IMG/VR virus record: IMGVR_UViG_2576861193_000002
DNA length: 64,000 nt
From: a virus
Lineage: Duplodnaviria > Heunggongvirae > Uroviricota > Caudoviricetes
Direction: 5' to 3' (one strand)
Below the pieces are notes generated by a model. That model ran no database searches. It saw nothing but the letters and a program-made list of their open reading frames with translations, and had not been told where the DNA came from. Numbering within the stretch: position 1 is the first letter of the stretch; the number at the start of each line of letters is the position of its first letter. The position numbers were made by a program, and so were the translations under genes. This document shows, piece after piece, positions 1 to 64,000 of the stretch.

Positions 1-69
1 AGCACCTCAAAAACACCATCATACACTAAATCAGTAAGTTGGCAGCATCACCATCGCGCCTGAGGCACA

Positions 70-1164
70 TTAAGCGTCGGAGAGATCATCTTCATCACTC
101 CTTACTCTGGCATCAACCACATTAATATTGATCGCCACAGGCTGGGGATGTTCATTATCTTCCACCGTTTCGATCTCTTTGCGCAGCTTCTGGTTTTCCA
201 TTCTGCGCCGTTCAATTTCCAGTTCCTGTAGCCGTTTATCTGCACATAAAGCCCCGCCAGCAGAAAACAAACGCAACAATTCACGCCGGGCGGCAGCCTT
301 ATCCTCCAGCAGGATCTCAACGCCGAATTTTCCGAATTTTGCCCCTGCATATAATTGCCGCGCATCCCCATCAAGCAGAGTGGTATCAGCCATATAAAGC
401 TGTCCCGTTCCCTCACCGCAGCACTTCGGGCAGTCCGGATTGGGTATGGCGTTATCAACAAAGCCGAGGCCTCCATATTCCGGTTCGGGTTTGCCATCTC
501 TGGAAGCCTGCGCCGCTGCCTTGTCGAATTCTGCTATATCGCGCCACTGGTAGAGATGATTCTCGCCCCAGCAATAACGGCAGTTAACACGGCGAAATTG
601 TGCAAGCTGATTGGGGTCGGCCAGGACAATAGCCATCAACTGACTCACTAGTAAATCCAGGTCTGCGGTATAGCGTTTCTGGTACTGATTGCGGAAGTAG
701 CTGATAGCGCGAAAAACCCTGGCATTTCTAAGCATACGACTGGCGTTGCTGTTAGCTGTCGCACCTTGCCCCTCATAACCGGCTAGTCGGTACGCCTCTG
801 TCGGCTTTTTACCCTGAGCAACAAGCATCGCAAACTTAGCCTGCTGGTCAGAAATGCCGAATTCATCGGGACAGAACGAAAATTCCTCCGCGTCGCCCTC
901 ATTCAGGCCCGCATCGAATACTGGCTTTTTTTCCTGAGATTTTTCGTTCCGCTTTTGTGCAGTCTGCGCAGATTTTTTCTGCGCACTTTTTTGCGCAGTT
1001 TTGCACATTTCTGTCTGCGCATTTTTCGGAGTTTTTTTGATGTAACGACGGGCTGTTGCGTAATTCAGTCCCCTTGCTTCACACCATGCCACCGGAGACA
1101 TACCGGAGCGGGTGTATTCAGCAATATACTCCTGCTGCAACGCCCCCCAGTCCGGTCTGCTCAT
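70..1164 (-). CDS. putative terminase small subunit / DNA-packaging protein (N-terminal HTH, Cys cluster, C-terminal coiled coil)
   Basis: 364 aa ORF; position downstream of lysis genes and trkG in the late operon; HTH-like N-terminus; CPKCCGEG motif. Confidence 0.45.
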   Translation of the reverse strand: MSRPDWGALQQEYIAEYTRSGMSPVAWCEARGLNYATARRYIKKTPKNAQTEMCKTAQKSAQKKSAQTAQKRNEKSQEKKPVFDAGLNEGDAEEFSFCPDEFGISDQQAKFAMLVAQGKKPTEAYRLAGYEGQGATANSNASRMLRNARVFRAISYFRNQYQKRYTADLDLLVSQLMAIVLADPNQLAQFRRVNCRYCWGENHLYQWRDIAEFDKAAAQASRDGKPEPEYGGLGFVDNAIPNPDCPKCCGEGTGQLYMADTTLLDGDARQLYAGAKFGKFGVEILLEDKAAARRELLRLFSAGGALCADKRLQELEIERRRMENQKLRKEIETVEDNEHPQPVAININVVDARVRSDEDDLSDA

Positions 1165-1167
1165 CAG

Positions 1168-1419
1168 TTAGTCCTGATTTTTATCCACCCTGAGTAGTTC
1201 GCGCAGAGCAAAGGCATCCCCTTTTCTGGCAAGCTTAAACAATGCCGCTCGTAACTCGGCTTCACCTTTCGCTCTGCCCTTACGGATGGCCGCATAAAAA
1301 TCTGTCATTGCTTCCCGATTTTCTTTCAGTCGGTTCAGATCAACATCCAGAACGTCAGCGATTTGTTGTGCAGTCATCCGGCACGCTGCCAGAGACTCGA
1401 CTTTCGAATACGGAATCAT
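1168..1419 (-). CDS. hypothetical phage protein, possible HTH
   Basis: 83 aa ORF upstream of putative small terminase; start uncertain (overlaps upstream ORF). Confidence 0.35.
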   Translation of the reverse strand: MIPYSKVESLAACRMTAQQIADVLDVDLNRLKENREAMTDFYAAIRKGRAKGEAELRAALFKLARKGDAFALRELLRVDKNQD

Positions 1420-2308
1420 TTGTCACCCCCATTGATATGCAGGGTGTCTTCTTCCTGTATTTTTCGTGAAGGATTTTTACTGCAGCGTTGTTCCAGGTGA
1501 CCTGATGGTGAATGCGTTTATGGCTGGCACCCATCAGTGAGATTTTTACGCACGACGGCGCATACATGACGGAGTAAAAACTTTTAACGTAGGTTCCGGA
1601 ATCCAGATACAGCTCGGTCATTCCGCCGCTGTTTTTCTGCGTCTGTTTCTGCCCTAACTGGACAGCACCGATCGTCATAAACAATTCACCACAGCGACCG
1701 AGATTCGTGTACGTATTCACATCCTCGTTAATGCGCCCCATGAATGAGAACGGTCGATCAACCGAACAGATAAAGCTGTTCATTGCCTTGCGTTTCACCC
1801 ACGAAGCATGGCCGCCATTGTCACCAAGAAAATCCCCGCCCTGCGACATAGCGATGGAAAGAGCAGGTATTGATTCGTAGTACGCCAGCATTTCAGAAAG
1901 GATCGCATCCAGTTTCCTTATCGGAAAATAGGCCTGGTCATAGTTGCGATCCACCCGAAACTGGAACTCGTGATAATCATCATCGAGCTGAATGAAGTAT
2001 TTACACCCGACCAGTTTTGCCAGGTCGAAACAGGCATTACGGGCGTAAAAAATTGAGCGGCGGTCACAGAAATTATCGGCTTCGTCAAAACGACTGGCGA
2101 TATCGGCTTTGGAAAACACCAGCACCTGTTCACCAAATTCAGCCATGTACTGATTTCGTGTCTTATCTTCATCATCAACAACGATAAAAATTTTCCCGGT
2201 ATAGCCAGCACGACGCAACGTCCGGTAAGTCAGAACTTTGTCCGGTCGCCCGTGAGTCAGAATAAAGGCGCAAAAATCATCACGCATATTCCTCCTCCTC
2301 ACCACCAT
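1355..2308 (-). CDS. uncharacterized phage protein (acidic DDED / LDDD motifs; possible nucleotide-sugar transferase-like fold)
   Basis: 317 aa ORF translationally coupled to ParB-like gene; not recognised as a known family. Confidence 0.5.
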   Translation of the reverse strand: MVVRRRNMRDDFCAFILTHGRPDKVLTYRTLRRAGYTGKIFIVVDDEDKTRNQYMAEFGEQVLVFSKADIASRFDEADNFCDRRSIFYARNACFDLAKLVGCKYFIQLDDDYHEFQFRVDRNYDQAYFPIRKLDAILSEMLAYYESIPALSIAMSQGGDFLGDNGGHASWVKRKAMNSFICSVDRPFSFMGRINEDVNTYTNLGRCGELFMTIGAVQLGQKQTQKNSGGMTELYLDSGTYVKSFYSVMYAPSCVKISLMGASHKRIHHQVTWNNAAVKILHEKYRKKTPCISMGVTNDSVFESRVSGSVPDDCTTNR

Positions 2309-3071
2309 GCATGATCTCCACCATGCGCTGCGTCATCCGGACAAATCCATTTTCAATAGCCTGCTGATAATCAATGATCACCAGCGCCGACTCCTCGAAA
2401 AAACACTGAATTTCAGAGGGGGCGTGAGCGTAATAGTCCGCAATTCTGCTGAAATTAAACACCGTGTGACGTTCTGCCGCACACAGGAGGAATTTCTCAA
2501 TATCAGGCTCAAGGGACGCCGAACGTATCCGGCTGATCAGCTCCTGAGTTTTCGTATCGTCGTACAGTTCACTGATATCCGGTTTACCGCCCGACGGCTC
2601 ATAAACAGGCGTATCAATTTTCGTCGTATACGGCTCCTCCTCATTTCCTGTACCGGGCAAAACATCCGTCAACAGTTCATCAATTTCTGTCGGGATGAAG
2701 CCTGTCAGGGAGACATCAAAATCAGCATTGATTAGGTCCGACAGCTCCATCCGCAACAGATCTTCATCCCAGCCAGCATTCATCGGCAGGCGATTATCTG
2801 CCAGGCGGTACGCCTTTTTCTGCTCATCCGTCAGGCCAGACAGAACAATGACCGGAACAGAATCCATTTTGAGCATTTCAGCCGCCATAACACGACCGTG
2901 ACCCGCAATAATTTCGCCCTTTTCGTCAATCAGCACCGGATTAGTCCAGCCGAATTGCTTAATACTTTCTACCAGTTGTGCCACCTGCTCAGGGCTGTGC
3001 GTCCTGGCGTTGTGCGCATACGGTGACAATTCTTGTAATGGGCGATAGACTATCTTTAATTTCTCGCTCAT
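2280..3071 (-). CDS. ParB-like nuclease domain protein
   Basis: 263 aa; N-terminal ParB/Srx-like motif (…EIIAGHGRVMAA…); phage late region between trkG and terminase. Confidence 0.7.
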   Translation of the reverse strand: MSEKLKIVYRPLQELSPYAHNARTHSPEQVAQLVESIKQFGWTNPVLIDEKGEIIAGHGRVMAAEMLKMDSVPVIVLSGLTDEQKKAYRLADNRLPMNAGWDEDLLRMELSDLINADFDVSLTGFIPTEIDELLTDVLPGTGNEEEPYTTKIDTPVYEPSGGKPDISELYDDTKTQELISRIRSASLEPDIEKFLLCAAERHTVFNFSRIADYYAHAPSEIQCFFEESALVIIDYQQAIENGFVRMTQRMVEIMHGGEEEEYA

Positions 3072-3208
3072 ACAGCCTTGCTTTATGAATAAAACGCACC
3101 CCAGCAGCCAGTGCTACTGGGGACGGAGGGGTTGCTGGTAAAGTTAGGTATTGGATCAATGAGTGAGTCAACATAATATTAAACTCACAATTATAAATCA
3201 GCCATATA

Positions 3209-4666
3209 TTAGGAGCGCCAAAAAAAACCTGAAAACAATATAATAACAGGATAAATTTCAAGGCGACCAAGAATCATAGCTATGCACATTAAACATTTTG
3301 CAATGTCATTAAGCACTCCGAATGACGATACAGTAGCCCCAAAACCTAATCCCATATTATTAATACATGCAGCCACTGTTGCAAATGATGTAAGAAAATC
3401 ATATCCCATACCATTTAACACCAGTATAAAAAACACCGTGAAGAGAGTATAAAGAAAAAAGAAACTCCATACAGACCTCATTACACGATCTGTAACTATC
3501 TTCCCTCCTACATTTACACTCAACAACGCTCTGGGATGAGAAAGCTGATTTATCTCGTGTTTGCTTTGTTTGAAAAGTATAAGAAATCGAAGTGACTTAA
3601 TTCCACCACAAGTTGAACCTATACATCCCCCAAAGAAACTTGACAACAGCAAAAACACTATCGTGTGCGTGGGCCAACTTGCATAATCCTGCGTAGCTAA
3701 ACCATTATCAGTGAGCATGGAGCTGGCAAGAAAAAACGAATGAATAAAACTTCCATGCAAGTCATACATACCTATATGCCAGACCTGGAAAGAGGTAACA
3801 ATGATCACCCCTAAGGCTATTAACAGAAAGAAACGAAGTTCAATATCTCTGATTAAAGGTTTTATCGTTTTCCTGCTAATAACAATATACCAAAGAGTGA
3901 AGTTGAAAGCCGATAGCAGGGAAAAAGAACCAGCCACCAGCTCAACCAAATAGTTATTAAAATATCCGATACTCTCGCTATGAGTTGAGAAACCACCAAG
4001 CGAAACTGTGGAAATCCCGTGACAAATAGCATCAAACAAAGGCATTCCTGCAAGTCTATAACAGACAATACAAGCAATACCTAATAAAGAATAAGTTATC
4101 CACAGTGTCCGTGACGTATCGGCCAGGCGGGGAGTGAGTTTGTCATCCTTAAATGGCCCCGGCATTTCTGACTGATAAAGCTTTGCACCACCAATACCCA
4201 ATAATGGCAATACAGCAACCGCCAGAACAATAACTCCTAAACCACCTATAAAATTTAACTGTGACCGATAGTACAAATATGCCCGAGGTAATGAACTAAC
4301 ATCATCAATTACAGTTGCTCCTGTTGTTGTTATTCCAGAAACCCCTTCAAACAGAGCATCAATGAACGTTAAATTAAGTTCTGAGTCAATCCATAAAGGG
4401 AATGCACTAATAACAGAAAACAAAATCCAAAACATTACAATTATAATAAACCCATCACGGGTACGTAATTGAATGCCAGATTTCTTAGTTGTATACCACG
4501 CTCCGCCACCAATGCAAAAAAATATAACGAAAGTTATAAAGAAAACGAACAGGCTTTTTTCTTTATAAAACAATGCTACAACCATTGGTGGCAACATTGA
4601 AAGACTATAGAGCCAAACCAGGAACCCACACATATGAGTAACAACTCTTACATGAGATGTATTCAT
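3209..4666 (-). CDS. trkG: Trk potassium uptake protein TrkG (prophage-borne TrkH paralog)
   Basis: Polytopic membrane protein; N-terminus MNTSHVRVVTHMCGFLVWLYSL recognised as TrkG; AT-rich gene inside Rac, as in E. coli K-12. Confidence 0.9.
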   Translation of the reverse strand: MNTSHVRVVTHMCGFLVWLYSLSMLPPMVVALFYKEKSLFVFFITFVIFFCIGGGAWYTTKKSGIQLRTRDGFIIIVMFWILFSVISAFPLWIDSELNLTFIDALFEGVSGITTTGATVIDDVSSLPRAYLYYRSQLNFIGGLGVIVLAVAVLPLLGIGGAKLYQSEMPGPFKDDKLTPRLADTSRTLWITYSLLGIACIVCYRLAGMPLFDAICHGISTVSLGGFSTHSESIGYFNNYLVELVAGSFSLLSAFNFTLWYIVISRKTIKPLIRDIELRFFLLIALGVIIVTSFQVWHIGMYDLHGSFIHSFFLASSMLTDNGLATQDYASWPTHTIVFLLLSSFFGGCIGSTCGGIKSLRFLILFKQSKHEINQLSHPRALLSVNVGGKIVTDRVMRSVWSFFFLYTLFTVFFILVLNGMGYDFLTSFATVAACINNMGLGFGATVSSFGVLNDIAKCLMCIAMILGRLEIYPVIILFSGFFWRS

Positions 4667-4803
4667 ATCTAAATATTCTTTCAATTATAACCACCTTGCT
4701 GCAATATTATGATTATACTGTATAAAATTTAACTCCTCTTAGATCTTACTTCACTGTTCCTTATGAAACAATCATCAAAATGAATCATATTGTAGTTAAG
4801 ATT

Positions 4804-5268
4804 TTACTTTAAACACTGCTCGGTTATGTATTGCTGAGCACCTTCAAGTTGGGCCTGCATCATTACCAGTCGTTCCCGGAGGGTGAAATAATCCCGTTCA
4901 GCGGTGTCTGCCAGTCGGGGGGAGGCTGCATTATCCACGCCGGAGGCGGTGGTGGCTTCACGCACTGACTGACAGACTGCTTTGATGTGCAACCGACGAC
5001 GACCAGCGGCAACATCATCACGCAGAACATCATTTTCAGCTTTCGCATCAGCTAACTCCTTCGTGTATTTTGCATCGAGCGCAGCAACATCACGCTGACG
5101 CATCTGCATGTCAGTAATTGCCGCGTTCGCCAGCTTCAGTTCTCTGGCATTTTTGTCGCGCTGTTCTTTGTAGGCGATGGCGTTATCACGGTAATGATTA
5201 ACACCCCATGACAGGCAGACGACGATGCAGATAACCAGAGCGGAGATAATCGCGGTTACTCTGTTCAT
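4804..5268 (-). CDS. Rz i-spanin (inner membrane spanin)
   Basis: Near-identical to lambda Rz by eye ([15 protein letters not shown]… [41 protein letters not shown]). Confidence 0.9.
4863..5048 (-). CDS. Rz1 o-spanin lipoprotein, embedded in Rz in another frame
   Basis: 61 aa, lipobox VVGC, proline-rich ([15 protein letters not shown]); classic embedded Rz1. Confidence 0.85.
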
Positions 5269-5762
5269 TGCTGACCCCACAAACAGATTTCACGCTCAAT
5301 CTCACGACGAGTCATGAGACCTTTCCATTGCTTACCGCCAGCATATGTCCAGCGACGTAGCTGATCACATGCGCCTTTGATATCGCCCTGGTTTATTTTG
5401 CGAAGAAGCGTCGATGTTCTGAAATTGCCAGCACCCACGTTGTAAACGAATGAGTAAAGAGCGCCGCGCGTTGTTTCCGGTATATCGACTTTGATGTACG
5501 GGTTAATTTGTCTGGCGACCGTGGCAAGGTCTTTATTCAGCAGGGCTTTGCATTCTGCTTTGGTATACGTTTTACCGAGCATGATGTCTTTTCCTGTATG
5601 CCCGTGACATACAGTCCATACACCAACAATATCTTTGTATGGTATGTAGCTGACACCTTCCAGACCATCGTTACCACTTGGGCCAGTGATTAACACTGAT
5701 GCTATAGCAATTGCTCCGCCACCAATAGCAGCAGCAACGACTTTTCGTAATGATGGAGGCAT
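5265..5762 (-). CDS. SAR endolysin (phage 21 R-like lysozyme)
   Basis: 165 aa; N-terminal SAR segment [16 protein letters not shown]; lysozyme-like core; directly downstream of holin. Confidence 0.9.
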
Positions 5763-5977
5763 TATTCACCTCTCGCAGCCTTGCGCTTATCTTCTTTAAT
5801 CTTGAAATAAAGGTTTGTCAGGTACGTCAGCAGGCCAAATACCAGACTACCCAGCACACCGATTGCAGCCCACTGTGACGGAGTTACTCTATCGAGCAAC
5901 TGTAAAAACCAGTAGCCAGCACTGCCTGCGGAGGTGCCGTAGGCAATGCCTGTTGAAATTTTGTCCATGGATTTCAT
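5762..5977 (-). CDS. pinholin (phage 21 S-like) with MKSM dual start
   Basis: [26 protein letters not shown]… matches S21; SD ggaggtga upstream; starts at 5977 and 5968. Confidence 0.85.
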
Positions 5978-6228
5978 AGCCTCACCTCCGCACGGAACGG
6001 ATGGCATAGTTATTATATGTAGGCTTTCAGACACATCAATCAGAGCCTTAATTGATATATATGCTGGAGACGATGCAATATAAAAAGCTCGCCGTAGCGA
6101 GCTAATAAAATGTATTTCTCTGATATTATGTTTATTTGTATTAGCTCAGACTTGACATCACAGGTTTCGTATATAGAACATCATCAAATCTGTCAGTTTG
6201 CTATGAATGAGATATAGTAATTGAAGAG

Positions 6229-6624
6229 CTAACCTCGCATGTCAAAGCCAGATTTCTGAAAATCTCTGTAGACTTCCGGATTGTTGAAGGCCGGAAATTT
6301 GGCTTTATGAGCTGCGGACTTTATCGCTTCGCAATAGGCTTTATCACCGTTACTGGTAGATATTTTTAACGCCGTGCCATCCTGAGAGAATTCCATATGC
6401 AACCTGCATTTTTTCCCTTTCCAGTTATGCGGCTCATCAAGTTTGGCATTAATTGCAGCTCTGATTCCCCGCGCTTGCGCCCCCCATTCATCCTGATCAT
6501 CCCAGCGTCCTGAACTGCAACTACCTGTAGCAGTAGTTTTGTGGCAATCTGAAGGGTGTAAAGGTGTGCATCCCGCAACAAAACCGACCCAAAAAGTCAA
6601 CATAACGATTTTCTTTAATCCCAC
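6229..6624 (-). CDS. prophage lipoprotein with divergent TolA domain III-like C-terminus
   Basis: 131 aa; signal peptide + lipobox (VAGC); C-terminal region alignable with the paralog at 6775-7203. Confidence 0.6.
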   Translation of the reverse strand: MGLKKIVMLTFWVGFVAGCTPLHPSDCHKTTATGSCSSGRWDDQDEWGAQARGIRAAINAKLDEPHNWKGKKCRLHMEFSQDGTALKISTSNGDKAYCEAIKSAAHKAKFPAFNNPEVYRDFQKSGFDMRG

Positions 6625-6774
6625 TTCTTGCTCCTCAATCCATTAAAATCTCAGCAATAGTAGTTGTTACGTCCGCCACTGGCTCAGAGCTGACTATCCG
6701 CTAAATTTAGCTCAGTGCCGTAGCTGTGTCAGAACAAACCTAAGCCGAAACCGTTTATTACAAAACAATAAATA

Positions 6775-7203
6775 TCAGGGTTTAAAATCCAGCACCCCAT
6801 TTTGAAATACTTTATATACTTCCGGCGAAGGGGGGGCAGGTATATCAGCATTCTTTATCGCATTCATCGCTTCACGACATAAATCGAGGTCTCCACTTTC
6901 TCTTTTAACCTCCAGTAGAAGGCCATTCGGGGCCATATGCATTCTCAGTGTACACTCTTTTCCTGAATACTTACTCGCATCCCCGAACTGTTTTTCGATG
7001 GCGCTCTTGATTTGATGGGCATACAGACGGATATCCTCACTAACATCAGAAGTACGTTCAGATGAACTCACATACTGTGTCTCTATTGCTTTATCGGAGT
7101 AATATGATGTACGGTCATGATAATTTGTCGATACAGCATCAGTGCACCCGATAATAATCCCACTAATAATCAACGTAAGAATTGATGCGCTACGAAAACC
7201 CAT
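6775..7203 (-). CDS. prophage lipoprotein carrying a TolA C-terminal domain (domain III)-like module
   Basis: 142 aa; lipobox IIGC; C-terminus …IKSAIEKQFGDASKYSGKECTLRMHMAPNGLLLEVKRESGDLDLCREAMNAIKNADIPAPPSPEVYKVFQNGVLDFKP closely resembles E. coli TolA C-terminus as recalled. Confidence 0.7.
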   Translation of the reverse strand: MGFRSASILTLIISGIIIGCTDAVSTNYHDRTSYYSDKAIETQYVSSSERTSDVSEDIRLYAHQIKSAIEKQFGDASKYSGKECTLRMHMAPNGLLLEVKRESGDLDLCREAMNAIKNADIPAPPSPEVYKVFQNGVLDFKP

Positions 7204-8140
7204 TTTTCCTCACATATGTCATATAGTAAAGGATTATATATACCGTTGTTTTGGACGCTCAAACAGCGAATCAGATCAAATAAAACGCACATTTGTTAAC
7301 ATTTACACAAAGTCTGCGTGGGATATTCTGAAAGAATATCCATAATGTGGAGAGAATCTATTGAAGTGCATGGTGCCGGGTGCCTCCCGGTGAACAAAAT
7401 GTTCGTGATACCTGTCGGCGACAGAAAAGGTTAATGGTATCACCCCACCGCACAGGGGGATTCACCATGCAGGAGTTTTCTTAGCAAACTCACTGCGCGC
7501 CCGGCAACTCCCAACCACATAAAATGCGGAGTTTGTGGTATTTATGCATATAACTCGCAGGAATTATCTTAAAAAACTGATGTCGATCCGGATTAAAAAG
7601 AAGCAGGTCATCATCAGATGACTGGAAAAAAGGAAAACAAAAAATACTCATCATACAGTTTTGATTGCAGGGATGAGCCTGCTATGCACAATATGCAGAA
7701 TATAAGCAAGATAAAAATATGCAGGCATATTATTTCGGATTTTGTTATTAACACAACCTTTTTAATAATCATTTGGCATACAATAAACCAGCCCAAAAAG
7801 AACCGCCTAAACAGGCGGTTGGTCAATACAAAGGATGCTTCGTCTTTATTATAGTAATCTGAGGCGTCGGGTGTCTTGTATCAGACAACATATTGTCCCG
7901 CTAAACAGCGAATTACAAACCACCCTGCAATGATCTCTCATCTCATTTTATATGAGTTGACGACATCAGGATAACGCATCATCAGCCCCTGCCAAGAAAT
8001 ATCAAAACTCCCGCCAGCAATGTGTTATCACAATAATGTAAAAAAAACACAGCACCGAAACTATAACTGGTCTCTGTTATAATTTGGAGCAGAAAGACCA
8101 GTTGCCCAACTAGCAGCATTCTCCCCTGCTTTCCTGACGT

Positions 8141-8167
8141 AAAAAAACCGCATTAAGCGGTTTTTTT
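8141..8167. terminator. bidirectional intrinsic terminator downstream of Q (tR'-like)
   Basis: A7-ccgc-attaa-gcgg-T7 perfect hairpin flanked by A and T runs. Confidence 0.6.
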
Positions 8168-8247
8168 ACGATGTCCATGTCTGCAATCCGCCTCGCGATA
8201 CAGCTTTGCGAAGCATAGCAAAATTGAAGCAGTTTATACGTAAGAAA

Positions 8248-8790
8248 TCAAGCCATTTTCTCAGCAAATGATTCACGCATGGGAATATATAGGGCATACT
8301 CAGCAACAGCTAACCAATTAGCAATCCGTTTTTCGCATGTGCTAAAACACCACTCTGGGTGTGCATCATTTAGCAATTCAGCCATTTTGCGCTTAGTCAT
8401 CCCCCGCCCTTCATAGCGTTGCCGGAGAATGCAAATCAATCCTGGATGCTCTGCCAGCACCTCACTTATGACTCGATCAATACATAACGCCTCTGCATCA
8501 GTACAATGCGCCAGCCAGCTCTTTTGCTTGCCGTTGATCATCTCTCGCAAAAACGCTTCCAGCTCAGCTTTCTCTATTCCCGCTTTTTTCATTCTGCGCA
8601 GGGCTTCATTAATGGCTGTTTTCGTCAGTTTTTTGGATGCCAACAACTGATTGAACATATTCCCTGACCTGCCACCGCCAATATACGACCAGCGCCCCCA
8701 CATACGTAGTTTTCCCTGAATCCAGACACTTTCCAGCGTGGTGAGGCGAAGGTGTTCTCCGCTTTTTCCTGTATTCGTTGGGTAAATCAT
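8248..8790 (-). CDS. late antiterminator Q-like protein
   Basis: 180 aa; position between nin-like genes and tR'/lysis cassette; Cys-containing Q-like C-terminus. Confidence 0.7.
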   Translation of the reverse strand: MIYPTNTGKSGEHLRLTTLESVWIQGKLRMWGRWSYIGGGRSGNMFNQLLASKKLTKTAINEALRRMKKAGIEKAELEAFLREMINGKQKSWLAHCTDAEALCIDRVISEVLAEHPGLICILRQRYEGRGMTKRKMAELLNDAHPEWCFSTCEKRIANWLAVAEYALYIPMRESFAEKMA

Positions 8791-9077
8791 AAATGACCTT
8801 TCTTTCTCCAGATTTCTTGTGTGCGAAAAACCCCTTCAGCATGCATCAGGCGCAATTCTTCTTTGGTGTAATCGCTGGTTTTTACCCGCCCGTCGATTAG
8901 ATCGTGGCATGAGCTACAGGCTATCGCCGCCTGCATATCGTGTGGTTTTGTCGCTGTTCCGCACGTCCCCGCCAGCCTGTAATGCGCCAGCACAGAGGTT
9001 TCGGGATTGTGATTGCAGTAGCCAGGGATTCTGATCTGGCACATCTGGCCTTTAGCCGCTTTACGTAAATTCACCAT
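8787..9077 (-). CDS. YbcO-like nin-region protein (DUF1364-like, Cys-rich)
   Basis: 96 aa with multiple CxxC/H motifs; translationally coupled to Q. Confidence 0.65.
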   Translation of the reverse strand: MVNLRKAAKGQMCQIRIPGYCNHNPETSVLAHYRLAGTCGTATKPHDMQAAIACSSCHDLIDGRVKTSDYTKEELRLMHAEGVFRTQEIWRKKGHL

Positions 9078-9676
9078 TACGCAAACTCCAGTAGTTGTGC
9101 GGCCACATTTTCAACTTCCTCCTGAGAGGAGAATTTACGGAACAGAATCCAGTTCCACAGCACATTCAGTACAGATTTATAAACCTGCTGAAACTCGACT
9201 TCGTCCACATTCGCAAAAGCGATGGATTTTGCCCGACGCCCACGGCTACCGTCCGGATAAATATGCTCGGTGTAAAATCCGGCCTGAATGGTTACCCACT
9301 CGCGGAAAGCCTCAAACGACTTTAGCAACGCCGTATCCCGGGTTCTACGAGTCGCAACGGTGTTAAGGTATTGCTCTGCGGCATCACTCAGGGCTGGCGT
9401 GTGTTCCCGACCAACTGATTCGCACAGGTAATCAACGAAACCAGACAGCAGTTCTCGTTCGCGAGGCGTGATCGCCCCACCGACCGGAGTCCAGTAATCG
9501 AATCCCAGTTGCAGGAGTTTGAAAAAACGCTTGTGGAATGCGTAGTTACGCACACGCTTAAAGTCTGCGTGTATCCACTCACCTATTTTGATTTGATGCA
9601 GAAAATCGCAACTCTCCGGCGTCGCCGGGAGAAGTAAACCAGAAGAAGTTTGTTTGACCAGTTGTATATGCGCCAT
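9077..9676 (-). CDS. YbcN-like nin-region protein (DUF1367-like)
   Basis: 199 aa; synteny with ybcN-ybcO-Q of lambdoid prophages. Confidence 0.65.
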   Translation of the reverse strand: MAHIQLVKQTSSGLLLPATPESCDFLHQIKIGEWIHADFKRVRNYAFHKRFFKLLQLGFDYWTPVGGAITPRERELLSGFVDYLCESVGREHTPALSDAAEQYLNTVATRRTRDTALLKSFEAFREWVTIQAGFYTEHIYPDGSRGRRAKSIAFANVDEVEFQQVYKSVLNVLWNWILFRKFSSQEEVENVAAQLLEFA

Positions 9677-9949
9677 TTCTCAATCTCTCGATGGCGCAGT
9701 GCAGCAGATGCCAGTTGTTCAGGCTGACGTATAAAGTATAAATAAACTGGTTCCAGTGTAAAGCCCCCACCTTAATGGAATAAAAACCAAACAACAGATT
9801 GCTGGGATACAAACAACGCTTATTATTAAAAGCGGTTAAACAAATTAAATTTTAATGTTATGCAAATTTGTCAGATCACCATAATATCTCATTTGAAAAC
9901 CGCTGAAATAACAATCCTATCAGGATTAATCATATTAAGGTGAGTAAAT

Positions 9950-10036
9950 ATGGAAAACAACAAATCTGCACATTACGCTCCTTTTTTATCTGTAATACTT
10001 TTTGTTTTTTGCTGTGTATGGGCATTATTTTTATAA
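9950..10036 (+). CDS. candidate 28-aa hydrophobic small protein
   Basis: ATG preceded by SD aaggtgag; MENNKSAHYAPFLSVILFVFCCVWALFL; AT-rich intergenic region next to hok. Confidence 0.3.
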   Translation: MENNKSAHYAPFLSVILFVFCCVWALFL

Positions 10037-10113
10037 AAATATTCACAGATAAAATAAACTCGCCGAATCAGGTTAAGTGTGGGTGCGTTGAGGATGCCTG
10101 ACACATCAGAGGC

Positions 10114-10135
10114 GGCGAGGGATTTCTCCCTCGCC
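10114..10135 (-). other. stable stem-loop at 3' end of hok transcript
   Basis: ggcgaggga-tttc-tccctcgcc perfect 9-bp stem just downstream of hok stop. Confidence 0.4.
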
Positions 10136-10144
10136 TAGTCACTC

Positions 10145-10300
10145 TTACTCCTCAGGTTCGTAAGCTGTGAAGACAGCGACCTCCGTCTGACCGGTTCGGA
10201 TTCGCACCTCGCAGAGGTCTTTCCTCGTTACCAGTGCCGTCACTATGACGGTTAAACAGATGACAATCAGTGCGACTAACATCGCCTTTTGCTGCTTCAT
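10145..10300 (-). CDS. hok: Hok/Gef family type I toxin (HokD/RelF-like)
   Basis: MKQQKAMLVALIVICLTVIVTALVTRKDLCEVRIRTGQTEVAVFTAYEPEE; SD aaggag upstream; in-frame upstream extension in the six-frame ORF. Confidence 0.85.
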   Translation of the reverse strand: MKQQKAMLVALIVICLTVIVTALVTRKDLCEVRIRTGQTEVAVFTAYEPEE

Positions 10301-10780
10301 AGCCTGCTTCTCCTTGCCTTCCGGCGCGTAAGAGGCTAACCTACATGTGCAAAGCATGAAATTGGCCTCAGATTAATGTTAAGCGTCTTGCCGGACGCGT
10401 AATGTTATCTGGGGCTTTTCTCTATCTGCCTTTGGTGTTCATGCCTGAGGCAGATAGCCTCAAGCACCCGCAGCAATTCTACTTAACTCCCGTCACCTCG
10501 CCAATATAAAATCAATCAGAAAGGCGATCCATAAGAACAACAGCAAGACAATAAATTGCCATTACAGCCGCAATAGCTAGCGCACATTTGAGAACCAGCA
10601 CGACAACCTCCTGTATTGGACGTACACCAGTTCTGATAAATATGAGGCTGTCTCATCATTGATTCAATATAACTATTGGGTATAGTTTCTGTGATTTTGT
10701 TCTGTAGAAATGGAACACAACAACCAGTCACCACCAGCACTTCTTTAAATACGCCAAGTCCGACGCAAGCTAACCTTCTA

Positions 10781-10804
10781 GTCCGCTTTGAGCGAGGAGC
10801 GGAC
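10781..10804. repeat. hairpin repeat R0 (GTCCGCT-10 nt-AGCGGAC)
   Basis: Same 7-bp stem as copies at 13847 and 17520. Confidence 0.55.
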
Positions 10805-11020
10805 CAAACCCGGCCAACTGACTCTTAAAGGGGCCGCAGGAATTTTTCGTCTGAACTTTCGAAGCTCCTCTCCCTGAAGACAGAAAACTTCTGTGTGCTG
10901 TGGGAATATTGAATCTTTGCCTTAGATATAAATAATTTTATCCCGCCTGAAGTTTACATTATTTTATTTATCTGTTTTTCTAAATCAGACTGCACTCCTT
11001 ACTTAAATCAGGAGCCAGTC

Positions 11021-12220
11021 ATGCCATTTGTTATTTATGTGTTTACTATCAGTGCCTTTGCGCTCGGACTCGCGGAATTTGTCCCCATTGGGCTGACAGA
11101 CGTTATGGCTCAGGGGTTGTGTGTGGGTGTGGAGCAGACCGGGGCAGCGGTTACAACCTATGCACTGGGGGCAACGTTCGCGGCACCCGTACTGTCTGCG
11201 CTGACAGCAAGCTGGAGCCGGAAAAATGTAATGCTTACAACTGCCGTTGTGTTTACTGCCGGTAGTCTGGCGGCCGCGTTTGCAGCCACATTACCTCAGC
11301 TCCTGTTAGCGCGGTTCATTGCTGGTCTGGGACACGGCCTGTTTCTGGCTGCGGCATCCAGTACCGCAGCTCGTCTTGCTGGACCGGGTAAAGCAGGCAG
11401 AGCGGTGGCTGTGGTATTTGGTGGCTTTACTCTGGCGATGGCAATCGGCGTACCGCTGAGTACATGGTTGGGGGGGGTGGTCTCATGGCGTCCAGTTCTC
11501 GGCGCTATTGCCGCTTTTGGCGCGTTCGGATTCCTTGGACTGTTGTTCGGTATGAAAGATCCCGTACGCAGCGTGCCCGGTGAACATAGTGACTCAGCAA
11601 TGCAGAATATCGGCATGCTGTTTAACCGTAAGTTGCTGGCCGGCGCGCTGGTTACGGTGCTGGCGTATGCAGGCTCGTTTACGGATTACACCTTTATCGC
11701 ACCTATTCTGACGCAGGTGACAGGGGTTACCGGAGCAACGGTGAGTCTGTTTATGCTGGTTTACGGTATTACAGCTGCGGTAGGTAATATTCTTGGTGGG
11801 AAACTTACCGACAGCATGGGGGTTAATCGTGCCAATATACTCATCATTAGCGGCATTGTTGTTGTCGTGCTTGGTATGTGGCTGCTGTCATCCTCACCGG
11901 TGAGCATGGGCATTCTGGTTGCGCTGCTGGGTATGGTGACATTTGCCGCAGTGCCGGCACTGCAGGCCCGTCTGATTGGTGTCGCTGAGCAACATGCTCC
12001 TCATGCGCATGGTGTTGCTGCCGGCCTGAATATTGCGGGCTTCAACTCAGGTATAGCGCTGGGATCAGTACTGGGCAGCATTACTATAAGCCACGCCGGT
12101 ATCGTGTATACCGGTATCAGCGGTGCGATTGTTTCTCTGCTCGGCCTGCTGTTGCTGCTTGCACAAATCCGTCGCAGCCACAGTCGTAAATTTCAACAGG
12201 TTAAAATCGTAGGCCAGTAA
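11021..12220 (+). CDS. MFS transporter (cargo gene)
   Basis: 399 aa, ~12 TM, Gly/Ala-rich MFS signature; GC-rich versus surrounding phage DNA. Confidence 0.85.
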   Translation: MPFVIYVFTISAFALGLAEFVPIGLTDVMAQGLCVGVEQTGAAVTTYALGATFAAPVLSALTASWSRKNVMLTTAVVFTAGSLAAAFAATLPQLLLARFIAGLGHGLFLAAASSTAARLAGPGKAGRAVAVVFGGFTLAMAIGVPLSTWLGGVVSWRPVLGAIAAFGAFGFLGLLFGMKDPVRSVPGEHSDSAMQNIGMLFNRKLLAGALVTVLAYAGSFTDYTFIAPILTQVTGVTGATVSLFMLVYGITAAVGNILGGKLTDSMGVNRANILIISGIVVVVLGMWLLSSSPVSMGILVALLGMVTFAAVPALQARLIGVAEQHAPHAHGVAAGLNIAGFNSGIALGSVLGSITISHAGIVYTGISGAIVSLLGLLLLLAQIRRSHSRKFQQVKIVGQ

Positions 12221-12231
12221 AGGGAGGTTAT

Positions 12232-12924
12232 ATGCTTACCCGTGAAAATATGCTTAATGGCACATTTGTCAGGGTGCATGAAGCGCTGCTCCCGGCGAAT
12301 ATGCTCTGGGACGCTGAAAAAATACGCGCATCAATGAACTCTACTCTGGAGGAGCGCCCGACGGGTGCTCCTGTCTGGATATTTGCCTACGGGTCATTGA
12401 TGTGGAATCCCGTGCTGGCGATTGAAGAAATGCAACGGGCCCGTCTGAAAGGATGGCAGCGCAGTTTCTGCATTCGTTTGATATCCGGACGAGCGACTCC
12501 TGATGTCCCCGGCAGGATGTTATCGCTCGACGAAGGTGGAATTACCGAAGGTATTGCGTTCAGACTGCCGGAATCGACTCTTATTAATGAGCTGGAAATT
12601 GTCTGGACGCGCGAGATGATAACCGGTCTTTACCGTCCGGTCTGGGCAGACGTTTCGCTAGGAAACGGTGAGGAAATTCAGGCGCTGGCTTTCGTATCAG
12701 ACAGACTGCATCCGCATTATGAACAGGACAATCTTACAGCGACCGTAGCGTTGAGCATCGCATCTGCCCGTGGAGACATTGGCACGAATGCAGATTATGT
12801 ATGGAAACTGCAGGCCACTCTGGGTGCGTTGGGAATACGGGATGATTACGTGAGTGAACTGGCCCTTGCTCTGCATGAGGCTCCCTGTAACGATAAACTT
12901 CATCAGCGAGGCGCTTCACTATGA
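12232..12924 (+). CDS. ChaC/gamma-glutamylcyclotransferase-like protein
   Basis: 230 aa; IFAYGSLMWNP motif typical of GGCT/ChaC fold. Confidence 0.7.
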   Translation: MLTRENMLNGTFVRVHEALLPANMLWDAEKIRASMNSTLEERPTGAPVWIFAYGSLMWNPVLAIEEMQRARLKGWQRSFCIRLISGRATPDVPGRMLSLDEGGITEGIAFRLPESTLINELEIVWTREMITGLYRPVWADVSLGNGEEIQALAFVSDRLHPHYEQDNLTATVALSIASARGDIGTNADYVWKLQATLGALGIRDDYVSELALALHEAPCNDKLHQRGASL

Positions 12925-13802
12925 GCCATCTGAGCCATCTGCGAACGTTTCTTGAGGCCTATCGCTCTGGCTCCTTTTCAAAGGCGGCAGAACTACTGGG
13001 CATCACTCAGCCCGCGGCGTCACAGCATATCCAGTCTCTTGAGACTCTGGTTGGTAAGCGTCTGTTTATCAGGCAGGCCAGAGGCGTGACGGCAACCGAA
13101 GCTGCGGATGAGCTTGCCCGCTCAGTTTCACCCTTCATTGATGGTCTGGAAGAAAAGCTGTCCTCTTTCCGGTCAGGCTCTGTACGCGGGGGAACAATTA
13201 ATCTGGCAGGACCGCCAGATTTTATTCATTCCCGGCTTGGGACAGTAATGGCTCCACTAATGAAGGAGGGGTATCGCCTACGCTTTCATACCGGCAATAA
13301 GCAACGTATTTATTCCCTTTTGCATGACGGGAGCGCCGATCTCGCTGTTACCGCATCTATGCCTGATGACCGTCTGTACGGCTATGCACATCTACTGACT
13401 GAACGCATGCTCCTTGTTCATGCTCCCGCCATGTCAGAGATCATCGGATCAGAACCTGGTGCTGAAACGCTTGCCTCATTACCGCTGATTGCTTATGACG
13501 AAGAGTTGCCACTGATTAGAGCGCTCTGGGCCTCCATGTTTCAGAGAGCCCCTGAGATGCAGGCTACATTCACCATTCCGGATTTACGTATTATCCGCGA
13601 CTTGGTCTGTGACGGCCACGGGTGGACAGTGCTGCCGGATTATCACTGTGACAATGACCTGAAAAGTGGTCGCCTGATTTCAGTGACACCTGCAGACCTC
13701 GCTCCGACTAATCATCTTTATCTGGTCTGGAACAAAAGGACGGCTAATAACAGCCGAACCGCCTATGTTCGGGATTACATTCTTAAAACGTTTCCGCGTT
13801 GA
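12921..13802 (+). CDS. LysR-family transcriptional regulator
   Basis: 293 aa; N-terminal HTH (…FSKAAELLGITQPAASQHIQSLE…); overlaps previous gene by 4 nt. Confidence 0.85.
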   Translation: MSHLSHLRTFLEAYRSGSFSKAAELLGITQPAASQHIQSLETLVGKRLFIRQARGVTATEAADELARSVSPFIDGLEEKLSSFRSGSVRGGTINLAGPPDFIHSRLGTVMAPLMKEGYRLRFHTGNKQRIYSLLHDGSADLAVTASMPDDRLYGYAHLLTERMLLVHAPAMSEIIGSEPGAETLASLPLIAYDEELPLIRALWASMFQRAPEMQATFTIPDLRIIRDLVCDGHGWTVLPDYHCDNDLKSGRLISVTPADLAPTNHLYLVWNKRTANNSRTAYVRDYILKTFPR

Positions 13803-13846
13803 TGTTTGAAACGGATGATTGGCGATGCGTATCATAAGTTACGTAT

Positions 13847-13870
13847 GTCCGCTTCTGGCACAAAGCAGAC
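13847..13870. repeat. hairpin repeat R1 (GTCCGCT-tctggcacaa-AGCAGAC)
   Basis: 24/30 identical to R2; sits between the LysR and DUF2254-like genes. Confidence 0.55.
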
Positions 13871-13932
13871 GCCCACTCTCACGCGAATGCTTTGCCCTTG
13901 ACTTGCCAACAACCGTATCGCTTGCTCCGCAA

Positions 13933-15225
13933 CTATGGTTTTTTATTAGAATCTTCGCCACTAAATAAATTATAATAAATTGATTTTATTAGATATCTGT
14001 CAGAATCTATATGGTCAGCACGAGTAGCATGCTCTAATGTTTCAAATGCTAGGGTTTGTGCGGCTTCAGCAAAAATTCCAGGCCAACCCTTACTCAGCAT
14101 CGACAGTCCTTTAAGTACCCTTATCTGAATTTCCCTCATACTGGCACCATCGCGCGCAACAGGTGAGAAAAAGTCTTCAAGTAGATCGTTATTCTGAAGT
14201 GGTGCAACATGTACAGAAGGATATTTCACTTCTATTTCATCAGATTTATTCTGCGCGTAAGCGGAAAGTATACGTACACCTCTGCCAATGACATCAATGG
14301 CGGTTCCAGGATCGTTCACTGCGGGGGAAAGGGCTCGGCAGGCTATTTCGGCCATGACGCTAAGACAAAATCGGGGGTCCTGAGCAAATGAACGTACATC
14401 CGAGACAATAATCGTCTCAAGTAAATCGGTGCTGATTGATGACTCCTGGCCCTGACTCAGGTACAAAACTGGCGTGGACGGATGTATGAAACTGCCCGGC
14501 TGCGCCACGAGGTATACATGACGGGGATCATTGGTCAGCAGCTTGCTGAGTTTCACCATATCAACATATTCAACATAGCCAATCTTTTTCGGATAAACTG
14601 CAACCGTTCCTTTCGGCTGTTCATTGTTCTCAAGCCATGGATATCCGCCGAGACAGGGATTTCTTGCTCTCGCAATAAATGTTTCGATGGCCGCCTGTTC
14701 TACTTTTGCCGTTGTCTCACCAACCCTCCCCAGAGAGGTCAAATGCTGTATCCAGCGAAGCAATGTGATGAGGATTAAGGCAATGACAACCAGTGTTACA
14801 ATGAATAAAATGACTCTCCCCCTTTCTCCATAAGCTCCCATATTGAGGGCAATAATCCCTACCAGACTGAAGAGAAAAGAACCGATGAAGGTGGCCAGTA
14901 CATTTTGTGTGGTGACGTCTTCAACAACTAAACGAGTAGCTCTGGGAGTCACATTAGTAGTGGCTGAACCGTAGGCTGTGACCATGATGCTCAGCGAAAA
15001 TGTGGTCACTGCCAGCATACTCGATGCCAGTATGTTCAGAATGTTATCGACTGCTTCCGCACCAACCTTCACGGAAACCGACTCAGGTATCATTGATTTA
15101 AAAAGAATTGATAAAAGGGCCGTTATTATTGCGACAATTGCGAATAACGTTGCCCTGAACCATAGTTTTTTAAATGTCTGCTTCAGCATCCATTTCCAGC
15201 GTGAAATCATTCTGCATTCCCTCAT
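13933..15225 (-). CDS. DUF2254-like membrane protein
   Basis: 430 aa; N-terminal TM helices then soluble domain. Confidence 0.55.
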   Translation of the reverse strand: MRECRMISRWKWMLKQTFKKLWFRATLFAIVAIITALLSILFKSMIPESVSVKVGAEAVDNILNILASSMLAVTTFSLSIMVTAYGSATTNVTPRATRLVVEDVTTQNVLATFIGSFLFSLVGIIALNMGAYGERGRVILFIVTLVVIALILITLLRWIQHLTSLGRVGETTAKVEQAAIETFIARARNPCLGGYPWLENNEQPKGTVAVYPKKIGYVEYVDMVKLSKLLTNDPRHVYLVAQPGSFIHPSTPVLYLSQGQESSISTDLLETIIVSDVRSFAQDPRFCLSVMAEIACRALSPAVNDPGTAIDVIGRGVRILSAYAQNKSDEIEVKYPSVHVAPLQNNDLLEDFFSPVARDGASMREIQIRVLKGLSMLSKGWPGIFAEAAQTLAFETLEHATRADHIDSDRYLIKSIYYNLFSGEDSNKKP

Positions 15226-15273
15226 ATTGCAGCCGGGATAAATAAATGCCGCCTCTGTGGCGGCATGTTGCTG

Positions 15274-17277
15274 TTAACGAACCAGATGCAGGAAGTGCAG
15301 GTGTTTTTCGTACTGGTCCAGTATGTCATTAATCAGCTGTTCCTGATTCCAGCCCATTACATCATAATTTTGGCCGCCCTCTTTGAGATAGACTTCAGCG
15401 CGATAATATCGATGTTGTTCACTCTGCTGCTCATCATTATCCAGCGCAGCGAGCGCGAAGGTCGGTGAGTTATACCCGCGAAGCCTCACTTCATATATAT
15501 AATTCAGCTCGTTGCCCAAATCGACTTCAAGGCGAATACGATCCTCGGCGGCGTCACTGATGTGGCTTATCGTTCCCTGCTTGTTAAGTTCCTCCTGAAC
15601 CAGCGTCATGGCGGGTTGGATAATGTCGTCCATAAAACGTTTCACAAGAGAGCGCTTCGGCAAATACGCGATATTGCGTAACCTTCTCTGCCAGGGAATT
15701 GGGTTACGTGCAGCCGTAGGAGCAATAGTCGCCATGCTAAGGCTTTCACGCTTGGTCAAATCCCGACGCAGGGCTTTTAACAGTCCGTATATGGATATTA
15801 ATAAGATAACTGAGAAGGGCAATGCACTCGCTATCGTTACGGTTTGCAACGCACTCAGCCCCCCTGCGATCAGCAGGGCAATAGCAACAACGCCCATGAG
15901 CGATGCCCAGAAAATTCGCTGCCAGACGGGCGTGTTTGCCACCCCACCTGATGCCAGAGTATCCACAACCATTGCCCCCGAATCAGCAGACGTTACAAAG
16001 AAGACGATGACCATCGCCATTGCAATGAATGACAGCACGGAAGAGAACGGGAAATGCTCCAGGAAATTAAACAGGGCAAGCGCAACATCCTGCTGAACGG
16101 TATTGGCGAGGTCAGTGGCGCCCTGGTTCATGATGAGATAGATGGCGCTGTTTCCAAACACCGTCATCCACATGAGCGTAAAGCCGGCGGGAACAAACAA
16201 CACGCCAGTCACGAACTCACGAATTGTCCTGCCGCGGGAAACGCGTGCAATGAACATACCTACAAACGGCGACCATGAAAGCCACCATCCCCAGTATAAT
16301 AATGTCCAGCCCCCCAGCCAGTTGCTCGACTTGGGTTCATACGCGTAAAGGTTGAACGTTTTACTCACCAGTTCCGACAGATAACCACCCGTATTTTCCA
16401 CAAATGACTTCAGCAGAAGCACAGTGGGACCCAGGCACAAGACCAGCGCCAGGAGCAACACCGCCAGGCCCAGATTAAGCTCAGACAGGATGCGTATTCC
16501 CTTGTCCAGGCCGGACACCACCGAAATCGTCGCTAACCCCGTGATGACCACGATCAAAATGACCTGTACCGTTTCATTGATGGGCACGCCGAAAAGATGG
16601 TTCAAACCGGCATTCACCTGCAATACACCGTAACCCAGCGATGTTGCAACGCCAAAGACAGTGCCTATCACGGCGAAGATATCAACCGCGTGGCCTATAG
16701 GCCCGTAAATGCGATCGCCGATAATGGGATAGAGCGCAGAACGCAGCGTTAAAGGCAGACCGTGACGGTAACTGAAAAAGGCCAGAATCAGCGCCACGAT
16801 GGCATAAATTGCCCATGCGTGCAGACCCCAGTGGAAGAACGTCAGGCGCATGGCTTCCTTCGCTGCCGCAACGGTCTCTGGAGTGCCGACAGGTGGCGAA
16901 AGATAATGCATCACAGGTTCGGCAACGCCAAAGAACATCAGGCCGATCCCCATCCCTGCCGAAAAAAGCATCGCGAACCAGGAGTGGTAGCTGAAATCAG
17001 GCTGCGCATGGTCTGGGCCCAGCTTTATATCACCGTAACGTGAGAGTCCAAGGAACGTGACGCTCAGTAAAATCAGGGCCACAGCAAGTATGTAGAACCA
17101 GCTGGCATTCGTGAAGATTTGTTGCTGAAGTAGTTTAAAATTTTTGTCGGCGACATCCGGGAATACGGCGGCAAAGGCGACAAGAAGGAAAATTAGCAAA
17201 GCAGATGTAAAGAATACCGCTTTGTTAATCTGGCTTGTAGACTTCTTTGGGGTTGTATCATTTTCACTCATAATCAT
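15274..17277 (-). CDS. BCCT-family (betaine/carnitine/choline) transporter
   Basis: 667 aa; 12-TM BCCT-like core with Trp-rich signature (…GGWTLLYWGWWLSWSPFVGMFIARVSRGRTIREF…). Confidence 0.85.
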   Translation of the reverse strand: MIMSENDTTPKKSTSQINKAVFFTSALLIFLLVAFAAVFPDVADKNFKLLQQQIFTNASWFYILAVALILLSVTFLGLSRYGDIKLGPDHAQPDFSYHSWFAMLFSAGMGIGLMFFGVAEPVMHYLSPPVGTPETVAAAKEAMRLTFFHWGLHAWAIYAIVALILAFFSYRHGLPLTLRSALYPIIGDRIYGPIGHAVDIFAVIGTVFGVATSLGYGVLQVNAGLNHLFGVPINETVQVILIVVITGLATISVVSGLDKGIRILSELNLGLAVLLLALVLCLGPTVLLLKSFVENTGGYLSELVSKTFNLYAYEPKSSNWLGGWTLLYWGWWLSWSPFVGMFIARVSRGRTIREFVTGVLFVPAGFTLMWMTVFGNSAIYLIMNQGATDLANTVQQDVALALFNFLEHFPFSSVLSFIAMAMVIVFFVTSADSGAMVVDTLASGGVANTPVWQRIFWASLMGVVAIALLIAGGLSALQTVTIASALPFSVILLISIYGLLKALRRDLTKRESLSMATIAPTAARNPIPWQRRLRNIAYLPKRSLVKRFMDDIIQPAMTLVQEELNKQGTISHISDAAEDRIRLEVDLGNELNYIYEVRLRGYNSPTFALAALDNDEQQSEQHRYYRAEVYLKEGGQNYDVMGWNQEQLINDILDQYEKHLHFLHLVR

Positions 17278-17519
17278 TTATTCCATTAATTAAATCCGCA
17301 CTGGATAGAAGGTACTACCTCTCACAGAGTAGCAAAGTTCAACTGGCTATGCGGGGTTAATCGGAATGCATGGTGGAATGAGTGCCGATACAAATCATCC
17401 TATATTCTAAGGAGTTTTAAGTTACTCAGCCTGCCAATTACTGGGGCATTTAATTTGTATGATCTGTATCAAAGCTGGGATATAAGTTAAGTGAAGTATA
17501 TTAGGCACGAATTACCAGC

Positions 17520-17543
17520 GTCTGCTCTTGGCACAAAGCGGAC
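17520..17543. repeat. hairpin repeat R2 (GTCTGCT-cttggcacaa-AGCGGAC)
   Basis: Related to R0/R1; lies just beyond the BCCT gene. Confidence 0.55.
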
Positions 17544-17611
17544 AACCACGCTAGCTCTACCCTGTGCCACAAAATGTCAATTTGCATCTGAACTAATGCA
17601 CTTTAATCTCG

Positions 17612-18034
17612 TCACTTCAATAAATACCGAACATCCCCCTGATAAAACGACAATATGCGCTGCATAACTTCGCTCTTCCGGCACTCGCGACAGATTATGT
17701 TTAGGCGACTGTCGTAGCGACGTATTTCTCCGTCAGGTAATGACCAGATAAGGTCCGGATCAACCACAACCGGTTTCTTCAGCTTTGCCCTCGATAATTT
17801 TTTGCGGGCATTTTGCCAGTCTTTACGAGCCTGTTCAGACGGGAATAACCCGTAGCCAGAATTGTATACATCGCCACTGGCAACCAGCTCTCTGGCCAGA
17901 ACGCTCATCAGATATCTTGTTGCCCCAGTTTTAGCTTCCAGTTGTCGTAACGTCTCGCGCCCACTCTGGCGTACGAGTTCAAGAACCTGCCCTTTAATTT
18001 TTTCCCGCTCTTCTTGTGTAAAAACTTTTGCCAC
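17612..18034 (-). CDS. hypothetical phage replication-region protein
   Basis: 140 aa ORF immediately downstream of O-like initiator; no recognised helicase-loader motifs. Confidence 0.45.
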   Translation of the reverse strand: MAKVFTQEEREKIKGQVLELVRQSGRETLRQLEAKTGATRYLMSVLARELVASGDVYNSGYGLFPSEQARKDWQNARKKLSRAKLKKPVVVDPDLIWSLPDGEIRRYDSRLNIICRECRKSEVMQRILSFYQGDVRYLLK

Positions 18035-18074
18035 AAGCCCTCCTGAAAATTACCTCATGACCAGAAATTAACAC

Positions 18075-19151
18075 TTACCCCCTGAAGCCCGGCGGAATTT
18101 CGTTATCCGGTTCAGAAATATGATTCACACAACGCTGGTTGTTCGTGCCGCTTACCGGGAGCAACCAGGGGTTCTCAAAATTCCGGTCCGGTCCAAAAAA
18201 CGTCGTCGCTCGCTGAACAAATTCCGTTCCCGTTTTCCCGGTAGCCGCCAAGTATCTTGCGTAACGCCTCACGCCATCCAGCATGGCCTCTGGTGGCACC
18301 CCCTCGCGTAATCTGGCCTTCCAGGCACTGAAAGCGGATTTCTTCGGGTTTGCCCCAGCACGCAACGGGTACTCCCGCCAGACCTGTTCGAACACATCCG
18401 GATAATCCACTCGTCCCACAGACTGCCCGGTGTTTTCCGGGACTACCCGATCGGCTTCCCGCTGAATGGCGGAATCGGCTTCAGGCTGCTGCAGTTGGTG
18501 TGATTGCTCCGCCCTTGCGGTCATCACCTGCTGCACAGCGCCCGAATCGGCTTTCAGCGCATACGCTGAATCGGCTTCCGGTGTCGTGCCTGCTGGCTGA
18601 CCAAGATTGACGGTCTGAACATCCCCTGCCTGGTTCGTGGCGTTTTTTACGCCATGGACCATAGTGTTTTGATCTTCTTGATCTGTATCTTTATCTGTAT
18701 CTTTATCTGTCGTGACTCGTCGTGACATGTGCGTGACATTTCGTGACGCGCCGTGACAATCGCCATTTTGTTCCCGCTTTCTTTCCCTCTCTCGCTGCGC
18801 CCTCTTGCGCTCTGCAGGAGATTTTGCGGTTTGCGAAATATTGCCGTTGTCCTCTTTAAGCACCTGGCGTTTTTCCCATCCAGTGATTAAATCACCATCA
18901 AGTACCCGCCCCTGCATCGTCTGCAAAATTGAATCAATTACCTCTTCTGTCACGTCGAGCGCACTTGCCAAATCTTCTGTCGTGACATCAATGTGACCTC
19001 GCGTGACATTTCGTGACGCGCTCACCAGGAGGTGGATATACACTGCCATCACTGTTGCAATTGGCTGTCCTGACACCCTGGCAATTGTTCGCCACTTAGG
19101 GTCATTTGGCATGTCATGCCATAATCTGAGCCAGGCGTTAGCCATACTCAC
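18075..19151 (-). CDS. replication initiator (O-like N-terminus, YdaU/DnaT-like DUF1376-type C-terminus)
   Basis: 358 aa; encloses two iteron clusters; acidic DKDTDKDTD linker; position after ydaS/ydaT. Confidence 0.65.
   Translation of the reverse strand: MSMANAWLRLWHDMPNDPKWRTIARVSGQPIATVMAVYIHLLVSASRNVTRGHIDVTTEDLASALDVTEEVIDSILQTMQGRVLDGDLITGWEKRQVLKEDNGNISQTAKSPAERKRAQRERERKREQNGDCHGASRNVTHMSRRVTTDKDTDKDTDQEDQNTMVHGVKNATNQAGDVQTVNLGQPAGTTPEADSAYALKADSGAVQQVMTARAEQSHQLQQPEADSAIQREADRVVPENTGQSVGRVDYPDVFEQVWREYPLRAGANPKKSAFSAWKARLREGVPPEAMLDGVRRYARYLAATGKTGTEFVQRATTFFGPDRNFENPWLLPVSGTNNQRCVNHISEPDNEIPPGFRG
18682..18757. repeat. candidate replication origin: AT-rich tandem repeats plus five CGTGAC iterons at ~10-bp spacing
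   Basis: CGTGAC at 18711, 18721, 18732, 18742, 18752 preceded by atctgtatcttt tandem repeats, inside the initiator gene. Confidence 0.55.
18981..19017. repeat. second iteron cluster (4 x C/TGTGAC at 10-bp spacing)
   Basis: Motif starts at 18981, 18992, 19002, 19012. Confidence 0.5.
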
Positions 19152-19216
19152 CTCTTTTGATACCGAATCTTTTTACTCACAAATTGCCGGAAGTGATCCG
19201 GTATGAATATTGCGAG

Positions 19217-19642
19217 TCAATGCACAGCCACAATATTTCCTGCAGGGCCACCACGATTCATCTGGTTGAAACCAGCGATCGCCACTGCGACAAAATCATC
19301 AGCGTCTCTCACCAGTCGTTCCCGCGTCTCCACTAGTTCCCGAAAATAGGCTGAGCTATGGCTGCGCATTCGGGCCACCAGCAGAGGTGGCATTGCTTTT
19401 TCGATAGCTGGTAACAACGCCTGAATTTTTTCAACTGCATCAGGGGTGTCTTTCTCTACCCAGCGGAAAATTTTCTGGGTATTGCGAGCCAGGGCTTCCG
19501 GATGGCTGTCGTCATACAGTTCTGGGAACGTCATACCCAGTTCAAAATAAGCCCTGGTTATTTCAGCTGCCGGAACTTTTTCACCGTCCGGATGCGCCCA
19601 GGCATTCATCGCCATGCGGATGTGTTCATGCTTGATTTTCAT
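19217..19642 (-). CDS. ydaT: YdaT-like protein (CII-like regulator / putative toxin domain)
   Basis: 141 aa; synteny racR - ydaS - ydaT - initiator as in Rac. Confidence 0.65.
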   Translation of the reverse strand: MKIKHEHIRMAMNAWAHPDGEKVPAAEITRAYFELGMTFPELYDDSHPEALARNTQKIFRWVEKDTPDAVEKIQALLPAIEKAMPPLLVARMRSHSSAYFRELVETRERLVRDADDFVAVAIAGFNQMNRGGPAGNIVAVH

Positions 19643-19907
19643 GAATCAAGCTCCTAGAAAGTGGTTGTGTTAACATTTTGGTATCTTCCAGCTCGGGCCA
19701 AATATTCATCCAATCAAAAGGCCTTAGTTGCTGACGTGTAACTTCACCATTACTGGCTCGCTCAATAAGGACACATAACGATGCCCCTAACACTTGACCT
19801 TTACTCAATGCCTTTCTTAGATAACCGATGCTGGTACCACACTCGCATGCAAACATACGCTGTTCATCTGACGAAAGAGAATTGAGAAATATTCTTAATT
19901 CTTCCAT
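19626..19907 (-). CDS. ydaS: YdaS-like Cro/C1-type HTH protein
   Basis: 93 aa; divergent from repressor gene; HTH (…ECGTSIGYLRKALSKGQ…). Confidence 0.65.
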   Translation of the reverse strand: MEELRIFLNSLSSDEQRMFACECGTSIGYLRKALSKGQVLGASLCVLIERASNGEVTRQQLRPFDWMNIWPELEDTKMLTQPLSRSLIHENQA

Positions 19908-20007
19908 AGCTACTCCTTAGTAAACACAGCAAAGAATACCCATAGGTAAACAAAAGTCAATACCCACAGGTTGTTTACCTTGCAGTAATCGCATCTATTA
20001 TTTACCT
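19908..20007. promoter_or_regulatory. divergent immunity promoter/operator region (pR/pRM-like)
   Basis: Three related dyad sites of the TACCCAT(A/G)GGTA family (aatacccataggtaaaca, tacccacaggttgtttacc, tttacctatgg). Confidence 0.55.
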
Positions 20008-20427
20008 ATGGACAAATATGAATTTAGACGACAGCAACTCATCAAAATTCGTGATGAGAAATGCGATGGTAAAGCGGTTAACGTGGCCAGAAAGATCGGG
20101 CGCGAGCCTTCTTATGTATCAAGAATGTTGTACCCAGAGGGGAAAAAGGGAAAAAAACGGATCGCTGATGATATGGTGGAGATTATCGAAGAGTCCTTTG
20201 GGTTACCCCGGGGATGGATGGATGGTATCGTTTCATCATCAACGAACACAGCCTCCAGTTATGAAACAAGGGTTCTAACGCCACGACAACGTATTTTTTT
20301 AGATCTCTTAGACGAACTGCCAGAAAGTGAAGCGGATAACTTATTAAAAACTCTTGAAGAGAAAAAACAGTATTACAATATGATCTACGAAGAAATCCGT
20401 AAAAAGAAAGCACAAAACGCATCATAG
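20008..20427 (+). CDS. racR: prophage repressor RacR-like
   Basis: 139 aa; N-terminal HTH (…AVNVARKIGREPSYVSRML…); divergent from cro-like ydaS. Confidence 0.7.
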   Translation: MDKYEFRRQQLIKIRDEKCDGKAVNVARKIGREPSYVSRMLYPEGKKGKKRIADDMVEIIEESFGLPRGWMDGIVSSSTNTASSYETRVLTPRQRIFLDLLDELPESEADNLLKTLEEKKQYYNMIYEEIRKKKAQNAS

Positions 20428-20468
20428 CTCACCAAACAACTAGTCACCAGTTAAGACACCGCAAAAAG

Positions 20469-20507
20469 TTACCCATGGGTATTTACCTTTTAAATACCTA
20501 TGGGTAT
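20469..20507. promoter_or_regulatory. oL-like operator pair
   Basis: Palindrome ttACCCATGGGTat and aaatACCTATGGGTAt, same family as sites at 19935-20012. Confidence 0.5.
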
Positions 20508-20681
20508 CCTTCTTTTCATACCAACCCACCCCGCCCCACAGAATGCAGGGCAATACTTCGAGTTACCAGGCAGTGGTCAGGGGTTAAGTAGCCAGCCCGA
20601 GGCGTAAGAACATGACGGCGGGATTCAAATTTTGCAGTGCAGCAGTTAGTTCCGCCACCCGGCGTTAAGGGGAGAGATAAG

Positions 20682-20816
20682 ATGGTGCATTACGAAGTAG
20701 TTCAGTATTTGATGGATTGTTGCGGTATCACTTACAACCAGGCTGTGCAGGCTTTACGCAGCAACGACTGGGATCTCTGGCAGGCAGAAGTCGCTATACG
20801 TAGCAACAAGATGTGA
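20682..20816 (+). CDS. ydaG: small Rac protein YdaG-like (44 aa)
   Basis: Below the ORF-track cutoff; MVHYEVVQYLMDCCGITYNQAVQALRSNDWDLWQAEVAIRSNKM; synteny. Confidence 0.55.
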   Translation: MVHYEVVQYLMDCCGITYNQAVQALRSNDWDLWQAEVAIRSNKM

Positions 20817-20826
20817 GATTCGCAAA

Positions 20827-20982
20827 ATGCAAAAAATCGACCTCGGCAACAACGAATCCCTGGTGTGCGGCGTGTTCCCCAACCAGGATGGAACGTTCAC
20901 TGCCATGACGTATACCAAAAGCAAAACATTTAAAACCGAAACTGGTGCGCGCCGATGGTTGGAGAAGCACACAGTAAGCTAA
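20827..20982 (+). CDS. ydaF: small Rac protein YdaF-like (51 aa)
   Basis: MQKIDLGNNESLVCGVFPNQDGTFTAMTYTKSKTFKTETGARRWLEKHTVS; synteny. Confidence 0.55.
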   Translation: MQKIDLGNNESLVCGVFPNQDGTFTAMTYTKSKTFKTETGARRWLEKHTVS

Positions 20983-21467
20983 CGATTAAAACGTCTACTC
21001 CTGCTGTTCCAGAATAACTTCATAAAATGGGAGTATTTTTCGGTGACGAGATAATAAGAACAGTTTGCGCTATCACTCTGATGTTGAATGATGCCCTTCC
21101 GTTCTAATTTTTTCATAACCGGGTTACGGCAAGGAGAAGTGATAATAAGATTTCCTGTTTTAAGGAAATCTTTAAATACAGCGATTTCTTTCTCAGATAA
21201 ACGAAGCAATACTCGTTGCTCTGGTAGTAATGAATAATGCTTTTGAATATGTGCTCGCAATCTTGAGAAGGAAATGGCGACCACGAAAGAAAAGGCAAAA
21301 ACGATAATCTGAAAGAGCCAAGGTATTTCAGTATAAGCATTGAATGCGTCAGTAAACTCTTTCGGTATCAGCCAGAGAGTGAGACCAAAAATGATAATCG
21401 TATACATAAGTCTTTCGAGTGGCTCGTTAGCAAAAAGTTTCAACAATGGAGTAAATACATCCAACAT
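20979..21467 (-). CDS. sieB: superinfection exclusion protein SieB
   Basis: 162 aa from internal Met (MLDVFTPLLKLF…); two TM helices; Rac synteny. Confidence 0.75.
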   Translation of the reverse strand: MLDVFTPLLKLFANEPLERLMYTIIIFGLTLWLIPKEFTDAFNAYTEIPWLFQIIVFAFSFVVAISFSRLRAHIQKHYSLLPEQRVLLRLSEKEIAVFKDFLKTGNLIITSPCRNPVMKKLERKGIIQHQSDSANCSYYLVTEKYSHFMKLFWNSRSRRFNR

Positions 21468-21908
21468 ATCAATAACTCTCAACTGTAAGGGTATTGAAAT
21501 GTTAACACAAGCTCTCGCTGTAGGGGTATAGCCGAGACCACCGAAGCCCGGAGGTGGTGAAATAAAACCGGGCACAACACGAAGGCGCATTTCCGATATC
21601 CATAAAGAGTCGGTCTTGTCTGTTAAATTTAAATGGTGGGAGTGCGCCTCCGGTTGTAAATAACGACATTGCTGTGTGTAGTCCTGGCGGCATCAGTTTT
21701 TTTCTTGAAGTTCGGCTGATGTCCGCCCTTTTTAAAGTGAATTTTGTGATGCGGTGAATGCGGCTAAGCGCACGTGGCACAGTTAAAAGTCATGTTAGTC
21801 CTTATTGGTTTGGGTGGGAAAGCCGACTGTAATTGTTAACTGGTTGCAGTCACCTGGAGGCACCAGGCACCGCATCAACAAAGTTCATTTGTAAAAATGG
21901 AGATAATT

Positions 21909-22130
21909 ATGATTGCACATCACTTCGGAACTGATGAAATACCACGTCAGTGTGTGACTCCTGGCGATTATGTTCTTCATGAAGGCCGGACATATATTGC
22001 CTCGGCAAACAATATTAAAAAGCGAAAACTATATATTCGTAACCTGACCACAAAAACATGCATTACTGACCGCATGATTAAAGTCTTCCTCGGTCGTGAT
22101 GGTTTACCTGTAAAGGCGGAGTCATGGTGA
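21909..22130 (+). CDS. kilR: FtsZ-inhibiting killing protein KilR
   Basis: 73 aa ([14 protein letters not shown]…); Rac synteny. Confidence 0.75.
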
Positions 22131-22300
22131 TGACTAAGAAAATAAAATGTGCTTACCACCTTTGCAAAAAAGACGTTGAAGAAAGCAAAGCTATTGAAAG
22201 AATGCTTCACTTCATGCACGGGATTTTATCAAAAGACGAACCGAGAAAATATTGCAGTGAAGCTTGTGCCGAAAAAGACCAGATGGCACATGAACTTTAA
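22130..22300 (+). CDS. ydaE: YdaE-like small Cys-rich protein (56 aa)
   Basis: [14 protein letters not shown]…CSEACAEKDQMAHEL; start overlaps kilR stop. Confidence 0.6.
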   Translation: MTKKIKCAYHLCKKDVEESKAIERMLHFMHGILSKDEPRKYCSEACAEKDQMAHEL

Positions 22301-22374
22301 TTAATTGACTATTCGAAACTGAATTTATGCCAGAAATGGCAGGTATTCGCTCAACCTTAATTAAGGAGAAAAAC

Positions 22375-22650
22375 ATGATTACCAATTATGAAGCCACTGT
22401 TGTAACTACCGATGACATTGTTCACGAGGTGAATCTGGAAGGAAAGCGCATTGGCTACGTAATTAAAACAGAAAATAAAGAAACCCCATTCACTGTGGTT
22501 GATATCGATGGTCCATCAGGCAACGTAAAAACACTTGATGAAGGTGTCAAAAAAATGTGCCTGGTGCATATCGGAAAGAATCTGCCCGCAGAAAAAAAAG
22601 CCGAATTTCTGGCAACTCTAATTGCAATGAAATTAAAAGGTGAAATCTGA
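22375..22650 (+). CDS. racC: RacC
   Basis: 91 aa from ATG with SD aaggag; precedes recE. Confidence 0.7.
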   Translation: MITNYEATVVTTDDIVHEVNLEGKRIGYVIKTENKETPFTVVDIDGPSGNVKTLDEGVKKMCLVHIGKNLPAEKKAEFLATLIAMKLKGEI

Positions 22651-22750
22651 AAGAAATAGCCTGCGTATGGCGCAGGCTATGAACAGTGTGTATCCGGCAA
22701 GATCATTCACTGAACAAAACGAATTTTAATCTGAGTTGAGGTTAAAAAAA

Positions 22751-25351
22751 ATGAGCACAAAACCACTCTTCCTGTTACGGAAAGCGAAAAAATCATCCGG
22801 TGAACCTGACGTCGTCCTGTGGGCAAGCAACGATTTTGAATCGACCTGTGCCACTCTGGACTACCTGATCGTTAAGTCAGGTAAAAAACTGAGCAGCTAT
22901 TTTAAAGCTGTTGCCACGAATTTTCCTGTCGTTAATGACCTGCCCGCTGAAGGTGAGATCGATTTTACCTGGAGTGAACGCTATCAACTCAGCAAAGACT
23001 CCATGACATGGGAACTAAAACCGGGAGCAGCACCAGACAACGCTCACTATCAAGGCAATACCAACGTCAACGGCGAAGACATGACTGAGATTGAGGAGAA
23101 TATGCTACTCCCAATTTCTGGCCAGGAACTGCCCATTCGTTGGCTTGCTCAACACGGCAGCGAAAAACCGGTAACGCACGTTTCACGCGACGGACTCCAG
23201 GCATTACACATTGCTCGGGCTGAAGAACTACCGGCTGTTACTGCCCTGGCTGTTTCCCACAAAACCAGCCTGCTCGACCCGCTGGAAATTCGCGAACTCC
23301 ACAAACTGGTTCGTGACACTGACAAAGTTTTCCCTAATCCTGGTAATTCAAACCTGGGACTGATAACTGCTTTTTTCGAAGCATACCTGAACGCTGACTA
23401 CACCGATCGAGGACTGCTGACAAAAGAGTGGATGAAGGGTAATCGTGTTTCACACATCACTCGCACGGCTTCCGGTGCTAATGCTGGCGGCGGAAACCTC
23501 ACCGATCGCGGCGAAGGTTTCGTACACGATCTGACGTCACTGGCGCGCGACGTAGCCACTGGCGTACTGGCCCGTTCAATGGATCTGGACATCTATAACC
23601 TTCATCCGGCACACGCTAAACGCATTGAGGAAATTATCGCTGAAAATAAACCGCCCTTTTCTGTTTTCCGCGACAAATTCATCACCATGCCTGGCGGGCT
23701 GGATTATTCCCGCGCCATCGTGGTTGCGTCCGTAAAAGAAGCACCAATTGGGATCGAGGTCATCCCCGCGCACGTCACTGAATATCTGAACAAAGTACTG
23801 ACTGAAACCGATCATGCCAACCCTGATCCGGAAATCGTGGATATTGCCTGCGGTCGCTCCTCTGCCCCGATGCCGCAGCGAGTAACAGAAGAAGGAAAAC
23901 AGGATGATGAAGAAAAACCGCAACCATCTGGAACAACGGCAGTTGAACAGGGAGAGGCTGAAACAATGGAACCGGACGCAACTGAACATCATCAGGACAC
24001 GCAGCCGCTGGATGCTCAGTCACAGGTAAATTCTGTTGATGCGAAATATCAGGAACTGCGGGCAGAACTCCATGAAGCCCGGAAAAACATTCCATCAAAA
24101 AATCCTGTCGATGCCGATAAATTGCTTGCTGCATCACGTGGTGAATTTGTTGACGGAATTAGCGACCCGAACGATCCGAAATGGGTAAAGGGGATCCAGA
24201 CTCGCGATTGTGTGTACCAGAACCAGCCAGAAACGGAAAAAACCAGCCCAGATATGAATCAACCTGAGCCAGTAGTGCAACAGGAACCGGAAATAGCCTG
24301 CAATGCCTGCGGCCAGACTGGCGGGGATAACTGCCCTGACTGTGGTGCGGTGATGGGCGACGCAACATACCAGGAAACATTCGCTGAAGAGAGTCAGGTT
24401 GAAGCTAAGGAAAATGATCCGGAGGAAATGGAAGGCGCTGAACATCCGCACAATGAGAATGCTGGCAGCGATCCGCATCGCGATTGCAGTGATGAAACTG
24501 GCGAAGTCGCAGATCCCGTAATCGTAGAAGACATAGAGCCAGGTATTTATTACGGAATTTCGAATGAGAATTACCACGCGGGTCCCGGTATCAGTAAGTC
24601 TCAGCTCGATGACATTGCTGATACTCCGGCACTATATTTGTGGCGTAAAAATGCCCCCGTGGACACCACAAAGACAAAAACGCTCGATTTAGGAACTGCT
24701 TTCCACTGCCGGGTACTTGAACCGGAAGAATTCAGTAACCGCTTTATCGTAGCACCTGAATTTAACCGCCGTACAAACGCCGGAAAAGAAGAAGAGAAAG
24801 CGTTTCTGATGGAATGCGCAAGCACAGGAAAAACGGTTATCACTGCGGAAGAAGGCCGGAAAATTGAACTCATGTATCAAAGCGTTATGGCTTTGCCGCT
24901 GGGGCAATGGCTTGTTGAAAGCGCCGGACACGCTGAATCATCAATTTACTGGGAAGATCCTGAAACAGGAATTTTGTGTCGGTGCCGTCCGGACAAAATT
25001 ATCCCTGAATTTCACTGGATCATGGACGTGAAAACTACGGCGGATATTCAACGATTCAAAACCGCTTATTACGACTACCGCTATCACGTTCAGGATGCAT
25101 TCTACAGTGACGGTTATGAAGCACAGTTTGGAGTGCAGCCAACTTTCGTTTTTCTGGTTGCCAGCACAACTATTGAATGCGGACGTTATCCGGTTGAAAT
25201 TTTCATGATGGGCGAAGAAGCAAAACTGGCAGGTCAACAGGAATATCACCGCAATCTGCGAACCCTGTCTGACTGCCTGAATACCGATGAATGGCCAGCT
25301 ATTAAGACATTATCACTGCCCCGCTGGGCTAAGGAATATGCAAATGACTAA
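22751..25351 (+). CDS. recE: exodeoxyribonuclease VIII RecE
   Basis: 866 aa from MSTKPLFLL; acidic middle region; C-terminal nuclease domain; followed by recT. Confidence 0.9.
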
Positions 25352-26153
25352 GCAACCACCAATCGCAAAAGCCGATCTGCAAAAAACTCAGGGAAACCGT
25401 GCACCAGCAGCAGTTAAAAATAGCGACGTGATTAGTTTTATTAACCAGCCATCAATGAAAGAGCAACTGGCAGCAGCTCTTCCACGCCATATGACGGCTG
25501 AACGTATGATCCGTATCGCCACCACAGAAATTCGTAAAGTTCCGGCGTTAGGAAACTGTGACACTATGAGTTTTGTCAGTGCGATCGTACAGTGTTCACA
25601 GCTCGGACTTGAGCCAGGTAGCGCCCTCGGTCATGCATATTTACTGCCTTTTGGTAATAAAAACGAAAAGAGCGGTAAAAAGAACGTTCAGCTAATCATT
25701 GGCTATCGCGGCATGATTGATCTGGCTCGCCGTTCTGGTCAAATCGCCAGCCTGTCAGCCCGTGTTGTCCGTGAAGGTGACGAGTTTAGCTTCGAATTTG
25801 GCCTTGATGAAAAGTTAATACACCGCCCGGGAGAAAACGAAGATGCCCCGGTTACCCACGTCTATGCTGTCGCAAGACTGAAAGACGGAGGTACTCAGTT
25901 TGAAGTTATGACGCGCAAACAGATTGAGCTGGTGCGCAGCCTGAGTAAAGCTGGTAATAACGGGCCGTGGGTAACTCACTGGGAAGAAATGGCAAAGAAA
26001 ACGGCTATTCGTCGCCTGTTCAAATATCTGCCCGTATCAATTGAGATCCAGCGTGCAGTATCAATGGATGAAAAGGAACCACTGACAATCGATCCTGCAG
26101 ATTCCTCTGTATTAACCGGGGAATACAGTGTAATCGATAATTCAGAGGAATAA
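25344..26153 (+). CDS. recT: recombinase RecT
   Basis: 269 aa from [12 protein letters not shown]; overlaps recE stop. Confidence 0.9.
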
Positions 26154-26209
26154 TTCAGGCTGGCGGTGTAATGCACCGCCAACTTGAAATATTTTTTATG
26201 AGAAAAATT

Positions 26210-26404
26210 ATGAGATATGACAATGTTAAACCATGTCCATTTTGTGGTTGTCCATCAGTAACGGTGAAAGCCATTTCAGGATATTACCGAGCGAAGTGTA
26301 ACGGATGCGAATCCCGAACCGGTTATGGTGGAAGTGAAAAAGAAGCACTCGAAAGATGGAATAAACGAACCACTGGAAATAATAATGGAGGTGTTCATGT
26401 ATAA
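26210..26404 (+). CDS. ralR: restriction alleviation protein RalR (Lar)
   Basis: 64 aa, MRYDNVKPCPFCGCPS… zinc ribbon. Confidence 0.8.
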   Translation: MRYDNVKPCPFCGCPSVTVKAISGYYRAKCNGCESRTGYGGSEKEALERWNKRTTGNNNGGVHV

Positions 26405-26606
26405 AATTACCGCCACTATTGAAAAGGAAGGTGGCACTCCTACTAACTGGACAAGATATTCAAAATCTAAACTAACGAAATCAGAATGCGAAAAAATGCT
26501 CTCAGGTAAAAAAGAAGCAGGCGTTTCCAGAGAGCAGAAAGTAAAACTGATAAATTTTAATTGCGAGAAACTTCAGTCCTCGAGAATTGCATTGTATTCA
26601 AATTAA
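26397..26606 (+). CDS. ydaC: YdaC-like protein
   Basis: 69 aa, MYKITATIEKEGG…; Rac synteny. Confidence 0.7.
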   Translation: MYKITATIEKEGGTPTNWTRYSKSKLTKSECEKMLSGKKEAGVSREQKVKLINFNCEKLQSSRIALYSN

Positions 26607-26684
26607 AACTTCATAGCTGATTATTAATAATCAACATCGGGCGTCAATTTCAGTCTAACATTGGCGCCTGCCAGAGGTGATGCG

Positions 26685-26900
26685 ATGGCACAAGTAATCT
26701 TTAATGAAGAGTGGATGGTTGAATACGGCCTGATGCTTCGCACTGGTCTGGGGGCCAGACAAATTGAAGCATACCGCCAGAACTGTTGGGTGGAGGGCTT
26801 CCACTTCAAACGAGTATCTCCTTTAGGTAAGCCAGACAGCAAACGAGGGATTATCTGGTACAACTATCCAAAGATAAATCAGTTTATCAAAGACTCATGA
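26685..26900 (+). CDS. xisR: excisionase XisR
   Basis: 71 aa immediately upstream of integrase. Confidence 0.75.
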
Positions 26901-26901
26901 T

Positions 26902-28137
26902 ATGTCTAAATTACCAACAGGTGTCGAGATTAGAGGTAGATACATTCGCATCTGGTTCATGTTTCGAGGAAAACGATGTCGGGAAACATTAAAAGGCTGG
27001 GAGATTACAAACAGTAATATTAAAAAGGCCGGAAATTTAAGAGTGCTGGTAGTTCATGAAATAAACTCCGGTGAATTTGAGTATTTAAGACGTTTTCCCC
27101 AGTCCAGCACTGGGGCAAAAATGGTGACAACGAGAGTCATAAAAACGTTCGGAGAGCTTTGTGATATCTGGACAAAAATTAAAGAGACAGAGTTAACAAC
27201 AAACACAATGAAGAAAACGAAATCACAATTAAAAACACTCAGAATAATAATTTGTGAAAGTACCCCGATATCACATATTCGTTATAGCGATATCTTAAAC
27301 TACCGGAATGAACTGCTGCATGGAGAAACGCTTTACCTGGATAATCCAAGATCCAACAAAAAAGGAAGAACCGTGCGCACAGTTGATAACTATATCGCCC
27401 TGCTCTGTTCGCTGTTGCGTTTTGCGTATCAGTCGGGATTTATATCAACCAAACCATTTGAAGGAGTAAAAAAATTACAGCGAAACAGAATAAAGCCTGA
27501 TCCGTTATCTAAAACAGAATTCAATGCATTAATGGAAAGTGAAAAAGGACAGAGCCAGAACTTGTGGAAATTTGCCGTTTACTCAGGACTTCGTCACGGG
27601 GAACTGGCAGCTCTGGCGTGGGAGGATGTGGATCTCGAAAAGGGAATAGTGAATGTCAGAAGAAACCTGACGATACTTGATATGTTCGGTCCCCCAAAAA
27701 CAAATGCCGGGATCCGAACAGTAACACTACTGCAGCCTGCTCTTGAAGCACTGAAGGAGCAATACAAACTGACCGGGCATCATCGCAAAAGCGAAATCAC
27801 CTTTTATCATCGGGAGTACGGCAGAACCGAAAAGCAAAAACTGCATTTTGTTTTCATGCCCAGGGTGTGTAACGGAAAACAAAAACCTTATTACTCGGTA
27901 AGCAGTTTGGGGGCAAGGTGGAATGCAGCAGTAAAACGTGCTGGTATTCGCCGCCGTAATCCGTACCATACGCGGCATACTTTTGCCTGCTGGCTGTTGA
28001 CGGCAGGAGCGAACCCGGCATTTATAGCCAGCCAAATGGGGCATGAAACTGCGCAGATGGTGTATGAAATTTACGGTATGTGGATTGATGACATGAACGA
28101 CGAACAGATAGCCATGTTGAATGCGCGGTTATCGTAG
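26902..28137 (+). CDS. intR: tyrosine integrase IntR
   Basis: 411 aa; C-terminal catalytic region; adjacent to ttcA. Confidence 0.9.
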   Translation: MSKLPTGVEIRGRYIRIWFMFRGKRCRETLKGWEITNSNIKKAGNLRVLVVHEINSGEFEYLRRFPQSSTGAKMVTTRVIKTFGELCDIWTKIKETELTTNTMKKTKSQLKTLRIIICESTPISHIRYSDILNYRNELLHGETLYLDNPRSNKKGRTVRTVDNYIALLCSLLRFAYQSGFISTKPFEGVKKLQRNRIKPDPLSKTEFNALMESEKGQSQNLWKFAVYSGLRHGELAALAWEDVDLEKGIVNVRRNLTILDMFGPPKTNAGIRTVTLLQPALEALKEQYKLTGHHRKSEITFYHREYGRTEKQKLHFVFMPRVCNGKQKPYYSVSSLGARWNAAVKRAGIRRRNPYHTRHTFACWLLTAGANPAFIASQMGHETAQMVYEIYGMWIDDMNDEQIAMLNARLS

Positions 28138-28188
28138 TTGCAAAGTTTGCCCCCAATTTGCCCCACTTAGTACCAGAGAACTGAAATA

Positions 28189-29124
28189 ATGCAAGAAAAT
28201 CAACAAATTACAAAGAAAGAACAATACAACCTGAACAAATTACAAAAACGTCTGCGTCGTAACGTGGGCGAAGCCATTGCTGACTTCAATATGATTGAAG
28301 AAGGCGATCGCATCATGGTTTGCCTCTCCGGGGGTAAAGACAGCTATACCATGCTGGAGATTCTGCGCAATTTGCAGCAAAGCGCGCCAATCAATTTTTC
28401 GCTGGTGGCTGTTAACCTCGATCAAAAGCAACCGGGCTTCCCGGAACACGTTCTGCCCGAGTATCTTGAAAAGCTGGGCGTTGAGTACAAGATTGTTGAA
28501 GAGAATACTTACGGTATCGTGAAAGAGAAGATTCCAGAGGGCAAAACCACTTGCTCACTGTGTTCTCGCCTTCGTCGCGGTATCCTTTATCGTACCGCAA
28601 CGGAACTGGGGGCGACGAAGATCGCGTTGGGTCACCATCGTGACGATATCCTGCAAACGTTGTTCTTAAATATGTTCTACGGCGGTAAGATGAAAGGTAT
28701 GCCTCCGAAACTGATGAGCGATGATGGCAAACATATCGTTATTCGTCCGCTGGCCTACTGCCGCGAGAAAGATATTCAGCGATTTGCCGATGCAAAAGCG
28801 TTCCCGATTATTCCGTGCAACCTGTGCGGTTCACAGCCTAACCTGCAACGTCAGGTGATTGCTGACATGTTGCGTGACTGGGATAAACGTTATCCAGGGC
28901 GTATCGAGACGATGTTCAGCGCGATGCAGAATGTGGTGCCGTCGCATCTGTGCGATACCAACCTGTTCGATTTCAAAGGCATCACCCACGGTTCTGAAGT
29001 GGTTAACGGGGGTGATCTGGCGTTTGATCGCGAAGAGATCCCACTACAACCGGCGTGCTGGCAGCCAGAAGAAGATGAAAATCAGTTGGATGAGTTACGG
29101 CTGAATGTGGTTGAAGTGAAATAA
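28189..29124 (+). CDS. ttcA: tRNA 2-thiocytidine(32) synthetase TtcA
   Basis: 311 aa; PP-loop SGGKDS; CxxC pairs; Rac attachment locus. Confidence 0.9.
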
Positions 29125-29252
29125 CCAGGATAGCGCCCGATGCGCAAGCGTATCGGGCTACTCTTATGGAGGCCGGATAAGACGCGGCCAGCGTCGCATC
29201 CGGCAATCCCGAATAAGATGTTTACTCTTGCACCCGGCAATTCAACATTTCA

Positions 29253-30626
29253 TTATTTTAATAACCGCACCCGGCACGTTTTTCCTTTAATCTTCCCGCC
29301 CTGTAACTGTTTCCATGCTTTATGAGCAACAGCCTGACGGACCGCGACATAGACATGCGCCGGATGCACGGCGATTTTGCCAATATCTGCGCCATCAAGC
29401 CCGATATCTCCTGTCAGTGCACCTAATACATCACCCGGGCGCATTTTGGCTTTTTTCCCGCCATCGATACACAACGTTGCCATTTCTGCTTCCAGCGTCG
29501 CAATGGAACTATTAGCTGGCGGCGTTTGCCAGTTAAGTTTTATCTGCAACATGTCAGAAATGATATTGGCCCGCTGTGCTTCTTCCGGAGCACAGAAACT
29601 GATCGCCAGACCGCTATTTCCTGCACGAGCTGTACGACCGATGCGATGTACATGAACTTCAGGGTCCCACGCCAGCTCAAAGTTCACCACCAGCTCAAGC
29701 GATTTAATATCCAGACCACGCGCAGCAACATCAGTCGCGACCAGTACACGGGCGCTACCGTTAGCAAAACGTACCAGGGTCTGATCGCGATCGCGTTGCT
29801 CCAAATCGCCGTGTAATGACAATGCACTTTGCCCTACTTCATTCAGCGCGTCGCAGACAGCCTGGCAATCTTTTTTGGTATTGCAAAACACCACGCAAGA
29901 GGATGGCTGATGCAAGCTTAATAACCGTTGCAACAGAGGAATTTTGCCTTTGCTGGATGTCTCATAAAATTGTTGTTCAATGGGTGGCAAAGCATCTGTT
30001 GAGTCAATTTCAATCGCCAAAGGATCGCGTTGCACTCGTCCGCTGATTGCAGCGATGGCTTCCGGCCAGGTTGCCGAAAACAGAAGCGTCTGTCGAGATG
30101 CAGGCGCAAAACGGATGACATCATCAATGGCATCGCTAAATCCCATATCCAGCATGCGGTCGGCCTCATCCATCACCAGCGTATTCAACGCATCCAGTGA
30201 TACCGTGCCTTTTTGCAGGTGATCCAGCAAACGCCCCGGCGTTGCCACGATAATATGCGGCGCATGTTGCAACGAATCACGCTGCATACCGAACGGTTGA
30301 CCACCGCACAACGTCAAAATTTTGGTATTTGGCAGAAAACGCGCCAGCCGACGCAATTCACCTGCCACCTGATCCGCCAGTTCACGCGTAGGACACAGCA
30401 CTAAAGCCTGGGTTTGAAATAGCGACGCATCAATTTGCTGTAACAAGCCGAGGCCAAAAGCCGCCGTTTTGCCGCTGCCGGTTTTCGCCTGCACGCGAAC
30501 ATCTTTTCCGGCAAGGATCGCCGGAAGCGCGGCGGCCTGCACCGGCGTCATGGTTAAATAACCCAACTCATTAAGGTTCGTGAGTTGGGCGGGAGGCAAA
30601 ACATTCAGGGTAGAAAAAGCGGTCAC
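29253..30626 (-). CDS. dbpA: ATP-dependent RNA helicase DbpA
   Basis: 457 aa DEAD-box helicase (Walker A GSGKT, DEAD motif); GTG start. Confidence 0.9.
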   Translation of the reverse strand: MTAFSTLNVLPPAQLTNLNELGYLTMTPVQAAALPAILAGKDVRVQAKTGSGKTAAFGLGLLQQIDASLFQTQALVLCPTRELADQVAGELRRLARFLPNTKILTLCGGQPFGMQRDSLQHAPHIIVATPGRLLDHLQKGTVSLDALNTLVMDEADRMLDMGFSDAIDDVIRFAPASRQTLLFSATWPEAIAAISGRVQRDPLAIEIDSTDALPPIEQQFYETSSKGKIPLLQRLLSLHQPSSCVVFCNTKKDCQAVCDALNEVGQSALSLHGDLEQRDRDQTLVRFANGSARVLVATDVAARGLDIKSLELVVNFELAWDPEVHVHRIGRTARAGNSGLAISFCAPEEAQRANIISDMLQIKLNWQTPPANSSIATLEAEMATLCIDGGKKAKMRPGDVLGALTGDIGLDGADIGKIAVHPAHVYVAVRQAVAHKAWKQLQGGKIKGKTCRVRLLK

Positions 30627-30655
30627 AATCTATTCTCGTGGTCATCGACGCAAAG

Positions 30656-30829
30656 TTAGCAGGCGCGTATCCTCGCAGATCTACGCTCACGATGCGACAA
30701 TTTAATCGGTTCTTCATCGGGTGGTGGGTCAGGCATGGGTTGCGGGCGAGGGATCGGATCGGGCACTGGAACAGGATCGCCAGGAATCGGTTCAGGGACA
30801 GGAATTTGCAAATAAATAAGTGTCGTCAT
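30656..30829 (-). CDS. candidate 57-aa proline-rich upstream ORF
   Basis: SD gaggga + ATG; MTTLIYLQIPVPEPIPGDPVPVPDPIPRPQPMPDPPPDEEPIKLSHRERRSARIRAC; ends 30 nt before dbpA start. Confidence 0.3.
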   Translation of the reverse strand: MTTLIYLQIPVPEPIPGDPVPVPDPIPRPQPMPDPPPDEEPIKLSHRERRSARIRAC

Positions 30830-30886
30830 ATTTCCCTCTGGTCATTGGGTGGACTCTTAAAGGGTAGACGCTGATAAATAACAGGC

Positions 30887-30998
30887 AAAAAAAAGCCGAC
30901 TCATCAAAGTCGGCGTCGTACGAATCAATTGTGCTATGCAGTAATTCAAAAAAGGAAGTAAGACAATATGGAGCGCAACGCCCATCGCTTGACGTTGC
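30887..30998 (-). ncRNA. fnrS: FnrS small RNA
   Basis: Reverse complement reads GCAGGTGAATGCAACGTCAAGCGATGGGCG…GCCGACTTTGATGAGTCGGCTTTTTTTT, matching FnrS as recalled; terminal hairpin + U-run. Confidence 0.8.
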
Positions 30999-31043
30999 AT
31001 TCACCTGCAAGAGAGATATTGCCCTGAATGGGTAGAGAGTTTA

Positions 31044-31057
31044 TTGACTTCGCTCAA
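31044..31057. promoter_or_regulatory. FNR box upstream of fnrS
   Basis: TTGAG-cgaa-GTCAA close to FNR consensus TTGAT-N4-ATCAA. Confidence 0.6.
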
Positions 31058-31103
31058 ACTTTGCGGCGTTTTTGTATACAGACAGCCGGAAAAATTGCTT
31101 TTG

Positions 31104-32108
<1,005 letters not shown>

Positions 32109-32482
32109 TTATTTTGTAGTCTAGCCTTCTGGCCCTGTTACGCAACATCTCATCACCCCATTACCCTGAAATGATTAATAAAATTCTGTCTAAATTGAAT
32201 ACAAAAAGCAAAATGCTTTTCCGTATACAAACCGTGTGAAGTGTTAAATAGCGTCTATCATTATCAGAATTATCTGATCATATGACGTGGCTTTTTTGCG
32301 ATCGGATAGCAACAAAAATTGATAAAAATAACGGGATCTCAATGATTACGCACAACTTCAATACCCTGGACTTACTCACCAGTCCTGTCTGGAATGGTTA
32401 GCACTATTAATAATAATTTATAAAACAGTATGTTATAGTGCTTTTGTTTTTGGTTTTGGATATTTGGTCACTATTTGGTACA

Positions 32483-32510
32483 CAAAAAGAAACGAGGCGT
32501 TAGCCTCGTT
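32483..32510 (-). terminator. intrinsic terminator after tail fibre gene
   Basis: Hairpin aacgaggc-gtta-gcctcgtt followed by U-run on minus strand. Confidence 0.55.
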
Positions 32511-32541
32511 TCGCGCGGCGATGTTCTTCGCACATCACCTC

Positions 32542-34731
32542 TTATTCTTCGCTTCCGGTCAACTGCCGGACAAGCTCTTCAAGTTTTGTGATCCGTTCAT
32601 CCATGACGGCAATGTTAGCTCGTAGGCTGGCATTCTCCCCTTCCAGTTCGGTGACGCGGTTATCTGTTTCGTGTGCCACCTGGACAAGTAAGCCAGTCAC
32701 TGCGGCATAATCAACATTGAGGTAACGCGATTCTTCGCGTAGCTCGTTGCCATCAATGGTCGGCCCCTGCAACTCTTTGCCGTAATGAGTAAACGATCCA
32801 ACAGCCTCCGGTAGCGCCTCCATAACCTCCTGAGCGATAACACCAGCGTAAGGCAGGCCGTTTTCCTTAAGGGTATAAGTGTACCCGTTCATTTTGCGGA
32901 TGGCTTCAGTTGCGTTATTTATAACCTGAATGTTGTCTTTAAGGTCGCGATCAGATGATTGATTTACTGATAAGCAAGTAACGCTTCCAGACGCTTTAAT
33001 ATTTGTCACATCAAGTCTGTCGTTTGCAAAATTATATGAGATTGCTGTGCTTGTGCTTCCGGCATCATCATAATTGCTTTTATGAATAAACCAGTTTCCG
33101 CCATTAGCAATAAGGGTATAAGCTGGCGTGTTAGCCGGGCGATCTGTTTCATCAAATCTTATTGCAGGGTTAGCACTATTTATTTGCAAAGGTTTTTCAA
33201 GCGTTGATTTCAGTATCGCACTATCTACAATTAAATTACCTTCTGAGTTAAGGTTTAGATATTTTGAATCACCAGTTGAACCATTGTATACAAACCTTAT
33301 TGTTAATTGACTTTTCCCTTCTGATAAAGTCTGAGCATACATATAAGCTGCAAGACGCAAATCGTCGTTAGTTGACAATAGTCTTGTGCGGAGGATTCCA
33401 CTAGATGTGCCTACGTCTGTCGAATCACTATATTTATCAAGAAATAGACTATTAAGCTGAGGGCTATTATCCCTGCCCAACCCTAGATTAGTTCTGGCAT
33501 TATCAAGGCTTGTCGCACCAGTGCCGCCTTGAGCAACGGCTAACGGTATCCATTTTTTTTGCGTATCGCTGTAACAACCCCACGATGAGGCAGATAAACC
33601 AAGTCGCATAGAGTTGTCAGCGTTATATATCCATGTTTCGCTGCCCCACTCACTAACCCTTTCGGTTGATACCATTTTTTTCCATGCGCTCCAACCTTGC
33701 CCGCCATACGACCTTCTGTAACTAATTTTCATATCGTTAAACAAATAATAGGTCTGCATGCACCCTTCTGAATCACCTGCGCCAGTTTTTTGCACTAACA
33801 ATGAACCAGCAATCTGTATGGGGTAATTTAATTCAGGTTTTGCGTTTGCTGATAATACTTGATGATAAAATCCTGCTGCGCTTCCTTTTAAGTCATCAAG
33901 ATTCTGTCTATCGCTAAGGGTAGTTTTTGCATCATGCATAACCATTAGGTTTTTTCTGGCTTCTGCTGCGTTTCCAGCACCAGTACCGCCATACATAACG
34001 CCTAACTTAAGTGCCCCGGCGGTTGAATAAGCACCCCACCCAGCGTTATTAACGAAGATGTAATTTTTATTTTCTCCGTCCCGCAACTGAGTTTCTTTTG
34101 AGGAACCACCATTTTGAAGCAAGCGATTTACTTCATCCTTGCGTGCGTGGCGTGTCCAGTTCTGGCCTGATGCTGCGACCCATGTATAAGTATAAAGTGA
34201 TCGCGTAGACCAACCGACAAAGACGCCAGCATATGAAGGCGACGCATCCCGCTGACAGATAAATCCACTCAAAAATGATTCGCCAGCCGCTACGGAAGGA
34301 AAGCCCTTAGTCGTTTCCTTTATGCGCAAAAAGCCAACGTAAGAAGACGGATCGCCTGATATATCGACGCAATCTCGCGGCTCTGGACCCAAGCCAATAT
34401 TGCTGCCATCTATTGCGCTTGATATTTCATCTTCCTTTTCCTGATAAAAACGAAGTGTTTCAGCTACATCCTGGGCAAGCCCATCAACTGAGATCGAATC
34501 AGAAAGCAGAATACTAAATTTTGTTCCGGCAGGGATGGCGGGGTTAGCCGCTGGCGTTACTGACAGTTCAGTACCGCTTTTAATTTCTGTGATGGTAAAG
34601 ATCTGCACCGGATTGCCGATTGCAATGAGCGTGCAACCTACACGAATGAGAGAAAGCGGCGCGGAAAAGTTTGTTCCCGTGCCTGTAACAGTATTGCCAT
34701 TAATGGCAATTGTTCCAGTTGTGTAAATCAT
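32542..34731 (-). CDS. tail fibre/tailspike with C-terminal intramolecular chaperone (peptidase S74-like) domain
   Basis: 729 aa; C-terminus …DLKDNIQVINNATEAIRKMNGYTYT… with coiled-coil tail, typical of autoproteolytic fibre chaperone domains. Confidence 0.75.
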   Translation of the reverse strand: MIYTTGTIAINGNTVTGTGTNFSAPLSLIRVGCTLIAIGNPVQIFTITEIKSGTELSVTPAANPAIPAGTKFSILLSDSISVDGLAQDVAETLRFYQEKEDEISSAIDGSNIGLGPEPRDCVDISGDPSSYVGFLRIKETTKGFPSVAAGESFLSGFICQRDASPSYAGVFVGWSTRSLYTYTWVAASGQNWTRHARKDEVNRLLQNGGSSKETQLRDGENKNYIFVNNAGWGAYSTAGALKLGVMYGGTGAGNAAEARKNLMVMHDAKTTLSDRQNLDDLKGSAAGFYHQVLSANAKPELNYPIQIAGSLLVQKTGAGDSEGCMQTYYLFNDMKISYRRSYGGQGWSAWKKMVSTERVSEWGSETWIYNADNSMRLGLSASSWGCYSDTQKKWIPLAVAQGGTGATSLDNARTNLGLGRDNSPQLNSLFLDKYSDSTDVGTSSGILRTRLLSTNDDLRLAAYMYAQTLSEGKSQLTIRFVYNGSTGDSKYLNLNSEGNLIVDSAILKSTLEKPLQINSANPAIRFDETDRPANTPAYTLIANGGNWFIHKSNYDDAGSTSTAISYNFANDRLDVTNIKASGSVTCLSVNQSSDRDLKDNIQVINNATEAIRKMNGYTYTLKENGLPYAGVIAQEVMEALPEAVGSFTHYGKELQGPTIDGNELREESRYLNVDYAAVTGLLVQVAHETDNRVTELEGENASLRANIAVMDERITKLEELVRQLTGSEE

Positions 34732-34865
34732 CGCAATGACTCCATTTTGTTAATTAACGGAATAATTCTACCATTTTGTGATCTGTGTTGCATTTTATGC
34801 TTATACAAAATGTATATTATAATAAACAAAGCAACAAATACACACAATCTGAGTGGGGTGTACTA

Positions 34866-35084
34866 ATGAAAATGGTAACAATTATCGCTGTTGCGGCTAT
34901 TCTGGTTGGTTGCGCTGACACTAATCGACACAACGGTCATTGTGCAACTAGCGCATACGGTGTCTGCTATGAAAGATGGGTTGATGGTGTAATGGTTCCT
35001 GCCGGGGAAATTTGTCGGGTGTATGATGGCACTGATGGCCATAGTGGCAAGACTAGAGATTGCGGAAGTAAGGAGTGGTATTAA
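34866..35084 (+). CDS. Cys-rich small lipoprotein (candidate receptor-masking / superinfection exclusion)
   Basis: 72 aa; signal peptide + lipobox LVGC; 6 Cys; counter-oriented between tail fibre and J. Confidence 0.55.
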   Translation: MKMVTIIAVAAILVGCADTNRHNGHCATSAYGVCYERWVDGVMVPAGEICRVYDGTDGHSGKTRDCGSKEWY

Positions 35085-36019
35085 TGGGTGCAGGTATATA
35101 TATTGGGCTGAATGACGGACGCCCTGCAATGGAAATAACAAGCGGGTTGCGTGCGTTCTCACACGCTGGAGATTTCAATATTCAAAAGGCCGGGTTTTTG
35201 CAAAGTTTTTCCATAAAGGATTTAACTGGCGGAGATAAGTTTTTAATCCCAAAGGCAGGCGCTTACGCGTTTGAGCTTGACCGGGGCGTTGAAACATATT
35301 TTATATCAGGCTTTAGTGCTTCTGGTGGCACGGCAAGGATTTCAATTAGTGGTGAGAACGCATATTCTGATAGGATCACTAATTTTAGCGGTAGCGTGTT
35401 TGAGATAGCAAAGGCGTCTACTGGTGAGGGTATATTAGTTGCAGATAGCACAGGTTTTGCATCGATAACGACTAACGATACATTGATGTCATGTTTATGG
35501 GTTGGAAGTGTTAGCTTTACTGGGTCTTACACTATGCCAGTTGCTGGCGTTCCTTTCGGTAACTGGAGCAATAGCGGAGTTTCAGTTGAGTTTGACGGAA
35601 ACAATAAATTGATCTGTACAAACACAAACACCTCTTCCACTGGTGACACATATGGATCTGTGGCGATGAATTTGGCTATTTTTAGCAAATCACCGCCATC
35701 ACCTGGCGACGGAATAACCATCATCAATAAAAATAATCAATGCGTGTTTTCAACAAAACAAAGGCCATTGGTTGTTAAGGGATTTATAACGTTATCTAAT
35801 AGTTATCAGAATATTGGTGACGCATTCTTCCCAATATTGAGATGCGGCTTTAATACCAGAGCCATTAAAGCATACAAGGAGCTAAGATACAAAGGCATTA
35901 TGATGTACAATGGGCAGGTGAAAAGCGGAACAGGATCAAGGATTGTCAGGTATGAAATAGGTAACAGGCCGGATTTCTGTATAGGTATGAAGCTACCTTA
36001 TTTGCCAGCAATTTATTAA
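35084..36019 (+). CDS. hypothetical Ser/Thr/Gly-rich protein
   Basis: ~311 aa; ATG overlaps lipoprotein stop, SD aaggag; no recognisable family. Confidence 0.5.
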   Translation: MGAGIYIGLNDGRPAMEITSGLRAFSHAGDFNIQKAGFLQSFSIKDLTGGDKFLIPKAGAYAFELDRGVETYFISGFSASGGTARISISGENAYSDRITNFSGSVFEIAKASTGEGILVADSTGFASITTNDTLMSCLWVGSVSFTGSYTMPVAGVPFGNWSNSGVSVEFDGNNKLICTNTNTSSTGDTYGSVAMNLAIFSKSPPSPGDGITIINKNNQCVFSTKQRPLVVKGFITLSNSYQNIGDAFFPILRCGFNTRAIKAYKELRYKGIMMYNGQVKSGTGSRIVRYEIGNRPDFCIGMKLPYLPAIY

Positions 36020-36059
36020 TAAAATTAGTTGCCCCAACCATTTGGCGGGGCAACAGTTA

Positions 36060-39000
36060 TTACCAAACACCAATAATAATTTTACCACCACTAGGAAGAT
36101 TTACCGTAATGCCGTTATTGTTAATAATTACCCGTCCGTCACTATTGCGTACATCGAAATTTTGATTGCCTTTAACAATGACGTTACCCCTTACGGTGAC
36201 TTCGTTGAATTGCGCCCATCCATCTTTGTTAATCATCCAACCTTTTGAGTCTTGAACAAATACGGTTGACTGGATTTGCTGCGCTATTTTTGCAGTACCG
36301 ATAGATCCGTCTTTAATAAACGCTTCTTTAACATACATTGCATCATTGGTGGTATAGAAAGGTGATGTGTATGTGCCGTTTGCTGCGGTCATCAACACGA
36401 AGCGGTCAACGAGGAAAATACACTGCGATTGAACGTTAGTGCCGCTACCAGTCAGCCCAAGAGACATACCTGTTGCATACTTCATGCCGTTGTTGTCGGT
36501 TGCCAGCTTGATAGAGTACGTCGCATCAACATTACCTTTGAAGTCGGTTAACGCTTTCGACGTCGTCTGTATCGCTGTTGTGTTCCCGTTAACGGTCACT
36601 GTTAGCTGATCGATTTTGCTTGATAATGCCTCGTCAGCCGTCGCCATTGCCTGCGACCATTCTGTAATATTTGAGTTTACAGAATCGAAAGACGCTGAGA
36701 TCTGGCCAAATTTTTCCGCGCTTGATGCTTCATGCGTAGAAAGTGCCGTTGACACCTCTGATACCTTCGAATTAATCGTACTGGTAAGCGATGAGTTAAG
36801 ACTACTGATTGCGTCAGTACGGGCCTTCGTTTCGTCTGCAATAGCCTTATCAATACGGGTTACGTTACTTGTCACCTTACTATCAAGCGTGGAAATTGAT
36901 GCGTTCACTCCGCTGATAGCCTGGGCGCGGGCGCTTGATTCGTCGGCAATAGCCTGATCCAGCCTGCTAACTTCAGATTCAGTGTTGTTTTCAAGCGTGC
37001 TAATACTTGCATTCACTCCACTGATAGCTTCAGTTCTTGCGCTTGTCTCATCTGCAATGGCTTTATCAAGACGGCTTATTCTTGAATCCGTTTTCTTGTC
37101 TAGCGCTGACACTGAGGCATTTACTCCGCTGATAGCCTCGCTGCGTGCGCTGGTTTCGTCTGCAATTGCCCTATCAAGGCGGTTGACGCTTGCTTCCGTC
37201 TTCCTATCAAGATCGGTGATCGATGCGTTTACGGAGCTAATGGCTTCCGCTGTGGCTTTTTTCTCCTCTGCTATAACATTGTCAATACGGTCAATTTGCG
37301 CGTTGGTTTCTTTGCGGCCTTTCTTGTATTGGGCCGTGAGAGTAACCCGCGTGTTGGTTTGAGCAATAGAGTTGTTGATAAGTGCGATTGAGGCGTTTTG
37401 CAGACTTGCTTTAGTCTGATTTATTTCGTCGCTGTTTTTGTCAACGTTATTTTCAACAGTGCCAAGCTCCGCGCTGATGCCCGATATTGCCTGTGCACGG
37501 GCGCTTGATTCATCTGCAATTGCCTGATCAAGACGTTTAACGCTGGCGTTTGTGCTATTTTCAAGCGTTGTTAAATCAGCTTTAACCTCTGTTATTGCGG
37601 CGCTTCTTGCCTGCGTTTCATCTGATATTGCTTTATCAAGACGGGAAACGCTCGCGTCAGTTTTGCTTTCAAGATTGCTTATTGAGGCGTTAACGTCGCT
37701 AATGGCCTGGGTGCGGGCACTGGTTTCATCTGCAACCGCTTGATCCAGTCTGCTTACTTCTGATTCTGTATTGTTTTCAAGTGTGCTAATACTTGCATTC
37801 ACGCTACTGATAGCGTCTGTGCGTGCTTTTGTTTCGTCTGCTATCGCTTTATCAATGCGGTTAATGTTGCTTGTAACTTTGCCGTCAAGCGTGGAAATTG
37901 AGGTATTCACGCCGCTGATGGCTTCAGTTCTTGCACTGGTTTCATCTGCAATTGCCTGATCCAAGCGTTTTACGCTGGCGTCAGTTTTCTTGTCTAGCGT
38001 TGAAATACTTGCATTTACGTCGCTGATGGCTTGAGTCCGCGCGCTAGTCTCGTCAGCGATTGCTTGATCAAGGCGGTTAACGCTTGCGTCAGTTTTCTTA
38101 TCAAGATTGCTTATTGAAGCGTTTACACCGTTAATAGCTTCAGCGCGGGCGCTGGCCTCGTCAGCTACTGCGCGCTGCACGTTAGAAATCTGACCTTTAA
38201 GGTTGGAGTCCATCGTATTCATTTCTGCTGTGATGGTTTCCAGTGATTCCGCTGTCGCTTTTTTCTCTTCAGCGATAACGTTGTCAATGCGGTCGATTTC
38301 CGCTTTAGTCTCTGTCCTGCCTTTCTTGTACTGAGCGGTAAGAGTTACGCGCGTGTTTGTCTGTGCAAGTGAGTTATTAATAAGAGCAAGTGACGCGTTT
38401 TGCAGGCTTGCTTTTGCTTGCGCCAGTTCGCTGCCAACTTTTTCGCTGGACACTTCTAATGAGTCAATTCTTGCCTCATGCTGTCCAATATCATCGGCGT
38501 TTTCCTCAACCTTTTTATAAAGATCTTCCGTTTCTTTTTTCAGTGTGTCCGTATCAGCTTTTATGGCCCCTGTTTCTGTGATTAGGCCGTCCGTATCAAT
38601 CCTCAAATCGTCAGTGATGTTTGTCAGGTTGTCCGTGTCAACCCTCAAATCGTCAGTGATGTTTGTCAGGTTATCAGTTGCAGTTTTGAGGTTGTCGGTA
38701 GCAGTTTTAAGGTCATTTGTAGCGCTTTCGATAAGATCAGCGCGGTCGCCAAGATCTTTAATGTCGCTAATCATCCCCTTAAACTGTTCTGAATTAATTA
38801 CGTCTTTTGTGACGTAGTCGCTAATTTCATCGAAGTTTTCAGTTGGTTTGCCTGATGCCTCAACGAAATCTGACACGCCAAAAGCGTTACGTGTACGAAT
38901 ATAAACGTAATAGGTGTGCCCCGTGTTCATGCCGCCAAAAGTCCACTGATAGCCGCGCCCGGTAAACTGCGCTGATGTGGTTACTTTTGATGGATCTGTG

Positions 39001-41243
39001 ATCTGGTTTTCACCTGCGAAGTAAAATTCGTATGCTGTATCAGTGGTCAGGGTTGTTTTGCTAATCGGATACACTGTTGCCTGGAAAACACCAGGAACCC
39101 AATTAACGCCGACCGGGGCCGCTGGTGCACCAATAACCAGGTCCACAATACTTTCCGCACCCTTCATGCCAGTGTCATTACGCCCGCGAATACCAAGCGT
39201 GTAGCTGCCAGTATCAAGGCCATAAAACTCATAGCGGTAATTCGTTGTTTCATAAGTTGCCACCACGCGGCCTTCGGCGTTATATACGCGTATTTCAAAG
39301 GTCAGGCGATGCGTTGTCGTCTGTGTTTCCCATGTAGCGCGACATTGAACAGTTTCAGAACCAACATTTAACACCTTCAGGTTTTCAATGTTCGGCACGC
39401 GGAAGTGATTAAGCGTGTCGTTGTTTACCTCAAAGATTGCGCCTTCATCGACTACAGCCTGTTTATGTGGGTCATGCTGTGCTGCCTCGATGGTGTACAC
39501 GCTGTTGTTTTCAGTTTCTGCTACGCTGATGATTCGGCACAGGACGGGTTTTGCTGCGTCAGTTGATACAGCAAAAACAGTTCCGTTACGAATCCACGCG
39601 GGGGCGGCTGCAAGGGTGATATTGTTTCCGTTAACTCCGGTGATCTGGTGTTTTTTAAACTTGCCATCACTATCAAGTAAACTAATGGTATCGCCTGCGG
39701 CGATGTATTCCGAATCAACCTTATCTACCGTTATCACCTTGCCATTATTCGCCACGATACGACCGCCAAAACGAGCGCCTGCGCGGTTATTGTCGAGTAT
39801 CTCGATAATATCCCCAGGGGTGAAGTGAATTGCGTCGCGGGCCATTTTAAACGTGAATTTTGATGGTTCGCGTTTTGCTGTTTCTATCAGCCACTTGCCA
39901 GCGCGGTATGCCTGCCCGCGTGAAGTGCAACCGAAAGCCTCTAGCGTGGTTTCGTTATAACCATCGCGGGCGATCAATTCATCATCTGCCACGTATTCTT
40001 TTGATTGCTCCCAACCGTTTTCCGGGTCAGTCCATGACACGATAACTGCGTTGTAAGATTCTGCACGGGCAATACTTGAACGAGTAAACGCGCCATCAAC
40101 AACGTTAGCATTCGTGATGGTAGCAATTGGATCTTGCGGTGCATCAATCATCACCGTAAGGCGCTGCCCATCCCATAACGCGATACCACGGAACATGCCT
40201 GCGATATTGTCCAGTAAGTCGCGGGCGCTCATTTGCTCAGTTATGTAAGCATTAAGCGTCATGCGAGGTTCAAAGCCGCCGTAACCGTCGTTTACCAACT
40301 GGTCGCAGTATTGAGAAAGCGTATATAATGCGCCGTCGTCAACATCAATGTAACCAGCATGACGTGCAAGCCCGAAACGTTCATTTTTAACCAGATACCG
40401 GAATAGCCACGCAGGGTTATTGGTGTACGCTTTTTTAAATCCACCTAGCCATAAACCTGAATACGTGCGCGTTTCAGGGTTATAGTTGTCAGGCACATCA
40501 ACAATCAGTCCGCGCAGATGATAGGTGCGGGTAGGTGTATCAGTATACTGGTCATGGTCAATTACAGCACCAGCTACAGCGGTATGAGGGTAAGACAGGT
40601 TATCGTCGATTATTTCGCTGTAGCTACTCCACCGCGTATCATTACGAAGAAGATCGCTTTTGCTGTCTGCTGTTACGCGACGAACGCGAATATCAAACGG
40701 CTTTTCATCCGGCGCTTTGATAATGTGAGCTTCCAGATATTCACCGCTTTGTTTACCGGGACCAATGTGTATACCTTTAACCGGCGACCACGTAGAAGAT
40801 GATGACGGTTTAACATCAACCACCAACATAACGGATGTATTATATTGATTGCCCTCATCATCTGACTGAACAAGAGCATCAACGCCAAGATTTAACCTTA
40901 CGCGGGTAACGTTTGGATCTGAAACAGTCCTTATTATTGGCGTGTCGTGAGTTACCTTTGCGTTGACAATAACGGTTGATTCGATGGCATTAAAACCATT
41001 AATCGGCGATTGGTCAGCCGTGCCGTTGCGCCAGGCTATACTAATCCCAGGAATTGATGTGTTTCCGTTTGCGTCAGTGATAGGCGTGTCATTAAGCATT
41101 ACGTTGTTTAATGGCGCATTCTGGTTAACTACTCCAAAAATTGGTCCTTCACTTAGAATATCTAAAACCCGATAAAATTGTTTATGAAACAAATTATCAT
41201 TAAGCAAAGTTGGTGTTTTTGCTTTACCGCCGCCACTAGACAT
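36060..41243 (-). CDS. J-like host specificity / central tail fibre protein with long coiled-coil repeat insert
   Basis: 1727 aa; follows L-K-I; middle third is tandem ~35-aa repeats (…DETSARTQAISDVNASISTLDKKTDASVKRLDQAIA…). Confidence 0.85.
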   Translation of the reverse strand: MSSGGGKAKTPTLLNDNLFHKQFYRVLDILSEGPIFGVVNQNAPLNNVMLNDTPITDANGNTSIPGISIAWRNGTADQSPINGFNAIESTVIVNAKVTHDTPIIRTVSDPNVTRVRLNLGVDALVQSDDEGNQYNTSVMLVVDVKPSSSSTWSPVKGIHIGPGKQSGEYLEAHIIKAPDEKPFDIRVRRVTADSKSDLLRNDTRWSSYSEIIDDNLSYPHTAVAGAVIDHDQYTDTPTRTYHLRGLIVDVPDNYNPETRTYSGLWLGGFKKAYTNNPAWLFRYLVKNERFGLARHAGYIDVDDGALYTLSQYCDQLVNDGYGGFEPRMTLNAYITEQMSARDLLDNIAGMFRGIALWDGQRLTVMIDAPQDPIATITNANVVDGAFTRSSIARAESYNAVIVSWTDPENGWEQSKEYVADDELIARDGYNETTLEAFGCTSRGQAYRAGKWLIETAKREPSKFTFKMARDAIHFTPGDIIEILDNNRAGARFGGRIVANNGKVITVDKVDSEYIAAGDTISLLDSDGKFKKHQITGVNGNNITLAAAPAWIRNGTVFAVSTDAAKPVLCRIISVAETENNSVYTIEAAQHDPHKQAVVDEGAIFEVNNDTLNHFRVPNIENLKVLNVGSETVQCRATWETQTTTHRLTFEIRVYNAEGRVVATYETTNYRYEFYGLDTGSYTLGIRGRNDTGMKGAESIVDLVIGAPAAPVGVNWVPGVFQATVYPISKTTLTTDTAYEFYFAGENQITDPSKVTTSAQFTGRGYQWTFGGMNTGHTYYVYIRTRNAFGVSDFVEASGKPTENFDEISDYVTKDVINSEQFKGMISDIKDLGDRADLIESATNDLKTATDNLKTATDNLTNITDDLRVDTDNLTNITDDLRIDTDGLITETGAIKADTDTLKKETEDLYKKVEENADDIGQHEARIDSLEVSSEKVGSELAQAKASLQNASLALINNSLAQTNTRVTLTAQYKKGRTETKAEIDRIDNVIAEEKKATAESLETITAEMNTMDSNLKGQISNVQRAVADEASARAEAINGVNASISNLDKKTDASVNRLDQAIADETSARTQAISDVNASISTLDKKTDASVKRLDQAIADETSARTEAISGVNTSISTLDGKVTSNINRIDKAIADETKARTDAISSVNASISTLENNTESEVSRLDQAVADETSARTQAISDVNASISNLESKTDASVSRLDKAISDETQARSAAITEVKADLTTLENSTNASVKRLDQAIADESSARAQAISGISAELGTVENNVDKNSDEINQTKASLQNASIALINNSIAQTNTRVTLTAQYKKGRKETNAQIDRIDNVIAEEKKATAEAISSVNASITDLDRKTEASVNRLDRAIADETSARSEAISGVNASVSALDKKTDSRISRLDKAIADETSARTEAISGVNASISTLENNTESEVSRLDQAIADESSARAQAISGVNASISTLDSKVTSNVTRIDKAIADETKARTDAISSLNSSLTSTINSKVSEVSTALSTHEASSAEKFGQISASFDSVNSNITEWSQAMATADEALSSKIDQLTVTVNGNTTAIQTTSKALTDFKGNVDATYSIKLATDNNGMKYATGMSLGLTGSGTNVQSQCIFLVDRFVLMTAANGTYTSPFYTTNDAMYVKEAFIKDGSIGTAKIAQQIQSTVFVQDSKGWMINKDGWAQFNEVTVRGNVIVKGNQNFDVRNSDGRVIINNNGITVNLPSGGKIIIGVW

Positions 41244-41802
41244 ATAGACCCCCTGTTTCGTGTAATTTCGTGTATCCTGCGCCAGCTTTATTTAGCTCTT
41301 CAATCATGAATGACCGCCACGCGACGGCGGCATTAATAGCCATTTCAAGTCCACCGCACGCTATAACGCTAAATGATTTACTAACTCTTTTGTCGTTATC
41401 AGCGGTGATACGTGCTCTAATAGATCTCCCTTCTGCGTGCCAACATATCCCAAATGGCAATCCGCTCTCCCTTGTCGCGCGACCTATGGTCATATTTCTG
41501 GCGTTACCTTTTTTATCTGTTACGCGTATGTTATTGAATTTATTATTAAGCCCATTACCATCAATGTGATCGATGATCTCACTGCGTTTTAATTTTCTGC
41601 CACTGCATAATTCGTAAACAATCCGGTGAGCATAATAGCGACGGCCCTTCCATGTGATTTTCCAGTACTTATTGCCGCTTTTTGCCGCTACTATTTTTCC
41701 TGCCGCATCGCCAGTCCTCGCCGTTCTGCTGTTAGCGGTGACTTTCCACCTTAAACATGAAGGAGAATCTTCATCATAAACAAACAATTCAGACCAGTTC
41801 AC
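41236..41802 (-). CDS. HNH homing endonuclease (HNH_3-type)
   Basis: 188 aa; motif IDHIDGNGLNNKFNNIR; inserted between tail genes I and J. Confidence 0.75.
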   Translation of the reverse strand: MNWSELFVYDEDSPSCLRWKVTANSRTARTGDAAGKIVAAKSGNKYWKITWKGRRYYAHRIVYELCSGRKLKRSEIIDHIDGNGLNNKFNNIRVTDKKGNARNMTIGRATRESGLPFGICWHAEGRSIRARITADNDKRVSKSFSVIACGGLEMAINAAVAWRSFMIEELNKAGAGYTKLHETGGLYV

Positions 41803-41814
41803 TGTAACCCCCTA

Positions 41815-42345
41815 TTAACTTACAACGTCTAAGGCGTCTCTGTTGTTACTTGTATCTATGCCTAACGATCCGACGTTTGAACCTATTTTCATTTCACCCA
41901 ACAGGATCGGCACTGGCCTACCCTGGCCTACCTTGTTTTCAATGCTGGTGTAGGTGTTGTTAGATATGGTGTTATCTTGTGCGCTTTCTGCTGATGTCTT
42001 TATCTTCATATTGCGAGACATGAAGATCGAGAACGCAACACTAACAACCGAAACACCGATCAAAATCCAGCCTACAACGCCAATTCCTGCAATACCACCT
42101 TCCACCACTGGCGCAACAATGACTGTAGTCCCATCCGGGTATTTACTGTTAACCGCTGCTGGCGCGGTCTTTTCGTCATAATCTTTCCCGGCAATTCGTA
42201 AGCGCAATGGTGTGTTTAAAAACGCCTTCTTGAACTCCTGATTCTGTGCGGTCAATAAGCCAAGTCCCTGCGCTGGCGTATCAACGTTTAAACACACCTT
42301 GCCGTAATATCTTCGAAGATTGCCCGTAAATCTAAATTTGAGCAT
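41815..42345 (-). CDS. tail assembly protein I-like
   Basis: 176 aa; position between K and J; hydrophobic central segment. Confidence 0.7.
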   Translation of the reverse strand: MLKFRFTGNLRRYYGKVCLNVDTPAQGLGLLTAQNQEFKKAFLNTPLRLRIAGKDYDEKTAPAAVNSKYPDGTTVIVAPVVEGGIAGIGVVGWILIGVSVVSVAFSIFMSRNMKIKTSAESAQDNTISNNTYTSIENKVGQGRPVPILLGEMKIGSNVGSLGIDTSNNRDALDVVS

Positions 42346-43019
42346 TTGTCAGATCTCCATATTGAATGCGTTTGTCTAACATAAGCGGGCCGCATTTGCT
42401 CGCGGCGGCTTAATAGTCCGGCATTGTCATGATGCAAAACGGTGTTATCTCCCAGGTAAATCATCGCGTGACATGGGTCAGCACCCTTAAACGGCTGACG
42501 GATAATCACGTCACCCGGCTGAATGCTTTGCGCGTCAACCATGAAAAACCCGTTCAATGGCAGGTTTTTTATATACAGGTTTTCCCCACGCAGCCACCAC
42601 CCATCGTGGCGTTCAAAGTCCGGTAGATCCACGCCGCAAAGGTGATAGGCGTCACGGAAAAGCGAGTAGCAGTCTGTTTTACCGTGCTCAAATTTACGAC
42701 CTAACAGGTGAGCTACAGGGCGGAACTTTCTTACCCTGCCACCGGAACATAAAAACCACGGCAGGCCGGAAATAACTTGCTGTTGTCGATCCCGTGCTGA
42801 CAATACTAATGAATTGTCAGTATGGGAGTGAAAAACTGCAGTTATAACGCCTAATTCGTCAGCTTTGATATAATCGTCAGGCGAGATTTTAAAGCTGTTG
42901 TGAGGCGTTTCAGACACGTTTAAGCATGGGTAAAAATAATCGTTATCTATCACCAGCCCGCACACCTCCTCTTCCTGGTGGGCTGCTGCATAGCGAATCA
43001 TTTTATCTTCAAGTGCCAT
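42288..43019 (-). CDS. tail assembly protein K-like (JAB/MPN + NlpC/P60-type)
   Basis: Start set at internal Met MALEDKMIRYAAAH; EVCGLV motif; C-terminal Cys/His region. Confidence 0.7.
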   Translation of the reverse strand: MALEDKMIRYAAAHQEEEVCGLVIDNDYFYPCLNVSETPHNSFKISPDDYIKADELGVITAVFHSHTDNSLVLSARDRQQQVISGLPWFLCSGGRVRKFRPVAHLLGRKFEHGKTDCYSLFRDAYHLCGVDLPDFERHDGWWLRGENLYIKNLPLNGFFMVDAQSIQPGDVIIRQPFKGADPCHAMIYLGDNTVLHHDNAGLLSRREQMRPAYVRQTHSIWRSDKCSNLDLRAIFEDITARCV

Positions 43020-43021
43020 AA

Positions 43022-43726
43022 TTAACCCACCTTGCTCGATCCAGGAAAACATGAAATTGGTAACGGATTCGGGCGCGGAAAACGCAAACGGCAACCGCTT
43101 AGGCGGTGGCTGCATTTGTCCATCCTTGGATCGTTGGTTGATTCGTCTTTATCGGTAGCTACAGGGCCGCCACTATATCCGCAACCGTCGCCGCGATACT
43201 GCCACTGGCAAACGTCAGCGAGAATTGTGCGCCCAGGGATAACAGCTTTATCAGCATCAATTGGCGTTGACAGTTCATATTGCACCTGGTCGGCTGTTTC
43301 TTCGCTCATCGCCTCAACGACGTAAAAAGATACAGCCTCAATAGATGGATCTGCATCTGGGTTGCCGTTGGGGAAGTTGATAGCGTCCAGGTATTTTACT
43401 TCCACCTGGCGGCGCGTAACCTTCATTCCTCGAAGGTCGTTAAAATCGTTATTCATCCCAGTGATTAGCCCGCCAATGTTGGCTACTACCATTTGGGGGC
43501 GTGAGTAAACGCCTTCGTTTTTCATTTCGAAGCCAGTCGCCTCGATTGGGTAGCTGTTGTAGGCCACTCCCTTCCAGATAACCGGGCCGTAATAGCCATT
43601 CGCGCCGGAATGGAAGCGGATAATCTCGCCACCCAGGGGCGTGAGGTCTAATTCAAACAAGTCAATTACCGCACCGACTCCGGCATCCACGGAATCAATA
43701 ATCATTTCTGTAGGTATGCTGCGCAT
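43022..43726 (-). CDS. minor tail protein L-like
   Basis: 234 aa; synteny M-L-K-I-J; C-terminal Cys cluster. Confidence 0.75.
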   Translation of the reverse strand: MRSIPTEMIIDSVDAGVGAVIDLFELDLTPLGGEIIRFHSGANGYYGPVIWKGVAYNSYPIEATGFEMKNEGVYSRPQMVVANIGGLITGMNNDFNDLRGMKVTRRQVEVKYLDAINFPNGNPDADPSIEAVSFYVVEAMSEETADQVQYELSTPIDADKAVIPGRTILADVCQWQYRGDGCGYSGGPVATDKDESTNDPRMDKCSHRLSGCRLRFPRPNPLPISCFPGSSKVG

Positions 43727-43743
43727 TTTATCACCTTGTAATT

Positions 43744-43807
43744 TGTGATCGACGTCACGCTAAATCATACCAAAACGGTTGATAGCGCTTTTTACAATAT
43801 GTATATT
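43744..43807 (+). promoter_or_regulatory. sigma70-type promoter with upstream CRP-like site for the moron cassette
   Basis: TGTGA-tcgacg-TCACg (43744-43759) centred ~62 bp upstream of predicted TSS; -35 TTGATA (43779-84), 17-bp spacer, -10 TATATT (43802-07). Confidence 0.5.
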
Positions 43808-43853
43808 GTACTCAAAAGGAAGCATGGTTAACAAAATGGCGCGGAGGTGTGAG

Positions 43854-44009
43854 ATGGTTGATAAGGTGTGGAGGTTGAAGGTATTCCTGGCGGATGGCAG
43901 GGAAATGACTGTAGCTCTGTATAAGGATGAAGGCGAGGCACTTACTGACGCGCTTTTACTCGCTGAAGACGAACGCGTTTTGGGGTACAGGATCGAACCC
44001 GTCAAATGA
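43854..44009 (+). CDS. hypothetical small protein (moron cassette gene 1)
   Basis: SD ggagg + ATG at 43854 (51 aa); the longer track ORF starts at 43779 inside the promoter. Confidence 0.45.
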   Translation: MVDKVWRLKVFLADGREMTVALYKDEGEALTDALLLAEDERVLGYRIEPVK

Positions 44010-44021
44010 GGGTTTAACAAA

Positions 44022-44372
44022 ATGCAAAAATACAGCTTAGATGTGTGGACTGATAAATGTGAATGGGAATGCATGGGCCTATTTGACACATATGCTGCGG
44101 CGCGTGATGAAGGTCGCGAATTACTTCTCTGTTGGTCTAACGCTCGTGATTTTGATATTACTCCGGTCCAAGTACCGGATAAGGTGGAAGAGATGAACCC
44201 TAAAGATATTGATGTTAGCTTCAATGTTAACTTTGCTGACTCTATGGATCAGTCTTGCCCTGGTGAAATACACGCAAAAGGTTTCCCCGCTGACGATCCA
44301 GAAGCAAAACGCGAATACGAAAAAGCGGCAAAAGATTTCTGTATCGACAATTTGTCTGCGTTCGATAAATAA
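44022..44372 (+). CDS. hypothetical acidic protein (moron cassette gene 2)
   Basis: 116 aa, rich in D/E, 5 Cys; no recognised family. Confidence 0.5.
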   Translation: MQKYSLDVWTDKCEWECMGLFDTYAAARDEGRELLLCWSNARDFDITPVQVPDKVEEMNPKDIDVSFNVNFADSMDQSCPGEIHAKGFPADDPEAKREYEKAAKDFCIDNLSAFDK

Positions 44373-44381
44373 GGCGGCAAC

Positions 44382-44630
44382 ATGGGGCGGCGCAATCACG
44401 GTGATTATGTGTACACGTTGAAACAGGCCGCCCGCCTCATCGGTTATCATGAGCACGAATTTATTGATTTGCTGATCGAGCGCGGGATTTTGTATCAGGT
44501 TTGTTTAACGCTGTACCCGAAAGCTAAGTACCTACAAGAAAAGTTATTCATCATTATGACGGATGAAAACCAGGTCAATCACTCATTCGTCACTGATAAA
44601 GGCGTTAATTATCTGCGTGATAACTTATAG
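44382..44630 (+). CDS. hypothetical protein with HTH-like segment (moron cassette gene 3)
   Basis: 82 aa; …YTLKQAARLIGYHEHEFIDLLIERGIL…. Confidence 0.5.
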   Translation: MGRRNHGDYVYTLKQAARLIGYHEHEFIDLLIERGILYQVCLTLYPKAKYLQEKLFIIMTDENQVNHSFVTDKGVNYLRDNL

Positions 44631-44781
44631 GTGACAGATTATAAAATAGAAGTTTTGGCGCTAATAATAATGGGACTGATAGTATTTGGCGTTCACGCTG
44701 TCGATTGGGACTGGGCGGCGATAGCCAATAACATGGCGCACGCTCACCCAATGAGTTTGATGTACATTAACTACTGACAAG

Positions 44782-44811
44782 AAAAACCCCGCACGAAGCG
44801 GGGTTGTTTTT
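44782..44811. terminator. bidirectional intrinsic terminator
   Basis: aaccccgc-acgaa-gcggggtt flanked by A-run and T-run. Confidence 0.65.
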
Positions 44812-44995
44812 ATACATCATCAACCAAAAATAAAACTTCCTTCCCTTCCCTGGATCTGCACCCCACGTACCCATCACCCATATCATGTAGATACCAGGTA
44901 TCGCCATTGTCAGCCTTTACAGTAAGGTCGTTGATCTCGTAGTCGTCAAATAATGTAAAAGCGTCAGTTTTGTCCACTACACAAGTCCCGTACAT
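44810..44995 (-). CDS. hypothetical small protein downstream of M
   Basis: 61 aa from MYGTCVV with SD gggggt; acidic. Confidence 0.4.
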   Translation of the reverse strand: MYGTCVVDKTDAFTLFDDYEINDLTVKADNGDTWYLHDMGDGYVGCRSREGKEVLFLVDDV

Positions 44996-45006
44996 ATTAA
45001 CCCCCA

Positions 45007-45360
45007 CTAGCTGACAACTTGCTCAAATGTTGCGTTTAGCGTGTATACAGGCCCGTCCTTTGTCATACTCCAGCTACGGCAAACAAAAAGCCTTTGCACG
45101 CCATCCATAGACGGCGACCAGTAAAAAGCCTCGACAGCGCCGCGCGCCCTCAAGAATGCTTCTGCCTGGATCGCTACGTTCCCACCATCACCGCATCCTG
45201 CACTACTGCCTTTAAAGACCAGGGTGTAGCTATCAAGCAACGTGTTAATCCCTTTCGCCTGGCGCTGTTCATAACCATCACCAAGTTTAATGACAGATAC
45301 GTTTGGTTCCCTGGTCACGCTGTAGCTTCTTTGCGGCGTCCATCTGAAAACTTCTGGCAT
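45007..45360 (-). CDS. minor tail protein M-like
   Basis: 117 aa; between tape measure and L. Confidence 0.65.
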   Translation of the reverse strand: MPEVFRWTPQRSYSVTREPNVSVIKLGDGYEQRQAKGINTLLDSYTLVFKGSSAGCGDGGNVAIQAEAFLRARGAVEAFYWSPSMDGVQRLFVCRSWSMTKDGPVYTLNATFEQVVS

Positions 45361-45529
45361 GATTCCCCCTATAAGTTACATATTGCATACATCTTTACGC
45401 GCTTCTACGCGAAAAATGAGAAATTCATCACAAGAATTATAACCAGTTTACAAAATGGCTTCACATAAGGCGTGACAAGATGTATATAGTAAGCAAGAAG
45501 AAAAAGCAGTACCGACAAAGGGGGGCAAT

Positions 45530-45685
45530 ATGGAACGCTATGTGGTTGTGATGCTGAACAAAGCATTCGAACAGGTGGAAGTTGCGATTGTGAAGGGCTT
45601 TGATGATGCATTCAAATACGGTCAATTTATGATGAATGCGAAGGAAAATGAGTACCGTGATTTCTTCCTAAAAGTAGTCAACTGA
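45530..45685 (+). CDS. hypothetical 51-aa protein (first gene of T5orf172 cassette)
   Basis: Strong SD aaagggggg then ATG; MERYVVVMLNKAFEQVEVAIVKGFDDAFKYGQFMMNAKENEYRDFFLKVVN. Confidence 0.45.
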   Translation: MERYVVVMLNKAFEQVEVAIVKGFDDAFKYGQFMMNAKENEYRDFFLKVVN

Positions 45686-45705
45686 TTGATTGCGTGGGGT
45701 GAGTT

Positions 45706-45960
45706 ATGAAATTGGTAATGATTGGCAAAAACCTGAAAGCTCAGAAAAACGCGCCGGAACATGTAGTTAAAAAAGCAAAGGAACTTTTGAACGCGTTTTT
45801 AAACAAGAATGCGTCACCCAAAAAATTGAAAGACGGTTACGGCTACGCCTTCCGCGCCAATTTAGACTGGCGAGTCTATAGCCAGGATCTGAAGGAGTGG
45901 GTGATTGTTGAACACCATAAATTCAATGAATTGTCTGGCGTTCGCGGTTGCCATAAGTAA
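45706..45960 (+). CDS. hypothetical 84-aa basic protein (weak RelE/ParE-like C-terminal pattern)
   Basis: SD ggggtgag; …GYGYAFRANLDWRVYSQDLKEWVIVEHHKF… is reminiscent of RelE-fold toxins but unconfirmed. Confidence 0.45.
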   Translation: MKLVMIGKNLKAQKNAPEHVVKKAKELLNAFLNKNASPKKLKDGYGYAFRANLDWRVYSQDLKEWVIVEHHKFNELSGVRGCHK

Positions 45961-46047
45961 GGCGGGATATGGATGACGATAAATTCACCCGGCGGGAGAT
46001 CTGGAATATTTAGTTGGTGATTTTCGTGAGGGGATATATCTCGCGGA

Positions 46048-47007
46048 ATGGTCGGATATAAAATGGGTGTGATTATGGCGCGAAAAATGACACATGAAGA
46101 ACATATTGCAGATATAGCAAATGTCAATCCTCGTGTTGATATTTTAGGAGAAATTACAGGCTGCAATGATAAGGTGTCGTGTCGTTGCAGAGTTTGTAAC
46201 CACAAATGGCGTACTACGCCGCACAGCCTTAAGGCTGGCAGGGGCTGCCCCGAATGTAAAAGAACAAAGATAGCACGAATAAAACAACTATCACATAACG
46301 ATCATGTTGCTGCAATTGCTAATGTTAATCCATTTGTTGAAGTGCTAGAAAAAATTGTTAATGTAAAGAAAAAGATCGCATGTCGTTGTAATAATTGCAA
46401 AAACATATGGATGACTACGCCAAATGATCTCAAAAACGGTCACGGCTGTCCGAAATGCTCTGGCGTAGCGAAGCTGTCACATGAAGAGCAGATTGCAGCT
46501 ATTGCGAAAGTTAACCAAAATGTTGATGTAATAGGCAATATTGTTAATGACAAAACAAAAGTATCATGCCGCTGCAAGGCTTGCGGTCATGTGTGGTCGG
46601 CTACGCCTAACGACCTTAAAAATGGGCGCGGCTGCCCGAAATGCGCGAAACGAGGGTTTTTATCCCACGAACACGGAAAACTTTACATCATGGTTGATGA
46701 TCTTGAAGTGCCAACAATGATGAAAATCGGCGTGAGCGTTAAGGAGAACGAGCGAAGAAATAAAGTATTAAAAAGCGCACATAAAGCAGGTGTCAGAATC
46801 CCTGATTTGTATGTCGTGAAAACGTGGGTGGGGCCAACTGAAAAAGTACAAGAATTAGAAAGCACGATGCATAAGGCTTTTAGCAATTATAAAATTAACT
46901 TCCCTGTAAAATTTGATGGCAGTAATGAATTTTTCTACTACAGGCCGGAAGTATTCAGCATGGTAGAAAGTACATACAGTGATATTGTAAATAAAAATGC
47001 GGCATGA
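46048..47007 (+). CDS. T5orf172 / GIY-YIG-like domain protein with three tandem zinc-ribbon repeats
   Basis: 319 aa; three ~60-aa repeats each with CRCxxC…GCPxC; C-terminal LYIMVDD…MMKIGVS GIY-YIG-like motif. Confidence 0.6.
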   Translation: MVGYKMGVIMARKMTHEEHIADIANVNPRVDILGEITGCNDKVSCRCRVCNHKWRTTPHSLKAGRGCPECKRTKIARIKQLSHNDHVAAIANVNPFVEVLEKIVNVKKKIACRCNNCKNIWMTTPNDLKNGHGCPKCSGVAKLSHEEQIAAIAKVNQNVDVIGNIVNDKTKVSCRCKACGHVWSATPNDLKNGRGCPKCAKRGFLSHEHGKLYIMVDDLEVPTMMKIGVSVKENERRNKVLKSAHKAGVRIPDLYVVKTWVGPTEKVQELESTMHKAFSNYKINFPVKFDGSNEFFYYRPEVFSMVESTYSDIVNKNAA

Positions 47008-47047
47008 ATATTCAGCCCACCACCATTAGTGACGGGCTTATTCTTAG

Positions 47048-49255
47048 TTATCTTTTTCGTGGCTGTATAATCCCCCCGGGGCGCGTGCTCTGCTCCCTCA
47101 CAACACCCATAGCAACCTTCTTCATCGTCTCTTGCAGTTTGGCGCTGTCCTGCTCGGTCCATCCGTTCTCGGCTGTTATGTTGATGGTAACAGGCATGTT
47201 GATGCCGCCACCGCCGCCAATGTCGCGATTTGGTATTACCCTGCCGTTGTCACCCGGAATCATGTACTGCTCGCCGTTTCGAGATTGGAAGATCTCTGGC
47301 TTGCCGTGCTCGCCAACCCTATAAAGATTATTGCTATTAACCGCACCGCCGTTATAACGAGCGCCAGCAAGCCCAAGCGCCTTAGCCCCAGCCACACCAG
47401 TGGCAAGACTCGTGCCCCCCACGGTCGCCGCTCCGCCCATCGTGGCAACGTTTGCCAGGTATGCAGGAGTGGCCCACGCAGATCCTAATGCAGTAGCCTC
47501 GGCTAGTGCTTTAGCTGTTGCCGCAGCGCTGGCGGCCTCACCGATCAATTGCTGTTTAACCCATTCAGCCCCCATTTGAACAAGTGTACCGATAACGGAG
47601 GAAAGGATTGTATTGCCAATGTTAGCCAGCGCCTGCTGCCAACTTTGAGTGCCGTTAACCAGGCCCACAAGCGCATTTGTTGCAGATCCTCCCATTGCAT
47701 CAACGGTATCACCCAATAGTTTGTAGCTCATTGACTGTGCTTTATATCGCTCCCATTCAATGGAGATCATTTCTTGTGCGTGCGCTCTTTCTTGCTCCTT
47801 CATGTATTGCTCGGTAGCGCCAAGATCTTCCAGCATTTGCTTGCGTATGGTCCATTCATTTTGCGCCTGCTGTATTGGGTCCAGCTCGCCGCGCTTCTGA
47901 TCCAGTGATGAAATCATTTTGTCCCATTTTTCTTGCAGCCTATTGATCGGGTCGTTAATTTCTGCTAGAGTTTCGCGCAATTCATCACCAATTCCCTTCA
48001 TTGCGCCTTTGTATTCAAGCATGGTTATTTTCCCGGCTTTAAAGGCTGCATCTATGGCTTTTTGTGATTCAAGCGCTTTGCGCATTGCTGCTGAATCTTC
48101 GTTGTATGCATCTGAAATGCGCACACCCTGTTCCGCAAGGCGCTCGGCTTCTGATTTGCCGGATTTTTTACCTTTGCCTTTATTACCCTTGCCACCAGGT
48201 TGAGGCTTAAATGTTATGCGACTTACACCAGCTTGCCCCGTGGGGAGAGTGGAAACAAATGGCTGTTCTCCATCGCCAAACCATCCAACCTGTTTTGCTT
48301 GAGCGCGGAACAAACTAAGCCCAGGCACTATACCCTCAAACGCCCCAGCCAATAGCCACAATTTGTCAGTTAATGACGTGCTGTCGCTCGCCAGGGACTT
48401 AAACCAGCCGGATAATATTTGGACTTCACTAGAGATAGCTTGTATACCAGTAACCACCAAATCGGACACGCCAAGCGTTTGATTTAGCGTGTCGATTAGC
48501 AGATCGAAGTTGTTTTTTAGCTCGTTAAATGCCTGATCTGTTGTTGTTGGCAGCTTTGCGAAGTCCTTCTCTATGTCTTCTGCGCCAGCAAGAATTGCGT
48601 TGGTAACATCCTCAGCGGTGAGCTTACCATCAAGCATTCTTGCGCGAAGTTCACCCATCGAGATTCCCATTTGTTTGGATACGCGCCGCCACACCTCTGG
48701 CATGTTTTCAAGTACAGAGTTGTATTCTTCCGCGCGAACAATGCCGCCCGTCAGTGACTGCCCTAACTGGCGAAGTGCGTTTGACATTTCATCTGATGAG
48801 CTACCACCGATACGCCCTATTTTTTGAAGCGAGTCGGTAAGCTGCAATACCTGCTGACTTGTCGCACTGGTATCCTGAAGGCTGGCCTTCAGGCTTTCCC
48901 ACAGCTTCCCGGTGCTTTGAACGCTCATCCCTGTACGATTCGATATCTGAATAATCCCGTCAAAATTCGATTTTGCGTCAGCAATGCCACTCGACAGGCG
49001 CGTCACCCTGGCACGAAGCAGATTTACGTTATCCGCGATCTCCAGGAATTTTTTTGCAGCCATAACCATCATCCCAATGTTCACAGCTTTAGATAAATTA
49101 CTTATTGTGGTGTTAAGTGACTTTACTGATTTATCGGTGCGTTTAGCGCCTTGCTCGATTTTATCAAACGAGTCTTCAGCCTTGCGTTGAGCTACAAGTA
49201 ACCGTTCGGTTTTTGCGTCAACGGTATATTCGATCGTGCCTACATTTGTGGTCAT
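47048..49255 (-). CDS. tail tape measure protein
   Basis: 735 aa, coiled-coil rich, Gly-rich C-terminal region; between tail chaperone and M. Confidence 0.85.
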   Translation of the reverse strand: MTTNVGTIEYTVDAKTERLLVAQRKAEDSFDKIEQGAKRTDKSVKSLNTTISNLSKAVNIGMMVMAAKKFLEIADNVNLLRARVTRLSSGIADAKSNFDGIIQISNRTGMSVQSTGKLWESLKASLQDTSATSQQVLQLTDSLQKIGRIGGSSSDEMSNALRQLGQSLTGGIVRAEEYNSVLENMPEVWRRVSKQMGISMGELRARMLDGKLTAEDVTNAILAGAEDIEKDFAKLPTTTDQAFNELKNNFDLLIDTLNQTLGVSDLVVTGIQAISSEVQILSGWFKSLASDSTSLTDKLWLLAGAFEGIVPGLSLFRAQAKQVGWFGDGEQPFVSTLPTGQAGVSRITFKPQPGGKGNKGKGKKSGKSEAERLAEQGVRISDAYNEDSAAMRKALESQKAIDAAFKAGKITMLEYKGAMKGIGDELRETLAEINDPINRLQEKWDKMISSLDQKRGELDPIQQAQNEWTIRKQMLEDLGATEQYMKEQERAHAQEMISIEWERYKAQSMSYKLLGDTVDAMGGSATNALVGLVNGTQSWQQALANIGNTILSSVIGTLVQMGAEWVKQQLIGEAASAAATAKALAEATALGSAWATPAYLANVATMGGAATVGGTSLATGVAGAKALGLAGARYNGGAVNSNNLYRVGEHGKPEIFQSRNGEQYMIPGDNGRVIPNRDIGGGGGINMPVTINITAENGWTEQDSAKLQETMKKVAMGVVREQSTRPGGIIQPRKR

Positions 49256-49381
49256 GATTGCTACTCCAGTTTTGTGATCTGTGTCTCTATTTTATACAAA
49301 ATGGCTTTACTTCAGCGACTCCATTTTGTATAAGGAAGCCATAGGGAACAGTTAAGAAATCAAACAAAAACGAGGTGAATT

Positions 49382-49561
49382 ATGAAAAGTTTAATCAACA
49401 AAATTCTGGTGGTTGCCATTGCTCTTGCAATCTGTGTGCACATGACCGTGCTTTACTGGCAAGCTCCAAATGCAATGCTCATGATGCAGATCGCAGGTCA
49501 AAAGGCGTTCATCCCTGGCTGGGGTGCGCTGGATGCTTTAATCCGCTGGTTTATGGCTTAA
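49382..49561 (+). CDS. small membrane protein (59 aa)
   Basis: SD gaggtg + ATG; MKSLINKILVVAIALAICVH… with one TM helix. Confidence 0.5.
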   Translation: MKSLINKILVVAIALAICVHMTVLYWQAPNAMLMMQIAGQKAFIPGWGALDALIRWFMA

Positions 49562-49572
49562 AGGTGCTAATT

Positions 49573-49947
49573 ATGAAAAACGTATTAAAAGCCGCGCTGA
49601 TTGGTGTTATTGCTCTGTCGCTCGCTGGGTGTGCAAGATCAACTGATTTTGTTAGGTTGGCTGATAATAAGTTGCAGGCTGGAATGACTTGCGAGCAGGT
49701 TACTAAAATCATGGGTGAGCCTCAAAGGATTGAGTATGACGGTAAGTACAGCTATCACGTATGGTGGTCGGTAACAAGTACGGTAGGTTTTACATACATG
49801 GATGTTGAAGAGTTATCCCCTTCAAGGGTTATAGCGAAGTTTGATAATTGTATTCTGAAAGAATGGAAAGATCGCAGCAAGGCGAAGACTGTATATGGCA
49901 CAATTACTCACAGCTCACCAGGCGCTGCCGTCAAAGATTTCAATTAA
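49573..49947 (+). CDS. lipoprotein (124 aa)
   Basis: Signal peptide + lipobox LAGC; translationally coupled to preceding small ORF. Confidence 0.6.
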   Translation: MKNVLKAALIGVIALSLAGCARSTDFVRLADNKLQAGMTCEQVTKIMGEPQRIEYDGKYSYHVWWSVTSTVGFTYMDVEELSPSRVIAKFDNCILKEWKDRSKAKTVYGTITHSSPGAAVKDFN

Positions 49948-49976
49948 AGAAAGGCCCGGCTAATTCCGGGCTTTTT
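49948..49976. terminator. bidirectional intrinsic terminator
   Basis: gcccgg-ctaatt-ccgggc followed by T5, preceded by A-rich run. Confidence 0.55.
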
Positions 49977-50652
49977 GTTCTTTGGATTTTTTTAGTCTTT
50001 CCAGCACCTCCATAGCCTCCCTCATTCCATCGTCATAAGCCTTTTTATCAAGCAATACATTTGGTCGTTTTTGTTTGTTTCTTGCTTCTTGCGGCGTTTT
50101 GGCGCGTACTGCGGCCCTGTATCCGGTCATTGTCATGCCCCATGCTTCTGATTCAGATAGCCCCAGGTGAGCAACGGCGGAGTAAACATATTCAAGGATG
50201 TCGAATGTTGGCTTGTACTCGCCTTCCTGGGTTGTGACCGTGTCTTCTTCTGGACCGTCACCAATTAAACCGTGATACATACAGTGTTGCGCCAGTGTGA
50301 TAACGTCGCTGGTGGGCATCAACCCAGGTTTTAGTCTCAACTTACCCGAAGGAGTGAAGCTGCATTCGCCCAATAACGGGCCTATTTCGTCCTCTGAGCA
50401 ACATTTCAGGACGTGGATGGACGTTTGCACTAACTCACCATAACAACGCGCCATAATGCGATTGCGGAGGTCTGGATCCGTTGGCAAACGCTGTGGGTAT
50501 TTACCACCGTGCACAGTTGCGAAGTATTCAACTAATTCCCTGTCACTGCCGACCTTAGCCATTGCAGCAAAGCAGGGGTTAAACACATACCGCCTGCCAT
50601 CAACCACAACCGCAAATTGTCCTGTTCGAACATGGATCATAACTGTCACCAT
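49960..50652 (-). CDS. tail assembly chaperone (G/GT-like)
   Basis: 230 aa between major tail and tape measure genes. Confidence 0.5.
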   Translation of the reverse strand: MVTVMIHVRTGQFAVVVDGRRYVFNPCFAAMAKVGSDRELVEYFATVHGGKYPQRLPTDPDLRNRIMARCYGELVQTSIHVLKCCSEDEIGPLLGECSFTPSGKLRLKPGLMPTSDVITLAQHCMYHGLIGDGPEEDTVTTQEGEYKPTFDILEYVYSAVAHLGLSESEAWGMTMTGYRAAVRAKTPQEARNKQKRPNVLLDKKAYDDGMREAMEVLERLKKSKEQKARN

Positions 50653-50693
50653 AAAATAAAGGGGCCAAATGGCCCCGATGTTAATATTTACTG

Positions 50694-51170
50694 TTACACT
50701 GACGGAACGTCACCTACCGTGACCTTGCCAGCGCTTTCGCATTCAATGGACCAGGTGGACACATCATCGTTAGGGTCTTCTTCTTTGAATGAAGTGCAAA
50801 GGAACGGACCCTCAGTTACGTCAACCGGGGAAACAAGTTTAAGCCACACATAAGGTTGTGATCCGGTAGTTTCACCGGGGCTGACAACGTGGCGCTTCAG
50901 TTCTTTTTGGTTGTGGATTGCTTCGGTGCGGGATACGCCGTCACCAGAGAAAGAAACAGATTTGTAAGTTACCAATGATTCTTTCGTGTAGTCTGCTGAT
51001 TTGTCAGCGGTGGCGTCTGCGGTTTCCCATTCTACGGAAAGCGATTTACCACGCATCATGCCTAACGCTTTATATGCTTCGTCATTAGGTTTCGCATTAG
51101 GGCAAGCGATAGCAAAGAATACAGCCACGTCGCGGCCCAAGAATGCGCCTTTTTCGCAAGTCTGAGACAT
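50694..51170 (-). CDS. major tail (tube) protein
   Basis: 158 aa; position upstream of chaperone and tape measure. Confidence 0.65.
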   Translation of the reverse strand: MSQTCEKGAFLGRDVAVFFAIACPNAKPNDEAYKALGMMRGKSLSVEWETADATADKSADYTKESLVTYKSVSFSGDGVSRTEAIHNQKELKRHVVSPGETTGSQPYVWLKLVSPVDVTEGPFLCTSFKEEDPNDDVSTWSIECESAGKVTVGDVPSV

Positions 51171-51182
51171 GTTTGTTACCTC

Positions 51183-51569
51183 TTATCTGGATATAATGGT
51201 TTGGAAAGCTACGGTAAAAATAAAGCGCCCTTCTCTCGTCTGCATTGCAGGAATAGCGCCAACTGGCTTCATGTGTGTAATTTTATCAGTTTTATACTCT
51301 GTTATCATACTTTGCCGTATTGCGTCGGCGAGATCTTCCACTTCACTGATATTTGCGTCATTGCGCGCTGAAATAACCAGGATGCGGAAGTAGTCACGGG
51401 TTACCGCTTCTTCACCAGCCGCGCCGCCGTTTTGCTGTATGACAATATATCTGCTGTTATTCGAATTGGATCGCTCATTCCAGAAACGGGCCTGCAAAAT
51501 ATAACCTTCGTCGTACCCGTGGGATTTAATCCAATCCCTTATTTCGTCGTATACTTCGCTGCGTTTCAT
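51183..51569 (-). CDS. tail terminator / tail completion protein
   Basis: 128 aa, synteny. Confidence 0.5.
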   Translation of the reverse strand: MKRSEVYDEIRDWIKSHGYDEGYILQARFWNERSNSNNSRYIVIQQNGGAAGEEAVTRDYFRILVISARNDANISEVEDLADAIRQSMITEYKTDKITHMKPVGAIPAMQTREGRFIFTVAFQTIISR

Positions 51570-52045
51570 GATTGTTTCGTCCAGTACCCAAGTTTAATCG
51601 TGTTCCAGATTTCATTGAAATTATCTGGTTCCTCGAACGCCTTGCGCAAAAATTCCGGTTCCGCGTTCGGATCCCAGTAATAACCTTTCCCAGTACCGCC
51701 GCCGAACTCAATTACCTGTTTCGGTCCGAAATCTGAAAGGTTATTGGTTTTCCCGAAATGCTCGCGCGGCTGTCCCATTAATGTACCTGGCATGTCATGC
51801 ACCCACTCAGCATAGCGGGCGGTATATCCAACCCTGAGACAAAGGCCGTTACCGTTTTTCTCAACTGTCTGGTACATACTGTTAATTAAAAACCCTGTAT
51901 CAACTGGAGTCATTCCAGACGCAAGGCCAGAGGCAACATTGCCAACCATCCATAGCACTTCATAAGTTTTTTTATCTGCTATATTCCTGATCTCTTCCGT
52001 CATTTTCATGCGGACGCGCCTGACGCCTTTTAGCGGCATAATCAA
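51566..52045 (-). CDS. HK97 gp10-like neck protein
   Basis: 159 aa, synteny. Confidence 0.5.
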   Translation of the reverse strand: MIMPLKGVRRVRMKMTEEIRNIADKKTYEVLWMVGNVASGLASGMTPVDTGFLINSMYQTVEKNGNGLCLRVGYTARYAEWVHDMPGTLMGQPREHFGKTNNLSDFGPKQVIEFGGGTGKGYYWDPNAEPEFLRKAFEEPDNFNEIWNTIKLGYWTKQS

Positions 52046-52431
52046 CCCCCTGTCACGATCTTATAATCCGGCGTGTCGTTAAACATGCTCATGTCCCATT
52101 CAACGACTCCGGTTATAAAGTTGGCCCCAGCCGCCAGCGGGTCAGCAATAGTAGTGGTGTCACCAGTGGCAAGCATCCAGCCTTTTTCCGGGCGCTGTAC
52201 TGGCTGCATATCGTGAAGCAGTTCGGTATATACGGTTATTGTGTTGCTAACCTCATTCCCGTTTGCGTCTGTTGCGGTTCCGTCAGTGCGTTCCCATGCA
52301 CAATCAATCAGGTATGGCGTTCCGTATACGTCGGAGTTTGTCCAGTCGTCACGCGTCACGGGGTAAATGGTGGCCAACGCTTTGTAGCTGAATCTCGCGA
52401 TCTTACTCATAGCCATAGCTCCATTTAACAA
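52042..52431 (-). CDS. head closure / head-tail adaptor protein
   Basis: 129 aa, synteny. Confidence 0.5.
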   Translation of the reverse strand: MLNGAMAMSKIARFSYKALATIYPVTRDDWTNSDVYGTPYLIDCAWERTDGTATDANGNEVSNTITVYTELLHDMQPVQRPEKGWMLATGDTTTIADPLAAGANFITGVVEWDMSMFNDTPDYKIVTGG

Positions 52432-52588
52432 TTTTCGGATGGGTTTTCGCCACGCGCGGGCAAAGAATCACCCATTCTCCAGCGTCATTAAGATATGCCG
52501 CCACCTGTCGCCCGGTATCAGTCTGCACCCATACGCGGGTAAACAGTTTTGGTAATAGCGGATCCGGTAATGTCAGGTCATTCCACAT
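52403..52588 (-). CDS. hypothetical small protein
   Basis: 61 aa ORF between connector genes. Confidence 0.3.
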   Translation of the reverse strand: MWNDLTLPDPLLPKLFTRVWVQTDTGRQVAAYLNDAGEWVILCPRVAKTHPKIVKWSYGYE

Positions 52589-52590
52589 TG

Positions 52591-52977
52591 TTACATCCTC
52601 CCGCTTTTACCTATCCACAGCCCAGCGTGTGCGGTGTTTTCTGGATCCGGCGGAATCAGTTCTGCTGTGCAATGGTGTTTGTCCAGTGAGTAAAGCAACG
52701 AATAGGCTGCCTTCCATTTCTTATTGAAATCGACATAGCGGTAAGACTGGCTTGCACCGTTCGTGCCTGTGTGTGAGGAAACGTATTTATTCGCCTGTGT
52801 GAGTCCTAACAGTCCGATCAGATAAAGTTGAATTAATGTTGCAGTGGGGGCCGGATAGTTAGCATCAAGGCATTCGTTAACGCTGTTTGCCTGCTCCACC
52901 AGCAAGGATAAAACCACGTCTGGTATTTCAATTCCCTGACTTTCAAGATATTCCCGCGCCTGTTGTGTAGTAACCAT
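52591..52977 (-). CDS. head-tail connector (gp6-like) protein
   Basis: Start at MVTTQQAREYL; directly downstream of major capsid gene. Confidence 0.55.
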   Translation of the reverse strand: MVTTQQAREYLESQGIEIPDVVLSLLVEQANSVNECLDANYPAPTATLIQLYLIGLLGLTQANKYVSSHTGTNGASQSYRYVDFNKKWKAAYSLLYSLDKHHCTAELIPPDPENTAHAGLWIGKSGRM

Positions 52978-53042
52978 TTTGTTTTCTCCACATACAAAAA
53001 AAATCCCCGGCATTGCGCCGGGGAGTTACAGGAAACGTTATA

Positions 53043-54095
53043 TTAGGAATTTTTGCCGTAAACGACTCCGGAACGGCCCAGCATGTCGCAGGTGATTTGT
53101 AAACCTTCGGCAGACATGATTTTGAAATTGTAGTTATCGGTAGGCATGGTGCGCGGTACAGGTACTACGCCAGTAGTCATACCGATCAGCGGGGTGATAA
53201 CGTCACGACGGCGCTGATAAGCAATGATTTCGTTGCCTTTCAGTGCAAAGGTCTGGCGGATTTCACCAACCGGGGCGAACGGCATAACCGTATTGAGCAC
53301 GCTGCCAACTACAGCACCGTTAACGATGTGCGGGCGGGCCAGGTTAGCCATGATTTCAGGTGATACCCACATAACATCATATTTAGCAACGAAGTTATTG
53401 CGGGCCAGAACACCAAATTCACCAATGGTGAAGAAGTCGATCAGTGCGTCAAATTTTGCAGTGGTCAGGTCAGTGGTCATGGTTAGTTGTTGGGTGTTTT
53501 TGTGGTTTTTAATACCCATAGCTTTATGACCATCAACCGCGATGTTTTCGTTACCTTCCAGGTAGAAGTTAACGCGTTTTTTGTTGAATTTTTTCAGTTT
53601 CAGGCGCTGACTGTCCAGGGCGAGGTCAATACCTACAGTATTTAAGCCCTGAGCTAAACGCCAGTTAACACCGTAACCAGCTGCGAACATCGGGATCGGG
53701 TCGCCATCGCTGCCGTATTCGGTGTGATCAAAGCCGTGTGGCGCCTGACCATCCATAGACATTACGACTTCATCGTTGATGTCGCCGGATACGCTGTACA
53801 TTTTCAGCGTTTTACCGATAGGCAGTACGGTTTGCACACCCATCAGGTCGTTGACGATCTCAATACCGATTTCCTCGGTGTTCAGTTCGATGATCTGGTT
53901 ATCAATTTCTTTCCAGAACTCTTTTGCGAAGCCACCAACAGCGTTACAGGCAAGCATTTCAGAAGTCATGTTTGCTTTGTTTGCTGCAATCATGGCGTCA
54001 TGCTGAGCGTTGAAGATATTGCGCTGCGCCCACAGTTCGCTCCAATGACCCTGCATACGGGCGTTGGTAGCAAGGTTTTCTTTAGTAAAGTACAT
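53043..54095 (-). CDS. major capsid protein (lambda E-like)
   Basis: 350 aa; preceded by decoration protein gene. Confidence 0.8.
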   Translation of the reverse strand: MYFTKENLATNARMQGHWSELWAQRNIFNAQHDAMIAANKANMTSEMLACNAVGGFAKEFWKEIDNQIIELNTEEIGIEIVNDLMGVQTVLPIGKTLKMYSVSGDINDEVVMSMDGQAPHGFDHTEYGSDGDPIPMFAAGYGVNWRLAQGLNTVGIDLALDSQRLKLKKFNKKRVNFYLEGNENIAVDGHKAMGIKNHKNTQQLTMTTDLTTAKFDALIDFFTIGEFGVLARNNFVAKYDVMWVSPEIMANLARPHIVNGAVVGSVLNTVMPFAPVGEIRQTFALKGNEIIAYQRRRDVITPLIGMTTGVVPVPRTMPTDNYNFKIMSAEGLQITCDMLGRSGVVYGKNS

Positions 54096-54112
54096 GTTTT
54101 TCCCCTTTTAAA

Positions 54113-54535
54113 TTAAGCGACGCGAACGCGGATAAAGTCTTCCGCTTCCAGTCTTACGTCTTCCTGGCAGAATGCAATGGTTTTTGCCGATCCGCCGTCC
54201 ACAGCAGAAGACAATTTAGCGCCATCTGACGCAAGGGCAATGGCTGCGCCTTTGGTGTAGGTTGCAGCAGGAACACGAAGAGCAAACTCACGCCCCTGTT
54301 CCACATAATCAGCAACAACCGTAGCATTAGCTGCGATTGCATCTGCAATGGTTTTACCTTCATGGAATGCTGGGTTAACGATATACAACTGCTCATTGTC
54401 AACATCAGCAGTGACCGCTTTAACGAATTTACCGCCCTGCAGTTTAACCAGTTCACCTGGTTTTAATTCAGCACCAGCGAGGCGGGTTTCGGTGATGGAC
54501 TTGCCATCAATATTTACACGACGAAAACGAAACAT
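54113..54535 (-). CDS. head decoration protein (gpD-like)
   Basis: 140 aa immediately upstream of major capsid gene. Confidence 0.65.
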   Translation of the reverse strand: MFRFRRVNIDGKSITETRLAGAELKPGELVKLQGGKFVKAVTADVDNEQLYIVNPAFHEGKTIADAIAANATVVADYVEQGREFALRVPAATYTKGAAIALASDGAKLSSAVDGGSAKTIAFCQEDVRLEAEDFIRVRVA

Positions 54536-54551
54536 TGTGATCCCCTTTTAA

Positions 54552-55835
54552 TTAGAAATAAGTGTTAAAGTCCGGGACTTCGCCTTTTTTACCTTCGCTT
54601 GCTGCGTTGGCTGCCATCGGCGCGGCTTTGCCCAGGGATTTAAACATTGCTTCTAACGCTTCACCATTTAATGCGTTAGCAACAATTTCGCCGTGAACTT
54701 TTGCTACTGCGGCGCGTTTTTCTGCTTCTTCTTTATTTGCGTTTGCTGCGATCTCTTCTTTGATCGCTTTCTGGTTGGTCTGTAATTCTTCAACGCTTGC
54801 CTGTACTGGTTTTAATGCCTCTGCTACTGCATTAGCGATATTAGCGGCTAAACCTTCGTTAATTTCTTTTACCAGTTCGGCGCGTTCTTCTTTGGTCAAA
54901 GGCATGGGTTCACCCTCCGATTTATTGGCCTTAATTTTTTCATTCAGGGAGAAAAGATTAGATAAGTGTTCAGCGAACTGAGCGAACCACGATTTGCTTT
55001 CCTCATTGGTTGCAAGCTCGCCATTATTGAGAACAATTTTATCAGCCTGTTTTTGGTAGTTGTATTTTTCCGCGTAATTTTTATTGGTGGCGATCGTCAC
55101 TTCTTTATCAGTGAAGTCCACGACATAGACATAATCGGCATCAGGAAGCAATTCACGCGCAGCTTCAGCAAGTTGTCTTTCAAGCGTGCGATAGCTGTTT
55201 TCTTTCATTGCCACCGCCATTAACGGTTTTGCCTGGTCAGTGTTAACCATCAGGCCAACGCCCTGCTCTGGTGATGCGGCTGGCGGCTCATGCAGCAAAA
55301 TAGCGTCATGATCAATCGACATGATTTTGACAACGCTGTCAGCACCCTGGGCTTTCATCTCTTCAGTAGCTGGCATACGTTGACGGTATACGGCTACGGA
55401 TGACCAGATCGGATCTTTGCTTTCGCCTTTTTCCAGCGCTTCCAGTCGGCTTAATAATTCGCGTCCTTGTTCTGAATGGCTGGCAGTTTCAACATCCACC
55501 CATTTTTCCACATAAACACGGTTCCCACGCAATTCAACATTCCTGTTCCATGCACCACAAAAACCAATATTTAGTCCTTCAGGGCTAAATGCGGAAACAA
55601 ATTCACCGTCAACCGTAGGATGGCCCAACGGTGCGAGTGTTCCTTCCAGCGACTGATAATTAGCGATAATTTCAGCTTCCGGGTAATATTCCCGATTCAT
55701 AACGATATTGAAGGGCAACGTATAGGACGGGACTACAATGTGTTCACGCCCGTTATATGTTTCCCGACGGATGGTATTAGCGGTTAATTTGGTATTAACC
55801 TGAATCAATTCTTTATTCACGGTTTTTACTCCCAA
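54552..55835 (-). CDS. prohead protease / scaffolding protein
   Basis: 427 aa; C-terminal half Ala/Glu/Lys-rich coiled coil typical of scaffold. Confidence 0.55.
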   Translation of the reverse strand: MGVKTVNKELIQVNTKLTANTIRRETYNGREHIVVPSYTLPFNIVMNREYYPEAEIIANYQSLEGTLAPLGHPTVDGEFVSAFSPEGLNIGFCGAWNRNVELRGNRVYVEKWVDVETASHSEQGRELLSRLEALEKGESKDPIWSSVAVYRQRMPATEEMKAQGADSVVKIMSIDHDAILLHEPPAASPEQGVGLMVNTDQAKPLMAVAMKENSYRTLERQLAEAARELLPDADYVYVVDFTDKEVTIATNKNYAEKYNYQKQADKIVLNNGELATNEESKSWFAQFAEHLSNLFSLNEKIKANKSEGEPMPLTKEERAELVKEINEGLAANIANAVAEALKPVQASVEELQTNQKAIKEEIAANANKEEAEKRAAVAKVHGEIVANALNGEALEAMFKSLGKAAPMAANAASEGKKGEVPDFNTYF

Positions 55836-56770
55836 TCTTCGCCATATTTAGCGTGCGCAACCTTATAATTTTCTTGCGCTCGCTCTAATATTCGTTTGTT
55901 TAATATGTTACCAGACTCATCAACCATCACGGTAATAGTGCTACATTTGCAGTTAATTGAATTTGGCGATCTGCTCCACCATTCGCGCTGCTCTTCTATG
56001 GTGTACGTTTTCCCGTGCCGCTGTGCGTGTGACAGCCTGGTAGTCGGTGACAATGCTGAAATGTGCATTTGCATAGTGCGCAAATTAAGCTCTTCCGTCG
56101 CCGCTTCTGCCTCATCCATACGCGCTGTGCGTAACGCTGTGCATATTTCAGTGCGGGCAATACGTTTGCACCTGTATAGCGGTAATTGCGTTTCCTGCTG
56201 CAATGTGCGCGCTATTTCAAGTGGATTTAAACCACGGGCCATGCCTTCAGTTAATCGGCGGGCCATATCCTTCTTGATCTGTGCGGTCAGCCCGCGCATC
56301 TCTTCAAATACACGGGTACGGACCAGGGCAAGGCGCGTGCGATAGGTCTGGCTGGTTAATACCGCCGACACTTCAGGGTAAGCCCTGGAATATGTGACTG
56401 ACTGATTAGCGAGGTTGGCGTATTCCTGAGAAGTGCCGCGTTGATATGCCACCTTTACATATTCTTGCCAGAACCAGAAGTTTTCCGGGTCTGTTAACTC
56501 GAATATTTCATCAATCATGTCGCTGGCGTCTTCCAGCAAGTCATGTAATTCGTCAATGTAGATCTGAAAGGTGTATTTTTTATTAACAGCCAGGCTATAT
56601 TGCATTCTGTCCAGTATGGCAATATACGGATCCGCAACTTTCTTCAGGCAGGCTTTAAAACGCTTGATAGCGCCAGACCGTAACTTCCCTGTCATGGTCG
56701 GGTCTTCGGTGTTAGATGGCATTATCGCGGCGGGAGGTATTCGCCTGATTATTTTCTTCACCTTCATCAT
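55826..56770 (-). CDS. head morphogenesis protein (SPP1 gp7 / Mu F-like)
   Basis: 314 aa immediately after portal. Confidence 0.65.
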   Translation of the reverse strand: MMKVKKIIRRIPPAAIMPSNTEDPTMTGKLRSGAIKRFKACLKKVADPYIAILDRMQYSLAVNKKYTFQIYIDELHDLLEDASDMIDEIFELTDPENFWFWQEYVKVAYQRGTSQEYANLANQSVTYSRAYPEVSAVLTSQTYRTRLALVRTRVFEEMRGLTAQIKKDMARRLTEGMARGLNPLEIARTLQQETQLPLYRCKRIARTEICTALRTARMDEAEAATEELNLRTMQMHISALSPTTRLSHAQRHGKTYTIEEQREWWSRSPNSINCKCSTITVMVDESGNILNKRILERAQENYKVAHAKYGEDWE

Positions 56771-58085
56771 CGTTTTCCTCGTCTTCCAGTTCTACTTCAC
56801 TAGCTGGGCCATCGTATCCGGCAGCTTCGCGGATCTCGTCACCGCTAAATATTTCCTCACCAGTAGCAAGACAAGCCTGATTGATTTGCGCCATTTTGTG
56901 TGCCGCTTCCAGTAGCTCGGCTTTTGTCATGGCGTTAAGGTCATCCCATAAAACTGATACATCGACTGGCATACTGATAAGGCGGAGATCTGCCATCTTG
57001 CGGAATAGTTCCTCAAGCTCGCCTCCAATTTCCTCACGGCGGGTCATACAGCGATTATTGAAGTAGCGTAGGTCTTCAGTTGATGCGCGTTCGCCCTGCT
57101 GATTCCCTACCAGGATACGCGTCGGAATGTCGATACCAGCGGCGGCAGTTTGCAGGTTGACGTCATAGGTTGCAGATGGATCGGCTACGGCAGTTACCAG
57201 CGGGCTAACACTTGCCCCTTGTAATGCCATCATCACATCATTACCCCTATTCATTTCTGCTGCTGCCTCGTTGAATTTCTCGCGTAGCTCTGTAACGTCG
57301 CAATCGTATGTTGCAGCCAGGGAACGGAAATCAATCTCTTTATCGAACGAGATAGCCAGTTGACGAGCGGCATTTTTCAGGAATGACTCACCGCTACCGC
57401 CTTCCACTTTCTCCAGCGAAACGAAAGCGTTATAGGACGGCTCAAGGAAAGCGATAGCATCATCAGAATAATCACCGAAAATAAAGATACGGTCTGGATG
57501 AATCTTTCTTGCTATGGTCTTACTGTTGATGCGCTCCTTGTATTCCCACCATGTCGGCAGGCCATAGTTTTCTTTATCCGGGTTTTCTTCGAAGTCCTTC
57601 GGCGTAAGAGCACCAGCCCACACAGGGGTGAATTTGGCAATGCCTACGCCTTTTGTTACTGGCTGATCCCACGGCTGATTATCTCTGACATGAATTAACA
57701 GGCCCGCATAACGACCGATGAGGCGGCGGCGATCGCATTCAGCTATGACGCGCCAGAAACGATTATCAAATTGCTTTTTAATTTCTCTTTCCCACGGCGT
57801 TTCCGTTTCTGCTTTCTCGTCTTCCGTACCTTCAATCAGCGTTGGCCTGGTGCGCCAGCACGTAGTGATGATCTTCTCAATGGCACCGTGAGCGATACCA
57901 CCGCGACGATACAGCTTGTAAAGATCTTCATAGGTGATTTCTTCTTTGAATCCGTATTCACTCCACGCAGCGTCACGTTTTGCGTCAATACCCATTGAGA
58001 ATGGGTTAGCGGCTGCATAGCGGGCAAAGGCCGCCTGGCGTTGTGACAAGGCAGCATTAACCGCCAATTCTAAATTGGATGGCAT
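56712..58085 (-). CDS. portal protein
   Basis: Start at MPSNLE with SD aggag; acidic C-terminus; downstream of large terminase. Confidence 0.75.
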   Translation of the reverse strand: MPSNLELAVNAALSQRQAAFARYAAANPFSMGIDAKRDAAWSEYGFKEEITYEDLYKLYRRGGIAHGAIEKIITTCWRTRPTLIEGTEDEKAETETPWEREIKKQFDNRFWRVIAECDRRRLIGRYAGLLIHVRDNQPWDQPVTKGVGIAKFTPVWAGALTPKDFEENPDKENYGLPTWWEYKERINSKTIARKIHPDRIFIFGDYSDDAIAFLEPSYNAFVSLEKVEGGSGESFLKNAARQLAISFDKEIDFRSLAATYDCDVTELREKFNEAAAEMNRGNDVMMALQGASVSPLVTAVADPSATYDVNLQTAAAGIDIPTRILVGNQQGERASTEDLRYFNNRCMTRREEIGGELEELFRKMADLRLISMPVDVSVLWDDLNAMTKAELLEAAHKMAQINQACLATGEEIFSGDEIREAAGYDGPASEVELEDEENDDEGEENNQANTSRRDNAI

Positions 58086-58163
58086 AATGTTTACTCCTGA
58101 ATACATGTTTACGCGTTGCTACGCGAAAAATAGAAAAATTCGTGATGGGTTGTGAGGCAGATT

Positions 58164-59648
58164 TTAAAATCCGCGCAGGCGCTTAGGTAACATAAGGCCT
58201 ATAGCTTGAGGCTGACTCAATTCAGTGATGCCCCACACCATAGCGTCGAGTCGGTCCGGGGATTTTTTGGCGGTAGCTGGCACGTATTCCATCATTTGAT
58301 TTTCCAGCGTGTACAGTTCGCCAGTGTGAGCGACCTTGCCTTGCGCATACAATGCGGATATTGGTTCCGCGCGGGCAAACTTACCCTTACTGGCGTGAAC
58401 CTTAACGATACGACCATCAAAGCGAGCATTGCGTAAGGTTGCCTCCGCCATGTCGCCGCCCTGGTTGGTTTCGATAACTATCGCATCAGCTTCGTGGATC
58501 TTGTAAGCGCGTATTGCAGTTTGCGCCCAATCGTTAGGCGACATGCGGCCTGAATAGTCACCATCAACAGAATACTGAGCATTCTTGCCGCCACCATAGG
58601 CGGAACATGCCACGATCCCGGTTTCGTCAGACTCATCAGATGACGTTGTCGCCGGGTCGATGGCTATCACAGTGCGGATCTTGTCCTGCGTTATCTGCAT
58701 CCGGTGCGCTGCGGTTATCATGGCTTCAGTCCACAATGCACCATCTTCGTCGAATTTACGCGGGCGCTGCATGTACTGGGCTTCAAATGACCGCCTGTGT
58801 GCTTTCAGTCCAGCTTCATGGGCGTCATTGTGCTTTTTAGGCCATAGCCAGCCATCTGGCAGGTTGTGAGCGATAGGGATGGCGAACTCGTTTTCAGGGT
58901 ACAGATCCCAGTAGTCCAGGCTATTGTCTATCTTCACTGGCAGGTTAAGGTGATACCATTTCTCACCACTCCCACCGCGTAGCAGGTAGCCGGACAAATC
59001 ATCATAGTGGATGCGCTGCATGATGACGATGACAGGCGTTGTTTGCACTGCCAGACGTGAAGCAAGTGTGTCGTTATAATTGGTGTTTACCTGCTTTCTC
59101 ACCACGTCAGAGTAAGCGTCAGCGGGTTTCAATGGGTCGTCTATGATTAACGCGCCGTTAAATCCTGATTCCATGTACCCAGCACGGAACCCAGTTACCT
59201 GGCCAAGCGATGACGTTGCATACACGCCGCCACCGTATTCAGTCCACCACATCGATTTACTGTTGGCATCGTTGCGGATCTTCATGGGCCACATTGCCTG
59301 ATATTCAGGCGTACAGATCATGTTTCTTACAGTCGAGGAGTTGAGTAGCGCCAGGTTGTTGGAATAGGAAACGTGAAGGAATCTTGTGCGGGGATTTATT
59401 GCGAGGGACCGCGCCATCATGTTGATAGTCGCGATCATGGTTTTACCGTACCCTGGGGGAATATTAATGATGAGGCGGGTGATCTCACCATTAATAACGC
59501 GTTGCAGTGCATCACGGATGGCTAAATGATGGCCTGAGATTAACATCTTCGTTCCGTTCGCTTGTTTATAGAAATAGCGATTGAAAAACAGGCCATCGTT
59601 TTCACATTTGGACTGAATAACTCGTTCTTTGATTGTCAGCATAATCAC
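58164..59648 (-). CDS. terminase large subunit
   Basis: 494 aa; Walker A-like PPGYGKT; C-terminal nuclease acidic motifs. Confidence 0.9.
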   Translation of the reverse strand: MIMLTIKERVIQSKCENDGLFFNRYFYKQANGTKMLISGHHLAIRDALQRVINGEITRLIINIPPGYGKTMIATINMMARSLAINPRTRFLHVSYSNNLALLNSSTVRNMICTPEYQAMWPMKIRNDANSKSMWWTEYGGGVYATSSLGQVTGFRAGYMESGFNGALIIDDPLKPADAYSDVVRKQVNTNYNDTLASRLAVQTTPVIVIMQRIHYDDLSGYLLRGGSGEKWYHLNLPVKIDNSLDYWDLYPENEFAIPIAHNLPDGWLWPKKHNDAHEAGLKAHRRSFEAQYMQRPRKFDEDGALWTEAMITAAHRMQITQDKIRTVIAIDPATTSSDESDETGIVACSAYGGGKNAQYSVDGDYSGRMSPNDWAQTAIRAYKIHEADAIVIETNQGGDMAEATLRNARFDGRIVKVHASKGKFARAEPISALYAQGKVAHTGELYTLENQMMEYVPATAKKSPDRLDAMVWGITELSQPQAIGLMLPKRLRGF

Positions 59649-60130
59649 ACCTCATCTTCTACTTCCTGAACGATGCGGGCGATCTCTTCTTTCGTGACTT
59701 CAACCCGGACGGGTGCTTCTTCCCTGTTGCCGACGATCTCCTGTGTGACGCGTTCACCATATTTACGCGGTTGCAGTTTTGCCAGTAGCCATTTACGCGT
59801 TTCAATCATCAGTTGATGGCGGCGGCACTCATCTTTGTCGATGTTCTCCGCTGCGTCGGCTATGTCGATAATCTCATCAGCTAATACCTCAAAACCGATC
59901 TCTTTCGCGCGTATGTACATGTCCGAGAACTCTGGCACGTCTCTGAACCATTTAAGAATTGTTGAACGCGCAGGCATATCAGGCATCTTAGAAATTTTGT
60001 TAATGCTCTGACCGTCCGCAACCAGCTCACAGATCTCTAATGCCTTTTCTTCGGTATAACCATGCGGACGGCCCACCTTTTTAGCTGCTGGCTTTTTATC
60101 GTCAGCCTTTGCCTTTTTAGTGCGGGCCAT
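59645..60130 (-). CDS. terminase small subunit
   Basis: 161 aa; N-terminal HTH (…LEICELVADGQSINKISKM…); overlaps large subunit start. Confidence 0.7.
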   Translation of the reverse strand: MARTKKAKADDKKPAAKKVGRPHGYTEEKALEICELVADGQSINKISKMPDMPARSTILKWFRDVPEFSDMYIRAKEIGFEVLADEIIDIADAAENIDKDECRRHQLMIETRKWLLAKLQPRKYGERVTQEIVGNREEAPVRVEVTKEEIARIVQEVEDEV

Positions 60131-60293
60131 AATTCACCTCTTAAAATTTATTCACTATATATAAACACTCGATTAATGTTGCGAAGTATATTGATACACC
60201 CAACCAACTTGATGGATATTTCATTGTCTGCCATTCTCTTTCTTTGGCTTACTAAGTTTAGGAAGCGCATAAAATGCGCGTCCAAGCCATAAC

Positions 60294-60362
60294 CTATTGA
60301 GTCAGCGCGGCCATGGTAAGAACAATCGCAACGATCAGGAAAAAGAAATCAAGCCATTTCAT
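60294..60362 (-). CDS. mini-ORF 1 (22 aa hydrophobic peptide)
   Basis: MKWLDFFFLIVAIVLTMAALTQ; SD aggtga. Confidence 0.4.
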   Translation of the reverse strand: MKWLDFFFLIVAIVLTMAALTQ

Positions 60363-60378
60363 TTTAATCACCTGCGAT

Positions 60379-60450
60379 TCAACTAAGATTTAAAATCACC
60401 GCAATAACAACGATCACTACAATCATGCAAAAGAAGTCTGCTTCTTTCAT
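60379..60450 (-). CDS. mini-ORF 2 (23 aa hydrophobic peptide)
   Basis: MKEADFFCMIVVIVVIAVILNLS; SD gaggg. Confidence 0.4.
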   Translation of the reverse strand: MKEADFFCMIVVIVVIAVILNLS

Positions 60451-60455
60451 CTTTT

Positions 60456-60527
60456 TAACCCTCGATAGAAATCAACGGCAATGACTGCAATAACAGCCAC
60501 CAGCAAAAGCATTTCGTATGCGTTCAT
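60456..60527 (-). CDS. mini-ORF 3 (23 aa hydrophobic peptide)
   Basis: MNAYEMLLLVAVIAVIAVDFYRG; SD gaagg. Confidence 0.4.
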
Positions 60528-60537
60528 GTGAATACCT

Positions 60538-60612
60538 TCAGCTTTCGATGAATATCATTATCGCCAGCCATACAGCGACGCATAAAGAAAGGATAACGAG
60601 CGGGTCAATCAT
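60538..60612 (-). CDS. mini-ORF 4 (24 aa hydrophobic peptide)
   Basis: MIDPLVILSLCVAVWLAIMIFIES; starts 2 nt after stop of HExxH gene. Confidence 0.4.
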   Translation of the reverse strand: MIDPLVILSLCVAVWLAIMIFIES

Positions 60613-60614
60613 AA

Positions 60615-61157
60615 TCAGCCTCGTTTAAAGCTCATAACACGCGGTACAAGCGCCTCTTTTGCTTTCTGCTTACGTTTGCCTTTCTTCGCTGGTTTTTCTT
60701 CTTCCTTCGGCTGCTCTGCCTGCTCTAATGCCTGATCGACGACTTCAGCCGCCTGCATTGCCGCCACCCGTGCTTCATTTGATTCTGCCAGGATGGGGAA
60801 GAAAGCATCAAAGATACGGCCTACCATGTAAGCGTATGTCTCATTTGCAGGGTGGCTCGGATCTGTAGTGGCAACGACGCCTACATCACTTAATACGTGA
60901 AACGTCGTGTGGGCCGCCTCATGTACCAGCGTTCCTAACTCATTGTCGAATACTGCGATCACGTAGAAGTTACCGCCTTTCTCGCCAGTGCAAGTAAGCG
61001 TCAATCCTCCTGCCAGTTCGAAATCAGGTTCGATTGGTACTCCTGCCTTTTCGCAAAATTCATAAAACATCTCGCGGGTCGGGCAAAAGAAAACTGTTGT
61101 ATGCTCAAAGAGCGGGACTTTGAATTGAGGCAACTTAATGCCTTTAGCCTTAGCCAT
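60615..61157 (-). CDS. hypothetical protein with HExxH motif (putative zinc metallopeptidase-like)
   Basis: 180 aa; …GTLVHEAAHTTFHVL…; Lys-rich C-terminal tail. Confidence 0.5.
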   Translation of the reverse strand: MAKAKGIKLPQFKVPLFEHTTVFFCPTREMFYEFCEKAGVPIEPDFELAGGLTLTCTGEKGGNFYVIAVFDNELGTLVHEAAHTTFHVLSDVGVVATTDPSHPANETYAYMVGRIFDAFFPILAESNEARVAAMQAAEVVDQALEQAEQPKEEEKPAKKGKRKQKAKEALVPRVMSFKRG

Positions 61158-61436
61158 CAGAATATTCCTCTATCCTGAAAAATATAACCCCCGCAAAACT
61201 CGACACCGCAGGGAGTGAAAACAGCTATAAAACACTGAAAACGGCGCTGTGTGAGTACCGTTTACAGAATTTTATAAAACTGTAGAATGGCGCTTTCTTC
61301 TACCCAGGTAGCGCCTGACCTGTTAATGGGACTGTTGATCCGGTATTACGTGTTTTTGACTTTTCCGCCGTCGCTCGCGGGAAGGATTGGCCCGGTTATG
61401 GCTGGCTGGCAGAAACGGCGACACGTCCACGCGCTG

Positions 61437-61907
61437 TTATTCTTTGCGTAAGCACTGCGTTTTGATGTAGTCCTGTAGCCCTACGATCTGAGCGTCTTTC
61501 GTTTTTAGTTGTTCTCTGAGGGATAGATAAGCCGATTCAGCGTCGGGAGTGAGTCTACAGGCGGCTCTATCAATGCTGCTGGCGGTTCCGGAGGAGTCTG
61601 ACACTCGCACGGGTATTGCGTTGACGCGCAGCCTGATAGTGCCGTTATCAATGCCAGTGCGCAGATCGGCAATGTCAGATCTGATAGCTTTAATCTCATC
61701 GTGATACCTCTTATCAAGTTTTGACAGTTCGGCGTTTCGCTCCTTCATCTGCTGAATAGTGTTACTTGCTGTTTTCAGTGCGCCTTGCGTGGTCGTTAAT
61801 TCTTCCTGTAACCTTGTCGCCTCACTCTGGTAATGGCATGTCACGGCTGTAAGACTGGCAATGATGCAAACAACAGCGGCGATAATTAACGCCTTCACCT
61901 TGTCCAT
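61437..61907 (-). CDS. Rz-like i-spanin
   Basis: N-terminal TM + coiled coil periplasmic domain; embedded Rz1. Confidence 0.75.
   Translation of the reverse strand: MDKVKALIIAAVVCIIASLTAVTCHYQSEATRLQEELTTTQGALKTASNTIQQMKERNAELSKLDKRYHDEIKAIRSDIADLRTGIDNGTIRLRVNAIPVRVSDSSGTASSIDRAACRLTPDAESAYLSLREQLKTKDAQIVGLQDYIKTQCLRKE
61505..61699 (-). CDS. Rz1-like o-spanin lipoprotein (embedded)
   Basis: Lipobox LSGC; proline-rich (PPEPPAALIEPP). Confidence 0.7.
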   Translation of the reverse strand: MRLKLSDLTLPICALALITALSGCASTQYPCECQTPPEPPAALIEPPVDSLPTLNRLIYPSENN

Positions 61908-62416
61908 GTTCCCCCCTCGCAACCCATCGAAGGTGCATATTCACCATAGAAAAAGTTTTCCGCCAAAATGCGAGCCGCGATCGCTTCGTCCAGTGAATAA
62001 AACAAGCCAATACATATGCGTTTACCGTCATTGTCGGTAATCCTTACCCGCCATTTAGGCTTGCTCCGCTCTGTTTTGTGGTAGGTAACACCCCTAAATC
62101 CAGATGATGTATGAGGGGTAAGGTGTTTTTTATTCATGCTGTTATGCGTATCGTCTACTTCTCGCAAGTTTATAATCCTGTTATCGTGTTTTATCCCATT
62201 GATATGATCGATATCCTTTTCAGGCCATACTCCATAATGGAAAAACCACGCAAGGCGATGCGCTTTATATCTTCCTATGTATATATATCCGCTTTTATGC
62301 TTAAACCCTGCCACACTACCAGCCTTAATCCTCCCGTGAGGACTAATCTTATAGGTAAAAACACCTGTTTCTGGATCATAGTGCAGCTTTCGTTTTAGCT
62401 CATCATCACTTTTCAT
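61895..62416 (-). CDS. HNH homing endonuclease (HNH_3-type), paralog of 41236-41802
   Basis: 173 aa; motif IDHINGIKHDNRIINLR; inserted between endolysin and Rz. Confidence 0.75.
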   Translation of the reverse strand: MKSDDELKRKLHYDPETGVFTYKISPHGRIKAGSVAGFKHKSGYIYIGRYKAHRLAWFFHYGVWPEKDIDHINGIKHDNRIINLREVDDTHNSMNKKHLTPHTSSGFRGVTYHKTERSKPKWRVRITDNDGKRICIGLFYSLDEAIAARILAENFFYGEYAPSMGCEGGTWTR

Positions 62417-62897
62417 TAGTTACGCCCCATTCACAAACAGCGCGTTCAATATCGCGTCGATTTTTTAATCCCTGTATATATCGCCCATTATCATATACCC
62501 AGCGATCCAACTCCTTACACGCCCCCATAAAGTCGCCTTTATTTATTTTTTTTAACAAGGTTGATTTTTTGAAAGCGTCAACCCCGATATTGTATGAAAA
62601 GCTAATTAGCGCGGCGCGTTGGTAGTCATTCATGTCAACTTTTACATAACGATCGACCGCCTTTTTGTAAACGGCTAAGTGTTTTTGTAAAAGTCTCTCG
62701 CATTCATCAGGTGTGTATCTCTTACCAGGGACAACATCAGGGCCGGTTATGCCATTGCATACAGTTAGCACGCCTCCGGTATCGTAATAAGGCTCGTAAG
62801 CCGTACCCTCAACCCATACAAGCAAAACAGATGCAATGGCTAACGTTCCACCAGCCGCCGCCTTAGTTAGTCGGTTTTTCAGCGATTGGCTAATCAT
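62406..62897 (-). CDS. endolysin (lysozyme-like, N-terminal signal-anchor)
   Basis: 163 aa from MISQSLKN; hydrophobic N-terminus then lysozyme-like core resembling the prophage-1 endolysin. Confidence 0.8.
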   Translation of the reverse strand: MISQSLKNRLTKAAAGGTLAIASVLLVWVEGTAYEPYYDTGGVLTVCNGITGPDVVPGKRYTPDECERLLQKHLAVYKKAVDRYVKVDMNDYQRAALISFSYNIGVDAFKKSTLLKKINKGDFMGACKELDRWVYDNGRYIQGLKNRRDIERAVCEWGVTNEK

Positions 62898-62898
62898 G

Positions 62899-63099
62899 TT
62901 ACTTATTCCCCATTCGCGCGTCGTGTTCCTCTTGCGCTCGCTTGTTCTCCTGTGATTTGAAATAATAGTTAACGGCAAATGTGCCAATGGTTGATAAGAT
63001 ACCCACAAAGACGGCAACGTCATTGATGGTTATCGCGCCGAAAAAAGCAGTTACGGCCCCAGTCACATACGCACACGCCGCCCGTATTCTGTCGAACAT
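62899..63099 (-). CDS. holin
   Basis: 66 aa, two TM segments, charged C-terminus; SD ggagg; stop overlaps endolysin start. Confidence 0.7.
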   Translation of the reverse strand: MFDRIRAACAYVTGAVTAFFGAITINDVAVFVGILSTIGTFAVNYYFKSQENKRAQEEHDARMGNK

Positions 63100-63113
63100 A
63101 GATTTACCTCCAA

Positions 63114-63141
63114 CAAAGCAAAAACCCGGCGCGGGGCCGGG
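63114..63141 (-). terminator. intrinsic terminator just upstream of holin (tR'-like)
   Basis: acccggc-gcgg-gccgggt hairpin followed by U-rich run on minus strand. Confidence 0.5.
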
Positions 63142-63565
63142 TAGTTACAGTTTCGCATTGTTAGATAATATTTTAATCTGTTTGTTTACGCCCTACAAAT
63201 ACGGCTTTACGGCTTTCTATATATCAGGCCATTATCAAGCAATCTTTGCATATGCCACCGATCCATGTCGCTTGATTCCCAATACGGAACATCATCAGGT
63301 CTTATCATCACCGCTTCACCTCTAACCAAATAAGCGATGTTGAATACCTTGTGTAAATAGATACCGTCTTCAATCTCGTTCATAGGTCGCTAACCTTCAC
63401 CAGCCATCTTCCGCCACATAGGGATAGATTCATCAAAATATGTATTTTCCATTCCATCATTGTATGCCAGTTCATAAAAACGCCCACGATTTACATCTTC
63501 AATCACGCGGCTGTACGTGCCATCGGTACGACTAACACCGCGCCATAGCCTGAACACAACCATAA

Positions 63566-63865
63566 TTAAAACTCCGCACCAGGTAAGCTACGCGCTTTAT
63601 TTACCGCATCGTGCTTTAAACATAGGCAGGCGTGGTAGTTCATAATCCCCATATTACCAACTGGTATTTCATTATTTTCTGCCTTTATTCTTAACAACTG
63701 GTTTTTAGTGAAGATCCTGTCACCATCAGTGATATATAACCAGTCGCCGCGCTTGCCAACTACAACATGAGTTCCGCCCCAACTGTCTTTAAATTCATAA
63801 TTGTAGAAAACATCATCATTAGGAACTTCGACAAAACAGCACGCAATGAATTTATCGCTTTTCAT
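63566..63865 (-). CDS. hypothetical phage protein
   Basis: 99 aa ORF upstream of lysis cassette. Confidence 0.35.
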   Translation of the reverse strand: MKSDKFIACCFVEVPNDDVFYNYEFKDSWGGTHVVVGKRGDWLYITDGDRIFTKNQLLRIKAENNEIPVGNMGIMNYHACLCLKHDAVNKARSLPGAEF

Positions 63866-64000
63866 GATCCCACCCCTTCTGGTTTAATGGGGCCATTTGG
63901 CCCCTGTTTCGCGCATCTTCCAGGAAAGTAACATTAATCAGAAAACCCCTTTATAATCGACCGTGTATTTTGCTACTAATTTCCATTCACAATAGTTTTC

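What the first reader, a model, noticed from the sequence alone, without database searches (positions are those of the whole stretch)
60294..60612. Array of four tandem mini-ORFs encoding paralogous 22-24 aa hydrophobic peptides upstream of the small terminase
Four back-to-back ORFs on the late strand, each with its own SD and single-digit to 16-nt spacing, encode single-TM peptides sharing an M-(K/N)-x-x-(D/E)-F/M-hydrophobic pattern. The first starts 2 nt after the stop of the HExxH protein gene. Tandem paralogous membrane micro-proteins in a late operon are unusual and could be membrane-active (holin-modulating, type I toxin-like or exclusion) peptides. All are below standard ORF-calling thresholds.
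Basis: seen in the sequence. Interest (0 to 1): 0.7.

Follow-up and report, generated by a model that had tools for sequence, protein, structure and literature searches.

The report
Hypervariable array of phage membrane microprotein genes
The four tiny hydrophobic reading frames are real, conserved genes, and a fifth was missed; together they are the smallest version of a fast-changing row of 3-13 unannotated single-helix membrane microprotein genes found just before the DNA-packaging genes in every known member of a common group of gut E. coli phages, with function still unknown.

Summary
Observation confirmed and extended. On the minus strand, between a HExxH-motif gene (60615-61157) and the small terminase gene (59645-60130), lie five tightly packed mini-genes of 22-27 codons, not four. 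Four of the five have a Shine-Dalgarno site; the fifth has only a weak one. Each encodes one hydrophobic helix. Chance is excluded: 4 qualifying ORFs were observed, against 0 in 1988 and 1 in 12 of 2000 dinucleotide shuffles.

The window is an mEp021-type (mEpimmI) coliphage. All 62 related loci examined fill the same gap with 3-13 such ORFs: 562 in total, 558 with ATG starts, 510 with an SD, median 93% of the gap covered. There are about 20 peptide types in strictly conserved order, forming 40 architectures.

Frames are intact in 59/59, 54/55 and 56/58 homologous segments, with no frameshifts. Variable sites concentrate at third codon positions, and pN/pS is 0.13-0.28, like the neighbouring genes.

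No family, RNA or promoter match was found, and RefSeq leaves the region mostly unannotated.

Best reading: late-operon, translationally coupled, N-out/C-in inner-membrane microproteins that diversify by unequal recombination. Their function is inferred only, most likely accessory modulation of host or phage membrane proteins. Type I toxin, holin, pac-site and pseudogene readings are not supported.

The parts
60615..61157 (-). Upstream gene: 180-aa HExxH-motif protein (phrog_1365, function unknown). Its last codons carry the SD for the first mini-ORF.
   Evidence: The ORF is. It matches phrog_1365 at E=3.5e-30. H79-E80-x-x-H83 and N105-E106 are invariant in 20 homologues. In all 62 loci the first mini-ORF starts about 2 nt after its stop, whichever peptide family occupies that slot.
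60538..60612 (-). m1 (family C/f03): 24-aa single-helix microprotein gene, MIDPLVILSLCVAVWLAIMIFIES. SD GAGG at 60619-60622.
   Evidence: Sequence. All 59 of 59 homologous segments keep an intact ORF of the same length, across 27 DNA haplotypes. Variable sites by codon position 1/2/3 are 7/4/15 and pN/pS is 0.28. Present in 59/62 loci.
60447..60527 (-). m2 (family F/f02): 26-aa microprotein gene, MNAYEMLLLVAVIAVIAVDFYRGLKR, with an acidic N-end and a basic C-end. SD GAAGG at 60535-60539, overlapping the m1 stop.
   Evidence: Sequence. 54/55 homologous segments are intact at the same length, and the other is extended rather than broken. Codon positions 5/5/17, pN/pS 0.26. Present in 59/62 loci.
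60379..60450 (-). m3 (family G): 23-aa microprotein gene, MKEADFFCMIVVIVVIAVILNLS. Its ATG overlaps the m2 stop (ATGA). SD GAGGG at 60459-60463.
   Evidence: Sequence. Paralogue of m4 and of family K (0 of 2000 shuffles reach the observed score). Present in 25/62 loci. The 72-nt MRE-start class, which mixes G and K variants, has pN/pS 0.41.
60294..60362 (-). m4 (family H): 22-aa microprotein gene, MKWLDFFFLIVAIVLTMAALTQ, from the ATG at 60362. SD AGGTG at 60369-60373.
   Evidence: Sequence. 56/58 homologous segments are intact at the same length, and the other 2 are one codon shorter. Codon positions 8/4/14, pN/pS 0.13. Present in 58/62 loci.
60141..60224 (-). m5 (family N2, a variant of f04): 27-aa less hydrophobic microprotein gene, MKYPSSWLGVSIYFATLIECLYIVNKF. 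Its TAA stop abuts the TerS SD (TAAGAGGTG).
   Evidence: Sequence. All 6 homologous segments are intact, across 4 haplotypes. Significantly similar to f04, MKELFDWLEVLTYCASFVACVYIINKY. f04 has pN/pS 0.07. An f04 or N2 member is the last ORF in 62/62 loci. Its own SD is weak (AATGG where f04 has AAGGG).
59645..60130 (-). Downstream gene: small terminase subunit (Sf6-type), 10 nt after m5.
   Evidence: Pfam PF20901 Sf6_terminase at 2.8e-37 and phrog_1482 at 1.9e-49.

Best explanation
The region is a real, essentially unannotated stretch of the late operon of an mEp021-type (mEpimmI) temperate coliphage.

Shown:
- It holds five back-to-back genes for 22-27-residue peptides, each consisting of little more than one hydrophobic helix.
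- It is the minimal form (types C-F-G-H-N2) of a hypervariable array. The array has strictly conserved order and contains 3-13 such genes drawn from about 20 peptide types (16 families by 50%-identity clustering).
- The array fills the gap between a HExxH-motif gene and the small terminase gene in every relative examined.
- The frames are conserved under purifying selection.

Inferred from anatomy:
- The genes have no promoter of their own and are transcribed with the late genes.
- Ribosomes pass from the HExxH gene through the array to TerS by translational coupling or re-initiation. Spacings are -14 to +18 nt, with ATGA overlaps, and each SD is embedded in the preceding gene's 3' end.
- The peptides are too short to emerge from the ribosome before termination, so they insert post-translationally into the inner membrane. 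The acidic N-end would face the periplasm and the neutral or basic C-end the cytoplasm, a topology like that of Pf3 coat protein.
- The array expands and contracts by unequal recombination between the similar 5' ends of paralogous cassettes.

Inferred function (about 0.3 confidence for any specific role):
- They are accessory microproteins that bind other membrane proteins helix to helix late in infection.
- Given the rapid turnover of gene content next to a nearly invariant holin, the targets are more likely variable host membrane components (defence or exclusion-related) than the phage's own holin.
For: - Chance is excluded.
- The window's relatives are the mEp021, mEp515, mEp013, mEp044, mEp554, mEp010 and MagusPhagus phages, about 35 E. 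coli prophages and 47 IMG/VR contigs.
- All 62 loci have the array: 562 ORFs, 558 ATG starts, 510 with an SD, median 93% of the gap covered, and 96% of spacings between -14 and +18.
- A test based on nucleotide homology, not ORF calling, finds frames intact in 59/59 (m1), 54/55 (m2) and 56/58 (m4) segments, with no frameshift.
- Variable sites by codon position sum to 20/13/46 for m1, m2 and m4, with pN/pS 0.28, 0.26 and 0.13. Other array families give 0.07-0.41. For comparison, TerS gives 0.17 and HExxH 0.09.
- There are 40 colinear architectures among 62 loci. Loci whose flanking genes are 95-99.5% identical never share an architecture (0 of 23 pairs), whereas 10 of 11 pairs share one at 99.5% or more.
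- Junction contexts show exchange between paralogue 5' ends. Paralogy is significant for m3, m4 and K, for m2 with D2 and I, and for m5 with f04.
- Topology signals: 183/203 distinct peptides have D or E at residues 2-7. In 169/213 the C-terminal flank is more positive than the N-terminal flank.
- No sigma-70-like promoter lies on the coding strand between 59600 and 61950.
- The holin has only 15 near-identical variants in 60 loci.
- Plaque-forming phages carry arrays of 5 to about 12 genes.
Against: - There is no direct evidence of translation or of membrane localisation. No Ribo-seq, mass-spectrometry or tagging data were found for these phages. The mEpimmI paper, PMC11893012, analysed virion proteins only and does not mention these ORFs.
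- No homology to any characterised protein was found, so the function is pure inference.
- m1, m3 and m4 lack a basic C-terminal flank, so their orientation is less certain.
- The sampled loci are closely related, all E. coli with about 85-98% flank identity. Conservation is therefore shallow, and the haplotypes are not independent.
- Late expression is not typical of anti-defence or exclusion genes.
- m5 in this window has a weak SD and lower hydrophobicity.
Confidence: 0.75

Rival explanations
1. Translational relay. The mini-ORFs matter only as a chain of coupled short ORFs that carries, and progressively attenuates, ribosome flux from the HExxH gene to the small terminase gene. This would set the TerS level, and the peptides themselves would be by-products.
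For: - Coupling is unbroken from the HExxH stop (+2) to the TerS SD, which abuts the stop of the last ORF (TAAGAGGTG), in most loci.
- The array is never absent (62/62).
- The number of ORFs varies freely among viable phages.
Against: - Amino-acid sequences are under purifying selection, with pN/pS 0.07-0.41 and a third-position excess. A pure relay would not require that.
- Every unit encodes a hydrophobic helix, and most have an acidic N-cap.
- Several loci, including this window, have 60-165 nt uncoupled gaps before TerS.
Confidence: 0.08
2. Membrane-damaging toxin-like peptides, working like type I toxins, pinholins or viroporins. They would accumulate late, depolarise the inner membrane and so trigger or advance holin firing, or act as abortive or killing factors.
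For: - Their size, hydrophobicity and tandem paralogy resemble the Ibs, Ldr and ZorO toxins. Tandem repetition of short TM ORFs was used as a search criterion for such toxins in PMC2887945.
- They sit downstream of the lysis cassette on the same strand.
- Family L (47 aa, absent from this window) has a weak similarity to a holin PHROG, E=0.04.
Against: - Units are only 70-100 nt with spacings of -14 to +18 nt. That leaves no room for the unit-specific promoter, structured 5'UTR and antisense sRNA that define type I loci.
- No Rfam family matches.
- No Pfam, NCUfam-type or PADLOC match was found: specifically Pfam, NCBIfam and PADLOC all gave nothing.
- A bona fide class II holin, an endolysin and spanins are already present upstream. 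They are separated from the array by an annotated terminator and the HExxH gene.
- Uncontrolled depolarisers would fire the holin prematurely.
Confidence: 0.1
3. Prophage-expressed morons for superinfection exclusion or host fitness. In this reading the peptides are made in the lysogen and block DNA entry or modify envelope functions, like HK97 gp15, T4 Imm or P22 SieA.
For: - They lie in a variable accessory slot between the lysis and packaging genes.
- Homologues of the neighbouring HExxH gene sit in accessory regions of P22-like phages, including next to sieA in P22.
- Gene content turns over fast.
Against: - The scan found no promoter-like site on the coding strand and no convincing terminator separating the array from TerS.
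- The genes are translationally coupled to the neighbouring late genes.
- The mEpimmI paper attributes superinfection exclusion in this group to lipoproteins encoded elsewhere.
Confidence: 0.06
4. Not genes at all. The region would be a packaging (pac or cos) site or other cis element with incidental ORFs, or the decayed fragments of a multi-pass membrane protein gene.
For: - It lies immediately upstream of the terminase genes.
- The coding strand is T-rich, 34% T.
Against: - Substitutions follow a codon-position pattern in the predicted frames, with no frameshifts across dozens of haplotypes.
- SD and ATG are conserved at each unit.
- Array length ranges from 318 to 1228 nt through whole-cassette gains and losses, which is incompatible with a fixed cis site.
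- TerS is Sf6-type. In P22 and Sf6 the pac site lies inside the terminase gene region (own knowledge).
- A concatenated-peptide query against 5.8 billion proteins found no polytopic homologue. It returned only two artefactual gene calls that read TGA as tryptophan.
Confidence: 0.02

Closest known systems
Bacterial small inner-membrane regulatory proteins (e.g. AcrZ, MgrB, MgtS, CydX of E. coli; own knowledge; reviewed in PMC12648545)
   Same: They are under 50 aa with a single TM helix and are usually missed by annotation. They act by binding larger membrane proteins within the bilayer. This is the closest model for how the peptides probably work.
   Different: Those are single, dispersed chromosomal genes with their own regulation. 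Here 3-13 genes form one tightly coupled, rapidly reshuffled array inside a phage late operon. No sequence homology was found.
Type I toxin-antitoxin toxins encoded in tandem (Ibs/Sib, Ldr/Rdl, ZorO/OrzO; Fozo et al. 2010, PMC2887945)
   Same: Very short hydrophobic TM peptides, duplicated in tandem in one intergenic region and missed by gene callers.
   Different: In type I loci each repeat carries its own promoter, long 5'UTR and antisense sRNA, and similarity extends beyond the coding region. Here the units are 70-100 nt, are translationally coupled and have neither promoter nor sRNA. No family match was found.
Phage lysis-timing membrane proteins (lambda S107 antiholin, T4 RI, P2 LysA/LysB, small TM proteins of the Mu lysis cassette; own knowledge)
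   Same: Small phage-encoded TM proteins made late, on the same strand as and near the lysis genes. They could act through TM-TM contacts with the holin.
   Different: Those are encoded within or adjacent to the holin-endolysin cassette, and usually as one or two genes. Here the array is separated from the lysis genes by a terminator and another gene and abuts the terminase. It is highly variable while the holin is almost invariant. No PHROG lysis family matches m1-m5.
Pf3 coat protein and M13 procoat type membrane insertion (own knowledge)
   Same: A short acidic N-terminal tail, one hydrophobic helix and, for m2 and several other families, a basic C-terminal tail. This predicts N-out/C-in insertion without Sec.
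   Different: Those are virion coat proteins of filamentous phages, 44-73 aa long. Here the peptides are 22-27 aa with no structural role suggested. m1, m3 and m4 lack the basic C-tail.
Superinfection-exclusion membrane proteins (HK97 gp15, T4 Imm/Sp, P22 SieA; own knowledge)
   Same: Phage accessory inner-membrane proteins in variable genome slots.
   Different: Those are larger, single genes expressed from the prophage or early in infection. Here no independent promoter was found, and the genes sit in a late operon.

Membership tests
Type I toxin-antitoxin toxin (Ibs/Ldr/Hok/TisB/ZorO type) | Short (<70 aa) peptide with one predicted TM helix | tested here: met
   The peptides are 22-27 aa. 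The 15-residue hydropathy maximum is 2.9-3.6 for m1-m4.
Type I toxin-antitoxin toxin (Ibs/Ldr/Hok/TisB/ZorO type) | Each unit has its own promoter and long structured 5'UTR, and repeat similarity extends beyond the ORF | tested here: not met
   Spacings between ORFs are -14 to +18 nt. No sigma-70-like site lies on the coding strand in 59600-61950.
Type I toxin-antitoxin toxin (Ibs/Ldr/Hok/TisB/ZorO type) | Antisense or divergent sRNA antitoxin | tested here: not met
   No Rfam match was found at E<=1. The only promoter-like site on the opposite strand (60191-60220, 9 of 12 matches) lies in the N2 variant segment, which only 6 of 62 loci share. The total number of promoter-like hits is below the shuffle expectation.
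Type I toxin-antitoxin toxin (Ibs/Ldr/Hok/TisB/ZorO type) | Sequence membership of a known toxin family | tested here: not met
   No Pfam, NCBIfam, PHROG or PADLOC hit for m1-m5.
Type I toxin-antitoxin toxin (Ibs/Ldr/Hok/TisB/ZorO type) | Toxic when overproduced | not testable with these tools
   This needs an expression experiment.
Holin / antiholin | Encoded in the lysis cassette next to the endolysin | tested here: not met
   Holin (62899-63099), endolysin and Rz/Rz1 lie upstream. The array is separated from them by a 280-nt intergenic region with an annotated terminator (mEp021 TERM_6) and by the HExxH gene.
Holin / antiholin | Match to a holin family profile | tested here: not met
   No PHROG or Pfam lysis hit for m1-m5. 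Only the 47-aa family L, absent from this window, gives a weak E=0.04 match to phrog_920. The true holin matches PF16080.
Holin / antiholin | Alters lysis timing or holin triggering | not testable with these tools
   This needs lysis-curve experiments.
Small N-out/C-in membrane proteins (Pf3-coat-like topology) | Acidic short N-tail, one hydrophobic helix, C-flank more positive than N-flank | tested here: met
   183/203 distinct peptides have D or E at residues 2-7. In 169/213 the C-flank is more positive. Within the window this is clear for m2 (-1/+3), while m1, m3 and m4 are weak or neutral.
Small N-out/C-in membrane proteins (Pf3-coat-like topology) | Actual membrane insertion and orientation | not testable with these tools
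   This needs fractionation and PhoA/GFP or cysteine-accessibility assays.
Phage packaging site (pac/cos) | Fixed cis sequence recognised by terminase, with virion DNA ends mapping to it | tested here: inconclusive
   DNA ends could not be mapped. The region varies from 318 to 1228 nt by cassette gain and loss and evolves like coding sequence, which argues against this reading.
Class II bacteriocin / microcin precursor cluster | Double-glycine leader, a dedicated ABC exporter with C39 peptidase, and immunity genes nearby | tested here: not met
   No GG or GA leader motif is present in m1-m5 (sequences). The neighbours are lysis, HExxH and terminase genes only.

The most novel reading that the evidence does not exclude
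The array is a rapidly reshuffled 'cassette library' of transmembrane-helix decoys or inhibitors. Each microprotein family would neutralise, by intramembrane helix-helix binding, a different host inner-membrane protein, for example a TM effector of an abortive-infection or defence system, or a membrane protease or channel that would otherwise collapse the membrane before assembly is complete. Unequal recombination among paralogues would then adapt the repertoire to the host population. This would be a new class of phage counter-defence encoded entirely by genes of fewer than 30 codons.
Probability: 0.15. Interest if true: 0.85.

Novelty: new variant of a known kind. Interest (0 to 1): 0.65.

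Why it matters
Small membrane proteins are a recognised but poorly charted class, and phage genomes are thought to hide many. This is a concrete, statistically solid case.

- A whole prevalent group of human-gut coliphages carries up to 13 consecutive microprotein genes, about 20 peptide types in all. RefSeq (PGAP) leaves the region mostly blank, and phage annotators call it inconsistently or in the wrong frame.
- The array is among the fastest-changing parts of these genomes, yet each gene is under purifying selection. That is the signature of accessory genes involved in host interaction.
- mEp021 and its relatives plate on E. coli K-12, and natural arrays range from 5 to about 12 genes, so function is directly testable.
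- The locus offers a tractable model for how very short membrane proteins are translated (coupling chains), inserted and used by viruses.
- It also shows a concrete annotation gap: ORFs under 30 codons, and artefactual gene calls that read through TGA.

Tried and rejected
- **Family searches for the peptides.** Pfam, PHROGs, NCBIfam and PADLOC gave nothing.
- **Large protein database.** A concatenated query returned only two ENA gene calls that read TGA as tryptophan and fuse the array into a single protein.
- **tblastn of the peptides against 50,697 phage records.** Only the seven phages of this group matched, so no analogous homologous array was detected elsewhere.
- **Rfam and promoter/terminator scans of 59600-61950.** No RNA family matched and no coding-strand promoter was found.
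- **HExxH homologues in P22-like phages** (ST64T, P22, HK620). No mini-ORF array follows them, so a functional link between HExxH and the array is not supported outside this group.
- **Lipoprotein reading of m1.** 'LSAC' resembles a lipobox. This was rejected because the -1 residue varies (A, L, S, V) and the N-region is acidic and too short.
- **Co-translational 'mRNA anchoring' to the membrane.** Rejected because 22-27-aa chains terminate while still inside the ribosome exit tunnel (own knowledge).
- **Literature searches.** The mEpimmI paper, microprotein catalogues and the type I toxin literature contain no description of this array.
Full report
**1. What is in the sequence**

All genes in this part of the window run on the minus strand.

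| Feature | Coordinates |
|---|---|
| Holin | 62899-63099 |
| Endolysin | ends about 62406 |
| HNH endonuclease ORF | 61895-62416 |
| Rz / Rz1 | 61437-61922 / 61505-61717 |
| Intergenic region | about 280 nt |
| HExxH-motif protein, 180 aa | 60615-61157 |
| Small terminase (TerS) | 59645-60130 |
| Large terminase | 58164-59648 |

The 484-nt gap between the HExxH gene and TerS holds the reported ORFs.

| ORF | Coordinates | Length | Sequence |
|---|---|---|---|
| m1 | 60538-60612 | 24 aa | MIDPLVILSLCVAVWLAIMIFIES |
| m2 | 60447-60527 | 26 aa | MNAYEMLLLVAVIAVIAVDFYRGLKR |
| m3 | 60379-60450 | 23 aa | MKEADFFCMIVVIVVIAVILNLS |
| m4 | 60294-60362 | 22 aa | MKWLDFFFLIVAIVLTMAALTQ |

- m1 starts 2 nt after the HExxH stop. 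m2 follows m1 by 10 nt. m3 overlaps m2 by ATGA. m4 follows m3 by 16 nt.
- Each has an SD 6-8 nt upstream: GAGG, GAAGG, GAGGG and AGGTG.
- A fifth ORF, m5 (60141-60224, 27 aa, MKYPSSWLGVSIYFATLIECLYIVNKF), ends 10 nt before the TerS ATG. Its TAA stop abuts the TerS SD.

**2. More than chance**

ORFs were counted if they had an ATG start, an SD, 20-50 codons and a TM-like hydropathy window.
- The real sequence has 4 such ORFs.
- Of 2000 dinucleotide-preserving shuffles, 1988 gave 0 and 12 gave 1.
- The antisense strand of the region has none.
- These four are the only such ORFs on the entire minus strand of the 64-kb window.

**3. Identity of the element**

- The region is about 90% identical to the temperate coliphages mEp021, mEp515, mEp013, mEp044, mEp554, mEp010 and MagusPhagus. 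These belong to the 'mEpimmI' group described in PMC11893012.
- It also matches prophages in 35 of 5,426 complete E. coli genomes.
- A peptide-pattern scan of IMG/VR with the HExxH protein added 47 loci.
- TerS is Sf6-type (PF20901).
- The HExxH protein belongs to phrog_1365, of unknown function.

**4. The array in relatives**

I oriented 62 loci and delimited the HExxH-TerS gap by tblastn. Every gap, 318-1228 nt long, is filled by the same kind of ORFs.
- There are 562 mini-ORFs in total, 3-13 per locus with a median of 9, and lengths of 20-60 aa with a median of 24.
- 558 start with ATG and 510 have an SD-like motif.
- The ORFs cover a median of 93% of the gap.
- 96% of spacings lie between -14 and +18 nt, with peaks at -4 (ATGA), -8, +2, +8 and +11.
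- Clustering at 50% identity gives 16 families. Finer assignment gives about 20 peptide types in a single conserved order: A12 > A7/A15/A16 > B > B14 > D2 > C(m1) > D > M13 > E > F(m2) > G(m3) > H(m4) > I > J > K > L > N(m5).
- There are 40 different presence/absence architectures among the 62 loci.
- The window, mEp021 and mEp515 share the minimal architecture C-F-G-H-N2.
- C, F and H occur in 58-59 of 62 loci, and an N-type ORF is always last.

**5. Are the frames real genes?**

To avoid the bias of looking only at called ORFs, I located homologous DNA segments by blastn and then asked whether the frame survives.

| ORF | Segments with intact same-length ORF | DNA haplotypes |
|---|---|---|
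| m1 | 59/59 | 27 |
| m2 | 54/55 (the other is extended) | 31 |
| m4 | 56/58 (two are one codon shorter) | 33 |

- There are no frameshifts and no internal stops.
- Variable sites by codon position 1/2/3 are 7/4/15, 5/5/17 and 8/4/14. They sum to 20/13/46, a strong third-position excess.
- pN/pS is 0.28, 0.26 and 0.13 for m1, m2 and m4.
- The other families give 0.07-0.41, except family D (f10) at 0.63. This is comparable to TerS (0.17) and HExxH (0.09) in the same loci.

**6. Peptide properties**

- 183 of 203 distinct peptides, in 13 of 16 families, have D or E at residues 2-7, directly before the hydrophobic core.
- In 169 of 213 the C-terminal flank is more positive than the N-terminal flank.
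- By the positive-inside rule this predicts N-out/C-in single-pass insertion. The prediction is clearest for m2 (RGLKR tail) and weaker for m1, m3 and m4.
- At 22-27 residues the chains terminate while still inside the ribosomal tunnel. Insertion must therefore be post-translational, as for other very small membrane proteins (own knowledge).

**7. Paralogy and mode of evolution**

- Composition-preserving permutation tests show that m3, m4 and K are related, that m2 is related to D2 and I, and that m5 is related to f04. In each case 0-1 of 2000 shuffles reached the observed score. m1 has no detectable paralogue.
- Junction sequences show how content changes:
  - The first slot always uses the same SD, embedded in the HExxH 3' end, whichever family follows.
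  - In this window m2 carries the upstream context that family D has in larger arrays. D and m2 both begin MN(I/A)Y(D/E).
  - H follows the tail of m2 directly when G is absent. G and H both begin MK..DFF.
- This is what unequal recombination between similar paralogue 5' ends would produce.
- Turnover is fast. Locus pairs with 95-99.5% identical flanking genes never share an architecture (0 of 23), while 10 of 11 pairs share one at 99.5% or more. The holin upstream is nearly invariant, with 15 close variants in 60 loci.

**8. Expression signals**

- No sigma-70-like promoter lies on the coding strand and no Rfam family matches in 59600-61950.
- The mEp021 and mEp013 records annotate an intrinsic terminator between Rz and the HExxH gene.
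- These phages use N-like antitermination (PMC11893012).
- The most economical reading is late-operon read-through transcription, with translation by coupling along the chain from HExxH through the array to TerS. This step is inferred, not shown.

**9. What it is not**

- **Type I toxin-antitoxin.** Peptide size and tandem repetition fit (Fozo et al. 2010, PMC2887945). The defining architecture is absent: there is no own promoter or 5'UTR per unit, no antisense sRNA, and no family match.
- **Holin or antiholin.** The array is not in the lysis cassette, matches no lysis profile, and a real holin is already present.
- **Pac or cos site, or a decayed polytopic gene.** The region evolves like coding sequence, has cassette-level length variation, and has no polytopic homologue.
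- **Lipoprotein.** The 'LSAC' in m1 is not a conserved lipobox.
- **A functional unit with the HExxH protein.** Homologues in ST64T, P22 and HK620 (36-46% identity) are not followed by such ORFs. The HExxH fold could not be assigned.

**10. State of annotation and literature**

- The mEp021 record annotates nothing in the gap.
- PHANOTATE and Pharokka records call a few ORFs, some in the wrong frame or with extended TTG starts.
- PGAP usually annotates nothing under the array, and in one genome it calls a 129-aa antisense ORF.
- The 5.8-billion protein collection contains no stand-alone calls that the search could detect.
- The mEpimmI paper does not mention these ORFs.
- I found no description of comparable arrays in the searchable literature. 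That library is incomplete, so this is absence of evidence only.

**11. Verdict**

These are real membrane microprotein genes and they are partly paralogous.
- Their function is unknown. My best inference is accessory, late-expressed inner-membrane modulators whose gene content is being reshuffled quickly, more likely aimed at variable host membrane components than at the conserved holin.
- In kind, this is a new variant of phage and bacterial small membrane proteins: a hypervariable, translationally coupled array.
- Interest is moderate to high, because the system is prevalent, invisible to annotation and directly testable on E. coli K-12.

Noticed in passing
window 61895-62416 (-): A 173-aa HNH_3/AP2-type homing-endonuclease ORF is inserted between the endolysin and Rz. 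It is absent at this position in mEp021, where Rz directly follows the lysozyme gene. It is present in the metagenomic relative L062 (PF13392). mEp013 has a different HNH insertion between the HExxH gene and the array (L003 3357-3842).
   Followed up: partly
window 9950-10036 (+): A 28-aa ORF, MENNKSAHYAPFLSVILFVFCCVWALFL, with ATG, SD and a TM-like segment. It is one of only two ORFs on the plus strand that meet the mini-ORF criteria, so it may be another unannotated microprotein.
   Followed up: no
L011, L014, L022, L031, L036, L040, L049 (gap of about 165 nt before TerS): Some relatives carry an additional hydrophilic ORF of about 47 aa (MNDEELKIADEIRKALDSAENNETIYLSEQEVEKMMSEFKLRFGKDD) between the last mini-ORF and TerS. 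It is not present in the window.
   Followed up: no
L013 2308-2697 (minus strand of locus); L002 3555-3653; L003 4347-4502: Existing annotations over the array are inconsistent. PGAP calls a 129-aa antisense ORF (E3165_RS14545) in E. coli LSU61. PHANOTATE calls wrong-frame or TTG-extended ORFs in mEp515, mEp013 and mEp044.
   Followed up: partly
P0121, P0122 (ENA metagenome proteins): Two database 'proteins' of 165-166 aa are read-through artefacts. TGA is translated as W, apparently under genetic code 4, which fuses several mini-ORFs and out-of-frame stretches of the array.
   Followed up: yes
window 60615-61157 (-); L063 2001-2390; L064 2001-2333; L065 2001-2366: The HExxH protein has shorter homologues of about 129 aa (36-46% identity, without the Lys-rich C-terminal tail) in P22-like phages. 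These are ST64T gp49 between Rz and Dec/TerS, HK620 hkcC, and an unannotated frame next to the sieA promoter in P22. It looks like a mobile accessory gene of unknown function, and one nr entry labels it 'PolyVal metallopeptidase'.
   Followed up: partly

What the first reader, a model, noticed from the sequence alone, without database searches (positions are those of the whole stretch)
61895..62416. Second HNH endonuclease splitting the lysis cassette between endolysin and Rz
Holin-endolysin-Rz/Rz1 cassettes are normally contiguous. Here a 173-aa HNH endonuclease (IDHINGIKHDN…) with overlapping stop/start sits between endolysin and Rz. Two related homing endonucleases in one prophage, each at a junction of conserved genes, suggests active intron-less homing.
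Basis: partly seen in the sequence, partly recalled or inferred. Interest (0 to 1): 0.5.

Follow-up and report, generated by a model that had tools for sequence, protein, structure and literature searches.

The report
Homing endonuclease gene inside phage lysis cassette
A selfish nuclease gene of a well-known type sits between the cell-wall-degrading enzyme gene and the Rz gene of an E. coli prophage, and travels together with its own version of that enzyme gene; this is a tidy but expected example of how such genes spread among related viruses.

Summary
ORF 61895..62416 (-) encodes a 173-aa HNH_3 nuclease with an I-HmuI-like fold and an AP2-type DNA-binding domain. It lies between a SAR-type lysozyme gene (62406..62897) and Rz/Rz1, and overlaps both. 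The host is an mEp021-like (mEpimmI) prophage of E. coli.

All matching prophages in 35 complete E. coli genomes and seven isolated phages lack the gene: there the lysozyme gene overlaps Rz directly. About 950 nt are swapped as one block: a divergent lysozyme allele ("lysB", about 55% aa identity to the usual "lysA") plus the HNH gene. One prophage pair is 99-100% identical in the flanks and differs only by this block.

The last nine HNH codons are the old lysozyme 3' end, which keeps the Rz ribosome site and start overlap. The ORF is intact in 16 alleles, with dN/dS of 0.08-0.24.

HNH relatives of at least 54% identity in Yersinia, Morganella, Providencia and Pantoea always follow a lysozyme gene. 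Relatives of 49% or less never do.

The best reading is a free-standing homing endonuclease that co-converts the endolysin. Cleavage was not shown. It is a new member of a known kind, of modest interest.

The parts
61895..62416 (-). Free-standing HNH endonuclease gene, 173 aa: N-terminal beta domain, HNH core (D70-H71...N83...N95), C-terminal AP2-type DNA-binding domain
61895..61921 (-). Last nine codons of the HNH ORF (C-E-G-G-T-W-T-R-stop). These are the remnant of the 3' end of the ancestral lysozyme gene, and carry the Rz Shine-Dalgarno sequence and the start/stop overlap.
   Evidence: Empty alleles end ...AVCEWGETWTR*. HNH alleles end ...GCE(W)GETWTR*. HNH relatives in other genera end at ...GCEK* or similar. 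The tail has pLDDT below 50.
62406..62897 (-). Lysozyme allele 'lysB' (SAR-type endolysin, E-8aa-D-5aa-T triad), always linked to the HNH gene
   Evidence: PF00959 at E 4e-41. 53-57% aa identity to the lysA allele of HNH-less relatives. No nucleotide match in 5,426 complete E. coli genomes. Followed by the HNH gene in all 17 loci examined.
61922..62873 (-). The swapped block (about 950 nt): the lysB body from codon 9 onward plus the HNH gene up to its native ...GCE end
   Evidence: Alignments of occupied against empty alleles. Homology stops after the first 24 nt of the lysozyme ORF and resumes at TTGCGA, 27 nt before the shared stop codon.
62899..63099 (-). Holin (class II, HP1/P21-like); left homology arm
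   Evidence: PF16080 at E 3e-15. 86-100% nt identity among both occupied and empty alleles that carry this holin type.
61437..61907 (-). Rz i-spanin; right homology arm. Its start overlaps the HNH stop.
   Evidence: PF03245 at E 5e-26. 93.6% nt identity to the empty allele L001, starting exactly at the HNH end.
61505..61699 (-). Rz1 o-spanin lipoprotein embedded in Rz (lipobox LSGC)
   Evidence: PF06085 at E 9e-8; translation.
63124..63142 (-). Terminator-like hairpin upstream of the holin gene. It marks the start of the late operon that carries holin, lysozyme, HNH and Rz; no promoter-like site lies in front of the HNH gene.
   Evidence: The same position is annotated TERM_5 in phage mEp021.

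Best explanation
This is a free-standing (intron-less) homing endonuclease gene of the I-HmuI-like HNH_3 family. It has colonised the 3' end of the endolysin gene in the lysis cassette of an mEp021-like (mEpimmI) temperate coliphage.

Shown:
- The gene has no promoter of its own. It sits in the late holin-lysozyme-HNH-Rz operon, and its ATG overlaps the lysozyme stop by 11 nt, which suggests translational coupling.
- Its protein has an intact HNH core, an I-HmuI-like fold and an AP2-type DNA-binding domain, and is under purifying selection.
- It is missing at exactly this site from most relatives.
- It is always linked to a divergent lysozyme allele (lysB).
- Its ORF ends in the old lysozyme tail, so the Rz ribosome-binding site and the start/stop overlap are preserved.

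Inferred:
- When an HNH-carrying and an HNH-less phage of this group meet in one cell, the enzyme nicks or cuts the HNH-less allele in or next to the lysozyme 3' end.
- The break is resected and repaired from the HNH-carrying genome. Crossovers fall in the holin gene or the first 24 nt of lysozyme on the left, and in Rz on the right.
- As a result, lysA is replaced by lysB plus HNH (co-conversion).
- The carrier is protected because the insertion splits the site and lysB differs from lysA throughout.
For: Family and fold:
- Pfam HNH_3 at 52 bits.
- D70, H71, N79, N83 and N95 are invariant in 43 relatives and kept in all 16 E. coli alleles.

Selection:
- All 16 ORFs are intact, with dN/dS 0.08-0.24, similar to the lysozyme gene.

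Presence/absence:
- The site is empty in the matching prophages of 35 complete E. coli genomes and in seven isolated phages.
- It is occupied in 17 draft or metagenome loci, always between the lysozyme gene and Rz.

Before/after pair:
- L030 (occupied) and L037 (empty) are about 99-100% identical for 1.2 kb upstream and about 1 kb downstream.
- They differ only by lysA versus lysB plus HNH, with sharp boundaries.

Insertion rather than deletion:
- The HNH ORF tail equals the lysA tail.
- The same arrangement is seen independently in a Pantoea pair, L123 against phage AH07.

Site specificity at clade level:
- Every HNH of at least 54% identity follows a PF00959 lysozyme gene on the same strand and precedes unrelated spanin genes. 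This holds in E. coli, Yersinia, Morganella, Providencia and Pantoea, and in phages with four different terminase types.
- None of 88 relatives with 49% identity or less does so.
- The HNH-linked lysozymes are not monophyletic (0 of 100 bootstraps).

Agreement with known free-standing endonuclease genes:
- Promoter-less cassette, ORF overlap with the upstream gene, and co-conversion of the neighbouring gene are all described for T4 seg and mob genes (PMC2988022).
Against: - No cleavage activity, target site or biased inheritance has been measured.
- HNH-less alleles also show mosaic joints between the lysozyme gene and Rz (L003 against L036: lysA 98.2%, Rz 77.4%). Shuffled flanks around an identical cassette therefore do not by themselves prove nuclease-driven spread.
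- The ten P0121 loci were chosen by identical lysB protein, which inflates cassette identity.
- The occupied allele is rare: none of the related prophages in 35 complete genomes carries it. That is not what a strongly driving element at equilibrium would show.
- No diagnostic 'immunity' substitutions were found in the conserved lysozyme 3' coding block.
- HNH and lysozyme divergences are roughly parallel, so part of the pattern could be vertical co-inheritance of a two-gene module.
Confidence: 0.7

Rival explanations
1. Passive passenger. The HNH gene was inserted once long ago, no longer drives anything, and simply rides with the lysB allele. The patchy distribution then comes from the ordinary mosaic recombination that shuffles all modules of these phages.
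For: - HNH-less alleles also recombine at the lysozyme/Rz border.
- The occupied allele is at low frequency.
- HNH and lysozyme divergences are roughly parallel.
Against: - Purifying selection is as strong as on the lysozyme gene: dN/dS 0.08-0.24, and all 16 ORFs are intact.
- Catalytic residues are invariant.
- A monophyletic HNH clade keeps the same position after lysozyme genes that are not each other's closest relatives, in five genera and in front of unrelated spanins.
- A useless nuclease gene would be expected to decay.
Confidence: 0.17
2. Domesticated nuclease with a function for the phage. Examples would be helping the terminase cut DNA for packaging, degrading host or competitor DNA late in infection, or acting as a defence or exclusion factor of the lysogen.
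For: - The gene is expressed from the late operon, about 1.8 kb upstream of the terminase small-subunit gene.
- HNH proteins next to terminase genes are known packaging helpers (own knowledge).
- Purifying selection is present.
Against: - Seven plaque-forming mEpimmI phages lack the gene (PMC11893012).
- It is separated from the terminase gene by Rz/Rz1 and a 180-aa ORF.
- It belongs to HNH_3 with an AP2 domain, not to the short PF01844-type terminase-associated HNH. One of those sits next to the terminase gene in the Morganella relative L018, in addition to this gene.
- The PADLOC defence library gives only a weak 'homing endonuclease' match.
- Competitor exclusion would in practice be the same mechanism as homing (marker exclusion).
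Confidence: 0.08
3. Endonuclease encoded in an intron or intein. The insert would be spliced out of the lysozyme mRNA or protein, restoring the ...CEWGETWTR end.
For: - The insertion lies inside the last codons of the lysozyme ORF, and the old tail follows in frame with the HNH ORF.
- Group I introns carrying HNH genes are known in lysin genes of Gram-positive phages (own knowledge).
Against: - No Rfam family, including the group I and II intron models, matches 61200..63300 even at E up to 5.
- The 513-nt insert is filled almost entirely by the ORF, leaving no room for a ribozyme core.
- The lysozyme gene has its own stop codon and the HNH gene its own start.
- The protein has no intein splicing blocks and is too small for an intein.
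Confidence: 0.02

Closest known systems
Free-standing HNH homing endonucleases of T-even phages (mobA-E, especially MobE between nrdA and nrdB), and intron-less homing as defined for SegF and SegG
   Same: - A promoter-less gene placed between two conserved genes of an operon.
- The start codon overlaps the upstream ORF (segF overlaps by 11 bp, as here).
- Presence/absence polymorphism among close relatives.
- The neighbouring gene allele travels with the endonuclease gene (co-conversion, marker exclusion) (PMC2988022; PMC2790892).
   Different: - The host is a temperate, non-lambdoid coliphage (a prophage), not a virulent T4-like phage.
- The target region is the lysis cassette, not DNA-metabolism genes.
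- The 3' end of the ORF is fused to the remnant of the upstream gene's tail, so the downstream gene keeps its translational coupling.
- Activity is untested.
I-HmuI (SPO1 DNA polymerase intron, PDB 1u3e)
   Different: - I-HmuI is intron-encoded and uses helical/HTH C-terminal DNA-binding modules; this protein has an AP2-type domain.
- No sequence-level match was found (phmmer against PDB finds nothing relevant).
- I-HmuI is a nicking enzyme. Whether this protein nicks or cuts both strands is unknown.
HNH-AP2 endonucleases of phages and cyanobacteria (Pfam HNH_3 + AP2; PHROG 99)
   Same: - Same domain order.
- 2,992 phage records contain relatives of this protein.
- The C-terminal domain superposes on plant AP2/ERF domains at 2.1-2.4 A.
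   Different: This subclade (at least 54% identity) is confined to one genomic position, directly after SAR-type lysozyme genes of temperate Enterobacterales phages. More distant family members sit elsewhere.
I-HmuI-like HNH endonucleases of lactococcal Skunavirus phages
   Same: - Several copies per genome at variable sites.
- Enzymes cluster phylogenetically by insertion site.
- Marker-exclusion activity was shown for some of them (PMC12724721).
   Different: Different host group and insertion sites. None of those described lies in a lysis cassette: the paper contains neither 'lysin' nor 'holin'.

Membership tests
HNH_3 / I-HmuI-like HNH endonuclease (protein family) | Significant match to the family profile | tested here: met
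   PF13392 at 52 bits against a cut-off of 24.8, E 5e-14. PHROG 99 at E 3e-61.
HNH_3 / I-HmuI-like HNH endonuclease (protein family) | Catalytic beta-beta-alpha-metal core residues (Asp-His general base, structural and metal-binding Asn) present | tested here: met
   D70, H71, N79, N83 and N95 are invariant in 43 relatives and present in all 16 E. coli alleles. Assigning each residue to a role rests on analogy with I-HmuI (own knowledge).
HNH_3 / I-HmuI-like HNH endonuclease (protein family) | Fold resembles a solved family member | tested here: met
HNH_3 / I-HmuI-like HNH endonuclease (protein family) | Metal-dependent DNA nicking or cleavage | not testable with these tools
   Needs a biochemical assay.
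AP2/ERF-type DNA-binding domain | Three-stranded sheet packed on a helix, superposable on AP2 domains | tested here: met
Free-standing homing endonuclease gene (intron-less homing) | The gene is present or absent at one precise site among otherwise closely related genomes | tested here: met
   Empty in 35 complete E. coli genomes and seven phages; occupied in 17 loci. L030 and L037 have 99-100% identical flanks.
Free-standing homing endonuclease gene (intron-less homing) | Not embedded in a self-splicing intron or intein; own start and stop codons | tested here: met
   No Rfam match. Own ATG, and the lysozyme gene has its own stop codon.
Free-standing homing endonuclease gene (intron-less homing) | The enzyme cleaves the allele that lacks the gene, and the carrier allele is resistant | not testable with these tools
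   No target could be deduced, and no diagnostic substitutions were seen in the conserved lysozyme 3' block.
Free-standing homing endonuclease gene (intron-less homing) | Unidirectional gene conversion with co-conversion of flanking markers | tested here: inconclusive
   lysB is always linked to the HNH gene, and the swapped block has sharp ends. However, direction and nuclease dependence cannot be read from sequences, and HNH-less alleles also recombine here.
Group I intron-encoded endonuclease | Ribozyme core flanking or overlapping the ORF | tested here: not met
   No intron family matched at E up to 5 in 61200..63300. The insert is 513 nt and nearly all ORF.
Terminase-associated HNH (packaging helper) | Short PF01844-type HNH gene directly adjacent to the terminase genes, and required by the phage | tested here: not met
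   The gene is PF13392 type. Rz, Rz1 and a 180-aa ORF lie between it and the terminase small-subunit gene. Isolated phages of the group lack it.
Anti-phage defence system component | Match to a known defence protein model with partner genes nearby | tested here: not met
   PADLOC gives only PDLC03687 'homing endonuclease', E 1e-4.

The most novel reading that the evidence does not exclude
This HNH clade may be a specialised 'lysis-cassette homing element' of temperate Enterobacterales phages. It would recognise the conserved 3' end of SAR-lysozyme genes (the G-L-x-N/T-R-R-x-x-E-x-x-x-C coding block) and insert a few codons after the conserved Cys codon. It would borrow the old lysozyme tail so that spanin translation stays coupled. 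By co-converting the whole endolysin gene, it would act as a driver of endolysin allele replacement between phages. In some lineages its expression would be held down by a structured leader that sequesters its ribosome-binding site.
Probability: 0.45. Interest if true: 0.45.

Novelty: new member of a known kind. Interest (0 to 1): 0.33.

Why it matters
Free-standing homing endonucleases are mostly studied in virulent T4-like phages. This case offers a clean natural system in a temperate coliphage group that is common in the human gut.

- Occupied and empty alleles exist in near-isogenic prophages.
- The block that would be co-converted is a complete, functionally exchangeable endolysin gene.
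- Related isolated phages (mEp021 and others) are available as HNH-less recipients.

If the enzyme is active, part of the allelic diversity of phage endolysins and the sharp mosaic joints in lysis cassettes would be explained by selfish nuclease drive rather than by selection on lysis.

It would also provide a new HNH-AP2 enzyme with a defined natural target.

For annotation, it warns that the 'endolysin' next to such a gene can be a foreign allele, and that the last codons of the HNH ORF are not native to it.

Tried and rejected
- Group I intron or intein reading: rejected. There is no Rfam hit, no room for a ribozyme, and separate stop and start codons.
- 'Target-site duplication' reading of the repeat GTTTGYGARTGGGG on both sides of the insert: downgraded. 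The G-C-E codons at the right end are native to the HNH clade (relatives end ...APSxGCEK*). The repeat is therefore a 6-14 nt microhomology between the HNH 3' end and the lysozyme 3' end, not a duplication made on insertion.
- Sequence search of the PDB: nothing relevant. Only fold comparison found I-HmuI.
- blastn of lysB plus HNH against 5,426 complete E. coli genomes: no match at all. The occupied allele had to be found through the protein collections.
- Looking for lysB without the HNH gene: none in 17 loci. The P0122-P0126 clusters were not looked up.
- Looking for 'immunity' substitutions that separate HNH-linked from HNH-less lysozyme 3' ends: none consistent.
- Using 'identical cassette in divergent flanks' as proof of drive: rejected as proof. 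HNH-less alleles show the same flank mosaicism, and the loci were ascertained by identical lysB protein.
- Literature search for this arrangement: the mEpimmI genome paper does not mention HNH or homing. A search for HNH, homing endonuclease, endolysin and spanin together returned general phage genome papers only. One search failed on a term that was too short.

Full report
**1. What is there**

The minus strand of 61,400-63,100 carries a compact late-gene block:

| Gene | Coordinates | Evidence |
|---|---|---|
| holin | 62899..63099 | PF16080 |
| lysozyme | 62406..62897 | PF00959, E 4e-41 |
| 173-aa ORF | 61895..62416 | see below |
| Rz | 61437..61907 | PF03245 |
| Rz1 (embedded in Rz) | 61505..61699 | PF06085 |

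- The lysozyme has an N-terminal Gly/Ala-rich signal-anchor and an E-8-D-5-T triad, which is the SAR-endolysin type.
- The 173-aa ORF matches Pfam HNH_3 at 52 bits (cut-off 24.8) and PHROG 99 'HNH endonuclease' at E 3e-61.
- Its ATG lies 11 nt inside the lysozyme ORF, and the Rz ATG lies 13 nt inside its own 3' end.
- No promoter-like site precedes it. The only convincing hairpin-plus-T-run lies upstream of the holin gene, where phage mEp021 has an annotated terminator.

**2. Where the window comes from**

- The first 12 kb are E. coli chromosome (the trkG/Rac region, 99.9% identity to many strains).
- Positions 40-64 kb are 71-84% covered, at 86-91% identity, by the temperate phages mEp013, mEp515, mEp021, mEp044, mEp010, mEp554 and MagusPhagus. 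These belong to the non-lambdoid 'mEpimmI' group (PMC11893012).
- An exact-protein look-up found the gene on contig AYKC01000020 of assembly GCA_000511525.1. That contig is 100% identical to the window over 8,106 nt.

**3. The protein**

- An AlphaFold model built from 43 relatives has mean pLDDT 85.8. Only residues 166-173 fall below 50.
- Foldseek places residues about 106-160 on AP2 domains at 2.1-2.4 A.
- D70, H71, N79, N83 and N95 are invariant across the 43 sequences.
- A sequence search of the PDB finds nothing relevant.
- Relatives occur in 2,992 phage records. The closest isolated phage is Morganella phage IME1369_02, at 56.5% identity.

**4. Empty and occupied sites**

- A 1,901-nt query spanning the cassette hit 35 of 5,426 complete E. 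coli genomes and seven phages. All hits came as two pieces spanning 1,376-1,390 nt, which is 513 nt shorter than the query. Four genomes span about 1,990 nt because of an unrelated 200-aa ORF downstream of Rz. No hit covered the HNH gene.
- In ten of these loci, inspected directly, the lysozyme gene overlaps Rz by 13 nt.
- Proteins 72-94% identical to the HNH are encoded in draft and read-archive assemblies of E. coli. In every case they lie between the lysozyme gene and Rz of an mEpimmI-type prophage.

**5. The variable unit is lysozyme plus HNH**

- In the window-versus-empty alignment, homology (about 93%) runs through the holin gene and the first 24 nt of the lysozyme ORF. It then disappears and resumes at TTGCGA, 27 nt before the stop codon that overlaps Rz.
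- The lysozyme next to the HNH ('lysB') is only 53-57% identical in protein to the lysozyme of empty alleles ('lysA').
- lysB plus HNH has no blastn match in the complete-genome collection.
- lysB forms a small discrete group: six protein clusters at 95-97% identity and one at 75%, after which the next relatives are at 58% or less.
- In ten further contexts of one lysB protein, the HNH gene followed every time.
- Linkage is therefore complete in 17 occupied loci and 10 inspected empty loci.
- The clearest comparison is L030 (occupied) against L037 (empty). They are about 99-100% identical for 1.2 kb upstream and about 1 kb downstream, and differ only by lysA versus lysB plus HNH.

**6. A chimeric ORF end**

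- Empty lysozymes end ...AVCEWGETWTR*.
- lysB ends ...AVCEWGVTNEK*.
- The HNH ORF ends ...APSxGCE(W)GETWTR*.
- HNH relatives from other genera end at ...APSRGCEK* or similar. This means G-C-E is native to the HNH and the remainder is the old lysozyme tail.
- The tail carries the GAGGGGG Shine-Dalgarno sequence and the start/stop overlap of Rz, and it is the only disordered part of the model.
- This pattern shows insertion into a pre-existing lysozyme-Rz junction, rather than deletion in the empty alleles.
- The same arrangement recurs in an independent Pantoea pair. Phage AH07 has an endolysin (...SLCLAESVDDLKG*) that overlaps Rz. In L123 the lysozyme ends ...SLCLGDFEK*, and the HNH ORF ends ...GKSSNDL* on DNA homologous to the AH07 tail, including the spanin ATG.
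- A variant E. coli lineage (L012: HNH 72%, lysozyme 74-75% identical) has its own HNH stop codon immediately before the Rz ATG.

**7. Is the gene maintained?**

- All 16 E. coli alleles have intact ORFs and the same core motif.
- Pairwise dN/dS is 0.08-0.24 for the HNH gene, 0.06-0.13 for lysB and 0.19-0.45 for Rz.
- The alleles are old: dS reaches up to 0.9, and is saturated against L012.
- One allele (L011) has a lysB that is 99.6% identical to the window's, but an HNH that is only 85.7% identical. Recombination therefore also occurs inside the block.

**8. Position is a property of the clade**

- HNH proteins 54-62% identical to this one were followed to their contigs. They come from Yersinia enterocolitica, Morganella morganii, Morganella phage IME1369_02 and two read-archive phages.
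- All lie directly after a PF00959 lysozyme gene and before spanin genes of unrelated families (Rz, DUF2570-type or small ORFs).
- The host phages have Terminase_2, Terminase_4, GP3_package or Sf6-type terminases.
- A pattern scan of IMG/VR and of one genome per species returned 94 loci. All 6 with at least 56% identity have a lysozyme gene immediately upstream on the same strand. These six are Providencia (two), Morganella, Pantoea (a genome locus and its IMG/VR viral-contig near-twin) and one E. coli type.
- None of the 88 loci with 49% identity or less has this arrangement.
- The HNH-linked lysozymes do not form a clade (0 of 100 bootstraps). For example, the Pantoea one is closest to the HNH-less AH07 lysozyme.
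- A monophyletic nuclease lineage found at one conserved position, across lysozyme lineages that are not each other's nearest relatives, is what site-specific invasion predicts. Repeated loss cannot be excluded.

**9. Limits**

- Flank shuffling is not specific to occupied alleles. The empty alleles L003 and L036 share 98.2% of lysA but only 77.4% of Rz.
- The ten P0121 loci were selected by identical lysB protein.
- The occupied allele was absent from all 35 related prophages in complete genomes.
- No substitution pattern in the conserved lysozyme 3' coding block separates occupied from empty alleles. The target therefore remains unknown.
- Nothing here shows catalysis.

**10. Rivals**

- An intron or intein is excluded. 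There is no Rfam match at E up to 5, there is no space for a ribozyme, and the stop and start codons are separate.
- A packaging HNH is unlikely. This is a different HNH type, it is not adjacent to the terminase gene, and it is absent from plaque-forming relatives. The Morganella relative carries a separate PF01844 HNH next to its terminase gene.
- The defence libraries give only a weak 'homing endonuclease' hit.
- The serious rival is a decayed-drive passenger. Strong purifying selection and the clade-wide positional conservation argue against it.

**11. Comparison with known systems**

The arrangement matches what is described for the T4 seg and mob genes (PMC2988022):
- promoter-less cassettes inside operons;
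- start codons overlapping the upstream ORF (11 bp for segF);
- cleavage in a neighbouring gene;
- co-conversion of that gene.

It also matches the site-specific clustering of I-HmuI-like enzymes in Skunavirus phages (PMC12724721).

What differs:
- the temperate host phage;
- the lysis-cassette location;
- the complete endolysin as the co-travelling marker;
- the borrowed 3' tail.

I therefore file it as a new member of a known kind.

**12. Verdict**

- Confidence that this is a functional free-standing homing endonuclease gene is about 0.7.
- Interest is modest.

Noticed in passing
window 41236..41802 (-): The other HNH_3 gene (188 aa, 28% identical to the lys|Rz one) lies between tail assembly gene I and host-specificity gene J. 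It is present in phage mEp021 (mEp021_78). It is absent from at least 20 of 33 complete E. coli genomes with a related prophage: the matched span there is about 1,141 nt against 1,701 nt. It is therefore also a presence/absence insert.
   Followed up: partly
L004 684-1160 (same contig, about 3.3 kb beyond the window end; would be about 67,257-67,733): A third HNH_3+AP2 gene (158 aa, 37% identical) lies between ninG and rusA of the same prophage. In mEp021 ninG and rusA overlap directly, so this is a third polymorphic endonuclease site.
   Followed up: partly
L026 4761-5246 and L028 4740-5246: Some related prophages carry yet another HNH_3+AP2 gene (161-168 aa, 52% identical to the ninG|rusA one). 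It lies between the ORF downstream of Rz and the terminase small-subunit gene.
   Followed up: no
L016 2854-3003, L020 2903-3051, L041 and L123 2835-2983: In the Yersinia and Pantoea lineages, a spacer of about 150 nt between the lysozyme and HNH genes holds two elements. The first is a GC hairpin, followed by a T-run in Pantoea. The second is a long-range stem with 6 covarying pairs among 4 sequences, whose 3' side covers the AAGGAA ribosome-binding site of the HNH gene. This may be a translational brake like those of T4 endonuclease genes. The E. coli clade has lost the spacer.
   Followed up: partly
L002 1638-2240 (-), L003 1637-2239 (-): In four complete E. coli genomes, a 200-aa ORF with no Pfam match is inserted directly downstream of Rz, overlapping its end. 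This is another variable gene at the edge of the lysis cassette.
   Followed up: partly
L011 4001-4519 compared with window 61895..62416: L011 has a lysB that is 99.6% identical to the window's, but an HNH that is only 85.7% identical. The first 60 or so residues are window-like and the rest resembles the L025 type, which indicates a recombination joint inside the HNH gene.
   Followed up: partly
window 60615..61157 (-): A 180-aa ORF lies between Rz and the terminase small-subunit gene. It matches PHROG 1365 (unknown function) and has no Pfam or PADLOC match. Its length and presence vary among relatives (171, 180 or 194 aa, or replaced).
   Followed up: no
window 1..12000: The start of the window is E. 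coli chromosome around trkG (the Rac prophage region). Matching genomes are often interrupted by different IS elements at this place: matches come in 2-5 pieces spanning 13-20 kb for a 12-kb query.
   Followed up: no
window 61905..61907: The Rz start codon is ATG in this window but GTG in most empty and several occupied alleles. The upstream purine run also differs by a 3-nt deletion: the W codon of the old CEWG is missing, except in L010.
   Followed up: no
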